Assembly (NCBI GenBank): GCA_949358305.1
Contig: OX442314.1
Coordinates: 4,464,001-4,528,000 of the forward strand
Direction: 5' to 3'
Source: Strigamia acuminata
Taxonomy: Eukaryota
DNA: 64,000 bases
Position numbers and translations under genes: made by a program. The notes under the pieces were generated by a model that was not told the origin of the DNA, did not search any database, and saw only the letters and a program-made list of their open reading frames with translations. Shown here in pieces: positions 1 through 64,000 of the stretch (position 1 is its first letter; every line of letters begins with the position of its first letter).

Positions 1-42
1 TCTTATTACATTATGCCAATGTCACTTCAAATTTAATCCAAG

Positions 43-497
43 ATGGGAAAGCGATCAGACTTAACTGATCGTTGAAATACCAAAATAATTATTTTATTTT
101 AACCAAAACTGAAGCAAATTGACATAGTCAAAGCTATTCCTTGCTCCAGTCAACTATGTCAAAAGTTATAAAACAATTTAAGGCAAATGGTGACGAGATT
201 TTTATCCAGCAAAAATATAAACAACGCGCTCGTAAAACATCGAATACACGGACAACTCTCTTCCTGTGATTGTGAAGAAAAATAGGTTCAAGAATGCTGA
301 ATAAATAACTGAAGGATGGAAGCAAGCATCTAAAATCCAAGTGTCAACTCGCACAACATTAAAAAGGCTAAAAGAAATGGGATTCAAGTCTCGAGTTCCG
401 AAACGCAAACCACATCTTAATGCAAAACAGCGAAGAAAACGATTATTGTTGGAAAGTAAACACATGAAATGAACTGTTCATCAGTGGAAAAAAGTCA
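43..497 (+). pseudogene. Degenerate Tc1/mariner transposase N-terminal remnant
   Basis: Begins MGKRSDLTDR*; later segment VSTRTTLKRLKEMGFKSRVPKRKPHLNAKQRRKRL..*TVHQWKKV is typical of Tc1 transposases; stops and frameshifts present. Confidence 0.7.
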
Positions 498-739
498 CCA
501 GGAGGCTCCGTCCGTTCAGAGAATTAAATTCCCAGCTGAGCATGCGTGAAATAACTCATTTCGAAATTATTGCCCTCACCGACGCTTTTAAATAATTAAA
601 CAAATAATTCCCTTTGAATGAATCAATACAACGCACAAAATAGAAAAACAATTTTTTTCTTCTAAATTAAAAAAATATTGACTTTTCCTTTCTTATTAAT
701 TCCACTGCTCCTTTGAAAGTTCTCATTGCCTCCTACAAC

Positions 740-3700
740 ATGAAACCACCACGGGTTATCCGTATGTACCAAATCAATCCCAGCTGGCAAAAAGGTATCA
801 ACAAACAGCAAAATCCACTCAAATCTTATGCGTTCTAAATTTATTTCTCTTTCCCTAGGTGCCCCCAACTACGCAAAGAAAAAAATTGCCTTCATCAATA
901 ACAAGAAAATGGCGGACGCCAAGAATGATAAGATATCAATTCCGGGCTTCGATCGGATCCTCAATTCGAAGAAAAACATCGTTTACAGTATCCCGTGGTT
1001 TTTAATCATTTCTTTAAGCGCTCTCACCTGTTCCTACCAAATTTACGACAGATTCTACATCTATTTATCTCGGCCGATCGAAACTCGAATCAATCTAATT
1101 CGAAATTCCTCCGTTAAATTCCCGTCCATAACCCTGTGTCCCGGACCCGGCAATTACATGCCATTGCTCCCCATGAGAATCCAAAGAGCAAAGGAAATGG
1201 GTGTTACATCATTTTGCCCAATAAGTATTTACAGTTTGCTCAATGCGACCTTCAACATTTCTACAGTGTGGGACCTAGTATCGTTTAATGGATCATTGCA
1301 ATCGGCTTCGATAATTTCCGTAAAAAAAAAATATAAAAATACCGTATTTTACTGATTATAATAGAGCTGTGTTATTATTATGGGCGTTTCCAAAAGGGTA
1401 TTTGCTACTTTTGGCCTTATTTTAAAAAATTGTACGGGTTTTATTTGACATTTAACATTGATTTAAATACAAACGGATTAGTCCTCGAATTGTAGCCACC
1501 CTTGAATAGTAGCTGCAACTGAGACACCAAGAATACTGTATTTTTGCAAAAATGGCAGTTTTGAATAAGAGACGCGGTTCTTAATCGATAAAATACCGTA
1601 ATTCAAATTTATTGAAAATAATATTTTTTGGGCTTCAGAGGTCGACGACTCTTCTCGGAGTTGCATTATTCAAACCTCCTGCACTTTCACACGACGTTGT
1701 CACAAAAACTGTGTTCGGCTCGTGTCATACATATTCGTTCAGTAAGTTAATTAGAAAGCAATTGAACCTTGCGGCGATCCGGGTTTTTACTTATTAAATT
1801 ATTTAAATTCAATAAGCAATCGTCGTAGAGATGCCGTACAGGACTTCTACTCTGTGGCCAAATGTTTGTCTAGGGGAATGATTTTACACAGAGTAAAGGA
1901 AAAATTAGATAGTTTTAATCGTTCAAAATACAAAGGAGGTATTATTTAAAATGTTTGGGGTCGATCTGGCTTCTTCTTCAAATATACACTCACAGTTGAC
2001 CGTTGGCTCCAAGATGGCGTCGATGGCGTCGTGTGAGCGCGGGATTTTAGCGGAGTAAACTCAACGCTAAAATACGTTGCTAAAATATACTAAAAATCCT
2101 CGCGGAGCAAGCTCAACACGAGAATACGTCTTGCACACAGCGGTTTGATTATTACGGAGCAAGCTCGACGTAACAATCCGTCTTAACACAATCCGCCTTG
2201 TGGAGTTAAACTCAACACAAAGCCTTCAAATTGACAGAGCAAGCTCAATGTCAATTTACACACAGAAATGGCTTAAATTACGTGTAGTAATTCAAGCTAG
2301 AAAGTTGCTATTCCGTACAGTGGGTACAGACCAGCGATGAAACTCAATTCGTCCAAGAATCACAGATCACACTTTGCAGTTTTGGCAGAAGTTTGACACG
2401 GTTGTGAACAGTTTGGAGGTGGAATCAAGAGTGCGGGAAGAGTGGGCCAAAACCGTTTGGCTCACTTCTAAATCTGCTCAGAAAAGCTGCGCAGATGACG
2501 AGTTGCACAAAGATCACACACGGCCGCCTTCGGGTCGTGTGCAACAATTGAGCCGGGCACGCGCGAGGGGAAGGGATGCTCCGCCCAGGCACACGCCTAG
2601 CAGCATCATCAAAGTAATGCACGCTGCAGCGGGATTGGTTGACGCTGTTGCTGGGCCAAAACTTGCTGCAAAACACAATATTATTTGGGTAATATTGTGT
2701 CTTGTTTTATATTTTATTAATGTATGTTTTATTTCAATTTACATTGAAATAAAACATATAGGCTTGTTGAATATGTTTAAAAGACAATTTGGAAATATGG
2801 TGCGCACTCAAATAGGAATATTTGAGGTCACCACACTTCCCCCCCTTTTAAGAAAGAATCTTATTCTTTTCCAAAAAGAGACAGGTAAGTATGAGAATAA
2901 ATACACAAGGTTTCAAAGTAAAATGGAACAGGATATATATTTATTCTTTTTTATTACAGTAAAAAAAAATAAAAAAGGAATTATTTTCAATGAATGGGCA
3001 TGTTCCCCAATTATTTAGGCAACATGTCCGTTGAGTGATCGTTTGGATCTTTGTGCTCTGTGACGGTGCACAAAGGTCGGCCGGCGTTTGGTCCTGACCG
3101 GAAGCCAGGGTTGATGTGGAGCCACACTTGCTTTATGCGGTCCACACCATCCCTTCGTCCAAAACCCATCTCGAAGTACTCCTGCGGGTCTTGAGGCGTA
3201 ATTCGAGCGAACACCAGGCGTTGATGCAGGATCCACGGCTGCTGTTCCTTGATGTGGTTTTCCAGCCACGCGAGGACTCGGTTGCATAAATCCTCGCTGT
3301 TCTGGAGAATCGTTTTCGTCGCGCTCGTTATGTAGCAAAAGGCGTATAATGAGCGCAAACGTTGATAGGCGGTGAGGTGGGTGGCCATACTCGATCCCCT
3401 ATCTCTTGGCGGCGAATCCTTTGGAGGGGGCGGCGGTGGCGGCGACTTCTTGCAGATCGAGAGGGATCTGGATCTGCGCAAAGCCGGGGTGCGCGTCTTT
3501 GGTCTGGCACCGCAGGCCACAGGCACGACGAACTCGCGATCGTCGCTGTCGAGCCACTCCATTGGAGACGAGATGTTGCAACTCGGTGCCTCGGTCGCAC
3601 GGGAAACACTCGACGTTGCCGTGATGGCAGCGTGGAGTGGAGCTGCGGATGACGGTGGTGCGCCAGCGGGACGGGCGGTGGCTCGTTCTGCTGCGCGTCG

Positions 3701-6700
3701 CTGCTTCAGCGCAGCCCATTCCTGCCGTAGTCGAATGGCGGATCCAGCCGGAGTTTCGCCAGTCGCCTCGGCTTGTTGCGTCAATTCGGCGAGCATCGTT
3801 GGAGGATCGGGGCGAACTGACTCCCAATCGTCCAGCAAGGCTCGTGGAAGCCCTAGCGGCACGGTCCACAATCGAGTGGCGGCGGCCAGAGCAATCTGTG
3901 GGTCGGGAAAGACTCCTTGGAACAGGATTCGAAGAAGTCCCTCCGACAACTTTCTGTTCATCTTCTGCAGCGTCCGTTGCAGTTGCTTGTCGGACTTGCA
4001 CGACGTAAGCTCTCGCGCAAGCCATTGCCATTCTTTCTCTCCTTCGCGGATCTGAGCGAGTTGGTATTCGTCCAGATGCGCGAGGTACATCGTTTGGGCT
4101 GTCTCGGGAAACGATGAGAATCGCCTCCAGAGATCAGCGCACTCCTGTGCGGGAAATGGTTCTTGAGAGACGTATCCCTCAAAACGGATGACCGATGTCA
4201 CGTGTGGCACGGGCACCGATGGGTCTGGTCGCATGTCGCTGGTGACTGGACGGCAAGCGAACGGCAAAGAGGTGTTGACGTCTCCTTGACCGGCTTGCAA
4301 TGCGGCGATGCGTCGATCTTCTTTCGCTATCTCGTCCGACCAGTCAATTCGGCCGGAGGAGGAAGCGCTAGGCTGTGAAGCGTTGGACCTTTCTTCACGC
4401 GATGAGAGAGAACTCCTCGTGGAAGATTGGCGCGATTGCACTCGAGGTCGGCTTCGGGATGTGGGTCTCGACACGGACTTCGAATGTCTTTTTGGCGGCG
4501 TCGACTCGCGTCGGTGATGCGAGCGATGACGAGCCTTCTGGAGTGGAGGTAACCCTCCAATGGCGCCTTCCCCCGACGACTGTGTTGGGGAGGAGCGACG
4601 GCCACTGTAGGGCGACCTCGATGATCGTGACCTCGACGTGGAGCGCGGTGGCACCACGTGGATGGTGGAAGCGACCTGTACCCGGGGCTCAGGCTCTGGA
4701 TACGGGTTTGGCACAAAATCAGCATGGAAACATCCGCCCATGGCTAGCTGATGCATCTCCGATTGGCATGTCGGCACCCAACGTTTCTTTCCGTCCGTTG
4801 TTACACGGAAAGATTCGTGGTAGAGGCGTACAACCTCGGCCTTGGTTTGGTCCAAGCGTTGGAAAATGTCCTCCAAAATCTGTCGACGCTCCCACGCAGG
4901 AGCGTTGAAGTAACGGCGATGGTCTCGCGTTTCTTGATTGATCACTGTGAAGGCGAAGTCGAGCAACACGTTTCGCAGTGGTCCGAAGGTGTCGCGCTTC
5001 ATTGCCCACTCGAGGGCGTCGCGATGACCGAATCCATCGATTAAATAGGCGATCCGAAACTTCGTTCCCCATCGCTTGTTTAAGGCTTTTGAGAACTTGT
5101 GTCGGGCCGCCCAAAACGTCAGTCTTCCTTTAGACTTTATGATCTCCGGTGGCAAAGCGTGTCGCCAGACACCGGGAGCGGTTGGAACATCGGAGTGTAG
5201 TTCGAGATGCGTTTCCCGAAGCTGGATGATCTGTAAAAATATTCGAAGAAATAATTAAAATCCATTTTTTCGTGTAAAATAATTATTTCCGAATTTTCAG
5301 TGAATAAAATCACGGGTGAGATTTCATTCGACAGTTTAGATTCATTAAATCTTTCAAAATATTTGAAAAATCGTGAAAAACGTTGTTTCCGACGGCTATG
5401 TTTCAATGTTTGGAGCGTTGCCGTAGCAACGCCTCAAAAACGAGACACAGCGCCATCTGATGATAATAATGGCGGCGCCTTCTTGCGAAGGCGTTACCAA
5501 CGAACTTTTCGCTTTTTCCGAGTGAAAATGCACTTTTAATTACTTTTCATGACTGAAAGGTAATTTTATTTTAATTTATTTACCCGGTCGTGTCTCTGTG
5601 CACGAGTTTCGCCGTTTGGATCGGCGAATAGGCCTCCTCGAAGTTGTGGTCGGGGCGGCGCGACTGGCAAACGGGCTGCAGCGTCGGCCAGAGCGGCTTG
5701 AGCTTCGGCGGACGCTTCGGCGGATTCTTCGGTGACATCCACGGATGTATTCGAAGTATTTGCGGAACCAAGCAGCGTCGAATTCGTTTCTAATTCGAGG
5801 CTGTTGGCGCCGGCTTCGCTTCCTTCTTTCGGTTCTCCTTCTTCCATTTGAACGACTAATCCAAATGGAAAAGAAAAACGAAAATTAATTTATTAGTTTT
5901 TCCTTGGAAAATTCCAAAGAAAAAACTACTTACAATTGAAGAATCTCGTTGAAATAATCCGGTTGTTTCGCTTTTGGTTTTTTGGAGTTGAGCACTTAAC
6001 ACACGTGTGAGATCGAAGTGAACTCAGACGCGAAGTGATCAGTTCAAATACCGGAAGTTACGTTTGGGTAACGTCGCGGTTAGTGACGTCATCCAATCTT
6101 ATTGTTTGATTGGTTTGCGTATGGCTTGGGGAATTGCTCCTTACGTCATACGGCTGATCCCTGGATCTCGAGGTTAGCGAGGGGAGAAGACACATGTTGT
6201 TTTTTCCTCTCGGTTTACGAGTCCGAAGATTATATCTCTTTGTCGGCGAGGGATTTATTGTATTTAAATCGCCATCTTCATTGTCATCGGAGACTGAGTC
6301 AGATGAGTCTTTTATTTCAGATGTTTTTTGTTTCTTTTCTAAAAACACCTTTTTATTTAATTTTTTAGCAATTTCAAGCTTTTTGAAACTGTCACGAAGT
6401 TCAACGTCGTTATTCACGAGGTCTGACTCCATTTGTGGTTTGGATGAATTATCGACAGGTATTTTCTTTAATTCATCGTCATCTAACGTATTAATTATAT
6501 TTTCAGTTTTTTGACCGACTTCTTCGCCTTCTAACCATACTTCCTGATCGAAACTCGGGAAATACGGAGTTAATTCAGACGAATGGACAGCTGGAAATAT
6601 TTCGTTATTTTCTAGCTTTCTCAATTCTACGGATCCTCCCTGTAATACTTTGGTTATTACATATGGTCCTGTTCTTTTATCAGCGATGCCAGCTGCAATG

Positions 6701-9700
6701 CCGCGGGCAGCGCTCGACAAAACATGAGAATCTCTCCAAACTAAATCGTTTAATTTAAAATTGGAGAACTTCTCACCTTCTTTTTTAAGATTAACTCGTC
6801 TACGCAAATCTAACACGTGTGACATCATGTGCTGATATGTTTCGGCGATAACGGCTTCTAATTTTTGCACGTATAAATGTGGGTTTTTTGGATCTACGAC
6901 CAAAATTCCTTCAGGTATTCTTGGATCCCAAGGTACTCTGAGTTCGCGAAAAAAGTTAAGAAATGCGGGAGAGAAGTCTCTTCCTCTCGTCACCGTAGTT
7001 CTCAAACTAAATGCAAATTCACGCAAATATTCGTCCCATTTGGAATGAACCGATGAATAAATTGCAACCAAATATTTGATGTCACGGTTAACCCTTTCAA
7101 CCGGGTTAGCTTGTGGGTGATACGTTGAAGTTGGTGTTGGAACCATCTTGAACTTTTCACAAAATTTTTTAAAGACTTGGGCTCGAAATTGCGGGCCGTT
7201 GTCAGAAATAATTTTACGAGGGAATCCCATGCTCATGGAAAGGTGATAAATACAATTTGCTACTTTTCCAGCAGTGGGGTTACACATTGGATATAATTCT
7301 GGCCAATGAGTTGCCACGTCAAGTATGACTAAAATATGTGTGTTGTTTTTGCGCGTCCGAGGTTTCGGGCCGGTCAAATCAACACTTAGGCAGTCAAATG
7401 GGCTGTAAGGACCCATTTGCGCTGCTTCAATTTGTCCTTTCGTTCGAGGCTTGCAAGCTTGACAACGCTCGCAATGTCGAATGAATCTCGTAATGTCCGA
7501 TTTCATGCCTTTCCAGGTATAAATTCGGCGCGCTCGATAAAGAGTCCTTGCAATTCCTGGGTGGCCAGAAAGTGGGTGGCCATGCATTAGCCAAATAATT
7601 TTATACTTCAATGTCTGAGGTACAAAAACTTTGAGTGCTCTCCCATCCTCCCCCAATTCATCAGACATTGTGGGATGAAATTGCATTAATAAGTCATCTT
7701 CAATTAAGAAGGTGGTTGCGTGTTTTCTATATTGTTTCCTCTGGAGTCGCGTTGTGACGTCAGGCGGAAATTGATTACAATTTAAAAAATTACGCATCAA
7801 TTGGCAAACTTTATCTTCTTTTTGGGCCTTGATTATGTCTTCCCTTGTGGGAGGTTCACAATCAAGACGTTCTACAATTTTGGCGACAAATGCTTTTATT
7901 AAAACATTTGACGAAGGAACTTGGAATTTCCTTGAAATTTGCGCTCTTATGACGTCATCTGATTCCTCAGAGGAGTCATAAATTTTAGTCCAATAGTTGA
8001 CGAATTCATGATCTTCCTTTTCCTCCAGTGTGGAGACAGGAAGTTCATGAAATTTTCCCATTTTCCAATTTCGTTGAGGTGATGGACAGTAAGATAATAA
8101 TTCATCATTATCTCCATCATCTTCAGGATTTTCCGGTTTGTCAATCGGTGATCTGGATAAAGCATCCGCTAAAACATTTAGTGGACCTTTAATATATTGT
8201 ATTTCGAAAGAGTAGCGCATTAGCTCCATTTGCCAACGCGCTAACCTTCCGGCAGGTTCGTCTAACTGCATCAACCATTTTAATGCTTGATGGTCAGTCC
8301 TTACTATGAATGTTGTAAATTCCAAGTAATGTCGAAATTTACGTAATGCCCAGATTACCGCTAGGCACTCCAATTCTGTGGCGCTGTAATTTATCTCAGC
8401 AGGTTGCAAACTTCTGCTGGCATAAACACAAGGCACTTCGATATTTTGATCATCGATTTCCCTCATTTGCATAAGCGCGGCGCCAAGTCCTTTTCTGCTG
8501 GCGTCGGTATGCACAATAAATGGTTCTGTCAAATCAGGCATGGCCATTGTTTCTGCATTCGTCAAAGCATCTTTTATTTGATCAAAAGCTTCTTGATGAA
8601 TTTCTGACCAAATAAATTCCACATCCTTTTTGAGTAAAGGACGTAGAGGTTCTGTCATGACTGCTAGATTCTTGAGTAATCTGTGAAAAAAGTTCACCAT
8701 TCCCAAAAATCTTTGCAACTCTTTCAAATTTGAAGGAGCTGGCATTTCTTTAATGGCGGCGACTTTTTTAGGGTCGACACTAACTCCTTGAACACTTAAC
8801 TTGTAGCCAAGAAAAGTTAATTCTTTTCTGCCAAATTTTGATTTTTCTGGATGAACATGAAGATTTGCATTTTCAAGTTTACTCAGAATTTCTTCCAGAT
8901 GAATCATGTGTTCTTCAAAATTTTTAGATATAATAATTATATCATCGAGGTATGCCCATGCGAATTTTCGATAGGCGTCCCCCAAAATCTTTTCTATCAA
9001 CTTTTGGAAAGTTGACGGCGCATTTACGAGACCAAAGGGCATGACTCGAAATTGTAGTCGACCCAAAGGGCTCCAAAACGCAGTTTTAGCACGGTCGTTC
9101 GGATGAACCTCTATTTGCCAATAGCCTTTTGACAAATCTATCGTTGTGACCCATTCAAATCTTCCGAGTTCTCGCAAGATTTCCTCAATGCTCGGCATTT
9201 GAGGAGGATCGTATAATGTATGTGCATTGAGTGGTCTAAAATCAATGCATAGTCTCGGATCACAATCCGGACGCATCACTAGAACTATTCGCATTCCATA
9301 GTCTCCAGTGGCTTGTTCGACGTACCCATTATCCAACATATCTTGACAGATTTGACGGATAATTTCACGTTTCTGTGGATTTACGCTTTTAAACGGAACT
9401 CTAATTGGAACTTTAGTGTCCAGTTTAATTTCATGCCTAACGAGGTGTGTTCTACCTGGTCGGCGAGATAAAATCTTTTCATGTTTCTTTAATACTCTTT
9501 CAAGCATTAAATTATTTTCCATTGACAAATTAGCGTCGCTAACAAGTCTTTGTACTATATTTTCTTCATCGGCAACTTTAGCTTGACATGCAGTGGCGGA
9601 ACCAGCTTTCATGTGATTTGCTTTAATAAAGTCGCGTTTCATGATTTCTTCGGGTGGATCAAGGAACTCTTGATAACGATCAAGAATCGCTTGAGGAACA

Positions 9701-12700
9701 AAAGGTAAATCTTCTTTCAAAGACTTGACAAAATTCCAAGACATGGTCTTAGGATTTGGTTGAATATTGAGTCGATTCATGAAATCACATCCTAATAAAA
9801 TAATAGGATATTTATTTCTTAAAATTATGAATGGATGACTTAACATCCTGTGAGTCCACGCAAAAGAAAGTAGGAGAGTTCTTTCAGGGACTACATCTTC
9901 TGAAGCAGTCGTAACTCTCACATCCGGTCCAATTGGTCGAATTTCGTCTTCCATCTTCAGTGAAATTACTACGGAGTAGGCCATGAAGCTTCGATTAGCT
10001 CCAGAGTCTAACATCCCTGTTATCATACCGTTTGCCGTCTGCAATCGAATTGTCGGCAAATCATTGCTGTTTGGTATGTCCGCGTATTTGCATTTAAAAC
10101 GTCGCGGTGGTTTAATTTCTATCGGCGGATCCAATGGTAATTCGTCCAATAAATCATTAGTGACTAGCGTTGTAGCCATTAATTTTTCAATACAATCGTC
10201 AAGACCAGGTAAATCAATTTTATCTGACCTTTCAACAATTTCAGGTGTTGGCCTAGCTTTTTCATCAAGTAAAGTAACAGCATCTTTTATTTTAGATTCC
10301 CAATCAACTTTTATTTGTTGAACTTTTTCTTTAAAAAATTCTTCAGTGATGTTTTCATTTTGCAGCACAAGCCTTAAACTGGAAACATCAATTTTTGGAA
10401 ATACTAAATTATTTTCGATTTCTAATTTAATCTGAGTATTCAAAAATTCATCTAAAATTTGAGATGGTGTTAGTTCTTTTTCCGAGGCGTTGGGCGTCGC
10501 ATCCACTAGACCGTCTGGATGCGCGCTTACAAGTTTTTTAGAAGTTCGCCGATTGATTTCATCGATTTTTCGAACTCCTCAATGATCTTGTCTTTGCTCG
10601 ATTTCCTATCAGGACATTCTTTAGCCCAATGTCCCAATTTTTTACAAATATTACACGGGTCAGTAGCAGGCGATTTCGCGACTTTTGGCGAAGGCGAACT
10701 TGAACGTTTGGCTTCGTCCTTTTTAGGGGTCGGCGACTTCGATCTACTGAGCGCGTCTGTCTTTGGTGAACCAAAAGTAACGTTTTTAGGCGCCATCTTT
10801 GGTCCAAATTTTCGAGCTACTGCGTTATTACGGGCTAATAAAGCAGCTGCAGCCTCGCTTTCTGGTTCCGAGTCAGATTTCTCTGGTTCAGAAGCAGTTT
10901 CCATTTCAGTCACTTCGGCTAAGTGAGCTTTAGGGGTTGGATGTGGATTTTTCCCATCCGATCCCTTTTTAGATTCCTTAGCAGTCTCTGCCAAAAAATC
11001 TCCTCGTTTTGGGGGTTGCAAAAGAGGGGTATTAGCAAAACGTGTATCTTTAGCTAATTCCTTTCTCCGTTGCTGTCGCTTAGCGTACGCAACTTTTTCA
11101 TCAGCTGGTAGATAAGCTTTATAATTTTCGTCAATCCTTATTTGATTGGCTCGCATAAATTTGGCTAATTCAGCGAAACCACCCGGATAAGGTGCTCGTA
11201 CTGAAAGTAGAACATTTTTTGAATAATCTGTCAATCCACGTCGGAATTGACGATCAATGGCTGCATCTCCCATCGTATAAGGGAGAGTGACCAATAAATC
11301 CTCAGTCCTTCTTAAATAAGAGCGAAGACTTTCGCCTTTATTTTGAGAAAGATTATCCCACATTTGTAATAAGTCTTCACTTGACTCTCCATACTCAGTC
11401 ATGAATTCTTCTACAAAGTGGTTCCAATTTTGAAATTGTTTAGAATAAAACCATTTCTCAGCTCGGTCTATAAGAGCTTTAGGTACTACTCTTTTCAAAG
11501 CAGTGTGACATGCAATGCCATTCAACCTTGAAATTCGTAAAACTTCATCTAAAAGAGTGGATCCAGCTTCCCATTCTCCATCGAATAAAGCGGGTTTGAT
11601 GTGATCCCATCTAATAGTTCTTTCATCAACTAGATCGTGCGTCCAGTTGTTGGCAGTGTATTGAGCAATTTTCTGTCGTAGTGCAATGTCAGCATTATCG
11701 GCAGTAGCGTCAGATCGATCGGAAGATCGACGATCAGCTAATAATCGATCAATTTCTTCAGCAGTGTAATAATGTGTATTACGCCGAGAAGAATGGCCTC
11801 GATGTCGACGTCGATGAGATCGATGTCGATTATCGCGTTCTTGTTGCGCATTCACATCAGAATCCGACCTTGAATCAGATTGTGAATTTGAAGGCGTGTT
11901 AAAATGTGGTGTTTCAGGTGGGTCGGGTGGGTCGCCGTCATCGTCTGGCGGTCGACGTCCACCTCCAGGTGGTCCATCTCCATGTCCATCTGGATTTCCT
12001 CCATCTGGTGGATTTCTTCTATACTGACCCCCACCTGGCGGGCTTTCATGTCCGTCGGGTGGTTCGCGTGCTGGATTCGTGTCTCGTCGACTTCTTTTCG
12101 ACGAGTCTTGCTGTTGAGCCAGTGGTATCATTCGAGTAACATGAATACCAGTTTCATGCCGCCTATTTCGATCATCTACCATTCCCAACAGTCGGTCACT
12201 GTTGTGAAAAATAGGATTTCGATTACCTGGGAGCGGATTGCGATCAGCTCTCCGTTCCTCGGAATCTGAAGGACGTTTTCTTTTTGAGCGATGGCGGCGA
12301 CGCGAACGTTGGTCGTCATCACTCGATAATCCAGATTGGCTACTTAACTCTGAAACAACGGAAATTGTTATTGTTTCGGGAGTCAAAATAGGGACAGTTG
12401 GCGCAGCCATTTCTGGTTGCACCAATTGGTCAGTATAATTTCTTGCTTGCAAACGATCTTTCATTTCTGCAAGCTCTTCTTGAGCGCGCAACAAATCAGC
12501 TCGGAGAATTTCATTCTCATTTATTTGATTTTGCGATTCTTCTGGTTGTAATCGCTTAGCAGGGTTGCTAGACTTGACTTGTCCGCTCGTACTGGGTTGA
12601 TCCAGCGAGTGGAAAATCTCGTCTTCACGCTTAGCTATTTTGCTTTCGCGAGTACGCTGTGTTTTAGCACGTGTGTCTAATTCAGCAGCATATCTCACTA

Positions 12701-15531
12701 GTTGATTATGATTGCGTTGGTAGTGGTCTGCCAAATCAATCAGTTCTTTATTTTTCTGCTCCAGTTTACTTTTGGTAAGCTCGAGCTGTCTTCGCGCCTC
12801 TTGGTGTGAGCGAATTGAAAGTTCATTTCTAGTATTCATTTTAGAAAGATCTTCCACTTCACCTTTTAATCTGTATTCTCTAGCTTTTTGGGCTAGAAAT
12901 TCCTCATTTTGTCGATTGAGTTCCATATGTTGGAGCTCAACCTCCGCTTTTTGTTGTTGAAGCTCAGCTTCTTTTCGCTCCATTTCAAATTGTAAATTTG
13001 AAACGGCGCGGTCAGTGTGAAGTCGTATCATGGCGCGATGAATCTCTTCCACCGTCATGTCGTCCGTTATTTGGGCGCCATCCTGGCGTGCTTGATTTCT
13101 CAAAGCATCCAACATGGTCATGCGAGGAGGTGATTCGTGAGACGATTCACTTTCCATTTCACGTAACGTATTTTCCACTTCCTCCAGTGGAAGTGGCGGG
13201 AGTTCTTGGTCGTTAGAACTCGCACTTGAAGCGCTTAATGCTCTAGCAACTTCATTTTCAGCATCCTTAAGTTGTTTCGGATCTGGAACTGGTGTTATTT
13301 CTTCAGAAATAATTTTTTCCATAAGCATTTCAGGCTCGAGAGCCGGCAAAACCGTCGCTGCTCGTTTCTGAGTGCTTGGTCGACCTCGCTGTCGTTTTAC
13401 AATTTGCATTGGCGTCGCCATTTTGTCAAATTGAAAAAGAACAATGGAAATAAAGGATTTTTTCGCAAAAATCGGATTTTAACAATCAAAACTATCCCGG
13501 ACGGGCCCCCAAGTGCGGCGATCCGGGTTTTTACTTATTAAATTATTTAAATTCAATAAGCAATCGTCGTAGAGATGCCGTACAGGACTTCTACTCTGTG
13601 GCCAAATGTTTGTCTAGGGGAATGATTTTACACAGAGTAAAGGAAAAATTAGATAGTTTTAATCGTTCAAAATACAAAGGAGGTATTATTTAAAATGTTT
13701 GGGGTCAATCTGGCTTCTTCTTCAAATATACACTCACAGTTGACCGTTGGCTCCAAGATGGCGTCGATGGCGTCGTGTGAGCGCGGGATTTTAGCGGAGT
13801 AAACTCAACGCTAAAATACGTTGCTAAAATATACTAAAAATCCTCGCGGAGCAAGCTCAACACGAGAATACGTCTTGCACACAGCGGTTTGATTATTACG
13901 GAGCAAGCTCGACGTAACAATCCGTCTTAACACAATCCGCCTTGTGGAGTTAAACTCAACACAAAGCCTTCAAATTGACAGAGCAAGCTCAATGTCAATT
14001 TACACACAGAAATGGCTTAAATTACGTGTAGTAATTCAAGCTAGAAAGTTGCTATTCCGTACAGTGGGTACAGACCAGCGATGAAACTCAATTCGTCCAA
14101 GAATCACAGATCACACTTTGCAGTTTTGGCAGAAGTTTGACACGGTTGTGAACAGTTTGGAGGTGGAATCAAGAGTGCGGGAAGAGTGGGCCAAAACCGT
14201 TTGGCTCACTTCTAAATCTGCTCAGAAAAGCTGCGCAGATGACGAGTTGCACAAAGATCACACACGGCCGCCTTCGGGTCGTGTGCAACAATTGAGCCGG
14301 GCACGCGCGAGGGGAAGGGATGCTCCGCCCAGGCACACGCCTAGCAGCATCATCAAAGTAATGCACGCTGCAGCGCGATTGGTTGACGCTGTTGCTGGGC
14401 CAAAACTTGCTGCAAAACACAATATTATTTGGGTAATATTGTGTCTTGTTTTATATTTTATTAATGTATGTTTTATTTCAATTTACATTGAAATAAAACA
14501 TATAGGCTTGTTGAATATGTTTAAAAGACAATTTGGAAATATGGTGCGCACTCAAATAGGAATATTTGAGGTCACCACAACCTTGTCGCCATTTTCTATA
14601 TTTTTCAGACGATCTAATTCCCTACAAGAAAGACGACTACTCCATTCTGTTTGATTTTAAACCAAATTTTCTCTTTTGCTCCCCAAACATCAGCGCATTG
14701 GTACGATCCATTTTTCAATCCTTTTAGCAATTCAACTAAACCCAAATCTTTTCTTTATCTTATCAAGTTCATGCTTCACAATAATGACGACATCATTAAT
14801 TACAAAATGTCGACTGGATTTCAGCATCACGAGCCACACACTGTGAAAAAATTTGGATTGTCCGCAAAAAGAGTTAGTTCTAAAAATTGATTTTATTCAG
14901 GCTGATCAGTTTGTACGAACACGCTAGAGTCTAGGGAGTTCATAAACTTTTTAGCATTGCGACCCATTTTTAAGACGGGCGATCTTCCACATATGATTAA
15001 TATCTTCAATATTTTAATGCAGTTCAGGATTTTGAATCGAACCGAACAACCATGCGACACAGGTAAAATTGTAAGCAAATGTGAAATAAACTGCATTGAA
15101 AACGCCCTGAAAAACATCAGCCACTGCAGGTGAGAACAACATATCGAATCACAATTAATTAATTCAATTCAATTCAATTCAATTTAATTACGTAATCAAA
15201 TTATAGGTTTCCTTTCACTTCGCTTTCCGAGCTGCCGTTGTGCGCGAATGAAAGTGAAGCGGCTGCTGGGTGGTTCAACGCGATGAAATTGGCAATATCT
15301 TTCAACTATTTGGAAAAATGCACCTGTCCCAAAAAATGCGATGAAATACTGTACACTGAACATGTGAAAGAAAATGGGCCATCCCGTGATTCGCGATTAT
15401 TCATCTACTTTGATGATAATGTGATCGAAGAAATCGAAGAGTCTTACAGCTACGGTTTGATCTCTTTCATGTGCGACGTCGGGGGCAATTTGGGACTTTT
15501 TCTAGGACTAAGCATACCTGCTGTGTTTTAG
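740..15531 (+). CDS. DEG/ENaC (pickpocket/ASIC-like) channel subunit, copy 1; exons approx. 740-794, 859-1319, 1639-1741, 14609-14700, 14768-14872, 15023-15129, 15207-15531; Gypsy insertion in intron 3; premature stop late in TM2
   Basis: TM1 WFLIISLSALTCSYQIYDRF, FPSITLCP motif, Cys-rich thumb (CEINC, CTCPKKC), TM2 CDVGGNLGLFLGLS; GT-AG junctions keep the frame. Confidence 0.88.
1770..2835 (-). repeat. 3' LTR of Gypsy element A
   Basis: Direct repeat of 13514-14579; sense strand TGTGGTGACC...CCGCA; adjacent to PPT AAAAGGGGGGGAAG (2836-2849). Confidence 0.96.
2044..2257 (-). promoter_or_regulatory. Array of five bulged RNA stem-loops in the LTR (second copy at 13788-14001)
   Basis: Five units of stem-UU/UC-GAG-loop-CUC-stem with different, self-complementary 8-10 bp lower stems. 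Confidence 0.8.
3011..5847 (-). CDS. Spliced accessory ORF3 of element A (exons 5847-5584 and 5230-3011, about 827 aa), Arg/Ser- and Pro-rich, unknown function, not Env
   Basis: The 93-aa ORF ends at a phase-0 GTAAAT donor. The long ORF is open back to a phase-0 TTTTTACAG acceptor at 5231. Homologous to the ORF at 59845-62631. Confidence 0.8.
6058..10533 (-). CDS. pol: Pol polyprotein (PR-RT-RNaseH-IN) of element A, entered by -1 frameshift
   Basis: LDSGA protease, YLDD RT, TDAS..ELECLA RNase H, HHCC zinc finger, DDE integrase and GPY motif, in Gypsy domain order. Confidence 0.96.
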   Translation of the reverse strand, partial: LVSAHPDGLVDATPNASEKELTPSQILDEFLNTQIKLEIENNLVFPKIDVSSLRLVLQNENITEEFFKEKVQQIKVDWESKIKDAVTLLDEKARPTPEIVERSDKIDLPGLDDCIEKLMATTLVTNDLLDELPLDPPIEIKPPRRFKCKYADIPNSNDLPTIRLQTANGMITGMLDSGANRSFMAYSVVISLKMEDEIRPIGPDVRVTTASEDVVPERTLLLSFAWTHRMLSHPFIILRNKYPIILLGCDFMNRLNIQPNPKTMSWNFVKSLKEDLPFVPQAILDRYQEFLDPPEEIMKRDFIKANHMKAGSATACQAKVADEENIVQRLVSDANLSMENNLMLERVLKKHEKILSRRPGRTHLVRHEIKLDTKVPIRVPFKSVNPQKREIIRQICQDMLDNGYVEQATGDYGMRIVLVMRPDCDPRLCIDFRPLNAHTLYDPPQMPSIEEILRELGRFEWVTTIDLSKGYWQIEVHPNDRAKTAFWSPLGRLQFRVMPFGLVNAPSTFQKLIEKILGDAYRKFAWAYLDDIIIISKNFEEHMIHLEEILSKLENANLHVHPEKSKFGRKELTFLGYKLSVQGVSVDPKKVAAIKEMPAPSNLKELQRFLGMVNFFHRLLKNLAVMTEPLRPLLKKDVEFIWSEIHQEAFDQIKDALTNAETMAMPDLTEPFIVHTDASRKGLGAALMQMREIDDQNIEVPCVYASRSLQPAEINYSATELECLAVIWALRKFRHYLEFTTFIVRTDHQALKWLMQLDEPAGRLARWQMELMRYSFEIQYIKGPLNVLADALSRSPIDKPENPEDDGDNDELLSYCPSPQRNWKMGKFHELPVSTLEEKEDHEFVNYWTKIYDSSEESDDVIRAQISRKFQVPSSNVLIKAFVAKIVERLDCEPPTREDIIKAQKEDKVCQLMRNFLNCNQFPPDVTTRLQRKQYRKHATTFLIEDDLLMQFHPTMSDELGEDGRALKVFVPQTLKYKIIWLMHGHPLSGHPGIARTLYRARRIYTWKGMKSDITRFIRHCERCQACKPRTKGQIEAAQMGPYSPFDCLSVDLTGPKPRTRKNNTHILVILDVATHWPELYPMCNPTAGKVANCIYHLSMSMGFPRKIISDNGPQFRAQVFKKFCEKFKMVPTPTSTYHPQANPVERVNRDIKYLVAIYSSVHSKWDEYLREFAFSLRTTVTRGRDFSPAFLNFFRELRVPWDPRIPEGILVVDPKNPHLYVQKLEAVIAETYQHMMSHVLDLRRRVNLKKEGEKFSNFKLNDLVWRDSHVLSSAARGIAAGIADKRTGPYVITKVLQGGSVELRKLENNEIFPAVHSSELTPYFPSFDQEVWLEGEEVGQKTENIINTLDDDELKKIPVDNSSKPQMESDLVNNDVELRDSFKKLEIAKKLNKKVFLEKKQKTSEIKDSSDSVSDDNEDGDLNTINPSPTKRYNLRTRKPRGKNNMCLLPSLTSRSRDQPYDVRSNSPSHTQTNQTIRLDDVTNRDVTQT
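10495..10539 (-). promoter_or_regulatory. Programmed -1 ribosomal frameshift signal (A AAA AAC plus downstream hairpin)
   Basis: In-frame slippery heptamer at 10539-10533, just before the gag TAA; stem CGCATCCA/TGGATGCG at 10523-10498; pol is in the -1 frame. Confidence 0.85.
10527..13421 (-). CDS. gag: Gag of element A (964 aa; coiled coil, capsid-like region, CCHC knuckle)
   Basis: CNICKKLGHWAKEC zinc knuckle; lies directly after PBS; homologous to the gag at 36061-38628. Confidence 0.93.
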   Translation of the reverse strand: MATPMQIVKRQRGRPSTQKRAATVLPALEPEMLMEKIISEEITPVPDPKQLKDAENEVARALSASSASSNDQELPPLPLEEVENTLREMESESSHESPPRMTMLDALRNQARQDGAQITDDMTVEEIHRAMIRLHTDRAVSNLQFEMERKEAELQQQKAEVELQHMELNRQNEEFLAQKAREYRLKGEVEDLSKMNTRNELSIRSHQEARRQLELTKSKLEQKNKELIDLADHYQRNHNQLVRYAAELDTRAKTQRTRESKIAKREDEIFHSLDQPSTSGQVKSSNPAKRLQPEESQNQINENEILRADLLRAQEELAEMKDRLQARNYTDQLVQPEMAAPTVPILTPETITISVVSELSSQSGLSSDDDQRSRRRHRSKRKRPSDSEERRADRNPLPGNRNPIFHNSDRLLGMVDDRNRRHETGIHVTRMIPLAQQQDSSKRSRRDTNPAREPPDGHESPPGGGQYRRNPPDGGNPDGHGDGPPGGGRRPPDDDGDPPDPPETPHFNTPSNSQSDSRSDSDVNAQQERDNRHRSHRRRHRGHSSRRNTHYYTAEEIDRLLADRRSSDRSDATADNADIALRQKIAQYTANNWTHDLVDERTIRWDHIKPALFDGEWEAGSTLLDEVLRISRLNGIACHTALKRVVPKALIDRAEKWFYSKQFQNWNHFVEEFMTEYGESSEDLLQMWDNLSQNKGESLRSYLRRTEDLLVTLPYTMGDAAIDRQFRRGLTDYSKNVLLSVRAPYPGGFAELAKFMRANQIRIDENYKAYLPADEKVAYAKRQQRRKELAKDTRFANTPLLQPPKRGDFLAETAKESKKGSDGKNPHPTPKAHLAEVTEMETASEPEKSDSEPESEAAAALLARNNAVARKFGPKMAPKNVTFGSPKTDALSRSKSPTPKKDEAKRSSSPSPKVAKSPATDPCNICKKLGHWAKECPDRKSSKDKIIEEFEKSMKSIGELLKNL
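13494..13511 (-). promoter_or_regulatory. Primer-binding site, tRNA-Pro type
   Basis: TGGGGGCCCGTCCGGGAT, one mismatch to the canonical tRNA-Pro PBS TGGGGGCTCGTCCGGGAT, 2 nt from the 5' LTR. Confidence 0.9.
13514..14579 (-). repeat. 5' LTR of Gypsy element A
   Basis: Direct repeat of 1770-2835, followed on the - strand by the PBS. Confidence 0.96.
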
Positions 15532-16302
15532 CTTGTGGAGTCATTCGTCCTTTGCTCTTTCAAAAAATTGACATAATATTGATATTTATCACCTCATGTT
15601 ATGCTATGATATCGTGTTGCACAAAAAATCATTCTGTAATAAAATAATTAAAAATTAATAATTAAAAAAAACCTTTGAACTGTAATGTGATTTCTATTGG
15701 ACCAACAAACAAAGTTAGAGTGCAACAACCACAGCACCATTCATATCACAAGAATAATATGCTCTTGAATAATTAAACTGTTCGATATATGAAGGTATTT
15801 AAGAGCATATTGGATTGAATCAACCACAGTAAATAACTTGGAAAAAAAAGATATGTAATTCTTTTTTTTTAAATTAATAATTGTACCCGGTGAAACTTGG
15901 CATTTCCAGGTCCACACGACAACAACAACGTTGGTAAAAATCCGTAAAAATCACAAACGTGATATAAGAGTTAGTGCTCTTATAAATTAAAATTGATTTA
16001 AGCTTACTCCAGATTATCAAAGAATCAACAAAGACTAGATTTTAATTATTTATATAAAATATTGGTTTCAATCTAAGGTATGAATCAAACACAAACAAAA
16101 GAAATGTGTTATCAAAGCGAATGCTATCAAATAATACTTAAATAATTAAACAGTTAATTTTAGTTACACCAATTAAATAAATATAAGAATATATGAACTT
16201 TTTTGTAATAATAAATTAAAAATTGATTTTTCAACCTATCACCTCCTATATTTGTAACATGTTCACATTTATACTGCAATGTGACTTCTACGTGACAATC
16301 TA

Positions 16303-19300
16303 ATGGTACCACCACGACTTGTTGCTATGAATCATAGCAATCCCAGCTGGCAGAAATGTATGTGTAAAGGTGGAAACACAAGGGAGCAGGTAAAATTCCA
16401 AAGCTTGCTAGTACAAGAACAAGTTTTAAAAGGGGAGTCATTTAGACAAGCTCACTTGACCGCTTTTGGTTTACCAGCTTAACTGGCAAACTCAAGCTAG
16501 CTAGGTAGCTAGCCAGAAATTCCCGCCAAAATCTCCTCCAAGAATTTCCTCACGATTCTGATTGGCTGTCAAAGTCACATGACCAAAGCACCAGCAAGCT
16601 TGAAGCTGGTAAATCAAACTCAGTTTGATAGGAGTGGGTGAGTACAAAATCGCTTCAAAACAAAGCTTTGAATAAAAACGCAAACTTGTGTTTGCTCAAG
16701 CAGGTGAGATTTTAGCCGCTTTTTCTACTAAAAGCAAGCTTTTAAATTTTACCCGTTCCCTTGTGTTTCCACCTTTAGACTCATACAAAATGTTAAACTT
16801 CTACTTCTAATTGCATTAATCATTAATTCTATCTAATTACATAGGTAACACACCCTCAGAATATACCAGGAAAAAATTAGCCTTCATAAAGTATCAGAAA
16901 ACTTCCACTATGCGAAAGGATATGGACCGCGAAGCCAACGCTTTGAAGATATATATTGAAGGCCTTTATCGTGTTCTCAATTCAAAAAAGGGATTCGGTT
17001 ATAATTTCCTTTGGTTTCTAGTAATTTCATTCAGTGCTCTTACTTGCTTATATCAAATTTACGATCGATTTAGCGTATTTTTATCGCGCCCCATTGAAAC
17101 CAGAGTCACTTTGTCTCGTAATTCGTCCGTAAAGTTTCCATCCATAACTCTATGTCCCGTCAACAACAACTATATACCTTTAGCTATGATGAGATACCAG
17201 AGAGCAATTAAAACAAAAGAGAAAAATCTCTGTAAAGTAAACTATTATAGTTTTCTAAACGACACGCTTAACGTTTCAACTCTATGGGACCTTATGTCCT
17301 TTAACGGCACATTGGAAAAGGCTGGAGTACATTCTGTAAGAGATTGAAAAGAAAATAATTAATTTTTTTCTCCAAATTCTCATTCGATTTTTCAACAGAG
17401 ATCTTCAATAATCATTCAACAAAAATTAATGGGTTTGCCAACTCTCCCGGTTGAAATTATTACAAAAACTGTATTGGGCTCATGCTTCACATATTCCTTC
17501 AGTAAGTTTATATTCGTACATTAATTTCCTCTTCCTTTACTGAAATTTCCAACATATTCTTCAGAAAATCTTATTCGCTTTCGAAAAGATGACTTCATGA
17601 TTGTGTTTACTTTATACCAGAACCGCCCCGGTAAGGACACACCATTTTGTACTCCATGTTTCACAACATGGGTAAGGATAACAATCGTATTACCATACTT
17701 TAAGTGGCATGCCGGTATAGCCTGGGTTTGACCAGACTGCCGGTAAACCCCGTTTCACCGGCTTGTGCCATTATGATAAAATACAATTCAACGAAAATTA
17801 AATCAAAGCAAGCTATAAAAGCGTTTTTAGATGTCCAAAATGCAAGTAATTAGCCTAAGTTTTCACAAATTTTAATAACAACCTTCAGAAAATTTAAAAA
17901 AATCAAATTTCTTGCCAGAATTCCAACATTTGGGCATTGTTGGTTTTTCGCTGGTACTAGCATGTTTCACTTTATACTGGCTTTCGGGTAAAACCTTTGT
18001 AACTAAAATTTTCAAAAGTTGGTAATTTCCTGCACCGGTTTGCTGCTTAAAGTGGGGTAAAATTGTACTTAATTGTCCAGCTCTAGCTGATACTAAAATC
18101 ATGCCGTTTCTTCCTTCAATAAGTTTATGCTGCACAATCACGATGACATTATTAATTACAAAGTATTAAATGGGTTTAGAGCTCACAAACCAAACACCTT
18201 TCACGCATATGGATTGTCTGCAAAACAAGTTGGTTTTTCCAGTATTTTCCTTTAGAAATTTGAAATTTATTTATAATCTCATTAGTTTAAAATTTTGAAT
18301 CGACTCAAACGACCCTGCGATTCAAACAAAGTTGTAAGCGAGTGTGAAAAAAACTGTCTTGAAAATGTCCTCAAAAACACTAGCCATTGCAGGTAAGAAC
18401 TACAATTTGCGCCCAGTATCTTGATGCTAAATTCGTACTGTGCGTCCCATTGTGCGCAGACGATTTTCTAATTCTAGTTGTTATTTAGCAGTATTAAGCC
18501 TAATATTAGGCTTAATAATGTGACCGCTTGGCCACCCACAGGTTACCAGCGTCACTGCCACACGCCGCCCAATGGCCTTAAGGTCATCCCTCCTCGCGGA
18601 TTGGTATGACCCAGTATAGGGAAGGAGAGAGCTGAGTGGTGTGCTGAGGAGAGAGAGTGTAGAAGAGCGCTGGGTCTCAACCGAGACAGTTGTGTAGGAA
18701 GTAAGGTCTTGTAAGGCCAACAAGGGTAGTCGTGCCCTGAGTTGACTCTGCTCTCCTCCCCATTCACCACTGTGATGCTCAGTAGTGTGATGATGGCTCT
18801 GCTAAAGCCTCCATGAGCGATTGCATGTGTCGCACAGGTAAGTACGGCAGAATGTTACGTTTGACCGGCCATGTAATACATGAGGTTCTCACCCTGTTTG
18901 ACGGGTCAGTTGTTGGTGTGGCATGCCTTCGCGGCACTGCCAACACGCGGGTAGACGAGTCTCTAACCCCTAGACAAACGGATTAAAGGCCAACAACCAA
19001 CAATCTAGAGTCTCTAGTCTTCTTTATGTGAGTGTCCCAAACCACGGTAACCAGTCCGCTGGCTGCCATGGCAAAGACCATACCAGTCACAATAATGCTA
19101 AAATAAAGGAAATAAAGCAAATAAACACATTATTAACAGCAATTTACACTGTAGAACCAAAATATGGCTGTTTATTTGCTTTATTTTAGCATTATTAGGC
19201 CTAATGTTATGCTTAATAATTGTCTGCGCAAAATGGGATGCCCAGTACAAATTTAGCATCAAGATATCAAGACAAAACGAATTGAATTTAATTTTTGCTT

Positions 19301-19706
19301 ACAGTAGAATGCTATTCTTGTTTATTAAAGATTGCCTTTTGTTTCTTTCTCCAATCTGCCGTTGTGTGTGAATGAAAATGATGCAATAGATGCACACTTG
19401 AAAGCAGAGCAGCTGGCTATTACTTTTGATTATTTAGAACAATGCAACTGTTCTAAAATATGCGATGCCATTTTGTACACTGATCATTTGAAGGTGATCG
19501 ATAATTCTGACAAGTCAGTGTTAGCCTTCTATTTTGACGACAATATGATTGAAGAAATTGAAGAATATTACAGCTACACGTTGATTCCCTTCATCTGTGA
19601 TGTTGGTGGAAATTTGGGTCTTTTTCTCGGATTAAGCATCCCTGGCTTATTTCAGGTTATGGAGTCATTCGTTGCTTACTTTTTCAAAAAACCCACCTCA
19701 AATTAA
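16303..19706 (+). CDS. DEG/ENaC channel subunit, copy 2; exons approx. 16303-16357, 16845-17335, 17399-17501, 17565-17671, 18124-18228, 18286-18392, 19331-19706
   Basis: FPSITLCP, Cys-rich domain, CDVGGNLGLFLGLS; same exon structure as copy 1; frame appears intact. Confidence 0.9.
16368..16774. mobile_element. MITE (possibly PIF/Harbinger-like) in intron 1 of copy 2
   Basis: TIRs AGGTGGAAACACAAGGGA / TCCCTTGTGTTTCCACCT, flanked by TAA/TTA. Confidence 0.7.
18417..19266. mobile_element. MITE hosting a nested solo LTR
   Basis: Inverted arms TATCTTGATGCTAAATT..GTACTG..TCCCATT..GCGCAGAC and their reverse complement at about 19220-19266. Confidence 0.6.
18519..19091. mobile_element. Solo LTR
   Basis: TGTGAC...GTCACA termini, 4-bp TSD ATAA; related to 43517-44833. 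Confidence 0.7.
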
Positions 19707-19763
19707 ACTTAACAACTTTATTGACTATTGATTATCATATCATTCAATGTATCTTTGTTATTA

Positions 19764-20139
19764 AAGGGTTTCACAAATGAAACGCTGAAGGCGCTAAAAT
19801 GTGTGTTCCAATAATCACAATCAATGCATTATTGAGGACCCACGCCAGGTTCAATTGATTATTTTGCAAGTCATATAACTTTTATTTATACTTTATTTTA
19901 TTTTTGTTATTTATTTATTTGTTTTTGTTGAATTAAATTGATTATTTATTTAATAATTTACAACAAATTCTCTTTTTCCTTATTTTAAGCATACTTCAGC
20001 ACTAACAACTCCTTTTCAGACGATTATACATAAGTGCTGAAGTGCTGAAGCGATTATTCATGTGATTGGCCCAAAAGGTCACATGACAATTGTTTTAGCA
20101 GAATAATCGGCGCCTTCAGCATATCACTTTTGAAACCCC
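19764..20139. mobile_element. MITE
   Basis: Imperfect TIRs AGGGTTTCA..GCTGAAGGCGC / GCGCCTTCAGC..TGAAACCCCT. Confidence 0.55.
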
Positions 20140-21013
20140 TTTTTGTATTATTATCATGTTGCTCATGCTTTACGCTACATCGATCATGTTAATGTCTTGT
20201 TGTGCTTTACTAATGATCTAAATAAAAGGAAAACGCTCTTATTAATTAAGTCCAAGTATAAATTGTGCACTCTATCTATTCACGTTGAACGAGGCCATTT
20301 TGTGTTCTGTAAATTACCTCACTAAGTGCATTCGAAAAGTCATTAAAACGAATGTAAACACATTTAGACTCGTTTTTGCACAGCATTTAAACAAATTAAT
20401 TCATGTAAATGTAAATGTAATGTAAAAGCAATTGTTTTTTATACATACCTACTTAATTGCATTTATCAAAATCAAAATTTAATTTACAGCAGCAAGATAT
20501 AAAATTTATAGCGAACATTCAACTTTTATTTTGAAAATACGGAGTAGCAATTTTTAATCAAAATATTTAAATAGTTATTCTCGTTTTGTTCTATTTTCAA
20601 TTCATAAATTGTGTGTACTCTGTCTATGTATCTCTATGTGATTAATTTATTAGGTCAATAAAGCAAATCCAATTAATCTTGAGGAAAGGTGCTTCAAAAA
20701 CTAATTTCACTTCAATTTAATATCTCCTTTTAAATTTTTAAAACTTGTTCAACACACAAATTTTCTTCTCTCCAACCTAAAATTGAATTTCCAAATAAAA
20801 AGATTTTTATGTACACAAGTCTCAATCTCCAACCAGTCAATAGTCAAACAGTCCACATCATTGAGACCACCACCAGTTCTTTTTCAGTTCAACAAAAAAA
20901 GCAAAAAAAAAAAAAGATTTTTTTCTGCAGTATTTTCAATCACAAAAGCAATGAACCAAACCAAAAGACTGTAAAAAAAAATAATCCATTTTAAATCTGT
21001 ACTAATACCGGTA

Positions 21014-21197
21014 CAGTCAAAACTCTTTATTACGAATCGCCATATAACAAATTATCGATATAACAAATACCTAAAAATGGCTGGTTTGGTTGGCTGACCA
21101 TAGAACACCATGTTAAAAAATTTAAGTATAACGAATTCTCGTTGTAACCAATCGATTTTTCGGATTCCTTGCGATTCGTTGTAAAGAGTTTCGACTG
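21014..21197. mobile_element. Tc1/pogo-type MITE
   Basis: TA-CAGTCAAAACTCTTTA...TAAAGAGTTTCGACTG-TA. Confidence 0.7.
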
Positions 21198-21798
21198 TAC
21201 TTATAACTACCGTACTCGTACGTGTCTCTCTACATGCATCTGTGTGCGATTTCTTTAACGAGACAATAAACCCAATCCAATTAATCTTGAGAAAAACTGC
21301 TGTTAAATATTTCAAAAAGTAATTTCATCTCAAACCTAATATCTCCTCTTTAATTTTTAAAACTTAATCAAAACAACAATTTTCTTTGTTCGACTTAAAA
21401 TTGAATTTCCAAACAACAAATTCTTATACACACAAGTCTCAAATTAATTGAAAAAAAATTCTAAAATCAATTCTTTTCAGTAATCTGTTAAATATTTACA
21501 AACTTTTAAAAAAAACTGTTCCCAATTCTTTACTTCTGATCTAGAAAATAAGTTATTGAATTTTGGATCCACAATAAAAAAAAATAATACCTCTTGAGAA
21601 TGGATGTGCTCCTAAATATTTAATCAGGCAATTTCATTTCAATTCATGTCATTTTTTTTAAAGAAAAAATGATTAAAAATATAATTCACTAATTATATTT
21701 CTTTCAATTGAAAATTGTATTTCCAATCAATAAACTGCCAACTTTCTACCAAAATTTCCTGTGTGATTATCTTCACTTTCATCCTAGACATCATTAAG

Positions 21799-23799
21799 AT
21801 GCCACCTCGACCGCCGCAAGTTCGACTTACTCTTCACACCAATACATGCTGGGCAAAAAGTATACTTGTAGTAAGAATACCGGTATGCAATAATGATATT
21901 AACTTCACTGTTTTTCCAACAGAGAGCACTAAAAAACTAAATATTAAGAATCAACATGATCGAGAGAATGCTTACAACAATGCAATCCCAGGCCTAAAGC
22001 CAGGCAGAGGCTTCGTTTACAATTTCCTGTGGATTATACTTGTTTCTTTCAGCACACTCGCTTGTTCTTATCAAATTTACGATCGATTCTGCTTCTTTCT
22101 ATCTCATCCGATTGATACCAAAGTCCGTTTAATTCATAATTCAACCATCAAGTTCCCATCAATAACTTTATGTCCATACATCGACAACTACGTGCCTTTG
22201 GTTGGCGTTAGAAAAGAAAAAGCAATAGAAAGAGGAATGAATATCACAGAGTTTTGCAAAGTACACTATTTTAGTTTTCTAAGTGATTCTTTTAACATTA
22301 CGACCTTGTGGGAACATATGTCTTTTACTGGAATCATGCAGAGAGCCTATGACCTTTCGGTAAGAAAAGAGCGGCATTATAAGAACTATTTATCCTAAAA
22401 TACAAAAAAAAAAAAAATTTAGACATCCAAAAATCACACAGATGCAAATGGATTACACGATTCGCCTTTATTCTCTGTCAAAACTGACACGAAAGCTATA
22501 TTGGGGACTTGTCACACGTATTCCGTCAGTAAGTTCCATAACAAAATTTTCTAATTTTTTTTAAATCGATATTTGATTATTGCATGTTTGTTTTTAGAAG
22601 ATCCTGTTCTCTTTGAAAAAGATGATTTCATGCTTGTGTTTGCGTTCCAAAAAGAATTGCCACTTTGCGCAGATAATGACATTGCCACGGTAACAAAAAA
22701 AATAGAAATGAATATTCAAATAAATTTAATTCCTGTTTTAAAATAAGTTTGTGCTGCACAATGATGACGACATTATGACTTACAAGTTGTCCACAGCTAC
22801 CATGCTGAAGCCTCGCACCAGACTAGTGTATAGCTTGTCTGCTAAGAGAGTTAGTTTTGTGATTCTCAAGTGCAGTAGAGCATCGATTATCAAAACACCG
22901 GTTATCCGAACAATCGGTTATCCGAACAACGGTGATCCGATTTTTATCGATGTTTAATCAAATTTTAATGCTTTTTAATTGTTTTTGTCCATTTTTGATT
23001 GCTTCTTAACAATTTTTTATAAATTTTTTATTTACTGTATGTATGCAGTACAGTATGTATATAAAAGTAATGTTCGATTATGCAAACAAATTGGTTTTAC
23101 CAACACCTAGAATGTACTTCCTAACTGTGCTGAAACCGGCACAATTCCTTGTGGTGCTAATACACCACAGTCTCCCAATTAGTTCGGATAATCGATGGTC
23201 TACTGTATGTATGATGTCAAATTAACTACTAACATTTCATTTATTAAAGTTCAAGATTTTGAATCAAACAACGAGCCCGTGCGACACTGTTAAAGCTGTA
23301 AGCGAGTGTGAAAGAAACTGCTTTGAAGATGCTTTGGAGAATGAAGTTGACTGCAGGTAAGAGATTGAGAAATATTTCTACTGTCACATAAAAATCACTT
23401 AAAAAAATCAACAGATTACCAATGTCTTCTGTCTCGGAATTGCCGATGTGCTCAGAGTTCTTTGAAGTGCTTATTTCGGGCATACAAACATTGGACCTCA
23501 CCCTTTCGTTTGATTACACAGAAAAATGCGATTGTCCTAAAGTATGTGACGAAATATTGTACACTGATCACTTGAAAGAAATTGATCAATCCAATCAATC
23601 AATCTTATCCCTCTACTTTGAAAATAATCTGATGGAAGAAATCAAAGAGTATTACAGCTATCAGTTCACATCATTTATCAGTGATGTCGGTGGGAATTTG
23701 GGTCTATTTTTAGGATTAAGCATTCCTGGCATTTTTCAACTTGGACAATTTATCATTGTTTATGCTGTGAAAAACATCAATTGCAAAATGAATTTTTAG
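21799..23799 (+). CDS. DEG/ENaC channel subunit, copy 3; exons approx. 21799-21859, 21923-22359, 22423-22528, 22598-22689, 22748-22849, 23250-23356, 23415-23799
   Basis: FPSITLCP, CDCPKVC, SDVGGNLGLFLGLS; intron positions conserved with copies 1 and 2. Confidence 0.9.
22873..23205. mobile_element. pogo-like MITE in an intron of copy 3
   Basis: TIRs CAGTAGAGCATCGATTATC / GATAATCGATGGTCTACTG. Confidence 0.6.
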
Positions 23800-24129
23800 C
23801 ACTATATACAAATTAAATTTAAAAAATTAATTTGTGTACTTGTAGAATATACCACTCTTTTACTACGTTTACATGCACCAAATATTTTGAATGGTGAATA
23901 ATTTGAGTAGTGAAAATCAAATTGTTGTGTTTACATGCAGAAAATAATTCGCAATTACTTTTGGTTTTTGACCAATGGGAAAGAATAAGCGCGAAAAAAT
24001 ATTCCACGCTTATTCATTTGCCTTTATTCATTCGCCTTTATTCATTTTGCGGTTGCGCAATTTCTATATTCTGAATTCCAAAGAATAATAATAATAATTA
24101 ATAAATAAATAAATAAATAAATAAATAAT

Positions 24130-25395
24130 GATTTATTCCTCAAGAATTAAATTGAGTGGGTGCCCCTCAACAGCCAAAGGCCTACAGGGAGGGACACCCC
24201 GACAAGTAAATCCAAAGAAATAGACAACAAACTAAAGACAAAAACACTTAGACTAGGACATTAAAAAAACACAGACAACCATCGCGCAAAGAGCAGGAGA
24301 AAAAAATCCAGACCCACCAAAGAACTATTACAATTGGACATAATACCGGTACGACCCACCGGAAGATGTGGATCTAAAACAGCAAAAAGCTGCGAGGCTC
24401 TACGCATAAAAAAGGAGGCCGGCAATCTCAAAGAGAGCAGAGCTAGAATGTCTAAAGCCGTAATACGACCGTGAAATAAACGAAAGGCAAAGACACAATT
24501 GGCCTTCATCAAAGCCGAAGAAATCGGGATCAAATTCAAACGAGACTTAACCAAAAGAACAAATAGGAGACGCAGCGAACACAAAGACTTCAAAGAAAAC
24601 ACAACCTGTAAATAATTCCCAAATATCTGGCACAACGCGCAACAACACCGTTAACGTGGGAACAAAAAGTAAGCCCGTCATCGATAGTCACACCTAGGGT
24701 TCTACAAGTAGAAAGCCAAGGTATCAGAGTGTCCGCAAAACTGTAAGAGAAACAAATCTTGACCTTCTTACGTGAAAAAGATAGCACCATAGATTTTTTC
24801 AGATTGACAGACATACGGTTGACAGACATACGGTTCACGGACATCCACTCAAGAATCTCATCAAGACAACACTGAAGACAAACACAATCCGCAATCGAAC
24901 ACACTCTAACACCCACCTTAGTGTCGTCTGCAAACAAGGCAAGATGATAATGTTGTTATTTTGTGTCACCTGGTCCAATGTCTTTGAAATCCCGTATGAG
25001 GGTCTCCCACCGCCAGGGGGAGTTGAATGTACCACTGACCAATCACGCGACTTCCGGTTACGTTGCGGGAACGTGGAGATCGTTGCTATAACGTGCGAGC
25101 GGAATAAACGAAGTATATCAGCAACAATCCATGCCATCTCTTCTCATTTAATTCCAACAGATAATCGTGAATAAAGCCAGAAAGGTCGTTTATGAAAATT
25201 AAAAACAAAATAGGACCAAGAATGGACTCCTAAGGAACTCCAGTGGCACAGGTAAAAGGAATAGAACAGACAGAGTCCCCACATTTGACAAAAGCCAAGC
25301 GGGAGCTTAAGAAACTCTCAAACCAAACACAATAGCGGGAGGTCAGACCATAGAAAGACAATTTAGTCAATAGCAGAGAATGATCAATCGAATCA

Positions 25396-25400
<5 letters not shown>
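24130..25400 (-). mobile_element. 5'-truncated degenerate non-LTR retrotransposon (LINE, CR1/Jockey-like) RT fragment
   Basis: FADDTKV motif, downstream LGVTIDDGLTF..HV, upstream SIDHSLLLTKL; (TAAA)n/(TAA)n-type tail near 24085-24130; frameshifted. Confidence 0.8.
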
Positions 25401-25427
<27 letters not shown>

Positions 25428-26057
25428 TAATATTAATAATAATAATAATAAGGGGAGGCAGCGCCCCCCTTGACCCCTGTGAACCTAACCTTACCCGTTT
25501 TTTTTTAAACAAATCCTGCTATTGACATTTTTCAGTATATGATCTGAATAATCGTGGAATGAATAACAGCGGAACTTAAAAATCGGTTATTGATTAACCT
25601 CAGAATTGTAAAATGGGAAATTGTCAATAGCGGGATCTGACAAAGAAGATGATAATCTGATGATAATCAGATGATAATCTGATGATAATCTGATTGTTGC
25701 GATCCACCATGAAAGGCATTAACACTCCAACAGTATACAAATGTCTCAAATGGAAAAAATAACAAGAAAATATTAAACTTCCTAATGCAGTCCTTGTGAG
25801 AACCGAGTTGATTGAAGATTGAGCAACTACTGAGTTTTATTCTGGTGAATAATATTTTGGGAAGGGTTGGTCAAAGTACAAGTACAAAGTACAAAGTTTG
25901 TTATTCGATATTAAAACAATGAGGCGATATTATTCGATATAGCTGGCAATATTATTCGATTATACATTTAAACTAAACAAGCGATATAAAACGTATATAG
26001 GGAATATTATTATTTAATTTCCACACGGCCATTGACTGCTGTTGTGAGCGTCCTCGG

Positions 26058-29015
26058 TCACAGTGGCGGATCCTCCTGGTCGTTGTAGAGAATTCGAATT
26101 TGGCTGGCATGGGCAGTTTGTTCGTGGTCGTCATCCTCTGCTCGTAAAATGTAGGTGTCCTCGCCTAGTGCTTTTGTGATGACGTGTGGACCTGCAAATA
26201 AACAACTAAATTTTCCCTGGCATGCACCCTTGGAGTAGAGTACTCGTTGTCCTATTTGGATAGGGGATTTGCGGTGATGAGCATCGTACCGGGTCTTCTG
26301 TGCGTGTTGCGCTATACGCAATTTCTTGTGTGCTTTTGATGCAATTTCGTTCATTACGTTCTGCATAATGTATGGGGCTGGAGCAAGGCCCATGGGCATG
26401 CGACAAAATTTCATTGATCCAATGGGTGTTAAAAATTCGGTTTTGTGTCGATCACTGGGCCTGATGGGAATGTGATAAAATGCCATCTTGATGTCCGTTG
26501 TGCTAAATATTTTACCACCAAACCCAACAAGAGATTCAATTGTTTCATCAATTGCCGGCATAATGTAGAATGATAAGTCAAGAATTTTGTTCAAATCTTG
26601 AAAATCAATCACCGGGCGTCGAGGCGTGCTTGGATGATTCGGCTGGTAAACCATGAATAGTGGAAAAGAGTACCGTGAGTTTGAGTCTTGGCAAATACCC
26701 AATTCCGTCCATTCCGTAATTGTATCTTGCAAAAATTGTTTGTCTGCTTCATTATACCGAGATGGTTTAATTCGTATTGGTGTATCGTGTTGCAAAGGAA
26801 TTTTGCATTCCTCGTCTGAGCATAGGCCTAATTTTCGTCGATAGGTAAATGCTTCAATGTTGAGTATCAAAATGTTGCGTAATGTTTCACTTTGTTTGGA
26901 TGACACAGGAATTGTTACTGCGGTCATCACGGCCTGCAAATCGTCGAGAAATTTTTGCGGTAGGGCCTCGTTTGAATTCGTGTCTGACTCTTCGTTTTGT
27001 GCCATAATTTCGAATTTGTGTCTAGCGTCGGTCGTCGCGTCATTGCATGTTCGTGTTGTGATGTCACTCGTATCGGTCGGTGTATCATCGCGTGTTTGTG
27101 GTTTGATGTCCCTTCTTTCGGTTGGTGCATCAACTTGTTCCGTTTTGGTGATGTTGCAACTGGTTTCAGTCAGTGCTGCATCTCGTTGCGTTGTTTTGAT
27201 GTCGTCACTTGTATCGGTCAGTGGTGCATCTCGTTGCGTTGGTTTGATGTCGTCACTTGTATCGGTCAGTGCTGCATCTCGTTGCGTTGTTTTGATGTCG
27301 TCACTTGTATCGGTCAGTGGTGCATCTCGTTGCGTTGGTTTGATGTCGTCACTTGTATCGGTCAGTGCTGCATCTCGTTGCGTTGGTTTGATGTCGTCAC
27401 TTGTATCGGTCAGTGCAGCATCTCGTTGCGTTGGTTTGATGTCGTCACTTGTATCGGTCAGTGCAGCATCTCGTGTTGTATTTCCGTTGGTGTTGCTGGA
27501 ATCCGTTAGCAATCCACGAATTACAATATATGACATGTTTGGCTCGTGGTTGATGGCTTTAAACAGACTTAGATCGCCATTTTTGTCTTGCAGCCAAGCA
27601 ATGCCTGCTTGTGCTTTCCAATCAGTCCCAATGATGAGAGGAACAGGCGAATTCTGAATTACAGTTGCGTTTTTTATTCGGGTTTCAAATGTTCCGATGT
27701 GGATGTCCAAATCGACGGTTCCAATGGTCGGAGCATTTCCATTTGCGGTGTTGATGACAGTCGAAGGTGGTGACAATCGAATTTGTGTCTCGGGCAGCAA
27801 AAAGACTTGATCAATCATCGTGGAATTTGATCCGCTGTCAAAAAGTGTTTCTAACTTCTTTCCCGCTTGCACGACGTGGCAATCGGTCACAGAAAGTCCT
27901 TTATCCGGCCATTTCGATTTGATTGTGCACAAATTAATTTTGTCACCTGTTTTGAGTGGCTGATGAGGTACGTTTTTGTTGCTGGGAGTCGTTTTCTTCT
28001 TCGTGGGGCGAGAAGTGCGCGTGTCGGGCAGTGAACAATCACTCGAAATGTGCCCAACGGCTTGACATCGATAGCACGTGACCTTTGATTTGTCCATACC
28101 TCGGTGATAACGTGCACTCATCTCGTTCTTTTGTGTCGTTGAATTTTCCGTGGATGATGGTTTCGTATATTTTTGATTTTTGTTATCAAAATTCGTAATT
28201 TGATTCCCAGTATGCACATCTTTTCCGCCTGCAGTGGTCAGCTTTCGACGACAGTCTAAAATTTGTGCCTTTTCTGTCAACTCAGCGACTGACGAATAGG
28301 AGTGGGCAGCGAGAGGGTTTGCCCAAACATCTGATGTAATGCCCGCAAGAATGAGAGAAATGCGCTCATCGGTCGAGAGTTTGTATGGCGCTTTTTCTAA
28401 CATTGCATTCTTGTCATAGATGTACGATGTAATTGTTTCAGACGGTGAGAGCTGGCGTGCAGCTTGATAAGTGAAAAAGTCCTGCAGTTGCATTCGATGT
28501 TTAAAACGGTTGCAAATTTTGTTTTTCCATAGGTCCCATGTTGAAATCGTTTTTCCACATGTTTTCTGCCAATTTGATGCTTGACCTCCAAGTCGAGTTG
28601 CAGCATTCAACATCGTGAGAGGTGGCGTCCAGTTTGCCAGAGTGGACACTCGTTCAACCTCCTTGATCCATTCAGCAACGTTGTCATGTTTTTCTCCGTT
28701 AAAAACATGAATCGCTTTTGCCGTATCCATCGTGGAATGAATTTGAATAGGATTTGAACTGTTGAGCTGGGCAGCAGCAAGTTGTTTGGTTAAGTTGGTC
28801 AAACTCGTCAACAGATCGTTGGACGTCGTGGGTGGTAGTGGGTTTGAAAATTTTGCCAAATTTTCAACAATCAACAAATCAATCAGTTCCTTTTTATGTT
28901 TTCCGTTTGTGTCCATATTTCGAGAGTTGCACTCATTTCTGATAGCATCAATAGTCATTAGGTTCAAAACGTTTTCATCAGTAGAAAGAAAAATCCCATG
29001 TGTAGCGGAAGCCAT
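26058..29015 (-). CDS. Single Gag-PR-partial RT-IN tail ORF of element B
   Basis: CYRCQAVGHISSDC knuckle, FDSGS protease; RT N-half ends at MPMGLAPAPYIMQ and joins an integrase C-terminal tail (QKTRYD..FAGPH); no YxDD, RNase H or IN core. Confidence 0.85.
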   Translation of the reverse strand: MASATHGIFLSTDENVLNLMTIDAIRNECNSRNMDTNGKHKKELIDLLIVENLAKFSNPLPPTTSNDLLTSLTNLTKQLAAAQLNSSNPIQIHSTMDTAKAIHVFNGEKHDNVAEWIKEVERVSTLANWTPPLTMLNAATRLGGQASNWQKTCGKTISTWDLWKNKICNRFKHRMQLQDFFTYQAARQLSPSETITSYIYDKNAMLEKAPYKLSTDERISLILAGITSDVWANPLAAHSYSSVAELTEKAQILDCRRKLTTAGGKDVHTGNQITNFDNKNQKYTKPSSTENSTTQKNEMSARYHRGMDKSKVTCYRCQAVGHISSDCSLPDTRTSRPTKKKTTPSNKNVPHQPLKTGDKINLCTIKSKWPDKGLSVTDCHVVQAGKKLETLFDSGSNSTMIDQVFLLPETQIRLSPPSTVINTANGNAPTIGTVDLDIHIGTFETRIKNATVIQNSPVPLIIGTDWKAQAGIAWLQDKNGDLSLFKAINHEPNMSYIVIRGLLTDSSNTNGNTTRDAALTDTSDDIKPTQRDAALTDTSDDIKPTQRDAALTDTSDDIKPTQRDAPLTDTSDDIKTTQRDAALTDTSDDIKPTQRDAPLTDTSDDIKTTQRDAALTETSCNITKTEQVDAPTERRDIKPQTRDDTPTDTSDITTRTCNDATTDARHKFEIMAQNEESDTNSNEALPQKFLDDLQAVMTAVTIPVSSKQSETLRNILILNIEAFTYRRKLGLCSDEECKIPLQHDTPIRIKPSRYNEADKQFLQDTITEWTELGICQDSNSRYSFPLFMVYQPNHPSTPRRPVIDFQDLNKILDLSFYIMPAIDETIESLVGFGGKIFSTTDIKMAFYHIPIRPSDRHKTEFLTPIGSMKFCRMPMGLAPAPYIMQNVMNEIASKAHKKLRIAQHAQKTRYDAHHRKSPIQIGQRVLYSKGACQGKFSCLFAGPHVITKALGEDTYILRAEDDDHEQTAHASQIRILYNDQEDPPL
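27135..27473 (-). repeat. 48-bp coding tandem repeat (DAALTDTSDDIKPTQR, about 6-7 copies)
   Basis: Visible in both DNA and protein between PR and RT. Confidence 0.9.
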
Positions 29016-30059
29016 TTTTGGAAAGGAAAAATACAAATTTTGTGATAAAATGTCCTACTTTGCAGTGCTCGTCGTTTACACTGGTCGGTTTTGGTTTCAC
29101 TTTCTCACAAACACAACTTTGGTCGGGTTTCCTCGTCGTTGCACCTCCGTTGGTGTCGAATTTCAGTTCCAAAGCAAGCCAAACTTCTACTCACGATTTT
29201 CGCTCACTGATGTTTAAATTCAAAGTTCACTTTTTCCCTCAGCATTTGTTAGTTTCGTCGACTGCGCCATGTGAGAACCGAGTTGATTGAAGATTGAGCA
29301 ACTACTGAGTTTTATTCTGGTGAATAATATTTTGGGAAGGGTTGGTCAAAGTACAAGTACAAAGTACAGAGTTTGTTATTCGATATTAAAACAATGAGGC
29401 AATATTATTCGATATAGCTGGTGATATTATTCGATTATACATTTAAACTAAACAAACGATATAAAACGTATATAGGGAATATTATTATTTAATTTCCACA
29501 GTCCTCAAGGAGCAAATTAAGCAATGTAATAAAAACTCTTACCTTCCTTGTGAAGTCTCAAACTAATGCATCGTTCATCGTGTTTTTCATCCATTTGGCC
29601 TAACTTGCAAAAGTCGTTTGATGATGGATTATGTTTAATTTCATCATCGTTCAGACGAATGGAGACCTTAAAAAAATAATACTATTGGTCCATTACATTA
29701 CAAAGTACAAACATATAATAAGAACTCGCAATTGGATTAAAAGAATATAAATTTTTGTACATGTACGGTATTCTTTGGGATTAAAGGACATGCACGTATT
29801 ATTTTAAGACAATTATAAATGCTAATTTAAACGTGTAAATTTTACATTTAATAATAATGATTTTATCAATGTGCCTAAATGCGCCTGGCATTAATTTTTT
29901 ATAAATTCTTCGAATAAATCCTTTCCCAATTTCTATTTAATACCGAATTTTGAACTCGCATGTCACAACTCAAAGAAATTAATACTAAGAATAATGTGCT
30001 CCTAAATAATTCGACAAGTAATTCCATTTCAAATTTTAAACTGAAAATAGTATTTACAG

Positions 30060-30695
30060 GGTCCCCCAAAGGCAAATCTCCAAGGATCCCCCATGAGAAA
30101 TCCCTTAGAGTCCCCCAAGGAAAATTCCCAAGGGTCACTCAAGAGAATCTTAGAAATTTCTCTTGGCTGTCCCTTGGAGATTTTCTTTCAGGGATCCTTC
30201 AAGATTTTCTTTCGGGATCATTCGAGATTTCCCTTGGGGAACCCTTGGAGATTTCCCTTTGGGGACCCTTAGAGATTTCTCTTGGGGGATCCTCGGAGAT
30301 TTTCCTTTGCGGACCCTTAGAGATTTTCCCTGGGAAATCCATGGAAGAATCTTTGAAATTTCTCTTGGAGGACTCTTGGAGATTTCCTCTGGGGAATACT
30401 TAGAAGAATCTTAGAAATTTCTCTTGGGGGATCCTTGGAGATTTCCCTTGGGAGACCCTTGGAGATTTTCCTTAGAGGATCCTTGGAGATTTCCCTTTGG
30501 GGACCGTTAAAGATTTTCCTTGGGAAATCCTTGGAAGAATCTTAGAAATTTCTCTTGGGGGACTCTTGGAGATTTCATTGCGGGTATCCTTGGGGATTTC
30601 CCTTGGGGGACCCTTGAAAATTTCTCTTGGAGGACCCTTGTGGATTTTCCTTAGAGGATCCTTGTAGATTTTCCCTGGAGAATCCTTAGAAGAAT
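30060..30695. repeat. Degenerate ~21-bp minisatellite (CCTTGGAGATTTCCCTTGGGGA-like), inverted near 30140
   Basis: Recurring unit visible directly; ORFs across it are repetitive artefacts. Confidence 0.8.
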
Positions 30696-30883
30696 CGGGT
30701 ACCCGTTCTAATGGCGAATCGCCCAAAGGCAAATTTTTGATAGGCTTTAATTTAAGTTATATTTTATCTTATGGTTATTGTAAATATTATTGTTTTTATT
30801 TATAATTAAACCTCTATTAATGTTTTAAGCAATTCTTATTTCTTGAGTATGCAGAAGATCGTCTGCATACTCAAGAAATAATT

Positions 30884-31132
30884 AAGAGTTTCTTAATTGC
30901 GGTTTTATGCGGTTTTGCGGTTTTTTTGCGTTTTTTTTGCGGTTTGCGGTAAATCGCGTTACGGTTTTTTGTAAATATCGCAGTGCGGTTTTTGAAATAC
31001 TAAAACCGCGGTGCGATATTTTGCACTCGTGAACAACCCTACTCTTAACTAATTTGTAGTTCGCTTGACGGTGAGGAATTTGCTGTGTCTTGTTGTACGT
31101 TTGCAGTTCTGCCTTGAAAAGGGAGACCCCAA
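30884..31132. repeat. ~250-bp segment duplicated at 34348-34596; includes part of a Gypsy LTR fragment
   Basis: Near-identical AAGAGTTTCTTAATTG...GGGAGACCCCAA at both sites. Confidence 0.85.
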
Positions 31133-34100
31133 TTGTTAGCCAATATTGGCTGTCGGTAGGCAGCCATTAATTGACCAATATTGGGGATACAATATTGGCC
31201 CAATGTTGGCTAAGGATTGGCAAGCCAATATTGGGTTACCACGCCAGACCCAATGTTGGCCCGATATTGGCCGGCAATATTGGCCCAATATTAACTAGCC
31301 AATTGTTAGCCAATATTGGCTGTCGATAGGCAGCCATTGATTGGCCATTATTGGGAATACAATATTGGCCCAATGTTGGCTAAGGATTGGCAAGCCAATA
31401 TTGGGTTTCCACGCCAGACCCAATGTTGGCCCGATATTGGCTGGCAATATTGGCCCAATATTAAATAGCCAATTGTTAGCCAATATTGGCTGTCGGTAGG
31501 CAGCCATTGATTGGCCATTATTTGGAATACAATATTGGCCCAATATTGGCTAAAGATTGGCAAGCCAATATTCGGTTGCAATGTCTGAGCCAATGTTGGC
31601 CCAATATTGGTTGTTGATATTGGTCCAATATTAAATAGCCGTTTGTTAGCCAATATTGGCTGTACGTTGGTTGCCATTAATTGGCCAATATTGTAAATCT
31701 AATAATGGATCAATCTGGCCACGGTCACTTAGAAATTGGAATTATCAAAAACTGACCAAATTTTTGAATTCCTTGGTGTTTTTTACACTTGTCTCTAAAA
31801 ATTAGGCTGAAATATTGAGAACATAAATTTTTATGCGAAAAAATGCTTTTTTGATCATTTTGTAAAAGTCTGGAACAATGTCTGGATTCCAACCAAAATA
31901 ATGTATATTTCTTTAGCATGGAGGTTTTAGCATTTATACTTCAACACTTAATTAATTTATCATTGCTAGAGTCAGATGAAATAAAAAGTTGTACCAAATT
32001 CTTTAATTTTTTATTTTAATTATTCATCTAATGATAGGAACACCATCGCAATTGATGCGAGTTTGTATAACTGCCTTCTGCAGATTTTGCTTTACTTTTA
32101 TATTGTAGCTGTGGATGAATACTCCAATGTTTGACTTTTACAAAGTTTTAACAAGGCCTTTTCTGATGATTTCTATAAAATTTCTAAGAAATTTTTTATG
32201 GGATTAATTTTCATTGGATTTTATATAAGGTTTTCACTGTTTTTTTTGTCATTAATAAACACTGAAAATTTTATTATTTTTTGTAAATAATTAGAAATAA
32301 TGGTTCACGATTGGCCTGTTTAATATTAGACCAATATTGATCCAATAAATGTCAGGATGTAAGAAAACACCAAATTGGCCCAACATTGTGACACTATATT
32401 GGGCCAATGTCAAGATGTAAGAAAACGTCAGATTGGCCCAATATTGGTTATGAGTATTGGCCCAATGTTGGCACACAATATTGGGCCAATGTCGGGATAT
32501 AAGAAAACGCCAGATTGGCCCAATATTGGTTCAAAATATTGGCCCAATATTGGTTACGAGTATTGGCCCAATATTGGGAAACAATATTGGGCCAATCTGG
32601 CGTTTTCTTACATCCCGACATTGGCCCAATATTGTGTCCCAACATTGGCCCAATATTTTAGCCAATATTGGGCCAATGTTGCGCCAATATACAACTACAT
32701 TTCAAAAGTTTAGAAAGTGAGTGAAAAATTCACTCACTTTGTGAATAACACCAAAAATATGACTTAAAAGTTAAGCAAAACCAATTTATACCATCAGATT
32801 TGAATAAAACAATTATTTTTCATCTAAAATAGCTTATAGTTACATATATTTAGTTATATAGTTTAGTTACAAATCAAGATTTTCAAAACCTCACTTGTGT
32901 CAAAAGTTTAGAAAGTTGAAAAAATCATTTCATAAGTTTAGAAAGTGCAACATAATTCCTTTATTTCAACTTGAAAATAGGACATTTTTATTTTTTTGTT
33001 TAGTATTTTGTTGGATGATCTTTGCATCGTATGACCGCCTTCAATCTGCGAGGCATTGTAGACAATATAGTAGGGGGCAAAACAATTGCGACATGTTGAA
33101 TCTCATGGCTATATCTCGATAAATAAAGGAGGAAAACCAATGAAATTTTAAGTGAATATTAGTCCAACATTCTGCTTTGTTCATCTAAAATTTTATGACA
33201 ATCTATCCATTAGTTCTAGAGAAAAAAAATTATTTTATGAAGTGACTGCTCTGAAAAAATAGTTCAGTGTTGGTTTGGGGATGCGAAAGGTTGGAAATCT
33301 CCAATCCATTGAAGAAATAATGGATACTAATGTTTACAGAGACAATTTAGAAAGAAATCTTGAGGAATAAAAAAACATTGGGGTTGGTTGTAGCAACAGG
33401 ATAACAACCAAAAACATACATCAAAATTTGCGTGTGAATATTTCACACCAAAAAAAATCAGACATCTTCAATGGCCTTCTCAGTTATTTGAAACTTAATC
33501 CAATTGAACAGTTATGAGATGATTTCTTGATTTAAACCAAAAAGTTTCTCTAGAGTTGAGAAAAAAATGTTCCAAAGTTGAAATTAGCTTTGCTTGATGT
33601 TTGGGTGCAAAGTATTTCTAAAACAGTGCTACTAAAATTGCTTGGAAGTCTGGCTGAATAATTGAAAGCAATGATACAAGCTAAAGGAAGGCCAACAAAG
33701 CATTAACAGACATTGTTGTAAGGTTTCTCGATGGTTAACAGAGTTTGTTAACTTACCTTTGCCTCTTAAATTTTGATGTCACTTCATAAAATAATTTTTT
33801 CCTCTAGAACTAATGGATAGATTGTCATAAAATTTTAGGTGAACAAAGCAGAATGTTAGACAAATATTCAGTTAAAATTTTATTGGTTTTCCTCCTTTAT
33901 TTATCGAGATACAGCCATGAGATTCAACATGTCGCAATTGTTTTGCCCCCTACTGTATTGTCTACAATGCCTCGCGGATTGAAGGCGGTCATACGATGCA
34001 GAGATCATCCAACAAAATACTAAACAAAAAAATGAAAACGTCCTATTTTCAAGTCGAAATAAAGGAATTATGTTGCACTTTCTAAACTTATGAAATGATT

Positions 34101-34347
34101 TTTTCAACTTTCTAAACTTTTGACACAAGTGAGGTTTTGAAAACCTCAATTTGTAACTAAATTATATAACTAAATATATGTAACTATAAGCTATTTTAGA
34201 TGAAAAATAATTGTTTTATTCAAATCTGATGGTATAAATTGGTTGTGCTTAACTTTTAAGTCATATTTTTGGTGTTATTTACAAAGTGAGTGAATTTTTC
34301 ACTCACTTTCTAAACTTTTGAAATGTAGTTGTATAATGCTACCTGGG
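31131..34347. mobile_element. Non-autonomous DNA transposon with palindromic CCAATATTGG subterminal arrays (31131-31710 with ~170-bp higher-order period; 32320-32690), interrupted by a Tc1-like element
   Basis: Dense GCCCAATATTGGC repeats; putative right terminus TGCTACCTGGG at 34337-34347; left terminus not seen. Confidence 0.6.
32692..34331 (+). mobile_element. Tc1-like element with ~550-bp TIRs and degenerate transposase core (copy 1)
   Basis: TA-CAACTACATTTCAAAAG...CTTTTGAAATGTAGTTG-TA; remnants QQDNNQKHTSK, WPSQ, NPIE, KGRPTK. Confidence 0.88.
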
Positions 34348-34499
34348 AAGAGTTTCTTAATTGAGGTTTTATGCGGTTTTGCGGTTTTTTTGCGTTTTTT
34401 TTGCGGTTTGCGGTAAATCGCGTTACGGTTTTTTGTAAATATCGCAGTGCGGTTTTTGAAATACTAAAACCGCGGTGCGATATTTCGCACTCGTGAACA

Positions 34500-34797
34500 A
34501 CCCTACTCTTAACTAATTTGTTGTTCGCTTGACGGTGAGGAATTTGCTGTGTCTTGTTGTACGTTTGCAGTTCTGCCTTGAAAAGGGAGACCCCAAGCTT
34601 TAATGCATGAAAGTCATGCGACTGCCCGAGCCAATAGCAACTAGGACAACGTCCTTCAATTCCCCCTAGGACACACACCTGTTTATAGAAGTGGGTCCTG
34701 AGAAAAGGGAAAAATTACCTTTTTCAATGGTGACTCAAAAAGGGGTCAACACCAAGAATTCCCTCTTGTGTTAACCCGGCATTTCTGGGTCACCACA
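34500..34797 (-). mobile_element. Truncated Gypsy LTR fragment related to the LTR of element D
   Basis: Ends GGTCACCACA like elements A, C and D; shares GACGGTGAGG..TTGCTGTGT with about 59541-59562. Confidence 0.65.
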
Positions 34798-35731
34798 CTT
34801 TTCATGGTTTTGGTTATTTGCGAGACAAATGAGTATAAAGGATTAAGTGGCTAATAATTACATTTATTATATTGACAAATGTGTTCATAAACTTGTGAAT
34901 TTTGAGTCCTGTATGCAGAAGAGATATTGTGTGCTTTTGAGTTGATTTGGCAGCTGTAGTTTCTGCTGTTAGACTCTTGCCGAGTTCAAGGTGAACTGAC
35001 AACACCTGTGTATTCACACATCGTGTCGTAACCTTGATTCCGGTAAATAAACTTACACAATATCTTACAATAATAACCTTTTTATTGAACACTGTAATAT
35101 TACAATAATACTTAACAATGTTGTGGTCTCGGATCCTTGTCGGCGGATACGATTTGTTGCTGCACGGCAGTCTTACACGTGGCTTCTGGTTGTCTAGGGT
35201 TAATGGCGTCCTGGCGAAACACGTGTTCGCAAAACGCTTCGGCGATGGTGAGATATTTCGGTCGTAGTTTTGCTACGACAAATATCTTTGGCTTGGTGTT
35301 ACAGATGACTTGGGCAACTGGCATCGGTCCTCTATCAATCCGTGGTGTTCGGCCTGAAAGGTGAGGTGTGATGCTACTGTTGCTGCGATATATCTGTAAG
35401 TGGCGCTTCCGGTCAAAACACGGGTTTAAATACCCCTAGTGACCGGAAATGACGTATTTGCATAAATTCGGGGAATTATGCAAATGGTTGACGTCATCAT
35501 TACATTGATTCCGCAGAAATGGTAAAACTAGTTTAGCTAGTTTTCTTTGTAATAATCATTTCGTGTTACATTTCAGATCAAAGAATAATATAATTCATTT
35601 ATCATACACCCATATATTTTACTAAAACATTTTGTGACCTCGTGGTCACCACACGTCCCCTCCTCAGCAATGTCGTTATAAAATTAAAAGATAAATGACA
35701 TTGCGAAATTTCTCTTTAAAAATGTTTTTGA

Positions 35732-36095
35732 CTACATCTTCCTTTCGAGTGACTCCTTGAGGGCACTCACAGGAGGAGGTGGGGTGGTTTTTCTTCTGCC
35801 GGTGGTTGAGCCACGGTATTTGCGTTTTTCGGTGGTGAAGTAGGCGATTTTCTTGTTTAGTTCCTTAATTTGTTTTTCTAGCCATTCGGTATTTAACCAT
35901 TTCTTTTTGATTTCATCCTCCGATTCATCAGTCGAGTCGTTTTCCAGTTCGTTGTCTAATTCGACGTTTAATTCGTTTTTTCCGGTAGTAATTATTTCGT
36001 TAGTCGGTGTATTATTCGTCTCGTCAGGGGTCTGGTCATCCGGGCGTGTAGCAGACAGATTTAGTTTTTCTCTGTCTGCTTCAACCAGTTTTTTG
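35732..36095 (-). CDS. Short -1-frame trans-frame extension of element C gag (pol relic)
   Basis: The -1 frame is open past the in-frame slippery site A AAA AAC near the gag end; no protease motif. Confidence 0.55.
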
Positions 36096-38628
36096 TTATT
36101 TCGTCGAATTTCGCTGTTAGCTTTTCTAACATTGCGGCCATTTCGGCGGCTCTTTTCTCTTCCTTCCTCTTTTTTCGTTTCGTACAGTCTCTCCTCCAAT
36201 GTCCCAGCTCATTACAATAATTGCAAGGTCTTGTGGTAGAGCTTTCCGCCCGCCTGAATGATCGTTTCGTGAAATCCCTTTTTTCGTAAGGCTTGTCATT
36301 CTTTGGGTTGCGATGCTCGGTTTTGTTCGCGTCGCCTTCTGAGTTTTGCTCGGAGTTGTCTTCTTCACTTTCCCTCCCGTCTTCGAAGTTAGGTGTATGG
36401 GTTTCCGTACTAGCTTGATAAGCTTTTGGGGCTGGGATCGGATTAGAAGTCGACTTGTCGCTGGGTTTCTTCGGTGGGGCCGCCTCTATGTCTCCGTTTA
36501 GGAACGTTCGCGACCGGATTAACCGCCCCGCGTCGTTATTTCTGGCGTGGATTCGCTGTATGCGAAGCTGGACCAATTTTCTTTCTTCCGGTGTCAGAGC
36601 GTCTGTATACCGGTCATTTACTTCTTCGTGACGTTTATCGACAAATTTCAACAGCTGTTCGAAGCTGTCGGTTGTTGGAGCGTTCATGTCGCGAAGCACC
36701 TTTTTGGATGCTTCGTTCAATCCTTTATCAAAAATTAGTCGTTGAGCGTAAGCGTCCAGCGGAGTATACAGTTCATTGAAAAGACTTTTAGCTCGCAGAA
36801 AATAGGCTCGTAGCTCTTCTCCGGTCGCCTGCTGCATGAGACTGACTCGTTGTCTAATCTCTTTCTGTGTCTCGCCATATTGTGTATTGAAGGCGACCAC
36901 AAATTGCTCCCAATACTTCAAGTTCGCCTCCACATACCATTCTCTCGCCTCTCCTACCAGCATTTCTGGCAGTCCCTTAACTACCATTTCGTCCGGTTCG
37001 GCTCCGAGTCTCGAGATGGTGAGTGCCACCTCATTTAGAAATTTATTTCCTGCCCTCCACGTACCGTCGAATTTCATCAGGCGCAGCTGGGGCCACTTGA
37101 TGTTTCGGTCTTTGTTATCTAGCGCCCAACGGTCGGCTGAATATTTTCGGAGTAGGTTTTCATTCCGTTCGTCTCGTTCATCCAAGTCTTGGTTTCGGCC
37201 GGTCCGTGAATCGGCACGTATGTGTTCTTCTATCATTCGTAATCGCTCTTCCAGTATGGGGTCGGATTGGCTCTGACTCCCATAATTCGATGAAATATTT
37301 CCGTTTGGAGGAAGGAATTGGTTATTTTGCGAAGAATTCTGGTGTTGGGGAGAATTTTGATTGGTTAAATTTGGAGAACTCGCGGCTAGTTGAGTTCCGG
37401 GGGGAGAGATTCCATTTACGGCTGTTCCGCTCAGGACTCCATTGTTCTGTTTTATCAAGACAGTTGATTTCCTCCCTCCGTATGACTGCGAATTAATCTT
37501 TGCGGCTTCTCTCTCGGCGTCGTTGGCAGCTTTGATATTGGCTTTAGCTGCCTCGTTAGCTGCGTCGACGTTGGCCTTAACCACTCTGATGTCTTCAAGG
37601 CTTGGCATTGCCAACCTATCTTGTCCCTGTTGATTTCTGACCTGGTTTTTTTGTTTAATTAACCGTACCATTTTGGAATTTGGGTCGTTCGGCGTTTGGC
37701 TGGTATGGCCAGCTTTAGCGGCGAAAGATTGTGCGAAAGCCCACGATTGTCTTCCTCGATTGTTGCGACTATCCTGCTGAAAAGCTTCCAAGAATTCGTT
37801 CTGCACTCCGACTGGCTCGTCCACGATACTAGCCCATCCCTGGACGTTAATTCCTTTCGAATCGAGCGAATCAGCTTCGCTTTCGTCGTCCGCGTCGGAA
37901 CTGGTTCGGGTCGAGTCGTACGAGTCGGTCGTCTGGTTATTCGTTTTTTGACGTTTGACAGCCTTCTTCCCTCGTCGGATAGCTCTTTTTTCCGCCCGTT
38001 CTCTTGTCAGCCGGAGTATCGTTTCCAACTGGGCCAATGGGTCTCCATTTTCGTCAAACGGTATCCCCTCCAATCGGGCGATCGCATAGGCTTCCATACA
38101 TTGATTAATCTGGGATCGCGTTGAATTATAGCTGTGTTGGATGGTTACTCGATTGCGTTGAGTTCCGTCGTCGTCTCTATCGAACAGGCTAAACCCATTT
38201 TCATCCTTGTCGGATTCTTCTTCTATCGTTTCCGTAAAGTCGGGTTGCGTATTCTTGTTCGATGGTTTCGGAGTTTTTTCGATCGGTGTTTTGCCGACAG
38301 ACGTTCTTTCGACGTGATTCGGCGTTTTTTCGATCAGTGTTTGTCCGACAGACGTTTTTCCGGCGTGGTTTGGAGTTTTTCCAATCGGTGTTTGTCCGAC
38401 AGACGTTTTTTCGGCGTGGTTCGGAGTTTTTCCAATCGGTGTTTTGCCGACGGCCGTTTTCTCGACGTGGCTCGGCGTCTTGGTAACTCGGTTTCTTTCT
38501 ACGGGTTCCGGCGGCGTCGTATTTAACTTCGGGCTGGCTAACGCTTCGGCTGCCGCCTTGGCTTTTTCCATGGCGGCTTTTCGGGCGCTTGCGGTCGGAG
38601 GTTTTCGGTTCTTATTACTTTTCGTCAT
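36061..38628 (-). CDS. gag: Gag of element C, with 4 x 17-aa KTP repeats and a CCHC knuckle
   Basis: CNYCNELGHWRRDC; RNIKWPQLRLMKFDGTWRAG aligns with element A RTIRWDHIKPALFDGEWEAG. Confidence 0.9.
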   Translation of the reverse strand: MTKSNKNRKPPTASARKAAMEKAKAAAEALASPKLNTTPPEPVERNRVTKTPSHVEKTAVGKTPIGKTPNHAEKTSVGQTPIGKTPNHAGKTSVGQTLIEKTPNHVERTSVGKTPIEKTPKPSNKNTQPDFTETIEEESDKDENGFSLFDRDDDGTQRNRVTIQHSYNSTRSQINQCMEAYAIARLEGIPFDENGDPLAQLETILRLTRERAEKRAIRRGKKAVKRQKTNNQTTDSYDSTRTSSDADDESEADSLDSKGINVQGWASIVDEPVGVQNEFLEAFQQDSRNNRGRQSWAFAQSFAAKAGHTSQTPNDPNSKMVRLIKQKNQVRNQQGQDRLAMPSLEDIRVVKANVDAANEAAKANIKAANDAEREAAKINSQSYGGRKSTVLIKQNNGVLSGTAVNGISPPGTQLAASSPNLTNQNSPQHQNSSQNNQFLPPNGNISSNYGSQSQSDPILEERLRMIEEHIRADSRTGRNQDLDERDERNENLLRKYSADRWALDNKDRNIKWPQLRLMKFDGTWRAGNKFLNEVALTISRLGAEPDEMVVKGLPEMLVGEAREWYVEANLKYWEQFVVAFNTQYGETQKEIRQRVSLMQQATGEELRAYFLRAKSLFNELYTPLDAYAQRLIFDKGLNEASKKVLRDMNAPTTDSFEQLLKFVDKRHEEVNDRYTDALTPEERKLVQLRIQRIHARNNDAGRLIRSRTFLNGDIEAAPPKKPSDKSTSNPIPAPKAYQASTETHTPNFEDGRESEEDNSEQNSEGDANKTEHRNPKNDKPYEKRDFTKRSFRRAESSTTRPCNYCNELGHWRRDCTKRKKRKEEKRAAEMAAMLEKLTAKFDEITKNWLKQTEKN

Positions 38629-40142
38629 TTCGATGGTTTGCAAAGTTCAAACCGTAAGATATGTTTATTTAAAATAGTTTGAATGTTCAAAACTATCCCG
38701 GACAGACCCCCACGTGTCGTAACCTTGATTCCGGTAAATAAACTTACACAATATCTTACAATAATAACCTTTTTATTGAACACTGTAATATTACAATAAT
38801 ACTTAACAATGTTGTGGTCTCGGATCCTTGTCGGCGGATACGATTTGTTGCTGCACGGCAGTCTTACACGTGGCTTCTGGTTGTCTAGGGTTAATGGCGT
38901 CCTGGCGAAACACGTGTTCGCAAAACGCTTCAGCGATGGTGAGATATTTCGGTCGTAGTTTTGCTACGACAAATATCTTTGGCTTGGTGTTACAGATGAC
39001 TTGGGCAACTGGCATCGGTCCTCTATCAATCCGTGGTGTTCGGCCTGAAAGGTGAGGTGTGATGCTACTGTTGCTGCGATATATCTGTAAGTGGCGCTTC
39101 CGGTCAAAACACGGGTTTAAATACCCCTAGTGACCGGAAATGACGTATTTGCATAAATTCGGGGAATTATGCAAATGGTTGACGTCATCATTACATTGAT
39201 TCCGCAGAAATGGTAAAACTAGTTTAGCTAGTTTTCTTTGTAATAATCATTTCGTGTTACATTTCAGATCAAAGAATAATATAATTCATTTATCATACAC
39301 CCATATATTTTACTAAAACATTTTGTGACCTCGTGGTCACCACAATAGTTTTCCAGCAACATGTTGACTGATTATAGTTCAGTGCAACTTTCTTTGTCCT
39401 GCTATTCAAAAATTAATTGGAAAATTGTGGGTTGAATTATTTATGTTATGACAGGAAAAAGCAAGAAAAACCGATAATGAGCTTATATAGGAACTTTGCA
39501 AAGACTTTCTTTGTTTCAATGAAAAATTAATAAAATGACGCGAACAATTAACTATGATTAACCGAAATATTGTAAAAAGATCACAGCTTTTGTCTTCAGT
39601 TGGGAGCCTATACATTTTACAAAAGTTACTCGTACATCTTAAATACAAAATTTAAGTTCTAACAACGTTATAAAAGTTACATACTCTAAATTGCTCGCGT
39701 GATTTTGTTAATGTTTCATTGATACAGAGGCAGTAGCCCAGTTGCAAACTTGGCAAAGTTCCTAAAATTATTATCGGTTTTTCTAGCTTTTCCCTTCTGT
39801 CACAACATCAATAATTCAACCCACAATTGTCCAATTAACTTCTAAATAGAAGCCAACGAAATTTGCACTGAACTATAATCAGCCAAATGTTTCTGAGAAA
39901 CTATGTGTGAATACACACATGTTGTCAGTTCACCTTGAACTCGGCAAGAGTCTAACAGCAGAAAATACAGGTTCCTACTCAATTCAAAAGCACACAATAT
40001 ATCTTCTGCCTAACGGATTCTAAATTCACATGTTTGTGTTACTACACATGAACAACTGCAATCAGATTTGTCAACTGGATAAATGTAATTATTAGACAAT
40101 CTGTTTTTTTATTCCTAATTTTTCGTGCGAATAACCAAAATT

Positions 40143-43100
40143 ATGGAGAATATTGAAACCACAAGAAGAAACAAAAAACTGCGTCTAAAAATTCATCAAT
40201 TAATGAGAGATGATGCGAAGAAACCAATTTGCCAATTAACAGGTTTGGATGATTTCATTAACAGTAAACAACGGTGGAACAACCATCACGCCCTATTATG
40301 GCTTCTTTTGTTCATATTTTGCACAAGTATTCTCACTTACCAAGCTTACGACAGAGTAATGCATTACTTAAGTTATCCCACGGCTGTTGACGTATCGAGT
40401 GGATCGGAAGATGTCATTTTGCCGTACTTGATGATCTGTAGTGGACATACAAAAGAAATGGCCAGGCTTTGGAATAAAACCCATGCACATAGCAAAACTT
40501 ATGAAATGGACGAATCAGGCAACCTTAAGTCATTTGATTGCCTAAACATGGTGAAAACTCTTATGGCAACCCCAACTCAGCACATGGATGAAGTTTGGAA
40601 TGCAACCAATTTGACCAAGGAAATACACAGCATAAAAATGAAGGTAAAAGCAAAAATAAAAAACTACCGGTATTATGAACAATAAAATAACTGATAAGTT
40701 AAACTTCTTTAGGGATATACAAACAACAGCTTTGTCCAGACGGAAATCGAAAGCTCTTTCGGAATTTGCTCAGCATTTAAATTTAGTAAACACTACAGAT
40801 AGTAAATAATTTTCACTCCAGAGTGTACCAGTTGAATAATTTTTGTAACAATTAGAGATAGTAGCTGCATTCAAAAACTCTAAAACGTATGCAAAACTCG
40901 TTTCGTGTCTGTATGTGTGACGTCATTCCCATTGAATAACATGGGAATGACGTCAAATGTACAAACACGAAACGAGTTTTAGAGGCGTTTTAGAGTTTTT
41001 AAATGCAGCTACTGTGAATTTTTTGACATAGTTACTGTAAACAGGAAGTGGTGAGTGCCCATTACAATGCTGCCTCTAAAAATATCCTGCAGTTCTTCCG
41101 AAGATATATTTAATTGATACACTTAAATTGAAACAACCGGTTAACTGTATACGGATTACCGGTTGTTTTACTAGCAGTCCTTTCTGGGCTGACTTACTTG
41201 GTACTGCATCGGTACATGGTTTATATATAAATAGGCGTATACACGTATATTATTGCTTAAAAGTTATCTTTCGCTTTTGGTTAGATGAGAATTCTAGTAA
41301 ATCATTTGTTGGAAAAACATTAACAGTCAATTTTGAAAAATTTTATGACGATTTCTGCCCGTTTTCTGGATACCGGGTAATATTTAAAATATTGTCAATG
41401 ACAACACAATTCTGATAATTCTCTTTTCTTTTTGATTAGATTATGTTGACATTATACAATTTTGGACAACTCCTTATGAATATGTATAAACCCAGTGGTG
41501 CAACAATGAACATCAATTTGGGTTATGACAAAGTAACAAGAACATGATTAAAAATAACATCTACACTAATTAAATCTATTTTAAATTTTAGTATATCTTT
41601 CTGAACTCCTCAAAACATCCATGCTCCGATGAAAACGAATTCAGAGATTGCTACCAAAAGTGCTTGATTAATGCATTGGAAAACAAACTGACCTGCAGGT
41701 ACTACTACATTTCAAAAGTTTAGAAAGTGAGTGAAAAATTCACTCACTTTGTGAATAACACCAAAAATATGACTTAAAAGTTAAGCAAAACCAATTTATA
41801 CCATCAGATTTGAATAAAACAATCATTTTTCATCTAAAATAGCTTATAGTTACATATATTTAGTTATATAGTTTAGTTACAAATCGAGATTTTCAAAACC
41901 TCACTTGTGTCAAAAGTTTAGAAAGTTGAAAAAATCATTTCATAAGTTTAGAAAGTGCAAAATAATTTCTTTATTTCGATTTGAAAATAGGACATTACAT
42001 ATAATTTTGTTTATTATTTTGTTGGATGGCCTCTGGATCGTATGACTGCCTTCAATCTGCGAGGTATTGTAGTCTGGGGCAAAACTAAGTTAACAATTGC
42101 GACATTTGAATCTCACGGCTGCATCTCAAGAATAAAAGGAGGAAAACCAATGAAATTTTAACTGAATACTAGTCCAACATTCTGCTTTGTTCACCTAAAA
42201 TTTTATGACAATCTATCCATTGGTTCTAGAGAAAAAAATTATTTTATGAAGTGACTGCCCTGAAAAAATAGTTCAGTGTTGGTTTGAGGATGCGAAAGGT
42301 TGGAAATCTCCAATCCATTGAAGAAATAATGGATACTAATGTTTACAGAGACAATTTAGAAAGAAATCTCGAGGAATAAAAAAATATTGGGGTTGGTTGA
42401 AGCAACAGGATAACAACCAAACACATACATCAAAATTTGCGTGAGAATATTTCACACCAAAAAAAAATCAGACATCTTCAATGGCCTTCTCAGTTATTTG
42501 AAACTTAATCTAATTGAACAGTTAAGAGATGATTTCTTGATTTGAACCAAAAAGTTTCTCTAGAGTTGAGAAAAAAATGTTCCGTAGTTGAAATTAGCTT
42601 TGCTTGATGTTTGGGTGTAAAGTATGTCTAAAACAGTGCTACTAAAATTGCTTGAAAGTATGGCTGAATGATTGAAAGCAATAGTACAAGCTAAAGGAGG
42701 GCCAACAAAGCATTAACAGACATTGTTGTAAGGTTTCTCGATGGTTAACAGAGTTTGTTAACTTACCTTTGCCTCTTAAATTTTGATGTCACTTCATAAA
42801 ATAATTTTTTCCTCTAGAACTAATGGATAGATTGTCATAAAATTTTAGGTGAACAAAGCAGAATGTTGGACAAATATTCAGTTAAAATTTCATTGGTTTT
42901 CCTCCTTTATTTATGGAGATACAGCCATGAGATTCAACATGTCGCAATTGTTTTGCCCCCCACTGTAGTGTCTACAATGCCTCGCAGATTGAAGGCGGTC
43001 ATACGATGCAGAGATCATCTCACAAAATACTAAACAAAAAAATGAAAATGTCCTATTTTCAAGTCGAAATAAAGGAATTATTTTGCACTTTCTAAACTTA

Positions 43101-46100
43101 TGAAATGATTTTTTCAACTTTCTAAACTTTTGACACAAGTGAGGTTTTGAAAATCTCGATTTGTAACTAAACTATATAACTAAATATATGTAACTGTAAG
43201 CTATTTTAGATGAAAAATGATTGTTTTATTCAAATCTGATGGTATAAATTGGTTTTGCTTAACTTTTAAGTCATATTTTTGGTGTTATTCACAAAGTGAG
43301 TGAATTTTTCACTCACTTTCTAAACTTTTGAAATTTAGTAGTATATCTTTTGTTGCATCTGGTTTTCCATCCAAGGCACCAAGCCCGTGATAATACATGT
43401 GGTGTGTGGCATTGTAAACAATCCCACAAAACGCTAACCGCCAGACACAGTTAAGAATGCTGAGTTGCTGTTTTGACATACTGATAGAAATTGTTGGAGG
43501 GAATTCGCAGATATTGTGTGACCGTCTGGCCACTCAGGGTGACCTATGTACGTCACTGCCACACACCGCCTTACGGACCTAAGGTCAAACCCTATTGGGT
43601 GAAGTGACCTAGCCTGGGAGAAGAGCGGCAGAGCAGAGTGTAGAGAGTCTGTCACCGTGGAGCAGTGCTGGACTGACCCGGCGGGCTACCAGGAGTTTCC
43701 CGATGGCCCGTGGCTGCTGTGGTCTGTCGCGGCCTGCTGTGGCCGGTCCCGATTTCATTAATTGTGGCTTGGACACGCAGATTTTCCCGGCAATAAATTT
43801 GTTCCCAGTCCAGCCTGCCGTGGAGGGACAAAGGGCTCTCTCCGACCGTGAGAGCAAGAGAGGAGCTGTAACCATTTAAGGAACAAGGCATGTCCCGGGC
43901 TGTGGACTCTGCACTCCTCGCCATTCACCACAGCGACGCTCAGTGCTATGGCGGTCTCAATAGTATATTCTCCATGAGTGGCTGCTGCGGGTCGTAAGTG
44001 AGTACGACATGAATGTAATGTTGAACCGACCACGTCACCCAGTGGGCTCACGCCCTGTGTGTGATAGGTCGGTTGCCGGTGCGGTGTTCCATCGTGGCAC
44101 CCCCACAACGAGTGATGGGATTCCCCATAGCCCTACACTGGGAGAAATAATAGGTGTAAAAAGGTGCCTTTTAATTTTTTTAACACCTACAAAGGTGTTA
44201 AAGAGTGTAACAGGGAGGTGTGAACGAAAATGGAGTAAAAATGGTGTAAAATGGCAAAGTTACACCTTCGGATAAAAAGGTGTAATTCTTCTAAAAGGTG
44301 CATATAGTTGTTGCAAGGTGTAACTGGGAGGTGTGAACTGATGTGGGTGTGATGCTACTCCATAGTGGGGCAAATTTACACTTATTTTATAACACCTCAA
44401 AGTTGTGTATACCGTACTCTCTAATAGAGTTCTTTTACACCTGTTAATCAACACCTCAAAGGTGTAATATTACTACATAAAGGAATCTACTTACACCTTT
44501 TTTTGAAAATAGTTTAAAGGAGTAAGTTTCCACCTAAGGATGTACCATGACACCCACAAGGTGTAAACGCATGAAGATGTAATATTTACACCGCATGTTC
44601 ATTACACCTCAATGATGTAAGTTTACTCAAAAAAGGAGTCTGTATAGGGACAAGTGTTTTACACCTATAAAAGTGTAACTTCACACCTTTTAACACCTAT
44701 ATTTCTCCTGGTGTAGACAACATTAAAGACCAACAACCAATAATAGGGAGTTTTCGTCATTTATTATTGAGTATGCGTCCACACCAGGCCTACTGGTTCC
44801 CTAGTTAACATGGCAAAGACCATATTAGTCACAATTGTTTTAGACTTAAGTCGTTTATTTCATTCCACTCGCATGACCTGCACGTACTGGCTCCAAAAGC
44901 AGAAATCTCCAAGTCATGTTCTGGGTCGTGAGATTACACAACAACTCTCCCTGGCGGGAATCAAAGTGACACAAATCACAACAACACAAACTGTTTTGTC
45001 TGCGTTTATTCCTTCACTGAGCAAAAGTATACAAAAATTAAACAGAAAAAAAATCACTTTTGCAAATCACTTTTTGCAAATGGATACAATGATCATCAAA
45101 CAACTTCATTGTTCATTGTGCTCTCCAATTTTGAGATCTATATATACTTTTAATTTTTATACTCTAATTTCTTATATAAGACCTGGTTTAAATCCCACTT
45201 TTGTCAAATCTCACACACAATCCCTTAAGTTGCAAAGCACAGACGAACACAGAATTTAAAGCGTGCCATTTGCCAGATAACCCAAATTGTCAGTATTGGC
45301 CACATCTGATCAACCGGCCTCCAAAGGGCTCAATAGAACAATGGCCAAAAATCGGGTTGATTTAATGGTGAATCCTAATCATCTTAATCCTATGATCAAT
45401 TTCCTAAACAGGAAGTGAGTGTCAGATAATAGAGAGATTCAGAGAGTCAACACTTGCACTAGTATTATGAAAGAGGAGGTCCTTCCTAATTGAATGTCAT
45501 TTTCTATCTTTAAGATTGCCTTTAGTGAAGATGAATTTACCACTTTGTAAATGTTCAAACGCTATACACGATCAATATGGCGTCATAAATAAATTGATTG
45601 ACACCACAGATCCAATTACTACTTGTTCGTGTCGTCGTCCATGTCAGCAGTTAGCTTTTACACCGTACACAGATCCTGGTGATTCAGGTAGTCACAAACT
45701 AATGACCTTATCTTTTGAACTAACAAATGAGAATATCAACGTGTATGAAGAACGTTACATCTACGACATTATTGCCTTACTGTCAGATTTAGGAGGCAAT
45801 CTGGGCCTGTTTCTGGGTCTATCGTTGCTCTCATTACCTGAAATCACTTGGTATTTACATTGGATTGTTACAAATCGCAAAAAGAATGTCGATGAGATTC
45901 ACCATCTTTATGAGATGTGCAAAAAAGAAGTCATTGCAAGTGAAGAGCAAATTAAAACTGACGCAGTTTTAAGAAAGCTTAAGTTTGTGCTAGTTGTAAT
46001 TAGTACAGGATTCACTCTATACTTGTTGCAATATCGCTTAAACTACTACTTGGAAGAACCTGTGTTAAAGGTTGTCACCGTAGTTCAACGTCGCCACACG

Positions 46101-49100
46101 GAATTTCCTACCGTCACACTTTGTGCTGAAAATCGTGCTGATAAAATGGAACAAGCCAGATTGCAGTTGCTTAACCAGAAAAACAAAACCTGCAATGAGA
46201 TGTCACCATGGAAATTAGTCAACAATCAATTGTCTATGGAAGATGTTTGGAAGATTCTTAATGTCCATCCACTACTTCAAGTTAATGACAATATGACTAA
46301 GGTATTATATCCTGCCAGACACATTTTCGTGGACACCATGTTTTAGCAAATTGGGATGCTGTTGGAATAAACAAAGATAAAAATCATAATATTTACTTAT
46401 TTTTGAATACAAAAATTAAAGGAAATCAAAATCAATACAGAAATAAACTTTTAGCAGCAAAAATTCATATTTTTATGGTGACACAATTTTGTGGACACCC
46501 AAGACACAATTTTGTGGACACCTAAATCTGTTAGGTAATTTAAATTACAAAGAAAACCTTTAATATTTTGTTTGACCCTCTCTCTCTTTGATCACTTCCA
46601 CTAGTCTATGGTTGTAATTCTTGAACATATTTGCAATTTTCTCTCTTTTTTGGCTGTTAAGCACTTCCACTGCCTTCTCAATCTCATCCCATAGCTGAAT
46701 TTGTGAATTAAACTGTTTACCACCGTAAACTAGATCACTAAGCATGTGCCAAACATCCTCAGTCAAGTTTAAATCAGGGCTGTGAGCAGGCCAGTCAATA
46801 ACATCAAAATTTGCTGTCTGGAACCACTGCTTCAAATTTTAGCAGTGTGAACACTGGCATTGTCTTGTTGGAAATAATATTTGCTATCCTTAAACTTATT
46901 GTCCAGGATAGGCTTCACTTTGTTCTGTAGGTAATCAACTGCTTTCACTCGTCCTGTCATCAGGACAAACGAGTCCCCAGACCATTACACTTCCTCCGCC
47001 CATTTGTCACAATATGAGCCAAAATTATCAGGTCCATCAAATTAAAACTTCTTCCTATCACTAAAAACAGTTTTGTCAAAAGGATGATTTTCAGCAATCC
47101 ACTTTATAGCTGATTCCAGTCGGTTTTTCTTATGCTGTTTGGTCAAAGGTAATTTTTGCACAACATGCTTGTAAACAAACCCTTCTTGGGCTAATTCACG
47201 TTGCACAGTCTTAACTGAAACAGATAAATCGCAATTTTCCTTGATTTTTCTGGCTGTAACCTTCTCATCCTCTCTTTATCCTGGTTTTTTCCTTCTGTTT
47301 CAACTTAAATTTAAGTCCTCTTTTCTTCTTAACTTTCTCATAATCATTTCTCACCATTTTATGCACTGAACTTTTGAGAAGTTTGAGATCACGGCTTATT
47401 TGTCTGATCCCATGGCCACTCGCAAATAATTCCTTCACTTTGGCTATAACATCTTTCTCATACATGGCTGCATGTATTTACTAGCTTGTCTGATATCAGA
47501 TTACCATAAACTGATAATTTATTCAAAGTTTGGTTGAATACATTAGCGTATTTAGGTGTCCACAAAATTGTGTCACCATGAAAATATGAATTTTTGCTGC
47601 TAAAAGTTTATTTCTGTATTGATTTTGATTTCCTTTAATTTTTGTATTCAAAAATAAGTAAATATTATGATTTTTATCTTTGTTTATCCCAACAGCATCC
47701 CAATTTGCTAAAACATGGTGTCCACGAAAATGTGTCTGGCAGATAGATAAAACAAAACAATTACCATACAAAGTATAATGTATAATTTATATTTATAGCA
47801 CATTCTTGGTTATAAAACAGTACTAAATATAACAAGTAGTTTTATCCTGTTGCCTTTTGGTAATTGTTCACAAGTGAGGACAGGTAATGTAACTTATGTG
47901 GGAAAGTTGTATCAGTAAATTCCGTAAATACTTGTACACATTGTGCTCGATTGATTGTTGCCTTTAAGTCCACCCTAAACTTCTTCAGAGTTACAATCAG
48001 GCTAGAACATTCGTGCTGATCTATTTGTTCCGACAATCACTAATCTTGCATGGTCTATTACTAGCTAAACGGTTTTAGCACGCAAGAGTATTTGAGCCAC
48101 AAGCTTTTCTGGAGTCCTGCACATGTTGATAGATATATTGACATAGATTTTTCAAATTTCTTTAGAAAAATCAAACTACTTAACAGCAGAACTTATGATT
48201 GGGTTTGTAGGACTTTATCCTCCGGAAGTTTGCAATCAACATGTCTGGGTATGATTAAATTAAAATTAAAGCACAAATCATTTATCTAACTAATCTAACT
48301 AACAAGCAAGTTGACTAATTTAATAACCCCCATCTTTGACTCATTTTCCATCCAAGGATGACTTAAAGTTCCCAAACTCAAAAATTGCCCAAGAAAACTA
48401 TTCTTATCCCCTAATGTTTATTGTTCCTAATAAGCGCTTCACATCCCAACCTATTTATCCCAATTATTGCCAAATTTACCCAGATTCTTATTTTTATTGT
48501 GAACACAATACTCTCTTAGCTTTTGATAGGTGGCCAAGATGAAGTTTCTGACCAATAGGTACAGATGCTCTACAACTTTCTAGCCTGATTGATTTAAACG
48601 TTAGAAAGTGAATGATCTTGAAAATGACCTCCAAGGTCATATTACCCAACTTCTTATATGAGTCTAGATGCAGTTGCTTCAGAAATATTTGGTGGAAACC
48701 AGACTTTCAGGACAACCTGTATAATTATTTGTGGCATGTCAAAATTGAAAACGATGACTAGAGCCATGGAGCCATGGAACCCGTTCCATGGCTGCACATT
48801 CCCTGGGTTTGCAGAGATGTACGCTTGCAATCCCTGATAAAAAATATAATTGTTCTTCCGGCAGAGGCCAAAACTGTACCCATTGGTCCGAAACACCATC
48901 GAGGAAAACTTGATAACATTGTGCTTACAATAAAAATAAAAATAAGAATTTGGGTACATTTGACAATAGTTTGGGTCAATGTGGATGTGGTGGGATGTAG
49001 AATCTTTATTAGGAAGAAAAAACATGAGGGAAAAACAATAGTTTTCTTAGGGAGATTTTGAGCCGGGGAGTTTATGTCATTCTTGGGAGTAAAATAAGAC

Positions 49101-50484
49101 AAAGATGGGGATTTACCCCATCTTTGCTGCCTTTTAAGTTATAAAGTTACAAAGAAGGTTTAGTGAACTCTATATGCCCAGAGAAACCACTAATTTCAAG
49201 CAAATTACAATAGCTGCATTCAAAAACTCTAAAATGTATGCAAAACTCGTTTCGTGTTTGTACGTGACGTCATTCCCATTACATAACATGGGAATGCAGC
49301 TAGTACATCTGAAATTGCATCTGAAAAGGTCTGACAACTTGTTACTATTTTTAAAAGAGAGAGAGAGTTGATTACAGCGCTTGATTGGCTGAGATGGACA
49401 CCCGATCGATTCCTTTGTGGCAACGAACTGGCATATAACAGCCAGATAATACAAATGAGTGGATTCTCTAGGCCGAAAAGGGTTTATGGTAATATAAATA
49501 ATCTAAATAAAGTGGACTAACTCTTTCAAGTTTACTCAACAGTCAACACACATTTCAATGGCAATAAATAATCTTTCAGTTTTTTCTAAATGATCCAAAA
49601 GACGAAGTTAATATTTTAGCACCGCTGATGAGAAACTACAGTGGAGTGAATACGATATTTATTCGAATATTTAAGGTAACAAAATGTTAGTGCATTCAAA
49701 GTTTTAGTTTTGTAGTTTTTACAATCTGTTGTAACTTTGACAAAACCTTTTTTAAAAAATTTTAAAACTATGCTTGTCTTAATTTTATAAACAGACCTTA
49801 CGTAGAAACACCAAACATCACCCTTGCGAAAAAAACAAAACCGCTCATTTCATGTGTAAAACTGCTTGTAGAAAAAACAATTTATTTCGAAAGATCAACT
49901 GCAGGTATTTTAGAAGCCGTTACAAAACAATCTGATAAAATTTGATTGTAATCCAATCCAATCGTTTTTAAACTAAAAGAAGATTGAGACTCACTCAAAA
50001 TCCCTGTAAAAATAAGTGTGGATTACAAACAAAATTTAACAGGAGTATTTATACATAGGTTTGATTACAGTACAGTAAGCCAACTTATTTCAGATTACCG
50101 TACATGTCAACATCTAATTTGCAATCTTGCAACACAACAGAAAACGTTACTGGTGCACATTTCACGTATTTGAATAACTCTAACACAAATCAAAAACAAT
50201 GCAAATGTAAACAACCTTGTTCAAATATTTTTTACAAACCTATTTTGCACGGAAATAATGTCTTAGAGGCATTTAAGTTTTATACATTTTTGCAGTTTCT
50301 ATTTGCTGATAGTTTTATCCAGATTACGGAAGAAAAAGAAAAATATCCAACATCTCAGTTGTTAAGCGATGTCGGAAGCATTGTAGGATTAGCATTAGGA
50401 ATGTCGTTACTTTCCTTGCACATGTACATTTTAAAAGGTTATAAATGGGTTCGATACAATCTGGTTGGTCGATTTCGCCAATAG
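40143..50484 (+). CDS. DEG/ENaC gene 4 encoding two tandem channel units; exons approx. 40143-40643, 40713-40785, (unresolved), 41440-41532, 41592-41698, 45515-46301, (unresolved, about 48166-48225), 49580-49675, 49795-49904, 50094-50484
   Basis: Unit 1: TM1, LPYLMICS, CYQKC, CSCRRPC, SDLGGNLGLFLGLS. Unit 2: TM1, FPTVTLCA, CKTAC, CKCKQPC, SDVGSIVGLALGMS. Some internal exons not resolved. Confidence 0.78.
40860..41013. mobile_element. Small palindromic MITE (partial copy about 49211-49300)
   Basis: AGTAGCTGCATTCAAAAACTCTAAAACG...CGTTTTAGAGTTTTTAAATGCAGCTACT. Confidence 0.65.
41702..43341 (+). mobile_element. Tc1-like long-TIR element (copy 2)
   Basis: Near-identical to 32692-34331; flanked by TA. 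Confidence 0.88.
43517..44833. mobile_element. Solo LTR (family of 18519-19091), interrupted by a MITE
   Basis: TGTGAC...GTCACA, TSD ATTG; homology resumes on both sides of the 44136-44713 insert. Confidence 0.7.
44136..44713. mobile_element. CAC-terminal MITE with GGTGTAA/TTACACC subterminal repeats
   Basis: TA-CACTGGGAGAAATA...TATTTCTCCTGGTG-TA. Confidence 0.7.
46310..47743 (-). mobile_element. Tc1-family transposon with ~215-bp TIRs and a disrupted transposase (46560-47465)
   Basis: TIR CTGCCAGACACATTTTCGTGGACACC; HTH GHGIRQISRDLKL, FSDRKKF, FQQDNA, WPAHSPDLN, GQTKY; frameshifts. Confidence 0.9.
48325..49112. repeat. Old degenerate foldback element in an intron of gene 4
   Basis: 48328-48520 is an imperfect inverted repeat of about 48915-49112. 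Confidence 0.5.
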
Positions 50485-50867
50485 ACCTTTGGAAAATCAT
50501 GATGTAATGATCTTTGGCACCGCCCACAATAATGTGATGTATTTTGAAATTGCATTGTGAATGGTTTTTCTCGTCGAGGGGGGGCAACAATTGTTTTAAA
50601 ATACAGGAAAATGCAGAAAAAGTGCAATTTTCGTGTAAAAAAAATGCAATTTTGTGTGAAAAAAAAACAATTTTGAGTGAGAATATGCATTTTTGGAGTC
50701 AAAAAGTGCTATTTTTGGGTCAAAGAGTGCAATTTTTGGGTTAAAAACTCTCAACTTTTGTCAAAATGTAATGTTACTTCCAAGCCAAACTGCAACTTTT
50801 ACCTAAAATATTCAATTCTCACTTAAAAGTACAATAGTTACCTTAAAAAATTAATTTTACAAGTATA

Positions 50868-51626
50868 CAGGGTGGAACAAAAGTCTGTTCCCCTCAAATA
50901 TTTCCTGAGCAATTGCATCTAGGCCAACTTTGATGAAGCGATCGTATAGGAAGTTGGGTGAGAGCAATCCAATGATGTCATCAAATTTGACCTTGAAGGC
51001 CATTTTCAAGGTTATTCACTTGCTAACTTCTAAACCAATCAGGTTAGAGCAAAAAAGTCAATTACAAAGTTGTAGAGCATCATCAAATTAGTACTATCCA
51101 ACTTATCTTAGTCATCTTAAGTTAAATGTTTTCCTTTTAAAAAGAAGACAAATCAGCTGAAATAAAGCCAGCCATTGTGACAAAACTTAAATTTCTATCA
51201 CAAAAATACTGAATTACTTAAATAAACATATTCAAATGTGTATCATTATGCAAGTAAACAAGAACAACCACTGCCTTTTTTTAATGCCCTAATAATTATT
51301 TTATCACAAGAATAAAAAATTTCACTTTGCTGATTTTTTTCTGATTTGTCTCCTTTTGAAAAGGAAAACATTTAACTTAAGATGACTAAGATAAGTTGGA
51401 TAGTACTAATTTGATGATACAACTTTGTAATTGACTTTTTTGCTCTAACCTGATTGGTTTAGAAGTTAGCAAGTGAATAACCTTGAAAATGGCCTTCAAG
51501 GTCAAATTTGATGACATCATTGGATTGCTCTCACCCAACTTCCTATACGATCGCTTCATCAAAGTTGGCCTAGATGCAATTGCTGAGGAAATATTTGAGG
51601 GGGGAACAGACTTTTGTTCCACCCTG
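50868..51626. mobile_element. Tc1/mariner-type foldback MITE
   Basis: TA-CAGGGTGGAACAAAAGTCTG...CAGACTTTTGTTCCACCCTG-TA with ~280-bp arms. Confidence 0.85.
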
Positions 51627-51630
51627 TATA

Positions 51631-52951
51631 CTAGTCAAATCCATATATCCTCATACTCCTGTGAAAGTGAAAAAAATAAAATATTTGGATTGACCTAAAA
51701 TTAAATCTAGTTTAAATTAAACCTTGAAATTTTAAGCAGTTAAATAGATACATCTGAAGAAAGTACACACAAAATTTCATGCCAATCGGGCTTAAAATAA
51801 TAAAACTAGAAGCATATTTCAAAATAACATTTGATTCATATATCCTCATACCAGCTTGCACATGGTACAAATATCTTCATACTGCTTATTTTAATGTAAA
51901 ATTTTTTACATTTACACAAAATTTTTATGTGAATGTGATCATATTAGTTAAAATAGCATGTAACATTTCAATTATAGATCATTTGTCAGTAAAATGGCAC
52001 CAGGAAAGGCTGTTTTCTGCACAAATACATGCCTGAAATGGCAAAGTTGCACATTGACCGGGGTATTTTCCTTTTAAAACTTATAGTATTTCCTTAAGAA
52101 TAGCAGTGTATACTTTAATTTTATCCTTTATCATATTGCTACAGGATAATGAGTTCTTATGACCTCTGAAAAAACTTTATATCGGGTTCATCATGGCCTG
52201 AAAATTCCATCCAAATGTGCCATAGAAGTGCCAATCATTTTTTCACCTATTTGCATATATCATCAACTTCCAGTCATGCCAATCGCTTCTCCTACATGTA
52301 AATTGAGTGTTTTATCCAAAAATGTGACAAAGTACATTAATACATCAAGAACATTGTGTTTTTCATGTGATGATCAAATGGTCAATTTTTATTTTTCTCT
52401 GCTAGTGGAGCTCTGATTCCTGTGTAATTGTAAGACACATAAAAATAGTACAAGATGAGCCCGAAAGCACTATTTTATCTGACATTTTCCATGCTGCTAG
52501 CCTAGCAAAGTTACCAGGGCCCAAATCTGTCATTTGGTTCTGGTCAATGTGCAACTTTGCCATTTCAGGCATGTATTTGTGCAGAAAACAGCCTTTCCTG
52601 GTGCCATTTTACAGACAAATGATCGAAAATTGATATGTTACATGCTATTTTAACTAATATGATCACATTCACATAAAAATTTTTACATTAAAATAAGCAG
52701 TATGAAGATATTTGTACCATGTGCAAGCTGGTATGAGGATATATGAATCAAATGTTATTTTGAAATATGCTTCTAGTTTTATTATTTTAAACCCGATTGG
52801 CATGAAATTTTGTGTGTACTTTCTTCAGATGTATCTATTTAACTGTTTAAAATTTCAAGGTTTAATTTAAACTAGATTTAATTTTAGGTCAATCCAAATA
52901 TTTTATTTTTTTCACTTTCACAGGAGTATGAGGATATATGGATTTGACTAG
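51631..52951. mobile_element. Foldback element with ~430-bp arms
   Basis: TA-CTAGTCAAATCCATATATCC...GGATATATGGATTTGACTAG-TA. Confidence 0.85.
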
Positions 52952-54305
52952 TAGTGTAAATTATCTGTATTTATCTCAAAAATTTCAAATTGTGAATATC
53001 AGCTTGTTTTTAATATTCCATCCATATTTCCATTTGGAATGAGAAAATCAAAGTTGTTCTGTCAATATTGCAAGTTGTTTAAAGGTCTAGTACATTGTTA
53101 GTTTTCTTGCAAGTTCGCCACAATGTATTCATCATTTTCATAATTTTTTTTTATAAAACGATGCACAGAAAACTAAAAAAATTGGTAAATAACCCTCGCA
53201 GCCCCAACCTAAAAAAAATCTCTTACTCACCCAACCCGGGTCATTTTTTACCCCAAGCCGAAAAAATTTTTCCAAAAATGAGTGAAAATGATTTTATTCT
53301 CTGAGTATTTCATGTTTATGAAGTAATTTAAGCAATTCGGTATTTGTCAAAAGAGAGCGACAGAAATAATTGATATTGCATTAAAAATTAGGGAGTAAAC
53401 AAAGGAATTTCGTAAAAAAAAAATTTTGCGATTTTTAAATCTATTATTTTTTTTATTGTTTGTTATGATGTTAAATGAAAATACATAAAATTTCAGAATA
53501 AAAATCCCAATAGTTTTTGAGAAAAAAAATAAAAACTTTTTTGCAGGTCAAAATTGACCCTAGGTTGGGGTGGGGAGGAATAAACAACAAAAATAATGTT
53601 AAAATTGTGATATTTGCCCCCTCACCAGTTGCAGCATTGTTATGATCACATGATCTTATCACCTGACCTCATTTTTTCAAAGGTCTATTGTAGGCAATTA
53701 CATGTTTCATTAATTCAACATTGGATTGTTCCAAATGTTTGTTCACCATTACAATTTTGCACAGACTAATTGTGTCGCGTCCTACTTGGTATAGGTTTAA
53801 ATAGCGCTAACGTGTAATACTTTACCTGTGATCAATTATGTAAATACCCAAATGAATACCAAATGTATGTAAATAAACAGGTAATTTATTCACCAGGCTT
53901 TATGCCTTTAAAATACACTCAGTAACAATTCTAGAGTCGACGTGGTCAGCGTCGAACAAAGGATTTCTCAAGATGGCGTCGTCGATTCCGCGTGGTCGGC
54001 GGAACAAAGGCGGCGTCTCGAGTTGTCGTTAATTCGTCACGGATTCGTCTTCACGGACGCGGTGGAATGCTCTTTCGAGTCTTCTATCCGTGCCTGTTGT
54101 CTAGGGTTTGTTTAGCGTCGCAGAGGCCTCGTCTAGGAACTTTGGGGTTCCCTACAAAGCACTCGGACACTTACTTCGGCGAATAATCGTCTGGGCGATT
54201 ATTCTGGGTGATTTCACAAGGGCTATTCTCGTGCTTTCGCAGGAATAGCTCGCAAGTGACTTCGTGAGAGTTACAGTTTGCACTTTACTCAGCGATCCTC
54301 GATCA

Positions 54306-57300
54306 TGTAGCACTGTGGCGCAATAAATGCACGATAAATCGTGCTGGAAGCGTGAAAATAACGTGCTCACGGCAATGCATGAGCTGGAAAAATTGCCGTG
54401 ATGCGTAAACGCGAGTTCGGGTCTGTATTGGGCCAGAAAACGCGTGTACCACACTTATAAAGACGTGTGGCACATAAACTAATACTGATAATTAACAAAA
54501 TACACTTTAATTCGAGAAAACTTACATAATTGATCCAAAAACCATTTGAAAACATAGAGAAACACACTGGCTGTGTGCGCGGCCATTTGCAAAGTGCCAG
54601 AGACATCTGGTGGCCGAAAATGGAAACAATAATAATGAAAAACATAAGAACAAGATAGAGGATGCATGAAACCTAATGTATTGAGTACATTTAACCCGGT
54701 ATCATGCATTCTCCTTACAAACAAGCATGAAAACACTGAATAACCCAGGAAAATGGAAACAATTACCGATAAATGATAAAATAAACATTTTAAAGCCATT
54801 TCACATCAAAAAACGATTTAAATAACTGAAAAGTGGTTCCAAAGTCCAACAATTCCCTCCTTCGATGTAAAATGTCGGTGTTAAACGATCGAAAAAAGTT
54901 ATTTCGAGACGAAAATTCGGGATAATAAATTTCGAAGACGCTCTGAACTGAGCCACTTGGTGAAAATGTCGGATACATTTATCTCACCCGGAATCTTGCG
55001 GAGTTCGAAACAACCGGCAATATGCCACTCACGAAGCCAGTGAAACTTCACTCGAATATGTTTCGTTTTCGAGTTCTCGATGTCGTTGTTCGTGAACTGA
55101 ATCGAGGCGAGGGCATCGGAAAATATGATCGGTTTCGATAATCGACGTAAAGGCGGAAATACTTGATAAATACTGTCCAACCAGTATAATTCTTTGACGA
55201 TTTCGACTAATGCCACAAATTCGGCTTCCATAGTGGAGCAGGCAACGCTGGTCTGTTTCTTGCAGCTCCAGCCAATGGGCACACTTCCGATGTAGACAAT
55301 GTATCCGCCGAATGATCTCGATGTAGCGATGTCGGAGGCCCAAGAGGCGTCTGTGCAACCCCACAGTTGACTCGAATCGCATTTCGAAAGTTCGATGGAA
55401 TAATTACTCGTATTGGCCACATATCGAAGAACTTGAAGCAAACACTTAATGTGGCTTTGGTCGTAGCAGTTGTTGTACTGCGAGAGAGCGATGACCGAGT
55501 ATAAGATATCGGGACGAGTGCGAGAAGCGAGGAAAAGTAATGATCCGATGAGCGACCGATACGGGAAATCCGGAAGATTGTCCAACGAGCCTTTCACGAG
55601 CGTGGTTCCCGGTGTAACAGGCACTTTAATGAGTGCATCGGACGAAACATTAAACTTTTTGAGGAGTTTATCGATGTAATTGCGTTGAGTCATGAAGACT
55701 TTCCCGTCACGACGCTCGAATTCCACTCCGAGCAACTTGGTTATCGGGCCGAGGTTGACGATTTCGAACTTGCTCGTGATTAACGCAAGAATACGGTCTC
55801 GGATGTTCTCCGACGCGTAAAATAAAACGATGTCGTCAACGTAAACTAACATGATGGCCGAATGTCCAAATGCATAAACGCAATTACAAGCCGGAAATTT
55901 CTGGAATCCGAGTCCGGTTAATGTCTCGTCGAGCTTTTGGTACCACATGCGCCCCGACTGATGAAGACCGTAAAGCGACTTGGTCAACAACCAGACGTTG
56001 TCGGGCGAGGAGCATGTGGCACCGGCGGGAATCCGCATGTAGATTTCGTGGTCGAGGTCGCCGTAGAGGTAGGCACATTTTACGTCGAGATGAGTATCCC
56101 TCCATCCTAACAAGACGACTAGAAGACAGAAGAAGAATCGGATGAGCACGAAGTTAACTACCGGGCTAAAAACTTCATCGAAATCAACGCCCATTGTTTG
56201 GCGGAAACCTTGTGCGACAAGTCGGGCACGGTATCGATGAATTGTCCCGGTGGCGTCCGATTTTAACTTGAAAATCCACTTGCATCCTAGGACTGTCTTA
56301 TCGGGTGGACGCGGAACCTCTTTGTAAACCTCGCGCTTCTTGAAAGTAGAAAGCTCCTCGTCGATTGCTTCGGTCCATTTCGGTGCTTCGGGCAATTTAA
56401 CTGCTTCGGCATATGTGGCCGGTTCCCGAAAACACATGAAGACACGATGAGGCGATGGTGGAACATAGGGCATGTGGTGTTCCAAATTGCCAAAAAAGAA
56501 AATAGACTCGTCATACGGTAGCCGATGTGCGAAACAATAAGCGGCGATATCGTTTTGCGACCGCAAGCGGACACCGTGTTCCGGATAATAATAAACGTCG
56601 ACCTTGATCTTTCCCGGGATTTGATCTTTCCGGAGATGTTCCTCTCTCCTCCATCCGCTGAAGGGCGAAACGCCGCCAATAAAACTCCAAGGGCAATGAA
56701 GAGCACGTAAAGGGGCCAAATTAGGCGTACCCGGAGCGGGAATAGGCAAGGCGGCCGCTTCGTCAAGAAGGTCGTCGTCAAAGTCAGAACCCTGTACAGA
56801 CATCGCCGTGGTATCGTCAAGACATGGAAGAGTTGGGTAAGAGATCGAACGTCGCAGCTGGGGTAAACGCGTGGAACGTATGGTTGGAGAAAATTGGCCA
56901 TGTCCTGCAACGGTCGCTGCAGTAACGGAGTCATCGGCAGCGGTCACGGAGCCATCAGGAATAGCCTCACCATCCAGAGGCACGCTTGCAGCGGCGGACG
57001 GGGCAAATGAAGCGAAAGACGGAGCGGTCGAAGCGACAGACTGAGCACGACTGATAATTCCATCATCGTCACTACTGCCGGCGGAAGAATCGTTATCCGA
57101 ATCGCGACGTCGTCGAGGCCAAGGTTGAGTTGGGAAATTATCATGAAAAGTGACACGCGACGGGGTGTGGCCACGAGCAGGCTCCTCCATGGGTGGAGCA
57201 TTGTCATCCGGATCCGGAACATAAAAGGGCGAGCGTTTAAAGTTCTGCCGTTCATCGATTTGGACGTGGACAGTTTCGGTGACAGTGTTCGTAGCCGGAT

Positions 57301-59508
57301 TCAAAACACGATATCCTCGAGTTCCAGACGCGTAGCCGACGAGAAATCCCTCCCAAGCTCGAGGGTCCAGTTTATTGCGTCCAGGTGCGGTGAAGTGCAC
57401 CCAGCACTTGGAACCGATTTTACGAAAATGTCTGACGGAGAGAGCTCGCTGGCGCCACAAAATGTACGGGATTTCGTCGTTGAGCTTCGAATGTGGACTT
57501 CGGTTCTTGATGTACACGAATGTCACAGCAAGTTCGGCCCAAAGCGTATGCGGAAATCCGGTTTCGGATCTAACGGAGCGGAGATAATCGCCCATCGTCC
57601 GGTTCAGGCGTTCGGCGACTCCATTCATCTGTGGGCTCGCGGGGTTGGTCCGTTGCGCAACAATACCCTTGTCGGCGAGATAACGGTCAAAATCCCTTGA
57701 AATGAATTCTCCTCCACGGTCGGTACGAATCGTTTTGATCCGGCAATCGGCTATACGTTCGACACGGGAAACAAAGTCTTTGAACGTAGCGAAAACATCG
57801 GATTTACGGGCAATCGGGAAAAGCCAGGCATACCTGGTGGCGTCGTCGATAATGGTGAAGGCGAAATTAGCGCCACCAATGGAAGGCAGTCTCGACGGGC
57901 CCCAGACGTCCATGTGAAGCAATTCAAGCGGTTTCGTGGTCGAAGGCGCGGAAATCGGCTTATGCGAAGCACGCGTAGACTTGGCGACACGGCACGTGTT
58001 GCATGAAAGTTCCTGTCGAACAGCAGCTGGATCAAGTCCGTAAACCTGGGAGTTAGCAGCCAAAGTCCGCATGGCTTTGGTGTGCAGGTGACCCAGTCTG
58101 CTGTGCCACAATCCCGTGGCATCCGCGACGTTGACCGACGTAGTAACCGGTTTAAGAGGTGATGTTGCATTTGACTTAGCAACAGGAGGAGGTGGTGTTG
58201 CGTTTGACTTGGCAACGGGAAGAGGAGATGTGAGGGCATTGGAATACATCCGGATCTGTTGAGGTTGGGATCCGGGAATAGGAGCAGGACTGGTAGGAAA
58301 AAGTGAAGGGACCAGTAAGGTGTTGGAGGAGACGGGCAAGCGGAAATCGGTCATATTGTCAGCCGACTTCGTCTTAGCCTTGTTGGAAGACTTGGGCAAT
58401 GCGGGAAAGTCCTCTTCCTTCGTCACTAGAGTGGTCGGTGTCGGAGTCGGAGGCAACGATGAAACGGGTGGAGAACTCGAAACATTAGTCGGAGCGGCGA
58501 ATGGCGAGATAAGCCCATCCACGAAATAAAGTCCAGACTTCTGTTTCGCCCGAAGAACACTTAGTTTGATATCCGTTTCATACGTGTGCAATTCCGAGTT
58601 GTGAATGTGGATGTGATGTCCGCATTTATCAATCCGAGAAACCGAGATAAGATTGGCGCCGAAGTCAGGTGCGAATAAGACGTCGCGTAGCATTACGGTG
58701 CATTCGCAGCCATCGATGAGCGACTTGACCGGAACGTCACCTTTGCCTGTGACCTTCGAACTGCCTTGTCCTAACTCGATGTTAAACGGGACAACGGAAA
58801 CAAAGTTCGTGAACCACGCTTTAACGTGCGACACGTGGTCGGTTGCGCCGCAATCAACGATCCATTCGTGGGATTGGAGGAAATGCACAGTCGGTGCTGT
58901 AACAACTGGTGGCGCAGACAAGAAACGAGGCACTGGTGTCTTTCCAGGCCTCTGCTACCACTTGTAGCACTGTGGCGCAATAAATGCACGATAAATCGTG
59001 CTGGAAGCGTGAAAATAACGTGCTCACGGCAATGCATGAGCTGGAAAAATTGCCGTGATGCGTAAACGCGAGTTCGGGTCTGTATTGGGCCAGAAAACGC
59101 GTGTACCACACTTATAAAGACGTGTGGCACATAAACTAATACTGATAATTAACAAAATACACTTTAATTCGAGAAAACTTACATAATTGATTCAAAAACC
59201 ATTTGAAAACATAGAGAAACACACTGGCTGTGTGCGCGGCCATTTGCAAAGTGCCAGAGACATCTGGTGGCCGAAAATGGAAACAATAATAATGAAAAAC
59301 ATAAGAACAAGATAGAGGATGCATGAAACCTAATGTATTGAGTACATTTAACCCGGTATCATGCATTCTCCTTACAAACAAGCATGAAAACACTGAATAA
59401 CCCAGGAAAATGGAAACAATTACCGATAAATGATAAAATAAACATTTTAAAGCCATTTCACATCAAAAAACGATTTAAATAACTGAAAAGTGGTTCCAAA
59501 GTCCAACA
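54306..59508 (-). mobile_element. Ty1/Copia LTR retrotransposon lacking gag and carrying an MBD-like domain
   Basis: 546-bp LTRs at 54306-54851 and 58963-59508 (1 difference noticed), 5-bp TSD GATCA, PBS TGGTAGCAGAGG (tRNA-iMet), PPT GGAGGGAAT. Confidence 0.96.
54899..58933 (-). CDS. pol: Copia pol: PR-IN-MBD-RT-RNaseH
   Basis: WIVDCGATDH, WHSRLGH..CNTC, RTDRGGEF, KLDPRA, RYRARLVAQG, YVDD, TDASWA, STMEAEF, SDIFTK. Confidence 0.93.
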   Translation of the reverse strand: MPRFLSAPPVVTAPTVHFLQSHEWIVDCGATDHVSHVKAWFTNFVSVVPFNIELGQGSSKVTGKGDVPVKSLIDGCECTVMLRDVLFAPDFGANLISVSRIDKCGHHIHIHNSELHTYETDIKLSVLRAKQKSGLYFVDGLISPFAAPTNVSSSPPVSSLPPTPTPTTLVTKEEDFPALPKSSNKAKTKSADNMTDFRLPVSSNTLLVPSLFPTSPAPIPGSQPQQIRMYSNALTSPLPVAKSNATPPPPVAKSNATSPLKPVTTSVNVADATGLWHSRLGHLHTKAMRTLAANSQVYGLDPAAVRQELSCNTCRVAKSTRASHKPISAPSTTKPLELLHMDVWGPSRLPSIGGANFAFTIIDDATRYAWLFPIARKSDVFATFKDFVSRVERIADCRIKTIRTDRGGEFISRDFDRYLADKGIVAQRTNPASPQMNGVAERLNRTMGDYLRSVRSETGFPHTLWAELAVTFVYIKNRSPHSKLNDEIPYILWRQRALSVRHFRKIGSKCWVHFTAPGRNKLDPRAWEGFLVGYASGTRGYRVLNPATNTVTETVHVQIDERQNFKRSPFYVPDPDDNAPPMEEPARGHTPSRVTFHDNFPTQPWPRRRRDSDNDSSAGSSDDDGIISRAQSVASTAPSFASFAPSAAASVPLDGEAIPDGSVTAADDSVTAATVAGHGQFSPTIRSTRLPQLRRSISYPTLPCLDDTTAMSVQGSDFDDDLLDEAAALPIPAPGTPNLAPLRALHCPWSFIGGVSPFSGWRREEHLRKDQIPGKIKVDVYYYPEHGVRLRSQNDIAAYCFAHRLPYDESIFFFGNLEHHMPYVPPSPHRVFMCFREPATYAEAVKLPEAPKWTEAIDEELSTFKKREVYKEVPRPPDKTVLGCKWIFKLKSDATGTIHRYRARLVAQGFRQTMGVDFDEVFSPVVNFVLIRFFFCLLVVLLGWRDTHLDVKCAYLYGDLDHEIYMRIPAGATCSSPDNVWLLTKSLYGLHQSGRMWYQKLDETLTGLGFQKFPACNCVYAFGHSAIMLVYVDDIVLFYASENIRDRILALITSKFEIVNLGPITKLLGVEFERRDGKVFMTQRNYIDKLLKKFNVSSDALIKVPVTPGTTLVKGSLDNLPDFPYRSLIGSLLFLASRTRPDILYSVIALSQYNNCYDQSHIKCLLQVLRYVANTSNYSIELSKCDSSQLWGCTDASWASDIATSRSFGGYIVYIGSVPIGWSCKKQTSVACSTMEAEFVALVEIVKELYWLDSIYQVFPPLRRLSKPIIFSDALASIQFTNNDIENSKTKHIRVKFHWLREWHIAGCFELRKIPGEINVSDIFTKWLSSERLRNLLSRIFVSK

Positions 59509-59844
59509 GATCAATCCTAACTTGTAGTTGAAGTTGGCCTGACGGTGAGGTAGTTGCTGTGTTCTTGGTGTCGTTTGTGTAAGTTCTGACTTTAGGCGGG
59601 AAACACAGCCTTTTATGCAGTGGGGTGAAGGGCCGGCGATCAACCAATGGGGGCTGACCATCAGCCGCTTCCTCCCCCTCGGGGCACACACCTGCCATGG
59701 GGAGGTGGAGCCAACTCGGGGGGGAACGACTCTTCAATCACAGTGACTCAGAGGACAAGCATCCGCCCTGGGGGGACACTTATCCAACTGGGTCACCACA
59801 CGTCCCTCCTCCAGCTTCGATCTCGGATCGGAGCGATCTCAATT

Positions 59845-62800
59845 TTATCGCTCTCCTCTGCGAAGAGCCGGCAGCACTCCTCTGCATGGGCGGAGGATCA
59901 CTGGTGGCACTGCCGGGGGCGGCGGTGGTAAATCCGGGGGCAGAGAGGTTGTCAGATCCGCAGGATTCTGTCGCTCGTTGATGAAGTACTGCGGGTGACC
60001 GCCGACCGGCTCGCCAATCAGTCCCGTACGTTCGTGGATCCAAATCCGGGTGGATGCCGGGAATCGGTCGGGAACGAGCCGGATCCTTCGCGACTCGGCG
60101 CTCGATCCGGGTTTCCGGTGGGCTCGCAAGATTCGGCGATGGAAGACGGCGTCCATGGTAGATCGGGCCTCTCTGTTCAGCCATTTGAGGACCGACTCGC
60201 CGTGATCATCGGAGTCAATGATGCGTTGTCGCGTGAACTCCGACATCTGAAGGAAGGGGTATTCCACTCCCAGCCTCAAATAAAGCTGCGCTGCTGGGGG
60301 CGGCGGAGGCGATGGAGGAAGTGGAATCTCCATTGGACTCTCCAACGGTGGCGTAGCCGGCTCTGTTGTAAGAGCGGCCAGCTCGGCCGCTGGTGGCGAA
60401 GGAGAGGGCAGCGGAGGAGTTCGCGGTCCTCGGTTGGAGCGCTTCGGAATCAATTTGGGTCGATTCGCATACCGCTTCTCCTTTGGGAATACCGGCTTTG
60501 GGGTCGGTATGTATGGTTGGACCGCCGCCTCTGGGGGGGCGGTCTCGATGGCCTGTGGGAGGCTCGCTGTCGTTCCCGGTATCTCCGGAGCCTCCCGAAT
60601 TGTTCGCAACAAGGAAGGGTGGACTCCGGGGTTCCGGTAGCGGAATGCCAACGAACGCATCTTCGAAAACTGCAGGCCTGGGTTCTCCGTATTCCTGGCC
60701 AGGTCGAAGCGCAGCGAGGCGGGCTCAGGAGTCCATCCGGCCCATACCTGGTACAACGCCCGAGGAAGGTGAACTCCCTCACGGTCGACGATTGTCCAGG
60801 CCGCCATAGCCTGCCGACTGTCCAAGAAGACGCCCAGGGACAGCAGCTGGGCCATGACGTTCGTCACTGCCAAATTCAAACCGCTCCGATGGCAGGGGTG
60901 AGCGCGGTCCGGATTGCCACTGAATTGTTGTGACAGCGTCCGCATCTGTTCGATCGCCCAATTGATGTGGTGGGTTTGGGCGGCGTCGGCCTGTCGTATG
61001 GCCAACTCGGCAATCGCGGGGTTCTCGTATTCGGCCAGATATTCTTGTAGCTCGCTGAGTGGGGGATAGGCCGCTTCACGCCGGCATCGAGCGTCCATCT
61101 CTCGCTGGGCGTACCATTCGGCGTTGCGATAAGGTCGACACACTCGTGGCGTTGGGGGTGACGGTGGACGGCCCAGCCCGGGTAGATTATCGTATCTGAC
61201 CCGCTTCGGAGCTGGATCCCCCACCGGAATCATCCGGGGAGGGGTCCAAGCGGTCACGGCTGGGTTTGTACCCTCGAGGAGTGGCGGCCATCGCGATTGC
61301 ACTTGTGGGGGCACAAGCGCGGTGGGCACAGCCGGTGTTGAGCCCGACGGCCGGTTGGCCGCGTATCCTCGGAAGGCGTTCTTCAATGCTACGGCCAGAT
61401 CCTGTTTTGTAACCGGCCCATCTTTGTCCGACTCATCTGGGGACATTTGCTCTTCCGTCAACTCTCCCAAATCAATCTCTGCTTGGCGCCTGGACGGTCC
61501 AGCCGTGGGTCCGAGACTCTGGGGTTCGGACCGTTTCGCGGCGGCCATCTCTCGCTCCTTCTCTAATCCCTTAGCTATCAGGGATTGTGCTCGCAACTTC
61601 TGACGTACTTTGCGCTTTCGATTCCTCCGGGTGCTGGCTGCGACGGATCTTCGTTGGGCCGTCCTCTGGGGGACGTCCGTCGGAGAATTCGGTCTCTGGT
61701 GTGATGAGACGGTTCGTCGCGACGAGGATTGATCTGACGACTGTGTGGTAATCGCCATGAACAACGAGGATCTTTTCTTTCCTCGATCTTGGTGTGTCTC
61801 GGTCCTCGCAGCCCAGTGGGCGGAAGATTCGACTGTTCGCTCAGCCCGCGCGTCGTCTGGCGAGGCAGGCTCGAGCGTTACTACTCGGCGACACTCCGAG
61901 CGCACGACAACTCGAGTTCGGGAACTGGAGCTGCTCGAGCGGCTGCGGTAGTCGCGGCTCGTTGACGGGCCGGCCTCTATTGGGGAGACGGCCTGTCTTC
62001 TTCGTGCGGGTCCGCGTGGGGCGGACTCCGCCGGACGCTTCGATCTTCTGTGATGGCGGCGACTTCCCAGGATACCAGCGTGGTATAACTGCCACATCTC
62101 AGACTGCGTGGCCGTAAAATTCGCCGGCGGTATCCATCTGGGTGTCAGATGATCTTCTTCGATGTCGCGAAGCCATCTACGGATTTCTTCGGGGGAGAAA
62201 CCGTTTCTCTCGAGAACTCGGGTTACTCCGTGAGTCTCGGTGCGCTTTAAGCGTTTGATCTCGTCGTCCACTATTCTCTGGCGGGCTGCCAAGGTCGGGG
62301 CCTCGCTCCACCTATGGGAGGTGTGCAGCTCGGCCACCGTGCCTGGGTAAGCCTCTTCCAGGTACCCGGAGTAAACGGGGCTCGGCGGATCCGCATCGGG
62401 TGGGATCCGCGGCCCCACTCGCTCCCTCATCTCCTTCGTCATGCACTCGACCAGCGTTTTTGATCGCTCGAATTTTTCCTCGAGGGTCCTGGAATACATC
62501 AATCGGATTTTCCAGGCGCTGGTCTCTGCAGGATAGGCCTGCCGCAGGTAAATCGGCAGGGCTCCGCGAAAGATGTTGTTGGCGGTTGACGCCGTCGGAG
62601 GCAGGGCGTCCCACGATTCTAGCGGGTCGACCTGAATAATTTTAGATCACAAGATTAATATAATAAATCCCAGTTAACGATGGGGATCAGAAATATGCTC
62701 AAGATCGACGGTGGCAGCAACTCCTTTCTTTTGTTGCGGCCGTCGGTCTTATTTTCTTGTTTCGCAGTTCTGCGATGATCTCCGCCGTCGTAGCGCTGAT

Positions 62801-63309
62801 CCAACACTACTTTTGAACTCAGGTGATCCGCTTTTTTGGAAGGGGTCGCAGGCAAAACCGATCGTTAAATTTTAATTTCTTACGCTAAACTTTTTTATTT
62901 TAACTCTAATCGTATTTTAATTTATTACGATGTTTAAATTTAAAAGAAAGAAAACCTTTAGTTTTGGTTTTGGTTTGCCACGACGCCATTCCGCGAACAC
63001 TTCCTTTGTTCTAGTTTTTTGGCGGCCTTGACTCCGAGGTGAATCTGGGTCCACTCTCGGGTTTTTAGCCAGCCTTAAATCAACAATAAAACAGAAAGAA
63101 ATATATCAGTCACAAGTCACGCTCCAATCTGGGTTGGATGCAACAGATTCAAAGAATTATGTGATTTCTCTGGGGAAATCACACTAATTTACCTGCAACG
63201 GCGGTTGTTCGTCCCAATTCTCATCTTCTTCTGCATTTACGATTAGGCCGTCGCTCTCGTCTCTCGACGATGCGCTCGGCTCTAATCGTGGGTTGCGTCG
63301 ATCGGCCAT
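59845..63309 (-). CDS. Spliced accessory ORF3 of element D (simplest model: exons 63309-63193 and 62631-59845, about 967 aa)
   Basis: Acidic 39-aa exon MADRRN..PPLQ ending at a phase-0 GTAAAT donor; the long ORF is open back to a phase-0 TTATTCAG acceptor; several blocks align with element A ORF3. Confidence 0.75.
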
Positions 63310-63689
63310 TTCAATTTAGGAAAATGAAGTTTTGTTTGAGAGGTCTTTGTCTTTCTCTTTGGGGGAGAAGCAAAAACACGTCTCGTCGTGTTAAAAACAG
63401 TCGGAAACTGGGCCTATCGACGCTGAGAATTGTGGGTCTCGAACGCGTCTCGTATTTTGCGAGATCCGCCGTGCTGGCAATGACGCTACGGGGTCGACCG
63501 CGTGGTTTCGTTGTCACGTGGTCGCCCGCTACGTCATAACTTCTCGTCTGTTAGTGGTGACTGCGACAATTCGTTGCGAAGTTTGGATTTAGCTAATTTT
63601 TCGCGTCTCAACATGTGCAGCAGCTCTCGTAAGTAAATCTTTTTATTTTACAAGGCCTCCGCTCCATGTTATCACATTTTCTTTTATTT

Positions 63690-64000
63690 TTAGTTCTTCC
63701 CCACGACTTTGCCGTCCCGAATGAACGGATTATTGCTTCGTCGTGGTCGAAGGTTGATTTTCGACGTGCTCGTAGATCGTGACTCTACTTGCTCGTTCAT
63801 CTCCGATGTGTTGGCATTTTTCTCATTACTAATTTTTTTATTTTCCATTTCAGAAGTACTTTCTTCTGCTTCCTCCCTCTCCGAAATTGCTTGCTCCGGC
63901 TGTGCTGGAGCCTCGTCGGCCGGAGATTCGGCGTCGAAGAATTCATCCTCGTCCTCCGCTATATTTTCAGCTTCATTTGTTTTTTGGAACGTGTCGACCA
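63690..64000 (-). CDS. Probable C-terminal tail of element D pol (runs off the window)
   Basis: Open acidic tail ending KINLRPRRS..VGKN*, similar to RYNLRTRKPR at the end of element A pol. Confidence 0.55.
   Translation of the reverse strand, partial: VDTFQKTNEAENIAEDEDEFFDAESPADEAPAQPEQAISEREEAEESTSEMENKKISNEKNANTSEMNEQVESRSTSTSKINLRPRRSNNPFIRDGKVVGKN

What the first reader, a model, noticed from the sequence alone, without database searches (positions are those of the whole stretch)
2044..2257. Five covarying TAR-like bulged RNA hairpins in a Gypsy LTR
Seen: on the element's sense strand (listed in ascending + coordinate order) the units read AUUUUAGCG-UU-GAG-UUUA-CUC-CGCUAAAAU; AUUCUCGUG-UU-GAG-CUUG-CUC-CGCGAGGAU; GAUUGUUACG-UC-GAG-CUUG-CUC-CGUAAUAAUC; GCUUUGUG-UU-GAG-UUUAA-CUC-CACAAGGC; AAAUUGACA-UU-GAG-CUUG-CUC-UGUCAAUUU. 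The lower stems differ in sequence yet stay paired. All four non-Watson-Crick positions are G-U on this strand (C-A on the other), which points to selection on RNA structure. Known: a U-containing bulge followed by G-C/A-U pairs is the Tat-binding core of lentiviral TAR (UU bulge in HIV-2), and G(CUUG)C is an extra-stable tetraloop. Inference: a multivalent protein-binding RNA element, possibly for the element's own Arg-rich accessory protein or Gag. The transcription start site could not be located.
Basis: partly seen in the sequence, partly recalled or inferred. Interest (0 to 1): 0.88.

Follow-up and report, generated by a model that had tools for sequence, protein, structure and literature searches.

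The report
TAR-like hairpin array in Gypsy retrotransposon
A young jumping gene in an animal genome carries, in its end repeats, five RNA hairpins whose stems differ yet stay paired around one fixed core matching the protein-gripping pocket of HIV's TAR RNA; they likely dock one of the element's own proteins, probably to get its unspliced RNA out of the nucleus, but no binding or function has been tested.

Summary
The five hairpins are real, at the stated coordinates and in both LTRs of a young, intact Ty3/Gypsy element (LTRs 2 mismatches in 1066 nt, 4-bp TSD). They are far beyond chance. Stems covary (8 of 14 pairs change on both sides) around an invariant core: purine pair, U-pyrimidine bulge, G-C, A-U, G-C. 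That is the secondary structure of the TAR/7SK arginine-sandwich pocket. Among other copies the spacers vary, the core does not, and the second bulge base toggles U/C. The element has an orphan accessory gene (ORF3, about 827 aa) with a probable internal promoter and an intron that is exactly missing from one contig, so transposing copies keep a real intron. A 24%-identical ORF3 lies in a sister element whose LTR lacks this motif. It is not a TAR by membership: no CUGGGA loop, no Tat-like protein, start site unmapped, probably not at +1. Best reading: a multivalent docking array for an element protein, most likely Rex/Rec/CERV-like export through ORF3; Gag packaging is nearly as likely. The G-U strand argument is weak. 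No RNA data or binding evidence exists.

The parts
2228..2257 (-). Hairpin H1 (first in the RNA; LTR nt 579-608): 9-bp lower stem, UU bulge, GAG/CUC, CUUG
2195..2223 (-). Hairpin H2: 8-bp stem with one U-G, UU bulge, GAG/CUC, UUUAA. Other copies mostly read U-A at that pair (2197) and often C at the second bulge base (2214)
2147..2178 (-). Hairpin H3: 10-bp stem with one G-U, UC bulge, GAG/CUC, CUUG
2096..2125 (-). Hairpin H4: 9-bp stem with two U-G, UU bulge, GAG/CUC, CUUG
2044..2073 (-). Hairpin H5 (LTR nt 763-792): 9-bp stem, UU bulge, GAG/CUC, UUUA
13788..14002 (-). Identical five-hairpin array in the 5' LTR
1770..2835 (-). 3' LTR, 1066 nt, TG...CA
13514..14579 (-). 5' LTR; differs from the 3' LTR at 2 positions; target-site duplication AGGT at 1766-1769 and 14580-14583
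13494..13511 (-). Primer binding site, tRNA-Pro type
   Evidence: begins like the tRNA-Pro PBS given for Cer1 in PMC10309623; no tRNA sequence was compared
2836..2849 (-). Polypurine tract
   Evidence: sequence
10527..13478 (-). gag (983 aa stop to stop; Retrotrans_gag, one CCHC knuckle; two Arg clusters of 7 R in 15 aa near 12302 and 11828)
6058..10578 (-). pol (PR-RT-RH-IN, 1506 aa, intact; overlaps the end of gag in another frame)
6014..6113 (-). Predicted internal promoter for ORF3: two CCAAT boxes, CRE-like, ETS-like and Inr-like words (labels recalled)
   Evidence: sequence, coordinates; untested
5584..5847 (-). ORF3 coding exon 1 (88 codons from ATG)
5231..5583 (-). ORF3 intron, 353 nt, GT-AG, phase 0
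   Evidence: read from the sequence; one contig of run X1 skips exactly 5231-5583 (table 5)
3011..5230 (-). ORF3 coding exon 2 (739 aa); orphan; Arg/Ser-rich tract (48% R+S over 96 aa)
2438..2474 (-). Candidate LTR core promoter (TATA-like word at 2474, Inr-like A at 2443; same spacing as in sister element C); a second candidate lies at about 2268
   Evidence: inferred by analogy; the strict TATA+Inr scan did not pass it
1787..1819 (-). 13-14-bp AU-rich hairpin at the place where sister LTRs hold AATAAA in a stem; candidate poly(A) hairpin (no canonical AATAAA here)

Best explanation
The array is a selected set of five covarying RNA hairpins in the LTR of a Ty3/Gypsy element, each predicted to form a TAR/7SK-type arginine pocket, and it likely serves as a multivalent docking site for the element's own ORF3 protein, which would let the intron-retaining genomic RNA leave the nucleus, as Rex, Rec or CERV do. 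Shown: the hairpins, their covariation, the invariant core, low variation among copies, an intact orphan ORF3 in the env position, and a contig that lacks exactly its intron while the window's copy keeps it. Inferred: that the first bulge U forms a triple with the A-U pair and an arginine stacks on the purine below (from identity of secondary structure with TAR and 7SK ASM3; about 0.65); that the array lies in a long R region and so at both ends of the genomic RNA (about 0.6); that the binder is element-encoded (about 0.65); that it is ORF3 acting in export rather than Gag in packaging (a little better than even among the two). ORF3 would be made first from its own promoter as a spliced mRNA, bind the five sites cooperatively and license unspliced RNA for export, translation of Gag-Pol and packaging.
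For: Real and non-random; covarying stems; 7 of 7 core positions invariant against 2 of 16 lower-stem columns, p = 1.5e-4, and units differ at 6-13 of 16 arm sites, where random change keeps all pairs about 1% of the time or less per comparison. Among copies in runs X1 and X2 (one study): substitutions at 12 of 63 spacer sites against 4 of 151 hairpin sites, p = 1.2e-4, none in the core; of the four, one turns U-G into U-A, one is the second bulge base U to C, one turns a terminal G-C into G-U, one (1-2%) breaks a terminal pair. ASM definition (purine base pair, pyrimidine cap, spacer, triple with the second pair) fits 5 of 5 units (PMC6189040, passages). ORF3 intron supported by an exact joint and by a frequent 1-nt deletion at 5235 that falls in it; none of the 10 listed indels lies in a coding exon. 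Sister element B keeps an intact ORF3 homologue (24% identity, pairwise E 5e-13) but not this RNA motif, as expected of a family-specific pair. Precedent: Cer1, a Gypsy element with a tRNA-Pro PBS, needs a spliced orphan protein for gRNA export (PMC10309623, passages); the HERV-K RcRE lies in the LTR (PMC6916052, passages).
Against: No binding, expression or export data. Gag has denser Arg clusters (7 of 15) than ORF3 (5 of 15), and no NES-like pattern was found in ORF3 exon 2 of this element. ORF3 has no homologue or fold that points to a function. The start site and poly(A) site are unmapped; the strict promoter scan passed only element C. The 82 nt flanking the array list no substitutions either (edge effects possible), and at 10% share or more the hairpins vary at 2 of 151 sites, about the rate of the whole element (157 places in 11,901 nt for X1). 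So part of the contrast is hypervariable spacers: 11 of the 12 spacer sites fall in two clusters that may be a few haplotypes. Earlier unchecked notes of this scan report covarying hairpin arrays in LTR elements with no accessory gene, which favours Gag or host binders in general. Known Rex/Rec elements are long branched structures, not rows of small hairpins (recalled).
Confidence: 0.36

Rival explanations
1. Packaging or assembly signal: the Arg-rich N-terminal half of Gag docks on the five pockets to select genomic RNA, which would hold ten units (both ends) if the array is in R.
For: Gag has two clusters of 7 Arg in 15 aa and only one CCHC knuckle. Covarying arrays recur in non-coding and gag-only LTR elements in earlier unchecked notes. 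An intron-less copy in a DNA-like run would mean spliced RNA with an LTR end was once packaged. Packaging signals in a terminal repeat exist (HBV epsilon; recalled).
Against: An R or U3 location would also put the array on ORF3 mRNA; retroviral psi elements usually lie past the PBS and bind through G-rich loops (recalled), whereas these loops are U-rich and variable.
Confidence: 0.28
2. True functional TAR analogue: the 5' copy recruits P-TEFb through ORF3, or decoys host HEXIM by mimicking 7SK ASM3, and so releases paused polymerase.
For: Bulge and upper stem match the TAR pairs named in PMC6189040. ORF3 from an internal promoter fits a transactivator, as for foamy virus Tas (recalled). A second start candidate near 2268 would put H1 about 12 nt from the cap.
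Against: No CUGGGA loop for cyclin T1 (PMC5644649 and PMC10083321, passages). ORF3 has no Cys-rich Tat-like domain: 11 scattered Cys in 737 aa. The better start candidate puts the array at about +187 to +400, far for a position-dependent TAR (recalled). No Rfam TAR family matched at E up to 10.
Confidence: 0.13
3. Docking sites for a host RNA-binding protein (transport to the germ line, stability, translation), with no element protein involved.
For: An invariant core with a freely changing stem fits any fixed partner; five copies give avidity; the motif is specific to one family, as a newly captured host site could be.
Against: No Rfam match. A host site might be expected in sister elements of the same genome, which lack it.
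Confidence: 0.13
4. DNA-level or neutral origin: palindromic transcription-factor sites in U3, or old tandem duplicates whose stems were perfected by template switching, as in palindrome-rich Sirevirus LTRs.
For: GAGY..RCTC is a short inverted repeat in DNA; H3-H5 share flanking words and a period near 51 nt; the LTR holds other long inverted repeats; folding z-scores do not tell the strands apart; G-U excess over three LTRs is not significant; Sirevirus precedent (PMC4728375, abstract).
Against: A duplex DNA site does not need flanks that pair across a 2-nt offset; template switching would tend to erase the bulge, not keep it in 5 of 5 units; no tandem repeat is detected over the array at score 30; G-U-containing units are far less stable as DNA or on the other strand.
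Confidence: 0.1

Closest known systems
Lentiviral TAR (HIV-1, HIV-2, BIV) and the arginine-sandwich motif
   Same: Purine Watson-Crick pair, U-led pyrimidine bulge on the 5' side, then G-C, A-U, G-C; first bulge U fixed and second tolerant; sits in an LTR (PMC6189040, passages). UU bulge and tandem hairpins of HIV-2 are recalled.
   Different: U-rich 2-3-nt loop instead of CUGGGA; five separate copies; probably well downstream of the cap; no Tat-like protein; host element is Ty3/Gypsy, not a lentivirus.
7SK SL1 ASM3 (HEXIM and Tat site)
   Same: Two-pyrimidine bulge after a purine, followed by G-C and A-U; several pockets in one RNA (PMC6189040, PMC10083321, passages).
   Different: 7SK has GAUC palindromic double pockets within one long stem; here one pocket per small hairpin, GAG not GAUC.
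Cer1 CERV system of C. elegans
   Same: [quoted passage not shown]
   Different: The passages read name no cis RNA element for CERV; ORF3 here seems to have its own promoter; no sequence link was found (CERV itself was not aligned; database searches found no homologue).
Rec/RcRE (HERV-K), Rex/RxRE (HTLV), Rem (MMTV)
   Same: LTR-borne RNA element paired with a spliced accessory protein in an element that must export intron-retaining RNA (PMC6916052, PMC3856414, passages).
   Different: Those are retroviruses with small ARM/NES proteins and long structured elements; ORF3 is about 827 aa with no NES pattern in exon 2; function untested here.
Sirevirus LTR palindrome arrays
   Same: Repeated hairpin-forming motifs in the LTR of a retrotransposon (PMC4728375, abstract).
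   Different: Plant Copia; palindromes are a hotspot of change and siRNA, not reported in the abstract as covarying bulged stems with a fixed core.

Membership tests
Ty3/Gypsy LTR retrotransposon | LTRs TG..CA, TSD, PBS, PPT, gag, pol in PR-RT-RH-IN order | tested here: met
Arginine-sandwich motif (TAR/7SK) | Purine in a Watson-Crick pair, pyrimidine cap and spacer, then G-C and A-U pairs | tested here: met
   5 of 5 units against the definition in PMC6189040; secondary structure only
Arginine-sandwich motif (TAR/7SK) | U.A-U base triple forms and binds arginine | not testable with these tools
   needs NMR, SHAPE or binding assay
Lentiviral TAR | CUGGGA-type apical loop read by cyclin T1 (HIV) | tested here: not met
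   loops are CUUG, UUUA, UUUAA; loop role; BIV TAR does not need it (recalled)
Lentiviral TAR | Lies at the 5' end of the nascent transcript (+1 to about +60) | tested here: inconclusive
   no RNA reads; candidates at 2443 (array +187 to +400) and about 2268
Lentiviral TAR | Cognate Tat: small protein with Cys-rich domain and ARM | tested here: not met
   ORF3 about 827 aa, 11 scattered Cys in exon 2, no Pfam hit
Lentiviral TAR | Match to an Rfam TAR model | tested here: not met
   no TAR family among matches at E up to 10
Rex/Rec/CERV-type export system | Element has an intron that must be retained in genomic RNA | tested here: met
   GT-AG intron 5231-5583, skipped exactly in one contig of X1 (27 letters on the short side, letters between not known)
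Rex/Rec/CERV-type export system | Accessory protein from a spliced mRNA with ARM and export signal | tested here: inconclusive
   Arg/Ser-rich tract present; NES pattern absent in exon 2 of A, one weak match in B
Rex/Rec/CERV-type export system | Protein binds the RNA element and is needed for cytoplasmic unspliced RNA | not testable with these tools
   bench test
Retroelement packaging signal | Selective Gag binding and enrichment of the RNA in particles | not testable with these tools
   bench test; Arg clusters in Gag noted

The most novel reading that the evidence does not exclude
An invertebrate-type Ty3/Gypsy retrotransposon has independently evolved a Tat-TAR-like switch: an accessory protein made from an internal promoter binds five TAR-core hairpins in R (or the hairpins decoy host HEXIM as 7SK mimics) to release paused polymerase. 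That would make it a 'complex' retrotransposon with lentivirus-style RNA-mediated transactivation.
Probability: 0.13. Interest if true: 0.92.

Novelty: new variant of a known kind. Interest (0 to 1): 0.66.

Why it matters
Cis-acting RNA signals of animal Ty3/Gypsy elements are barely known, and the RNA target of CERV-like orphan proteins is not named in the passages read. Here a candidate signal is small, repeated, has the geometry of the best-studied arginine pocket, and sits beside a spliced orphan gene with a sister family that uses other hairpins. That makes partner and function directly testable with 30-nt RNAs. If it binds an element protein through arginine, the TAR/7SK pocket has been found by a retrotransposon independently of lentiviruses, and accessory-gene control of RNA fate extends beyond complex retroviruses.

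Tried and rejected
No whole genome is held for the window. No RNA holder listed: two runs of unknown kind, one study, contigs only, so start, end, strand and level of RNA could not be read; they may be the source of the window. ORF3 searches found nothing: word-based single and two-sequence profile, full HMMER over 1.84 billion representatives, Pfam, PHROGs (one hit at E 0.39 for B, ignored), PDB sequences (E 0.087, ignored), viral contigs. The Atlas gave no answer. AlphaFold models were unusable (mean pLDDT 34 and 47), so no fold search was run. Pol relatives reach only 46% identity; viral contigs gave none useful. Motif scans: 9 viral loci and 62 metagenome loci (33) hold repeated cores, but 0 of 71 have lower stems above 4 bp; they are plain repeats. 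The covariance model finds only the ten training copies above E 0.7 in the window. The Rfam 23S-methyl match (19 bits, cut-off 50) is chance. The word RHRSH shared by Gag and ORF3 is chance-level (p = 0.64). G-U strand bias over LTRs is not significant. Literature searches for a described case returned nothing on point: 0 papers; 1, off topic; 2, off topic; listings only, none on such an array; the library lacks most subscription journals and no supplements were read.

Full report
Observation. Each is an 8-10-bp lower stem closed by a purine pair, a U-pyrimidine bulge on the 5' side, GAG paired with CUC, and a cap that reads best as a fourth pair (C-G or U-A) closing UU or UUA. Of 5000 dinucleotide shuffles of the LTR 10 had one match and none two; a sequence-free descriptor gave one match in 17 of 1000 shuffles. 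Elsewhere in the 64 kb the strict motif occurs once, with a 6-bp stem, and a covariance model finds only the ten copies above E 0.7.

Covariation. Over the five units 8 of 14 pairs change on both sides and 0 of 500 shuffles reach the observed score; slid controls are far lower. Units differ at 6-13 of 16 arm sites yet keep every inner pair; random substitution keeps all pairs about 1% of the time at 6 changes. All 7 core positions are invariant against 2 of 16 lower-stem columns (p = 1.5e-4). Five related units are a small sample and the structure was drawn from them, so these numbers lean towards it. The strand argument is weak: 4 G-U to 0 A-C in the units, 12 to 6 in this LTR, 19 to 15 over three related LTRs (p = 0.3), and both strands fold at z = -3.7. 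The three G-U-containing units lose 4-5 kcal/mol on the other strand. The centroid fold of the 241-nt region keeps H1-H3 only; with local folding all five form.

The element. It is a young, intact Ty3/Gypsy retrotransposon: 1066-nt LTRs with 2 mismatches, AGGT target duplication, a PBS that begins like the tRNA-Pro PBS given for Cer1, a polypurine tract, gag with one CCHC knuckle, and pol in PR-RT-RH-IN order. Pol relatives in the database reach only 46% identity. It sits in a cluster of DEG/ENaC genes, so the host is an animal, likely an invertebrate (inferred). The array occupies LTR nt 579-792, 274 nt before the LTR end.

Variation among copies. Two runs of one study, kind not on record and held as contigs, contain the element at very high summed depth; they may be the window's own source. 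Over 2005-2300, 16 places show another base at 1% or more: 12 of 63 spacer sites and 4 of 151 hairpin sites (p = 1.2e-4; at 10% share 6 of 63 against 2 of 151, p = 0.009). None is in the core. At 2197 most depth reads U-A where this copy has U-G; at 2214 the second bulge base is often C; 2147 gives a terminal G-U; 2195 (1-2%) breaks a terminal pair. Among the 12 loose-end rows shown (54 not shown), five distinct variants reach into a core, and all keep the core letters they cover, with bulge and loop forms exchanged between units; only one arm is visible in each, so compensation could not be checked. Against this: the 82 nt of flank list no substitutions either, 11 of the 12 spacer sites lie in two clusters, and hairpin variation at 10% share equals the element-wide rate (157 places in 11,901 nt).

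The accessory gene. [quoted passage not shown] One contig of run X1 skips exactly these 353 nt, and a frequent 1-nt deletion at 5235 falls in the intron's pyrimidine tract; none of the 10 listed indels hits a coding exon. So the intron is most likely spliced in vivo, while the window's transposed copy keeps it. Upstream, at the end of pol, lie CCAAT, CRE-like, ETS-like and Inr-like words (labels recalled), a probable internal promoter. ORF3 has an Arg/Ser-rich tract (48% over 96 aa), no Cys-rich domain, and no homologue in any search; folds were unusable. A sister element in the same window has an intact homologue (24% over 421 aa, pairwise E 5e-13), and its LTR lacks the motif but holds other hairpins. 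Gag has denser Arg clusters than ORF3.

Where the array lies in the RNA. No RNA reads were available. Sister LTR C has a canonical TATA and Inr at nt 222-253 and AATAAA at 569 of 632; B and the truncated D share a TATA-like box and leader near nt 182-270; B buries its AATAAA in a stem near the end. Element A has a TATA-like and Inr-like pair with C's spacing at 2474 and 2443, which the strict scan did not pass, and a 13-14-bp hairpin at the poly(A) position (z = -7.3). This suggests a long R holding the array at about +187 to +400 and again at the 3' end. A start near 2268, just before H1, or one downstream of the array cannot be excluded. In every case the array is transcribed.

Mechanism. 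The core meets the published definition of the arginine-sandwich motif at the level of secondary structure: a purine pair as base, a pyrimidine cap, a spacer, G-C, then the A-U pair that takes the triple (PMC6189040, passages). The fixed first U and the U/C second base are what that motif predicts. Five copies give avidity. The element has the problem that Rev, Rex, Rec and CERV solve, a retained intron, and an orphan spliced gene in the same position as CERV (PMC10309623, passages); the HERV-K RcRE lies in the LTR (PMC6916052, passages). I therefore put ORF3-dependent export first (0.36), Gag packaging second (0.28), TAR-like elongation control (0.13), a host binder (0.13) and a DNA-level or neutral origin (0.10). 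That the hairpins are selected RNA structure I put near 0.9.

Comparison and novelty. It is built like the TAR bulge but is not a TAR: the cyclin T1 loop, a Tat-like protein and an Rfam match are missing, and the position is untested. Literature searches found no description of such an array in a Gypsy element (open-access library only; supplements not read). Papers seen: passages of PMC10309623, PMC6189040, PMC10083321, PMC3601003, PMC3856414, PMC6916052 and PMC5644649; abstract and outline of PMC4728375; the rest as listings. Earlier unchecked notes of this scan list 10 findings of covarying hairpin arrays in LTR elements of at least 8 genomes, several without accessory genes; none matched this sequence or the TAR wording. 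So arrays as such seem recurrent, and what is particular here is the TAR-type core beside a spliced orphan gene. Verdict: real, selected, a new variant of retroelement cis-acting RNA signals; interest 0.66.

Noticed in passing
window 59845-64000 (-), LTR pieces 59509-59800 and about 53826-54300: Sister Gypsy element B with an intact 933-aa ORF3 homologue, predicted multi-exon with its own promoter after pol; its 3' LTR is split by a Copia insertion and holds two hairpins with a shared 7-nt loop core (GACCA) after a repeated word.
   Followed up: partly
window 35022-39344 (-): Non-autonomous sister element C (gag 31% identical over 366 aa, same PBS type, no pol or ORF3), LTRs 1 mismatch apart, with a clear TATA+Inr at LTR nt 222-253 and AATAAA near the end, implying a long R.
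   Followed up: partly
window 1866-1875, 35190-35199, 54097-54106 (-), 18968-18977 (+): A 10-nt word (CCCTAGACAA) is shared by the 3' halves of four otherwise unalignable LTRs; a YY1-like GCCAT word (label recalled) is shared by three. Unexplained clade-wide signal.
   Followed up: partly
window 2721-2760 and 2669-2704 (-): Two long U3 hairpins (16 bp with GUAA loop, 15 bp); the first buries an AATAAA, and a second AATAAA follows, so ORF3 mRNA might end early in U3.
   Followed up: partly
window 2022-2229: Low-depth contigs in both runs skip H2-H3 or H2-H5, so single copies with fewer units seem to exist.
   Followed up: no
window 54306-59508 (+): Young Copia element (546-nt LTRs, 1 mismatch, TSD GATCA) nested in LTR B.
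   Followed up: partly
window 744-1355, 15196-23800, 40119-46346: Tandem cluster of intron-containing DEG/ENaC (Pfam ASC) genes; element A is inserted in one of them. Points to an animal host, likely an invertebrate.
   Followed up: partly
window 34348-34797 (-): Truncated LTR D, 75% identical to LTR B over the TATA-to-leader 89 nt.
   Followed up: partly
window 25795-29500 (-): Another LTR element with a 998-aa gag-protease ORF containing a 48-nt coding repeat and a partly deleted pol.
   Followed up: no
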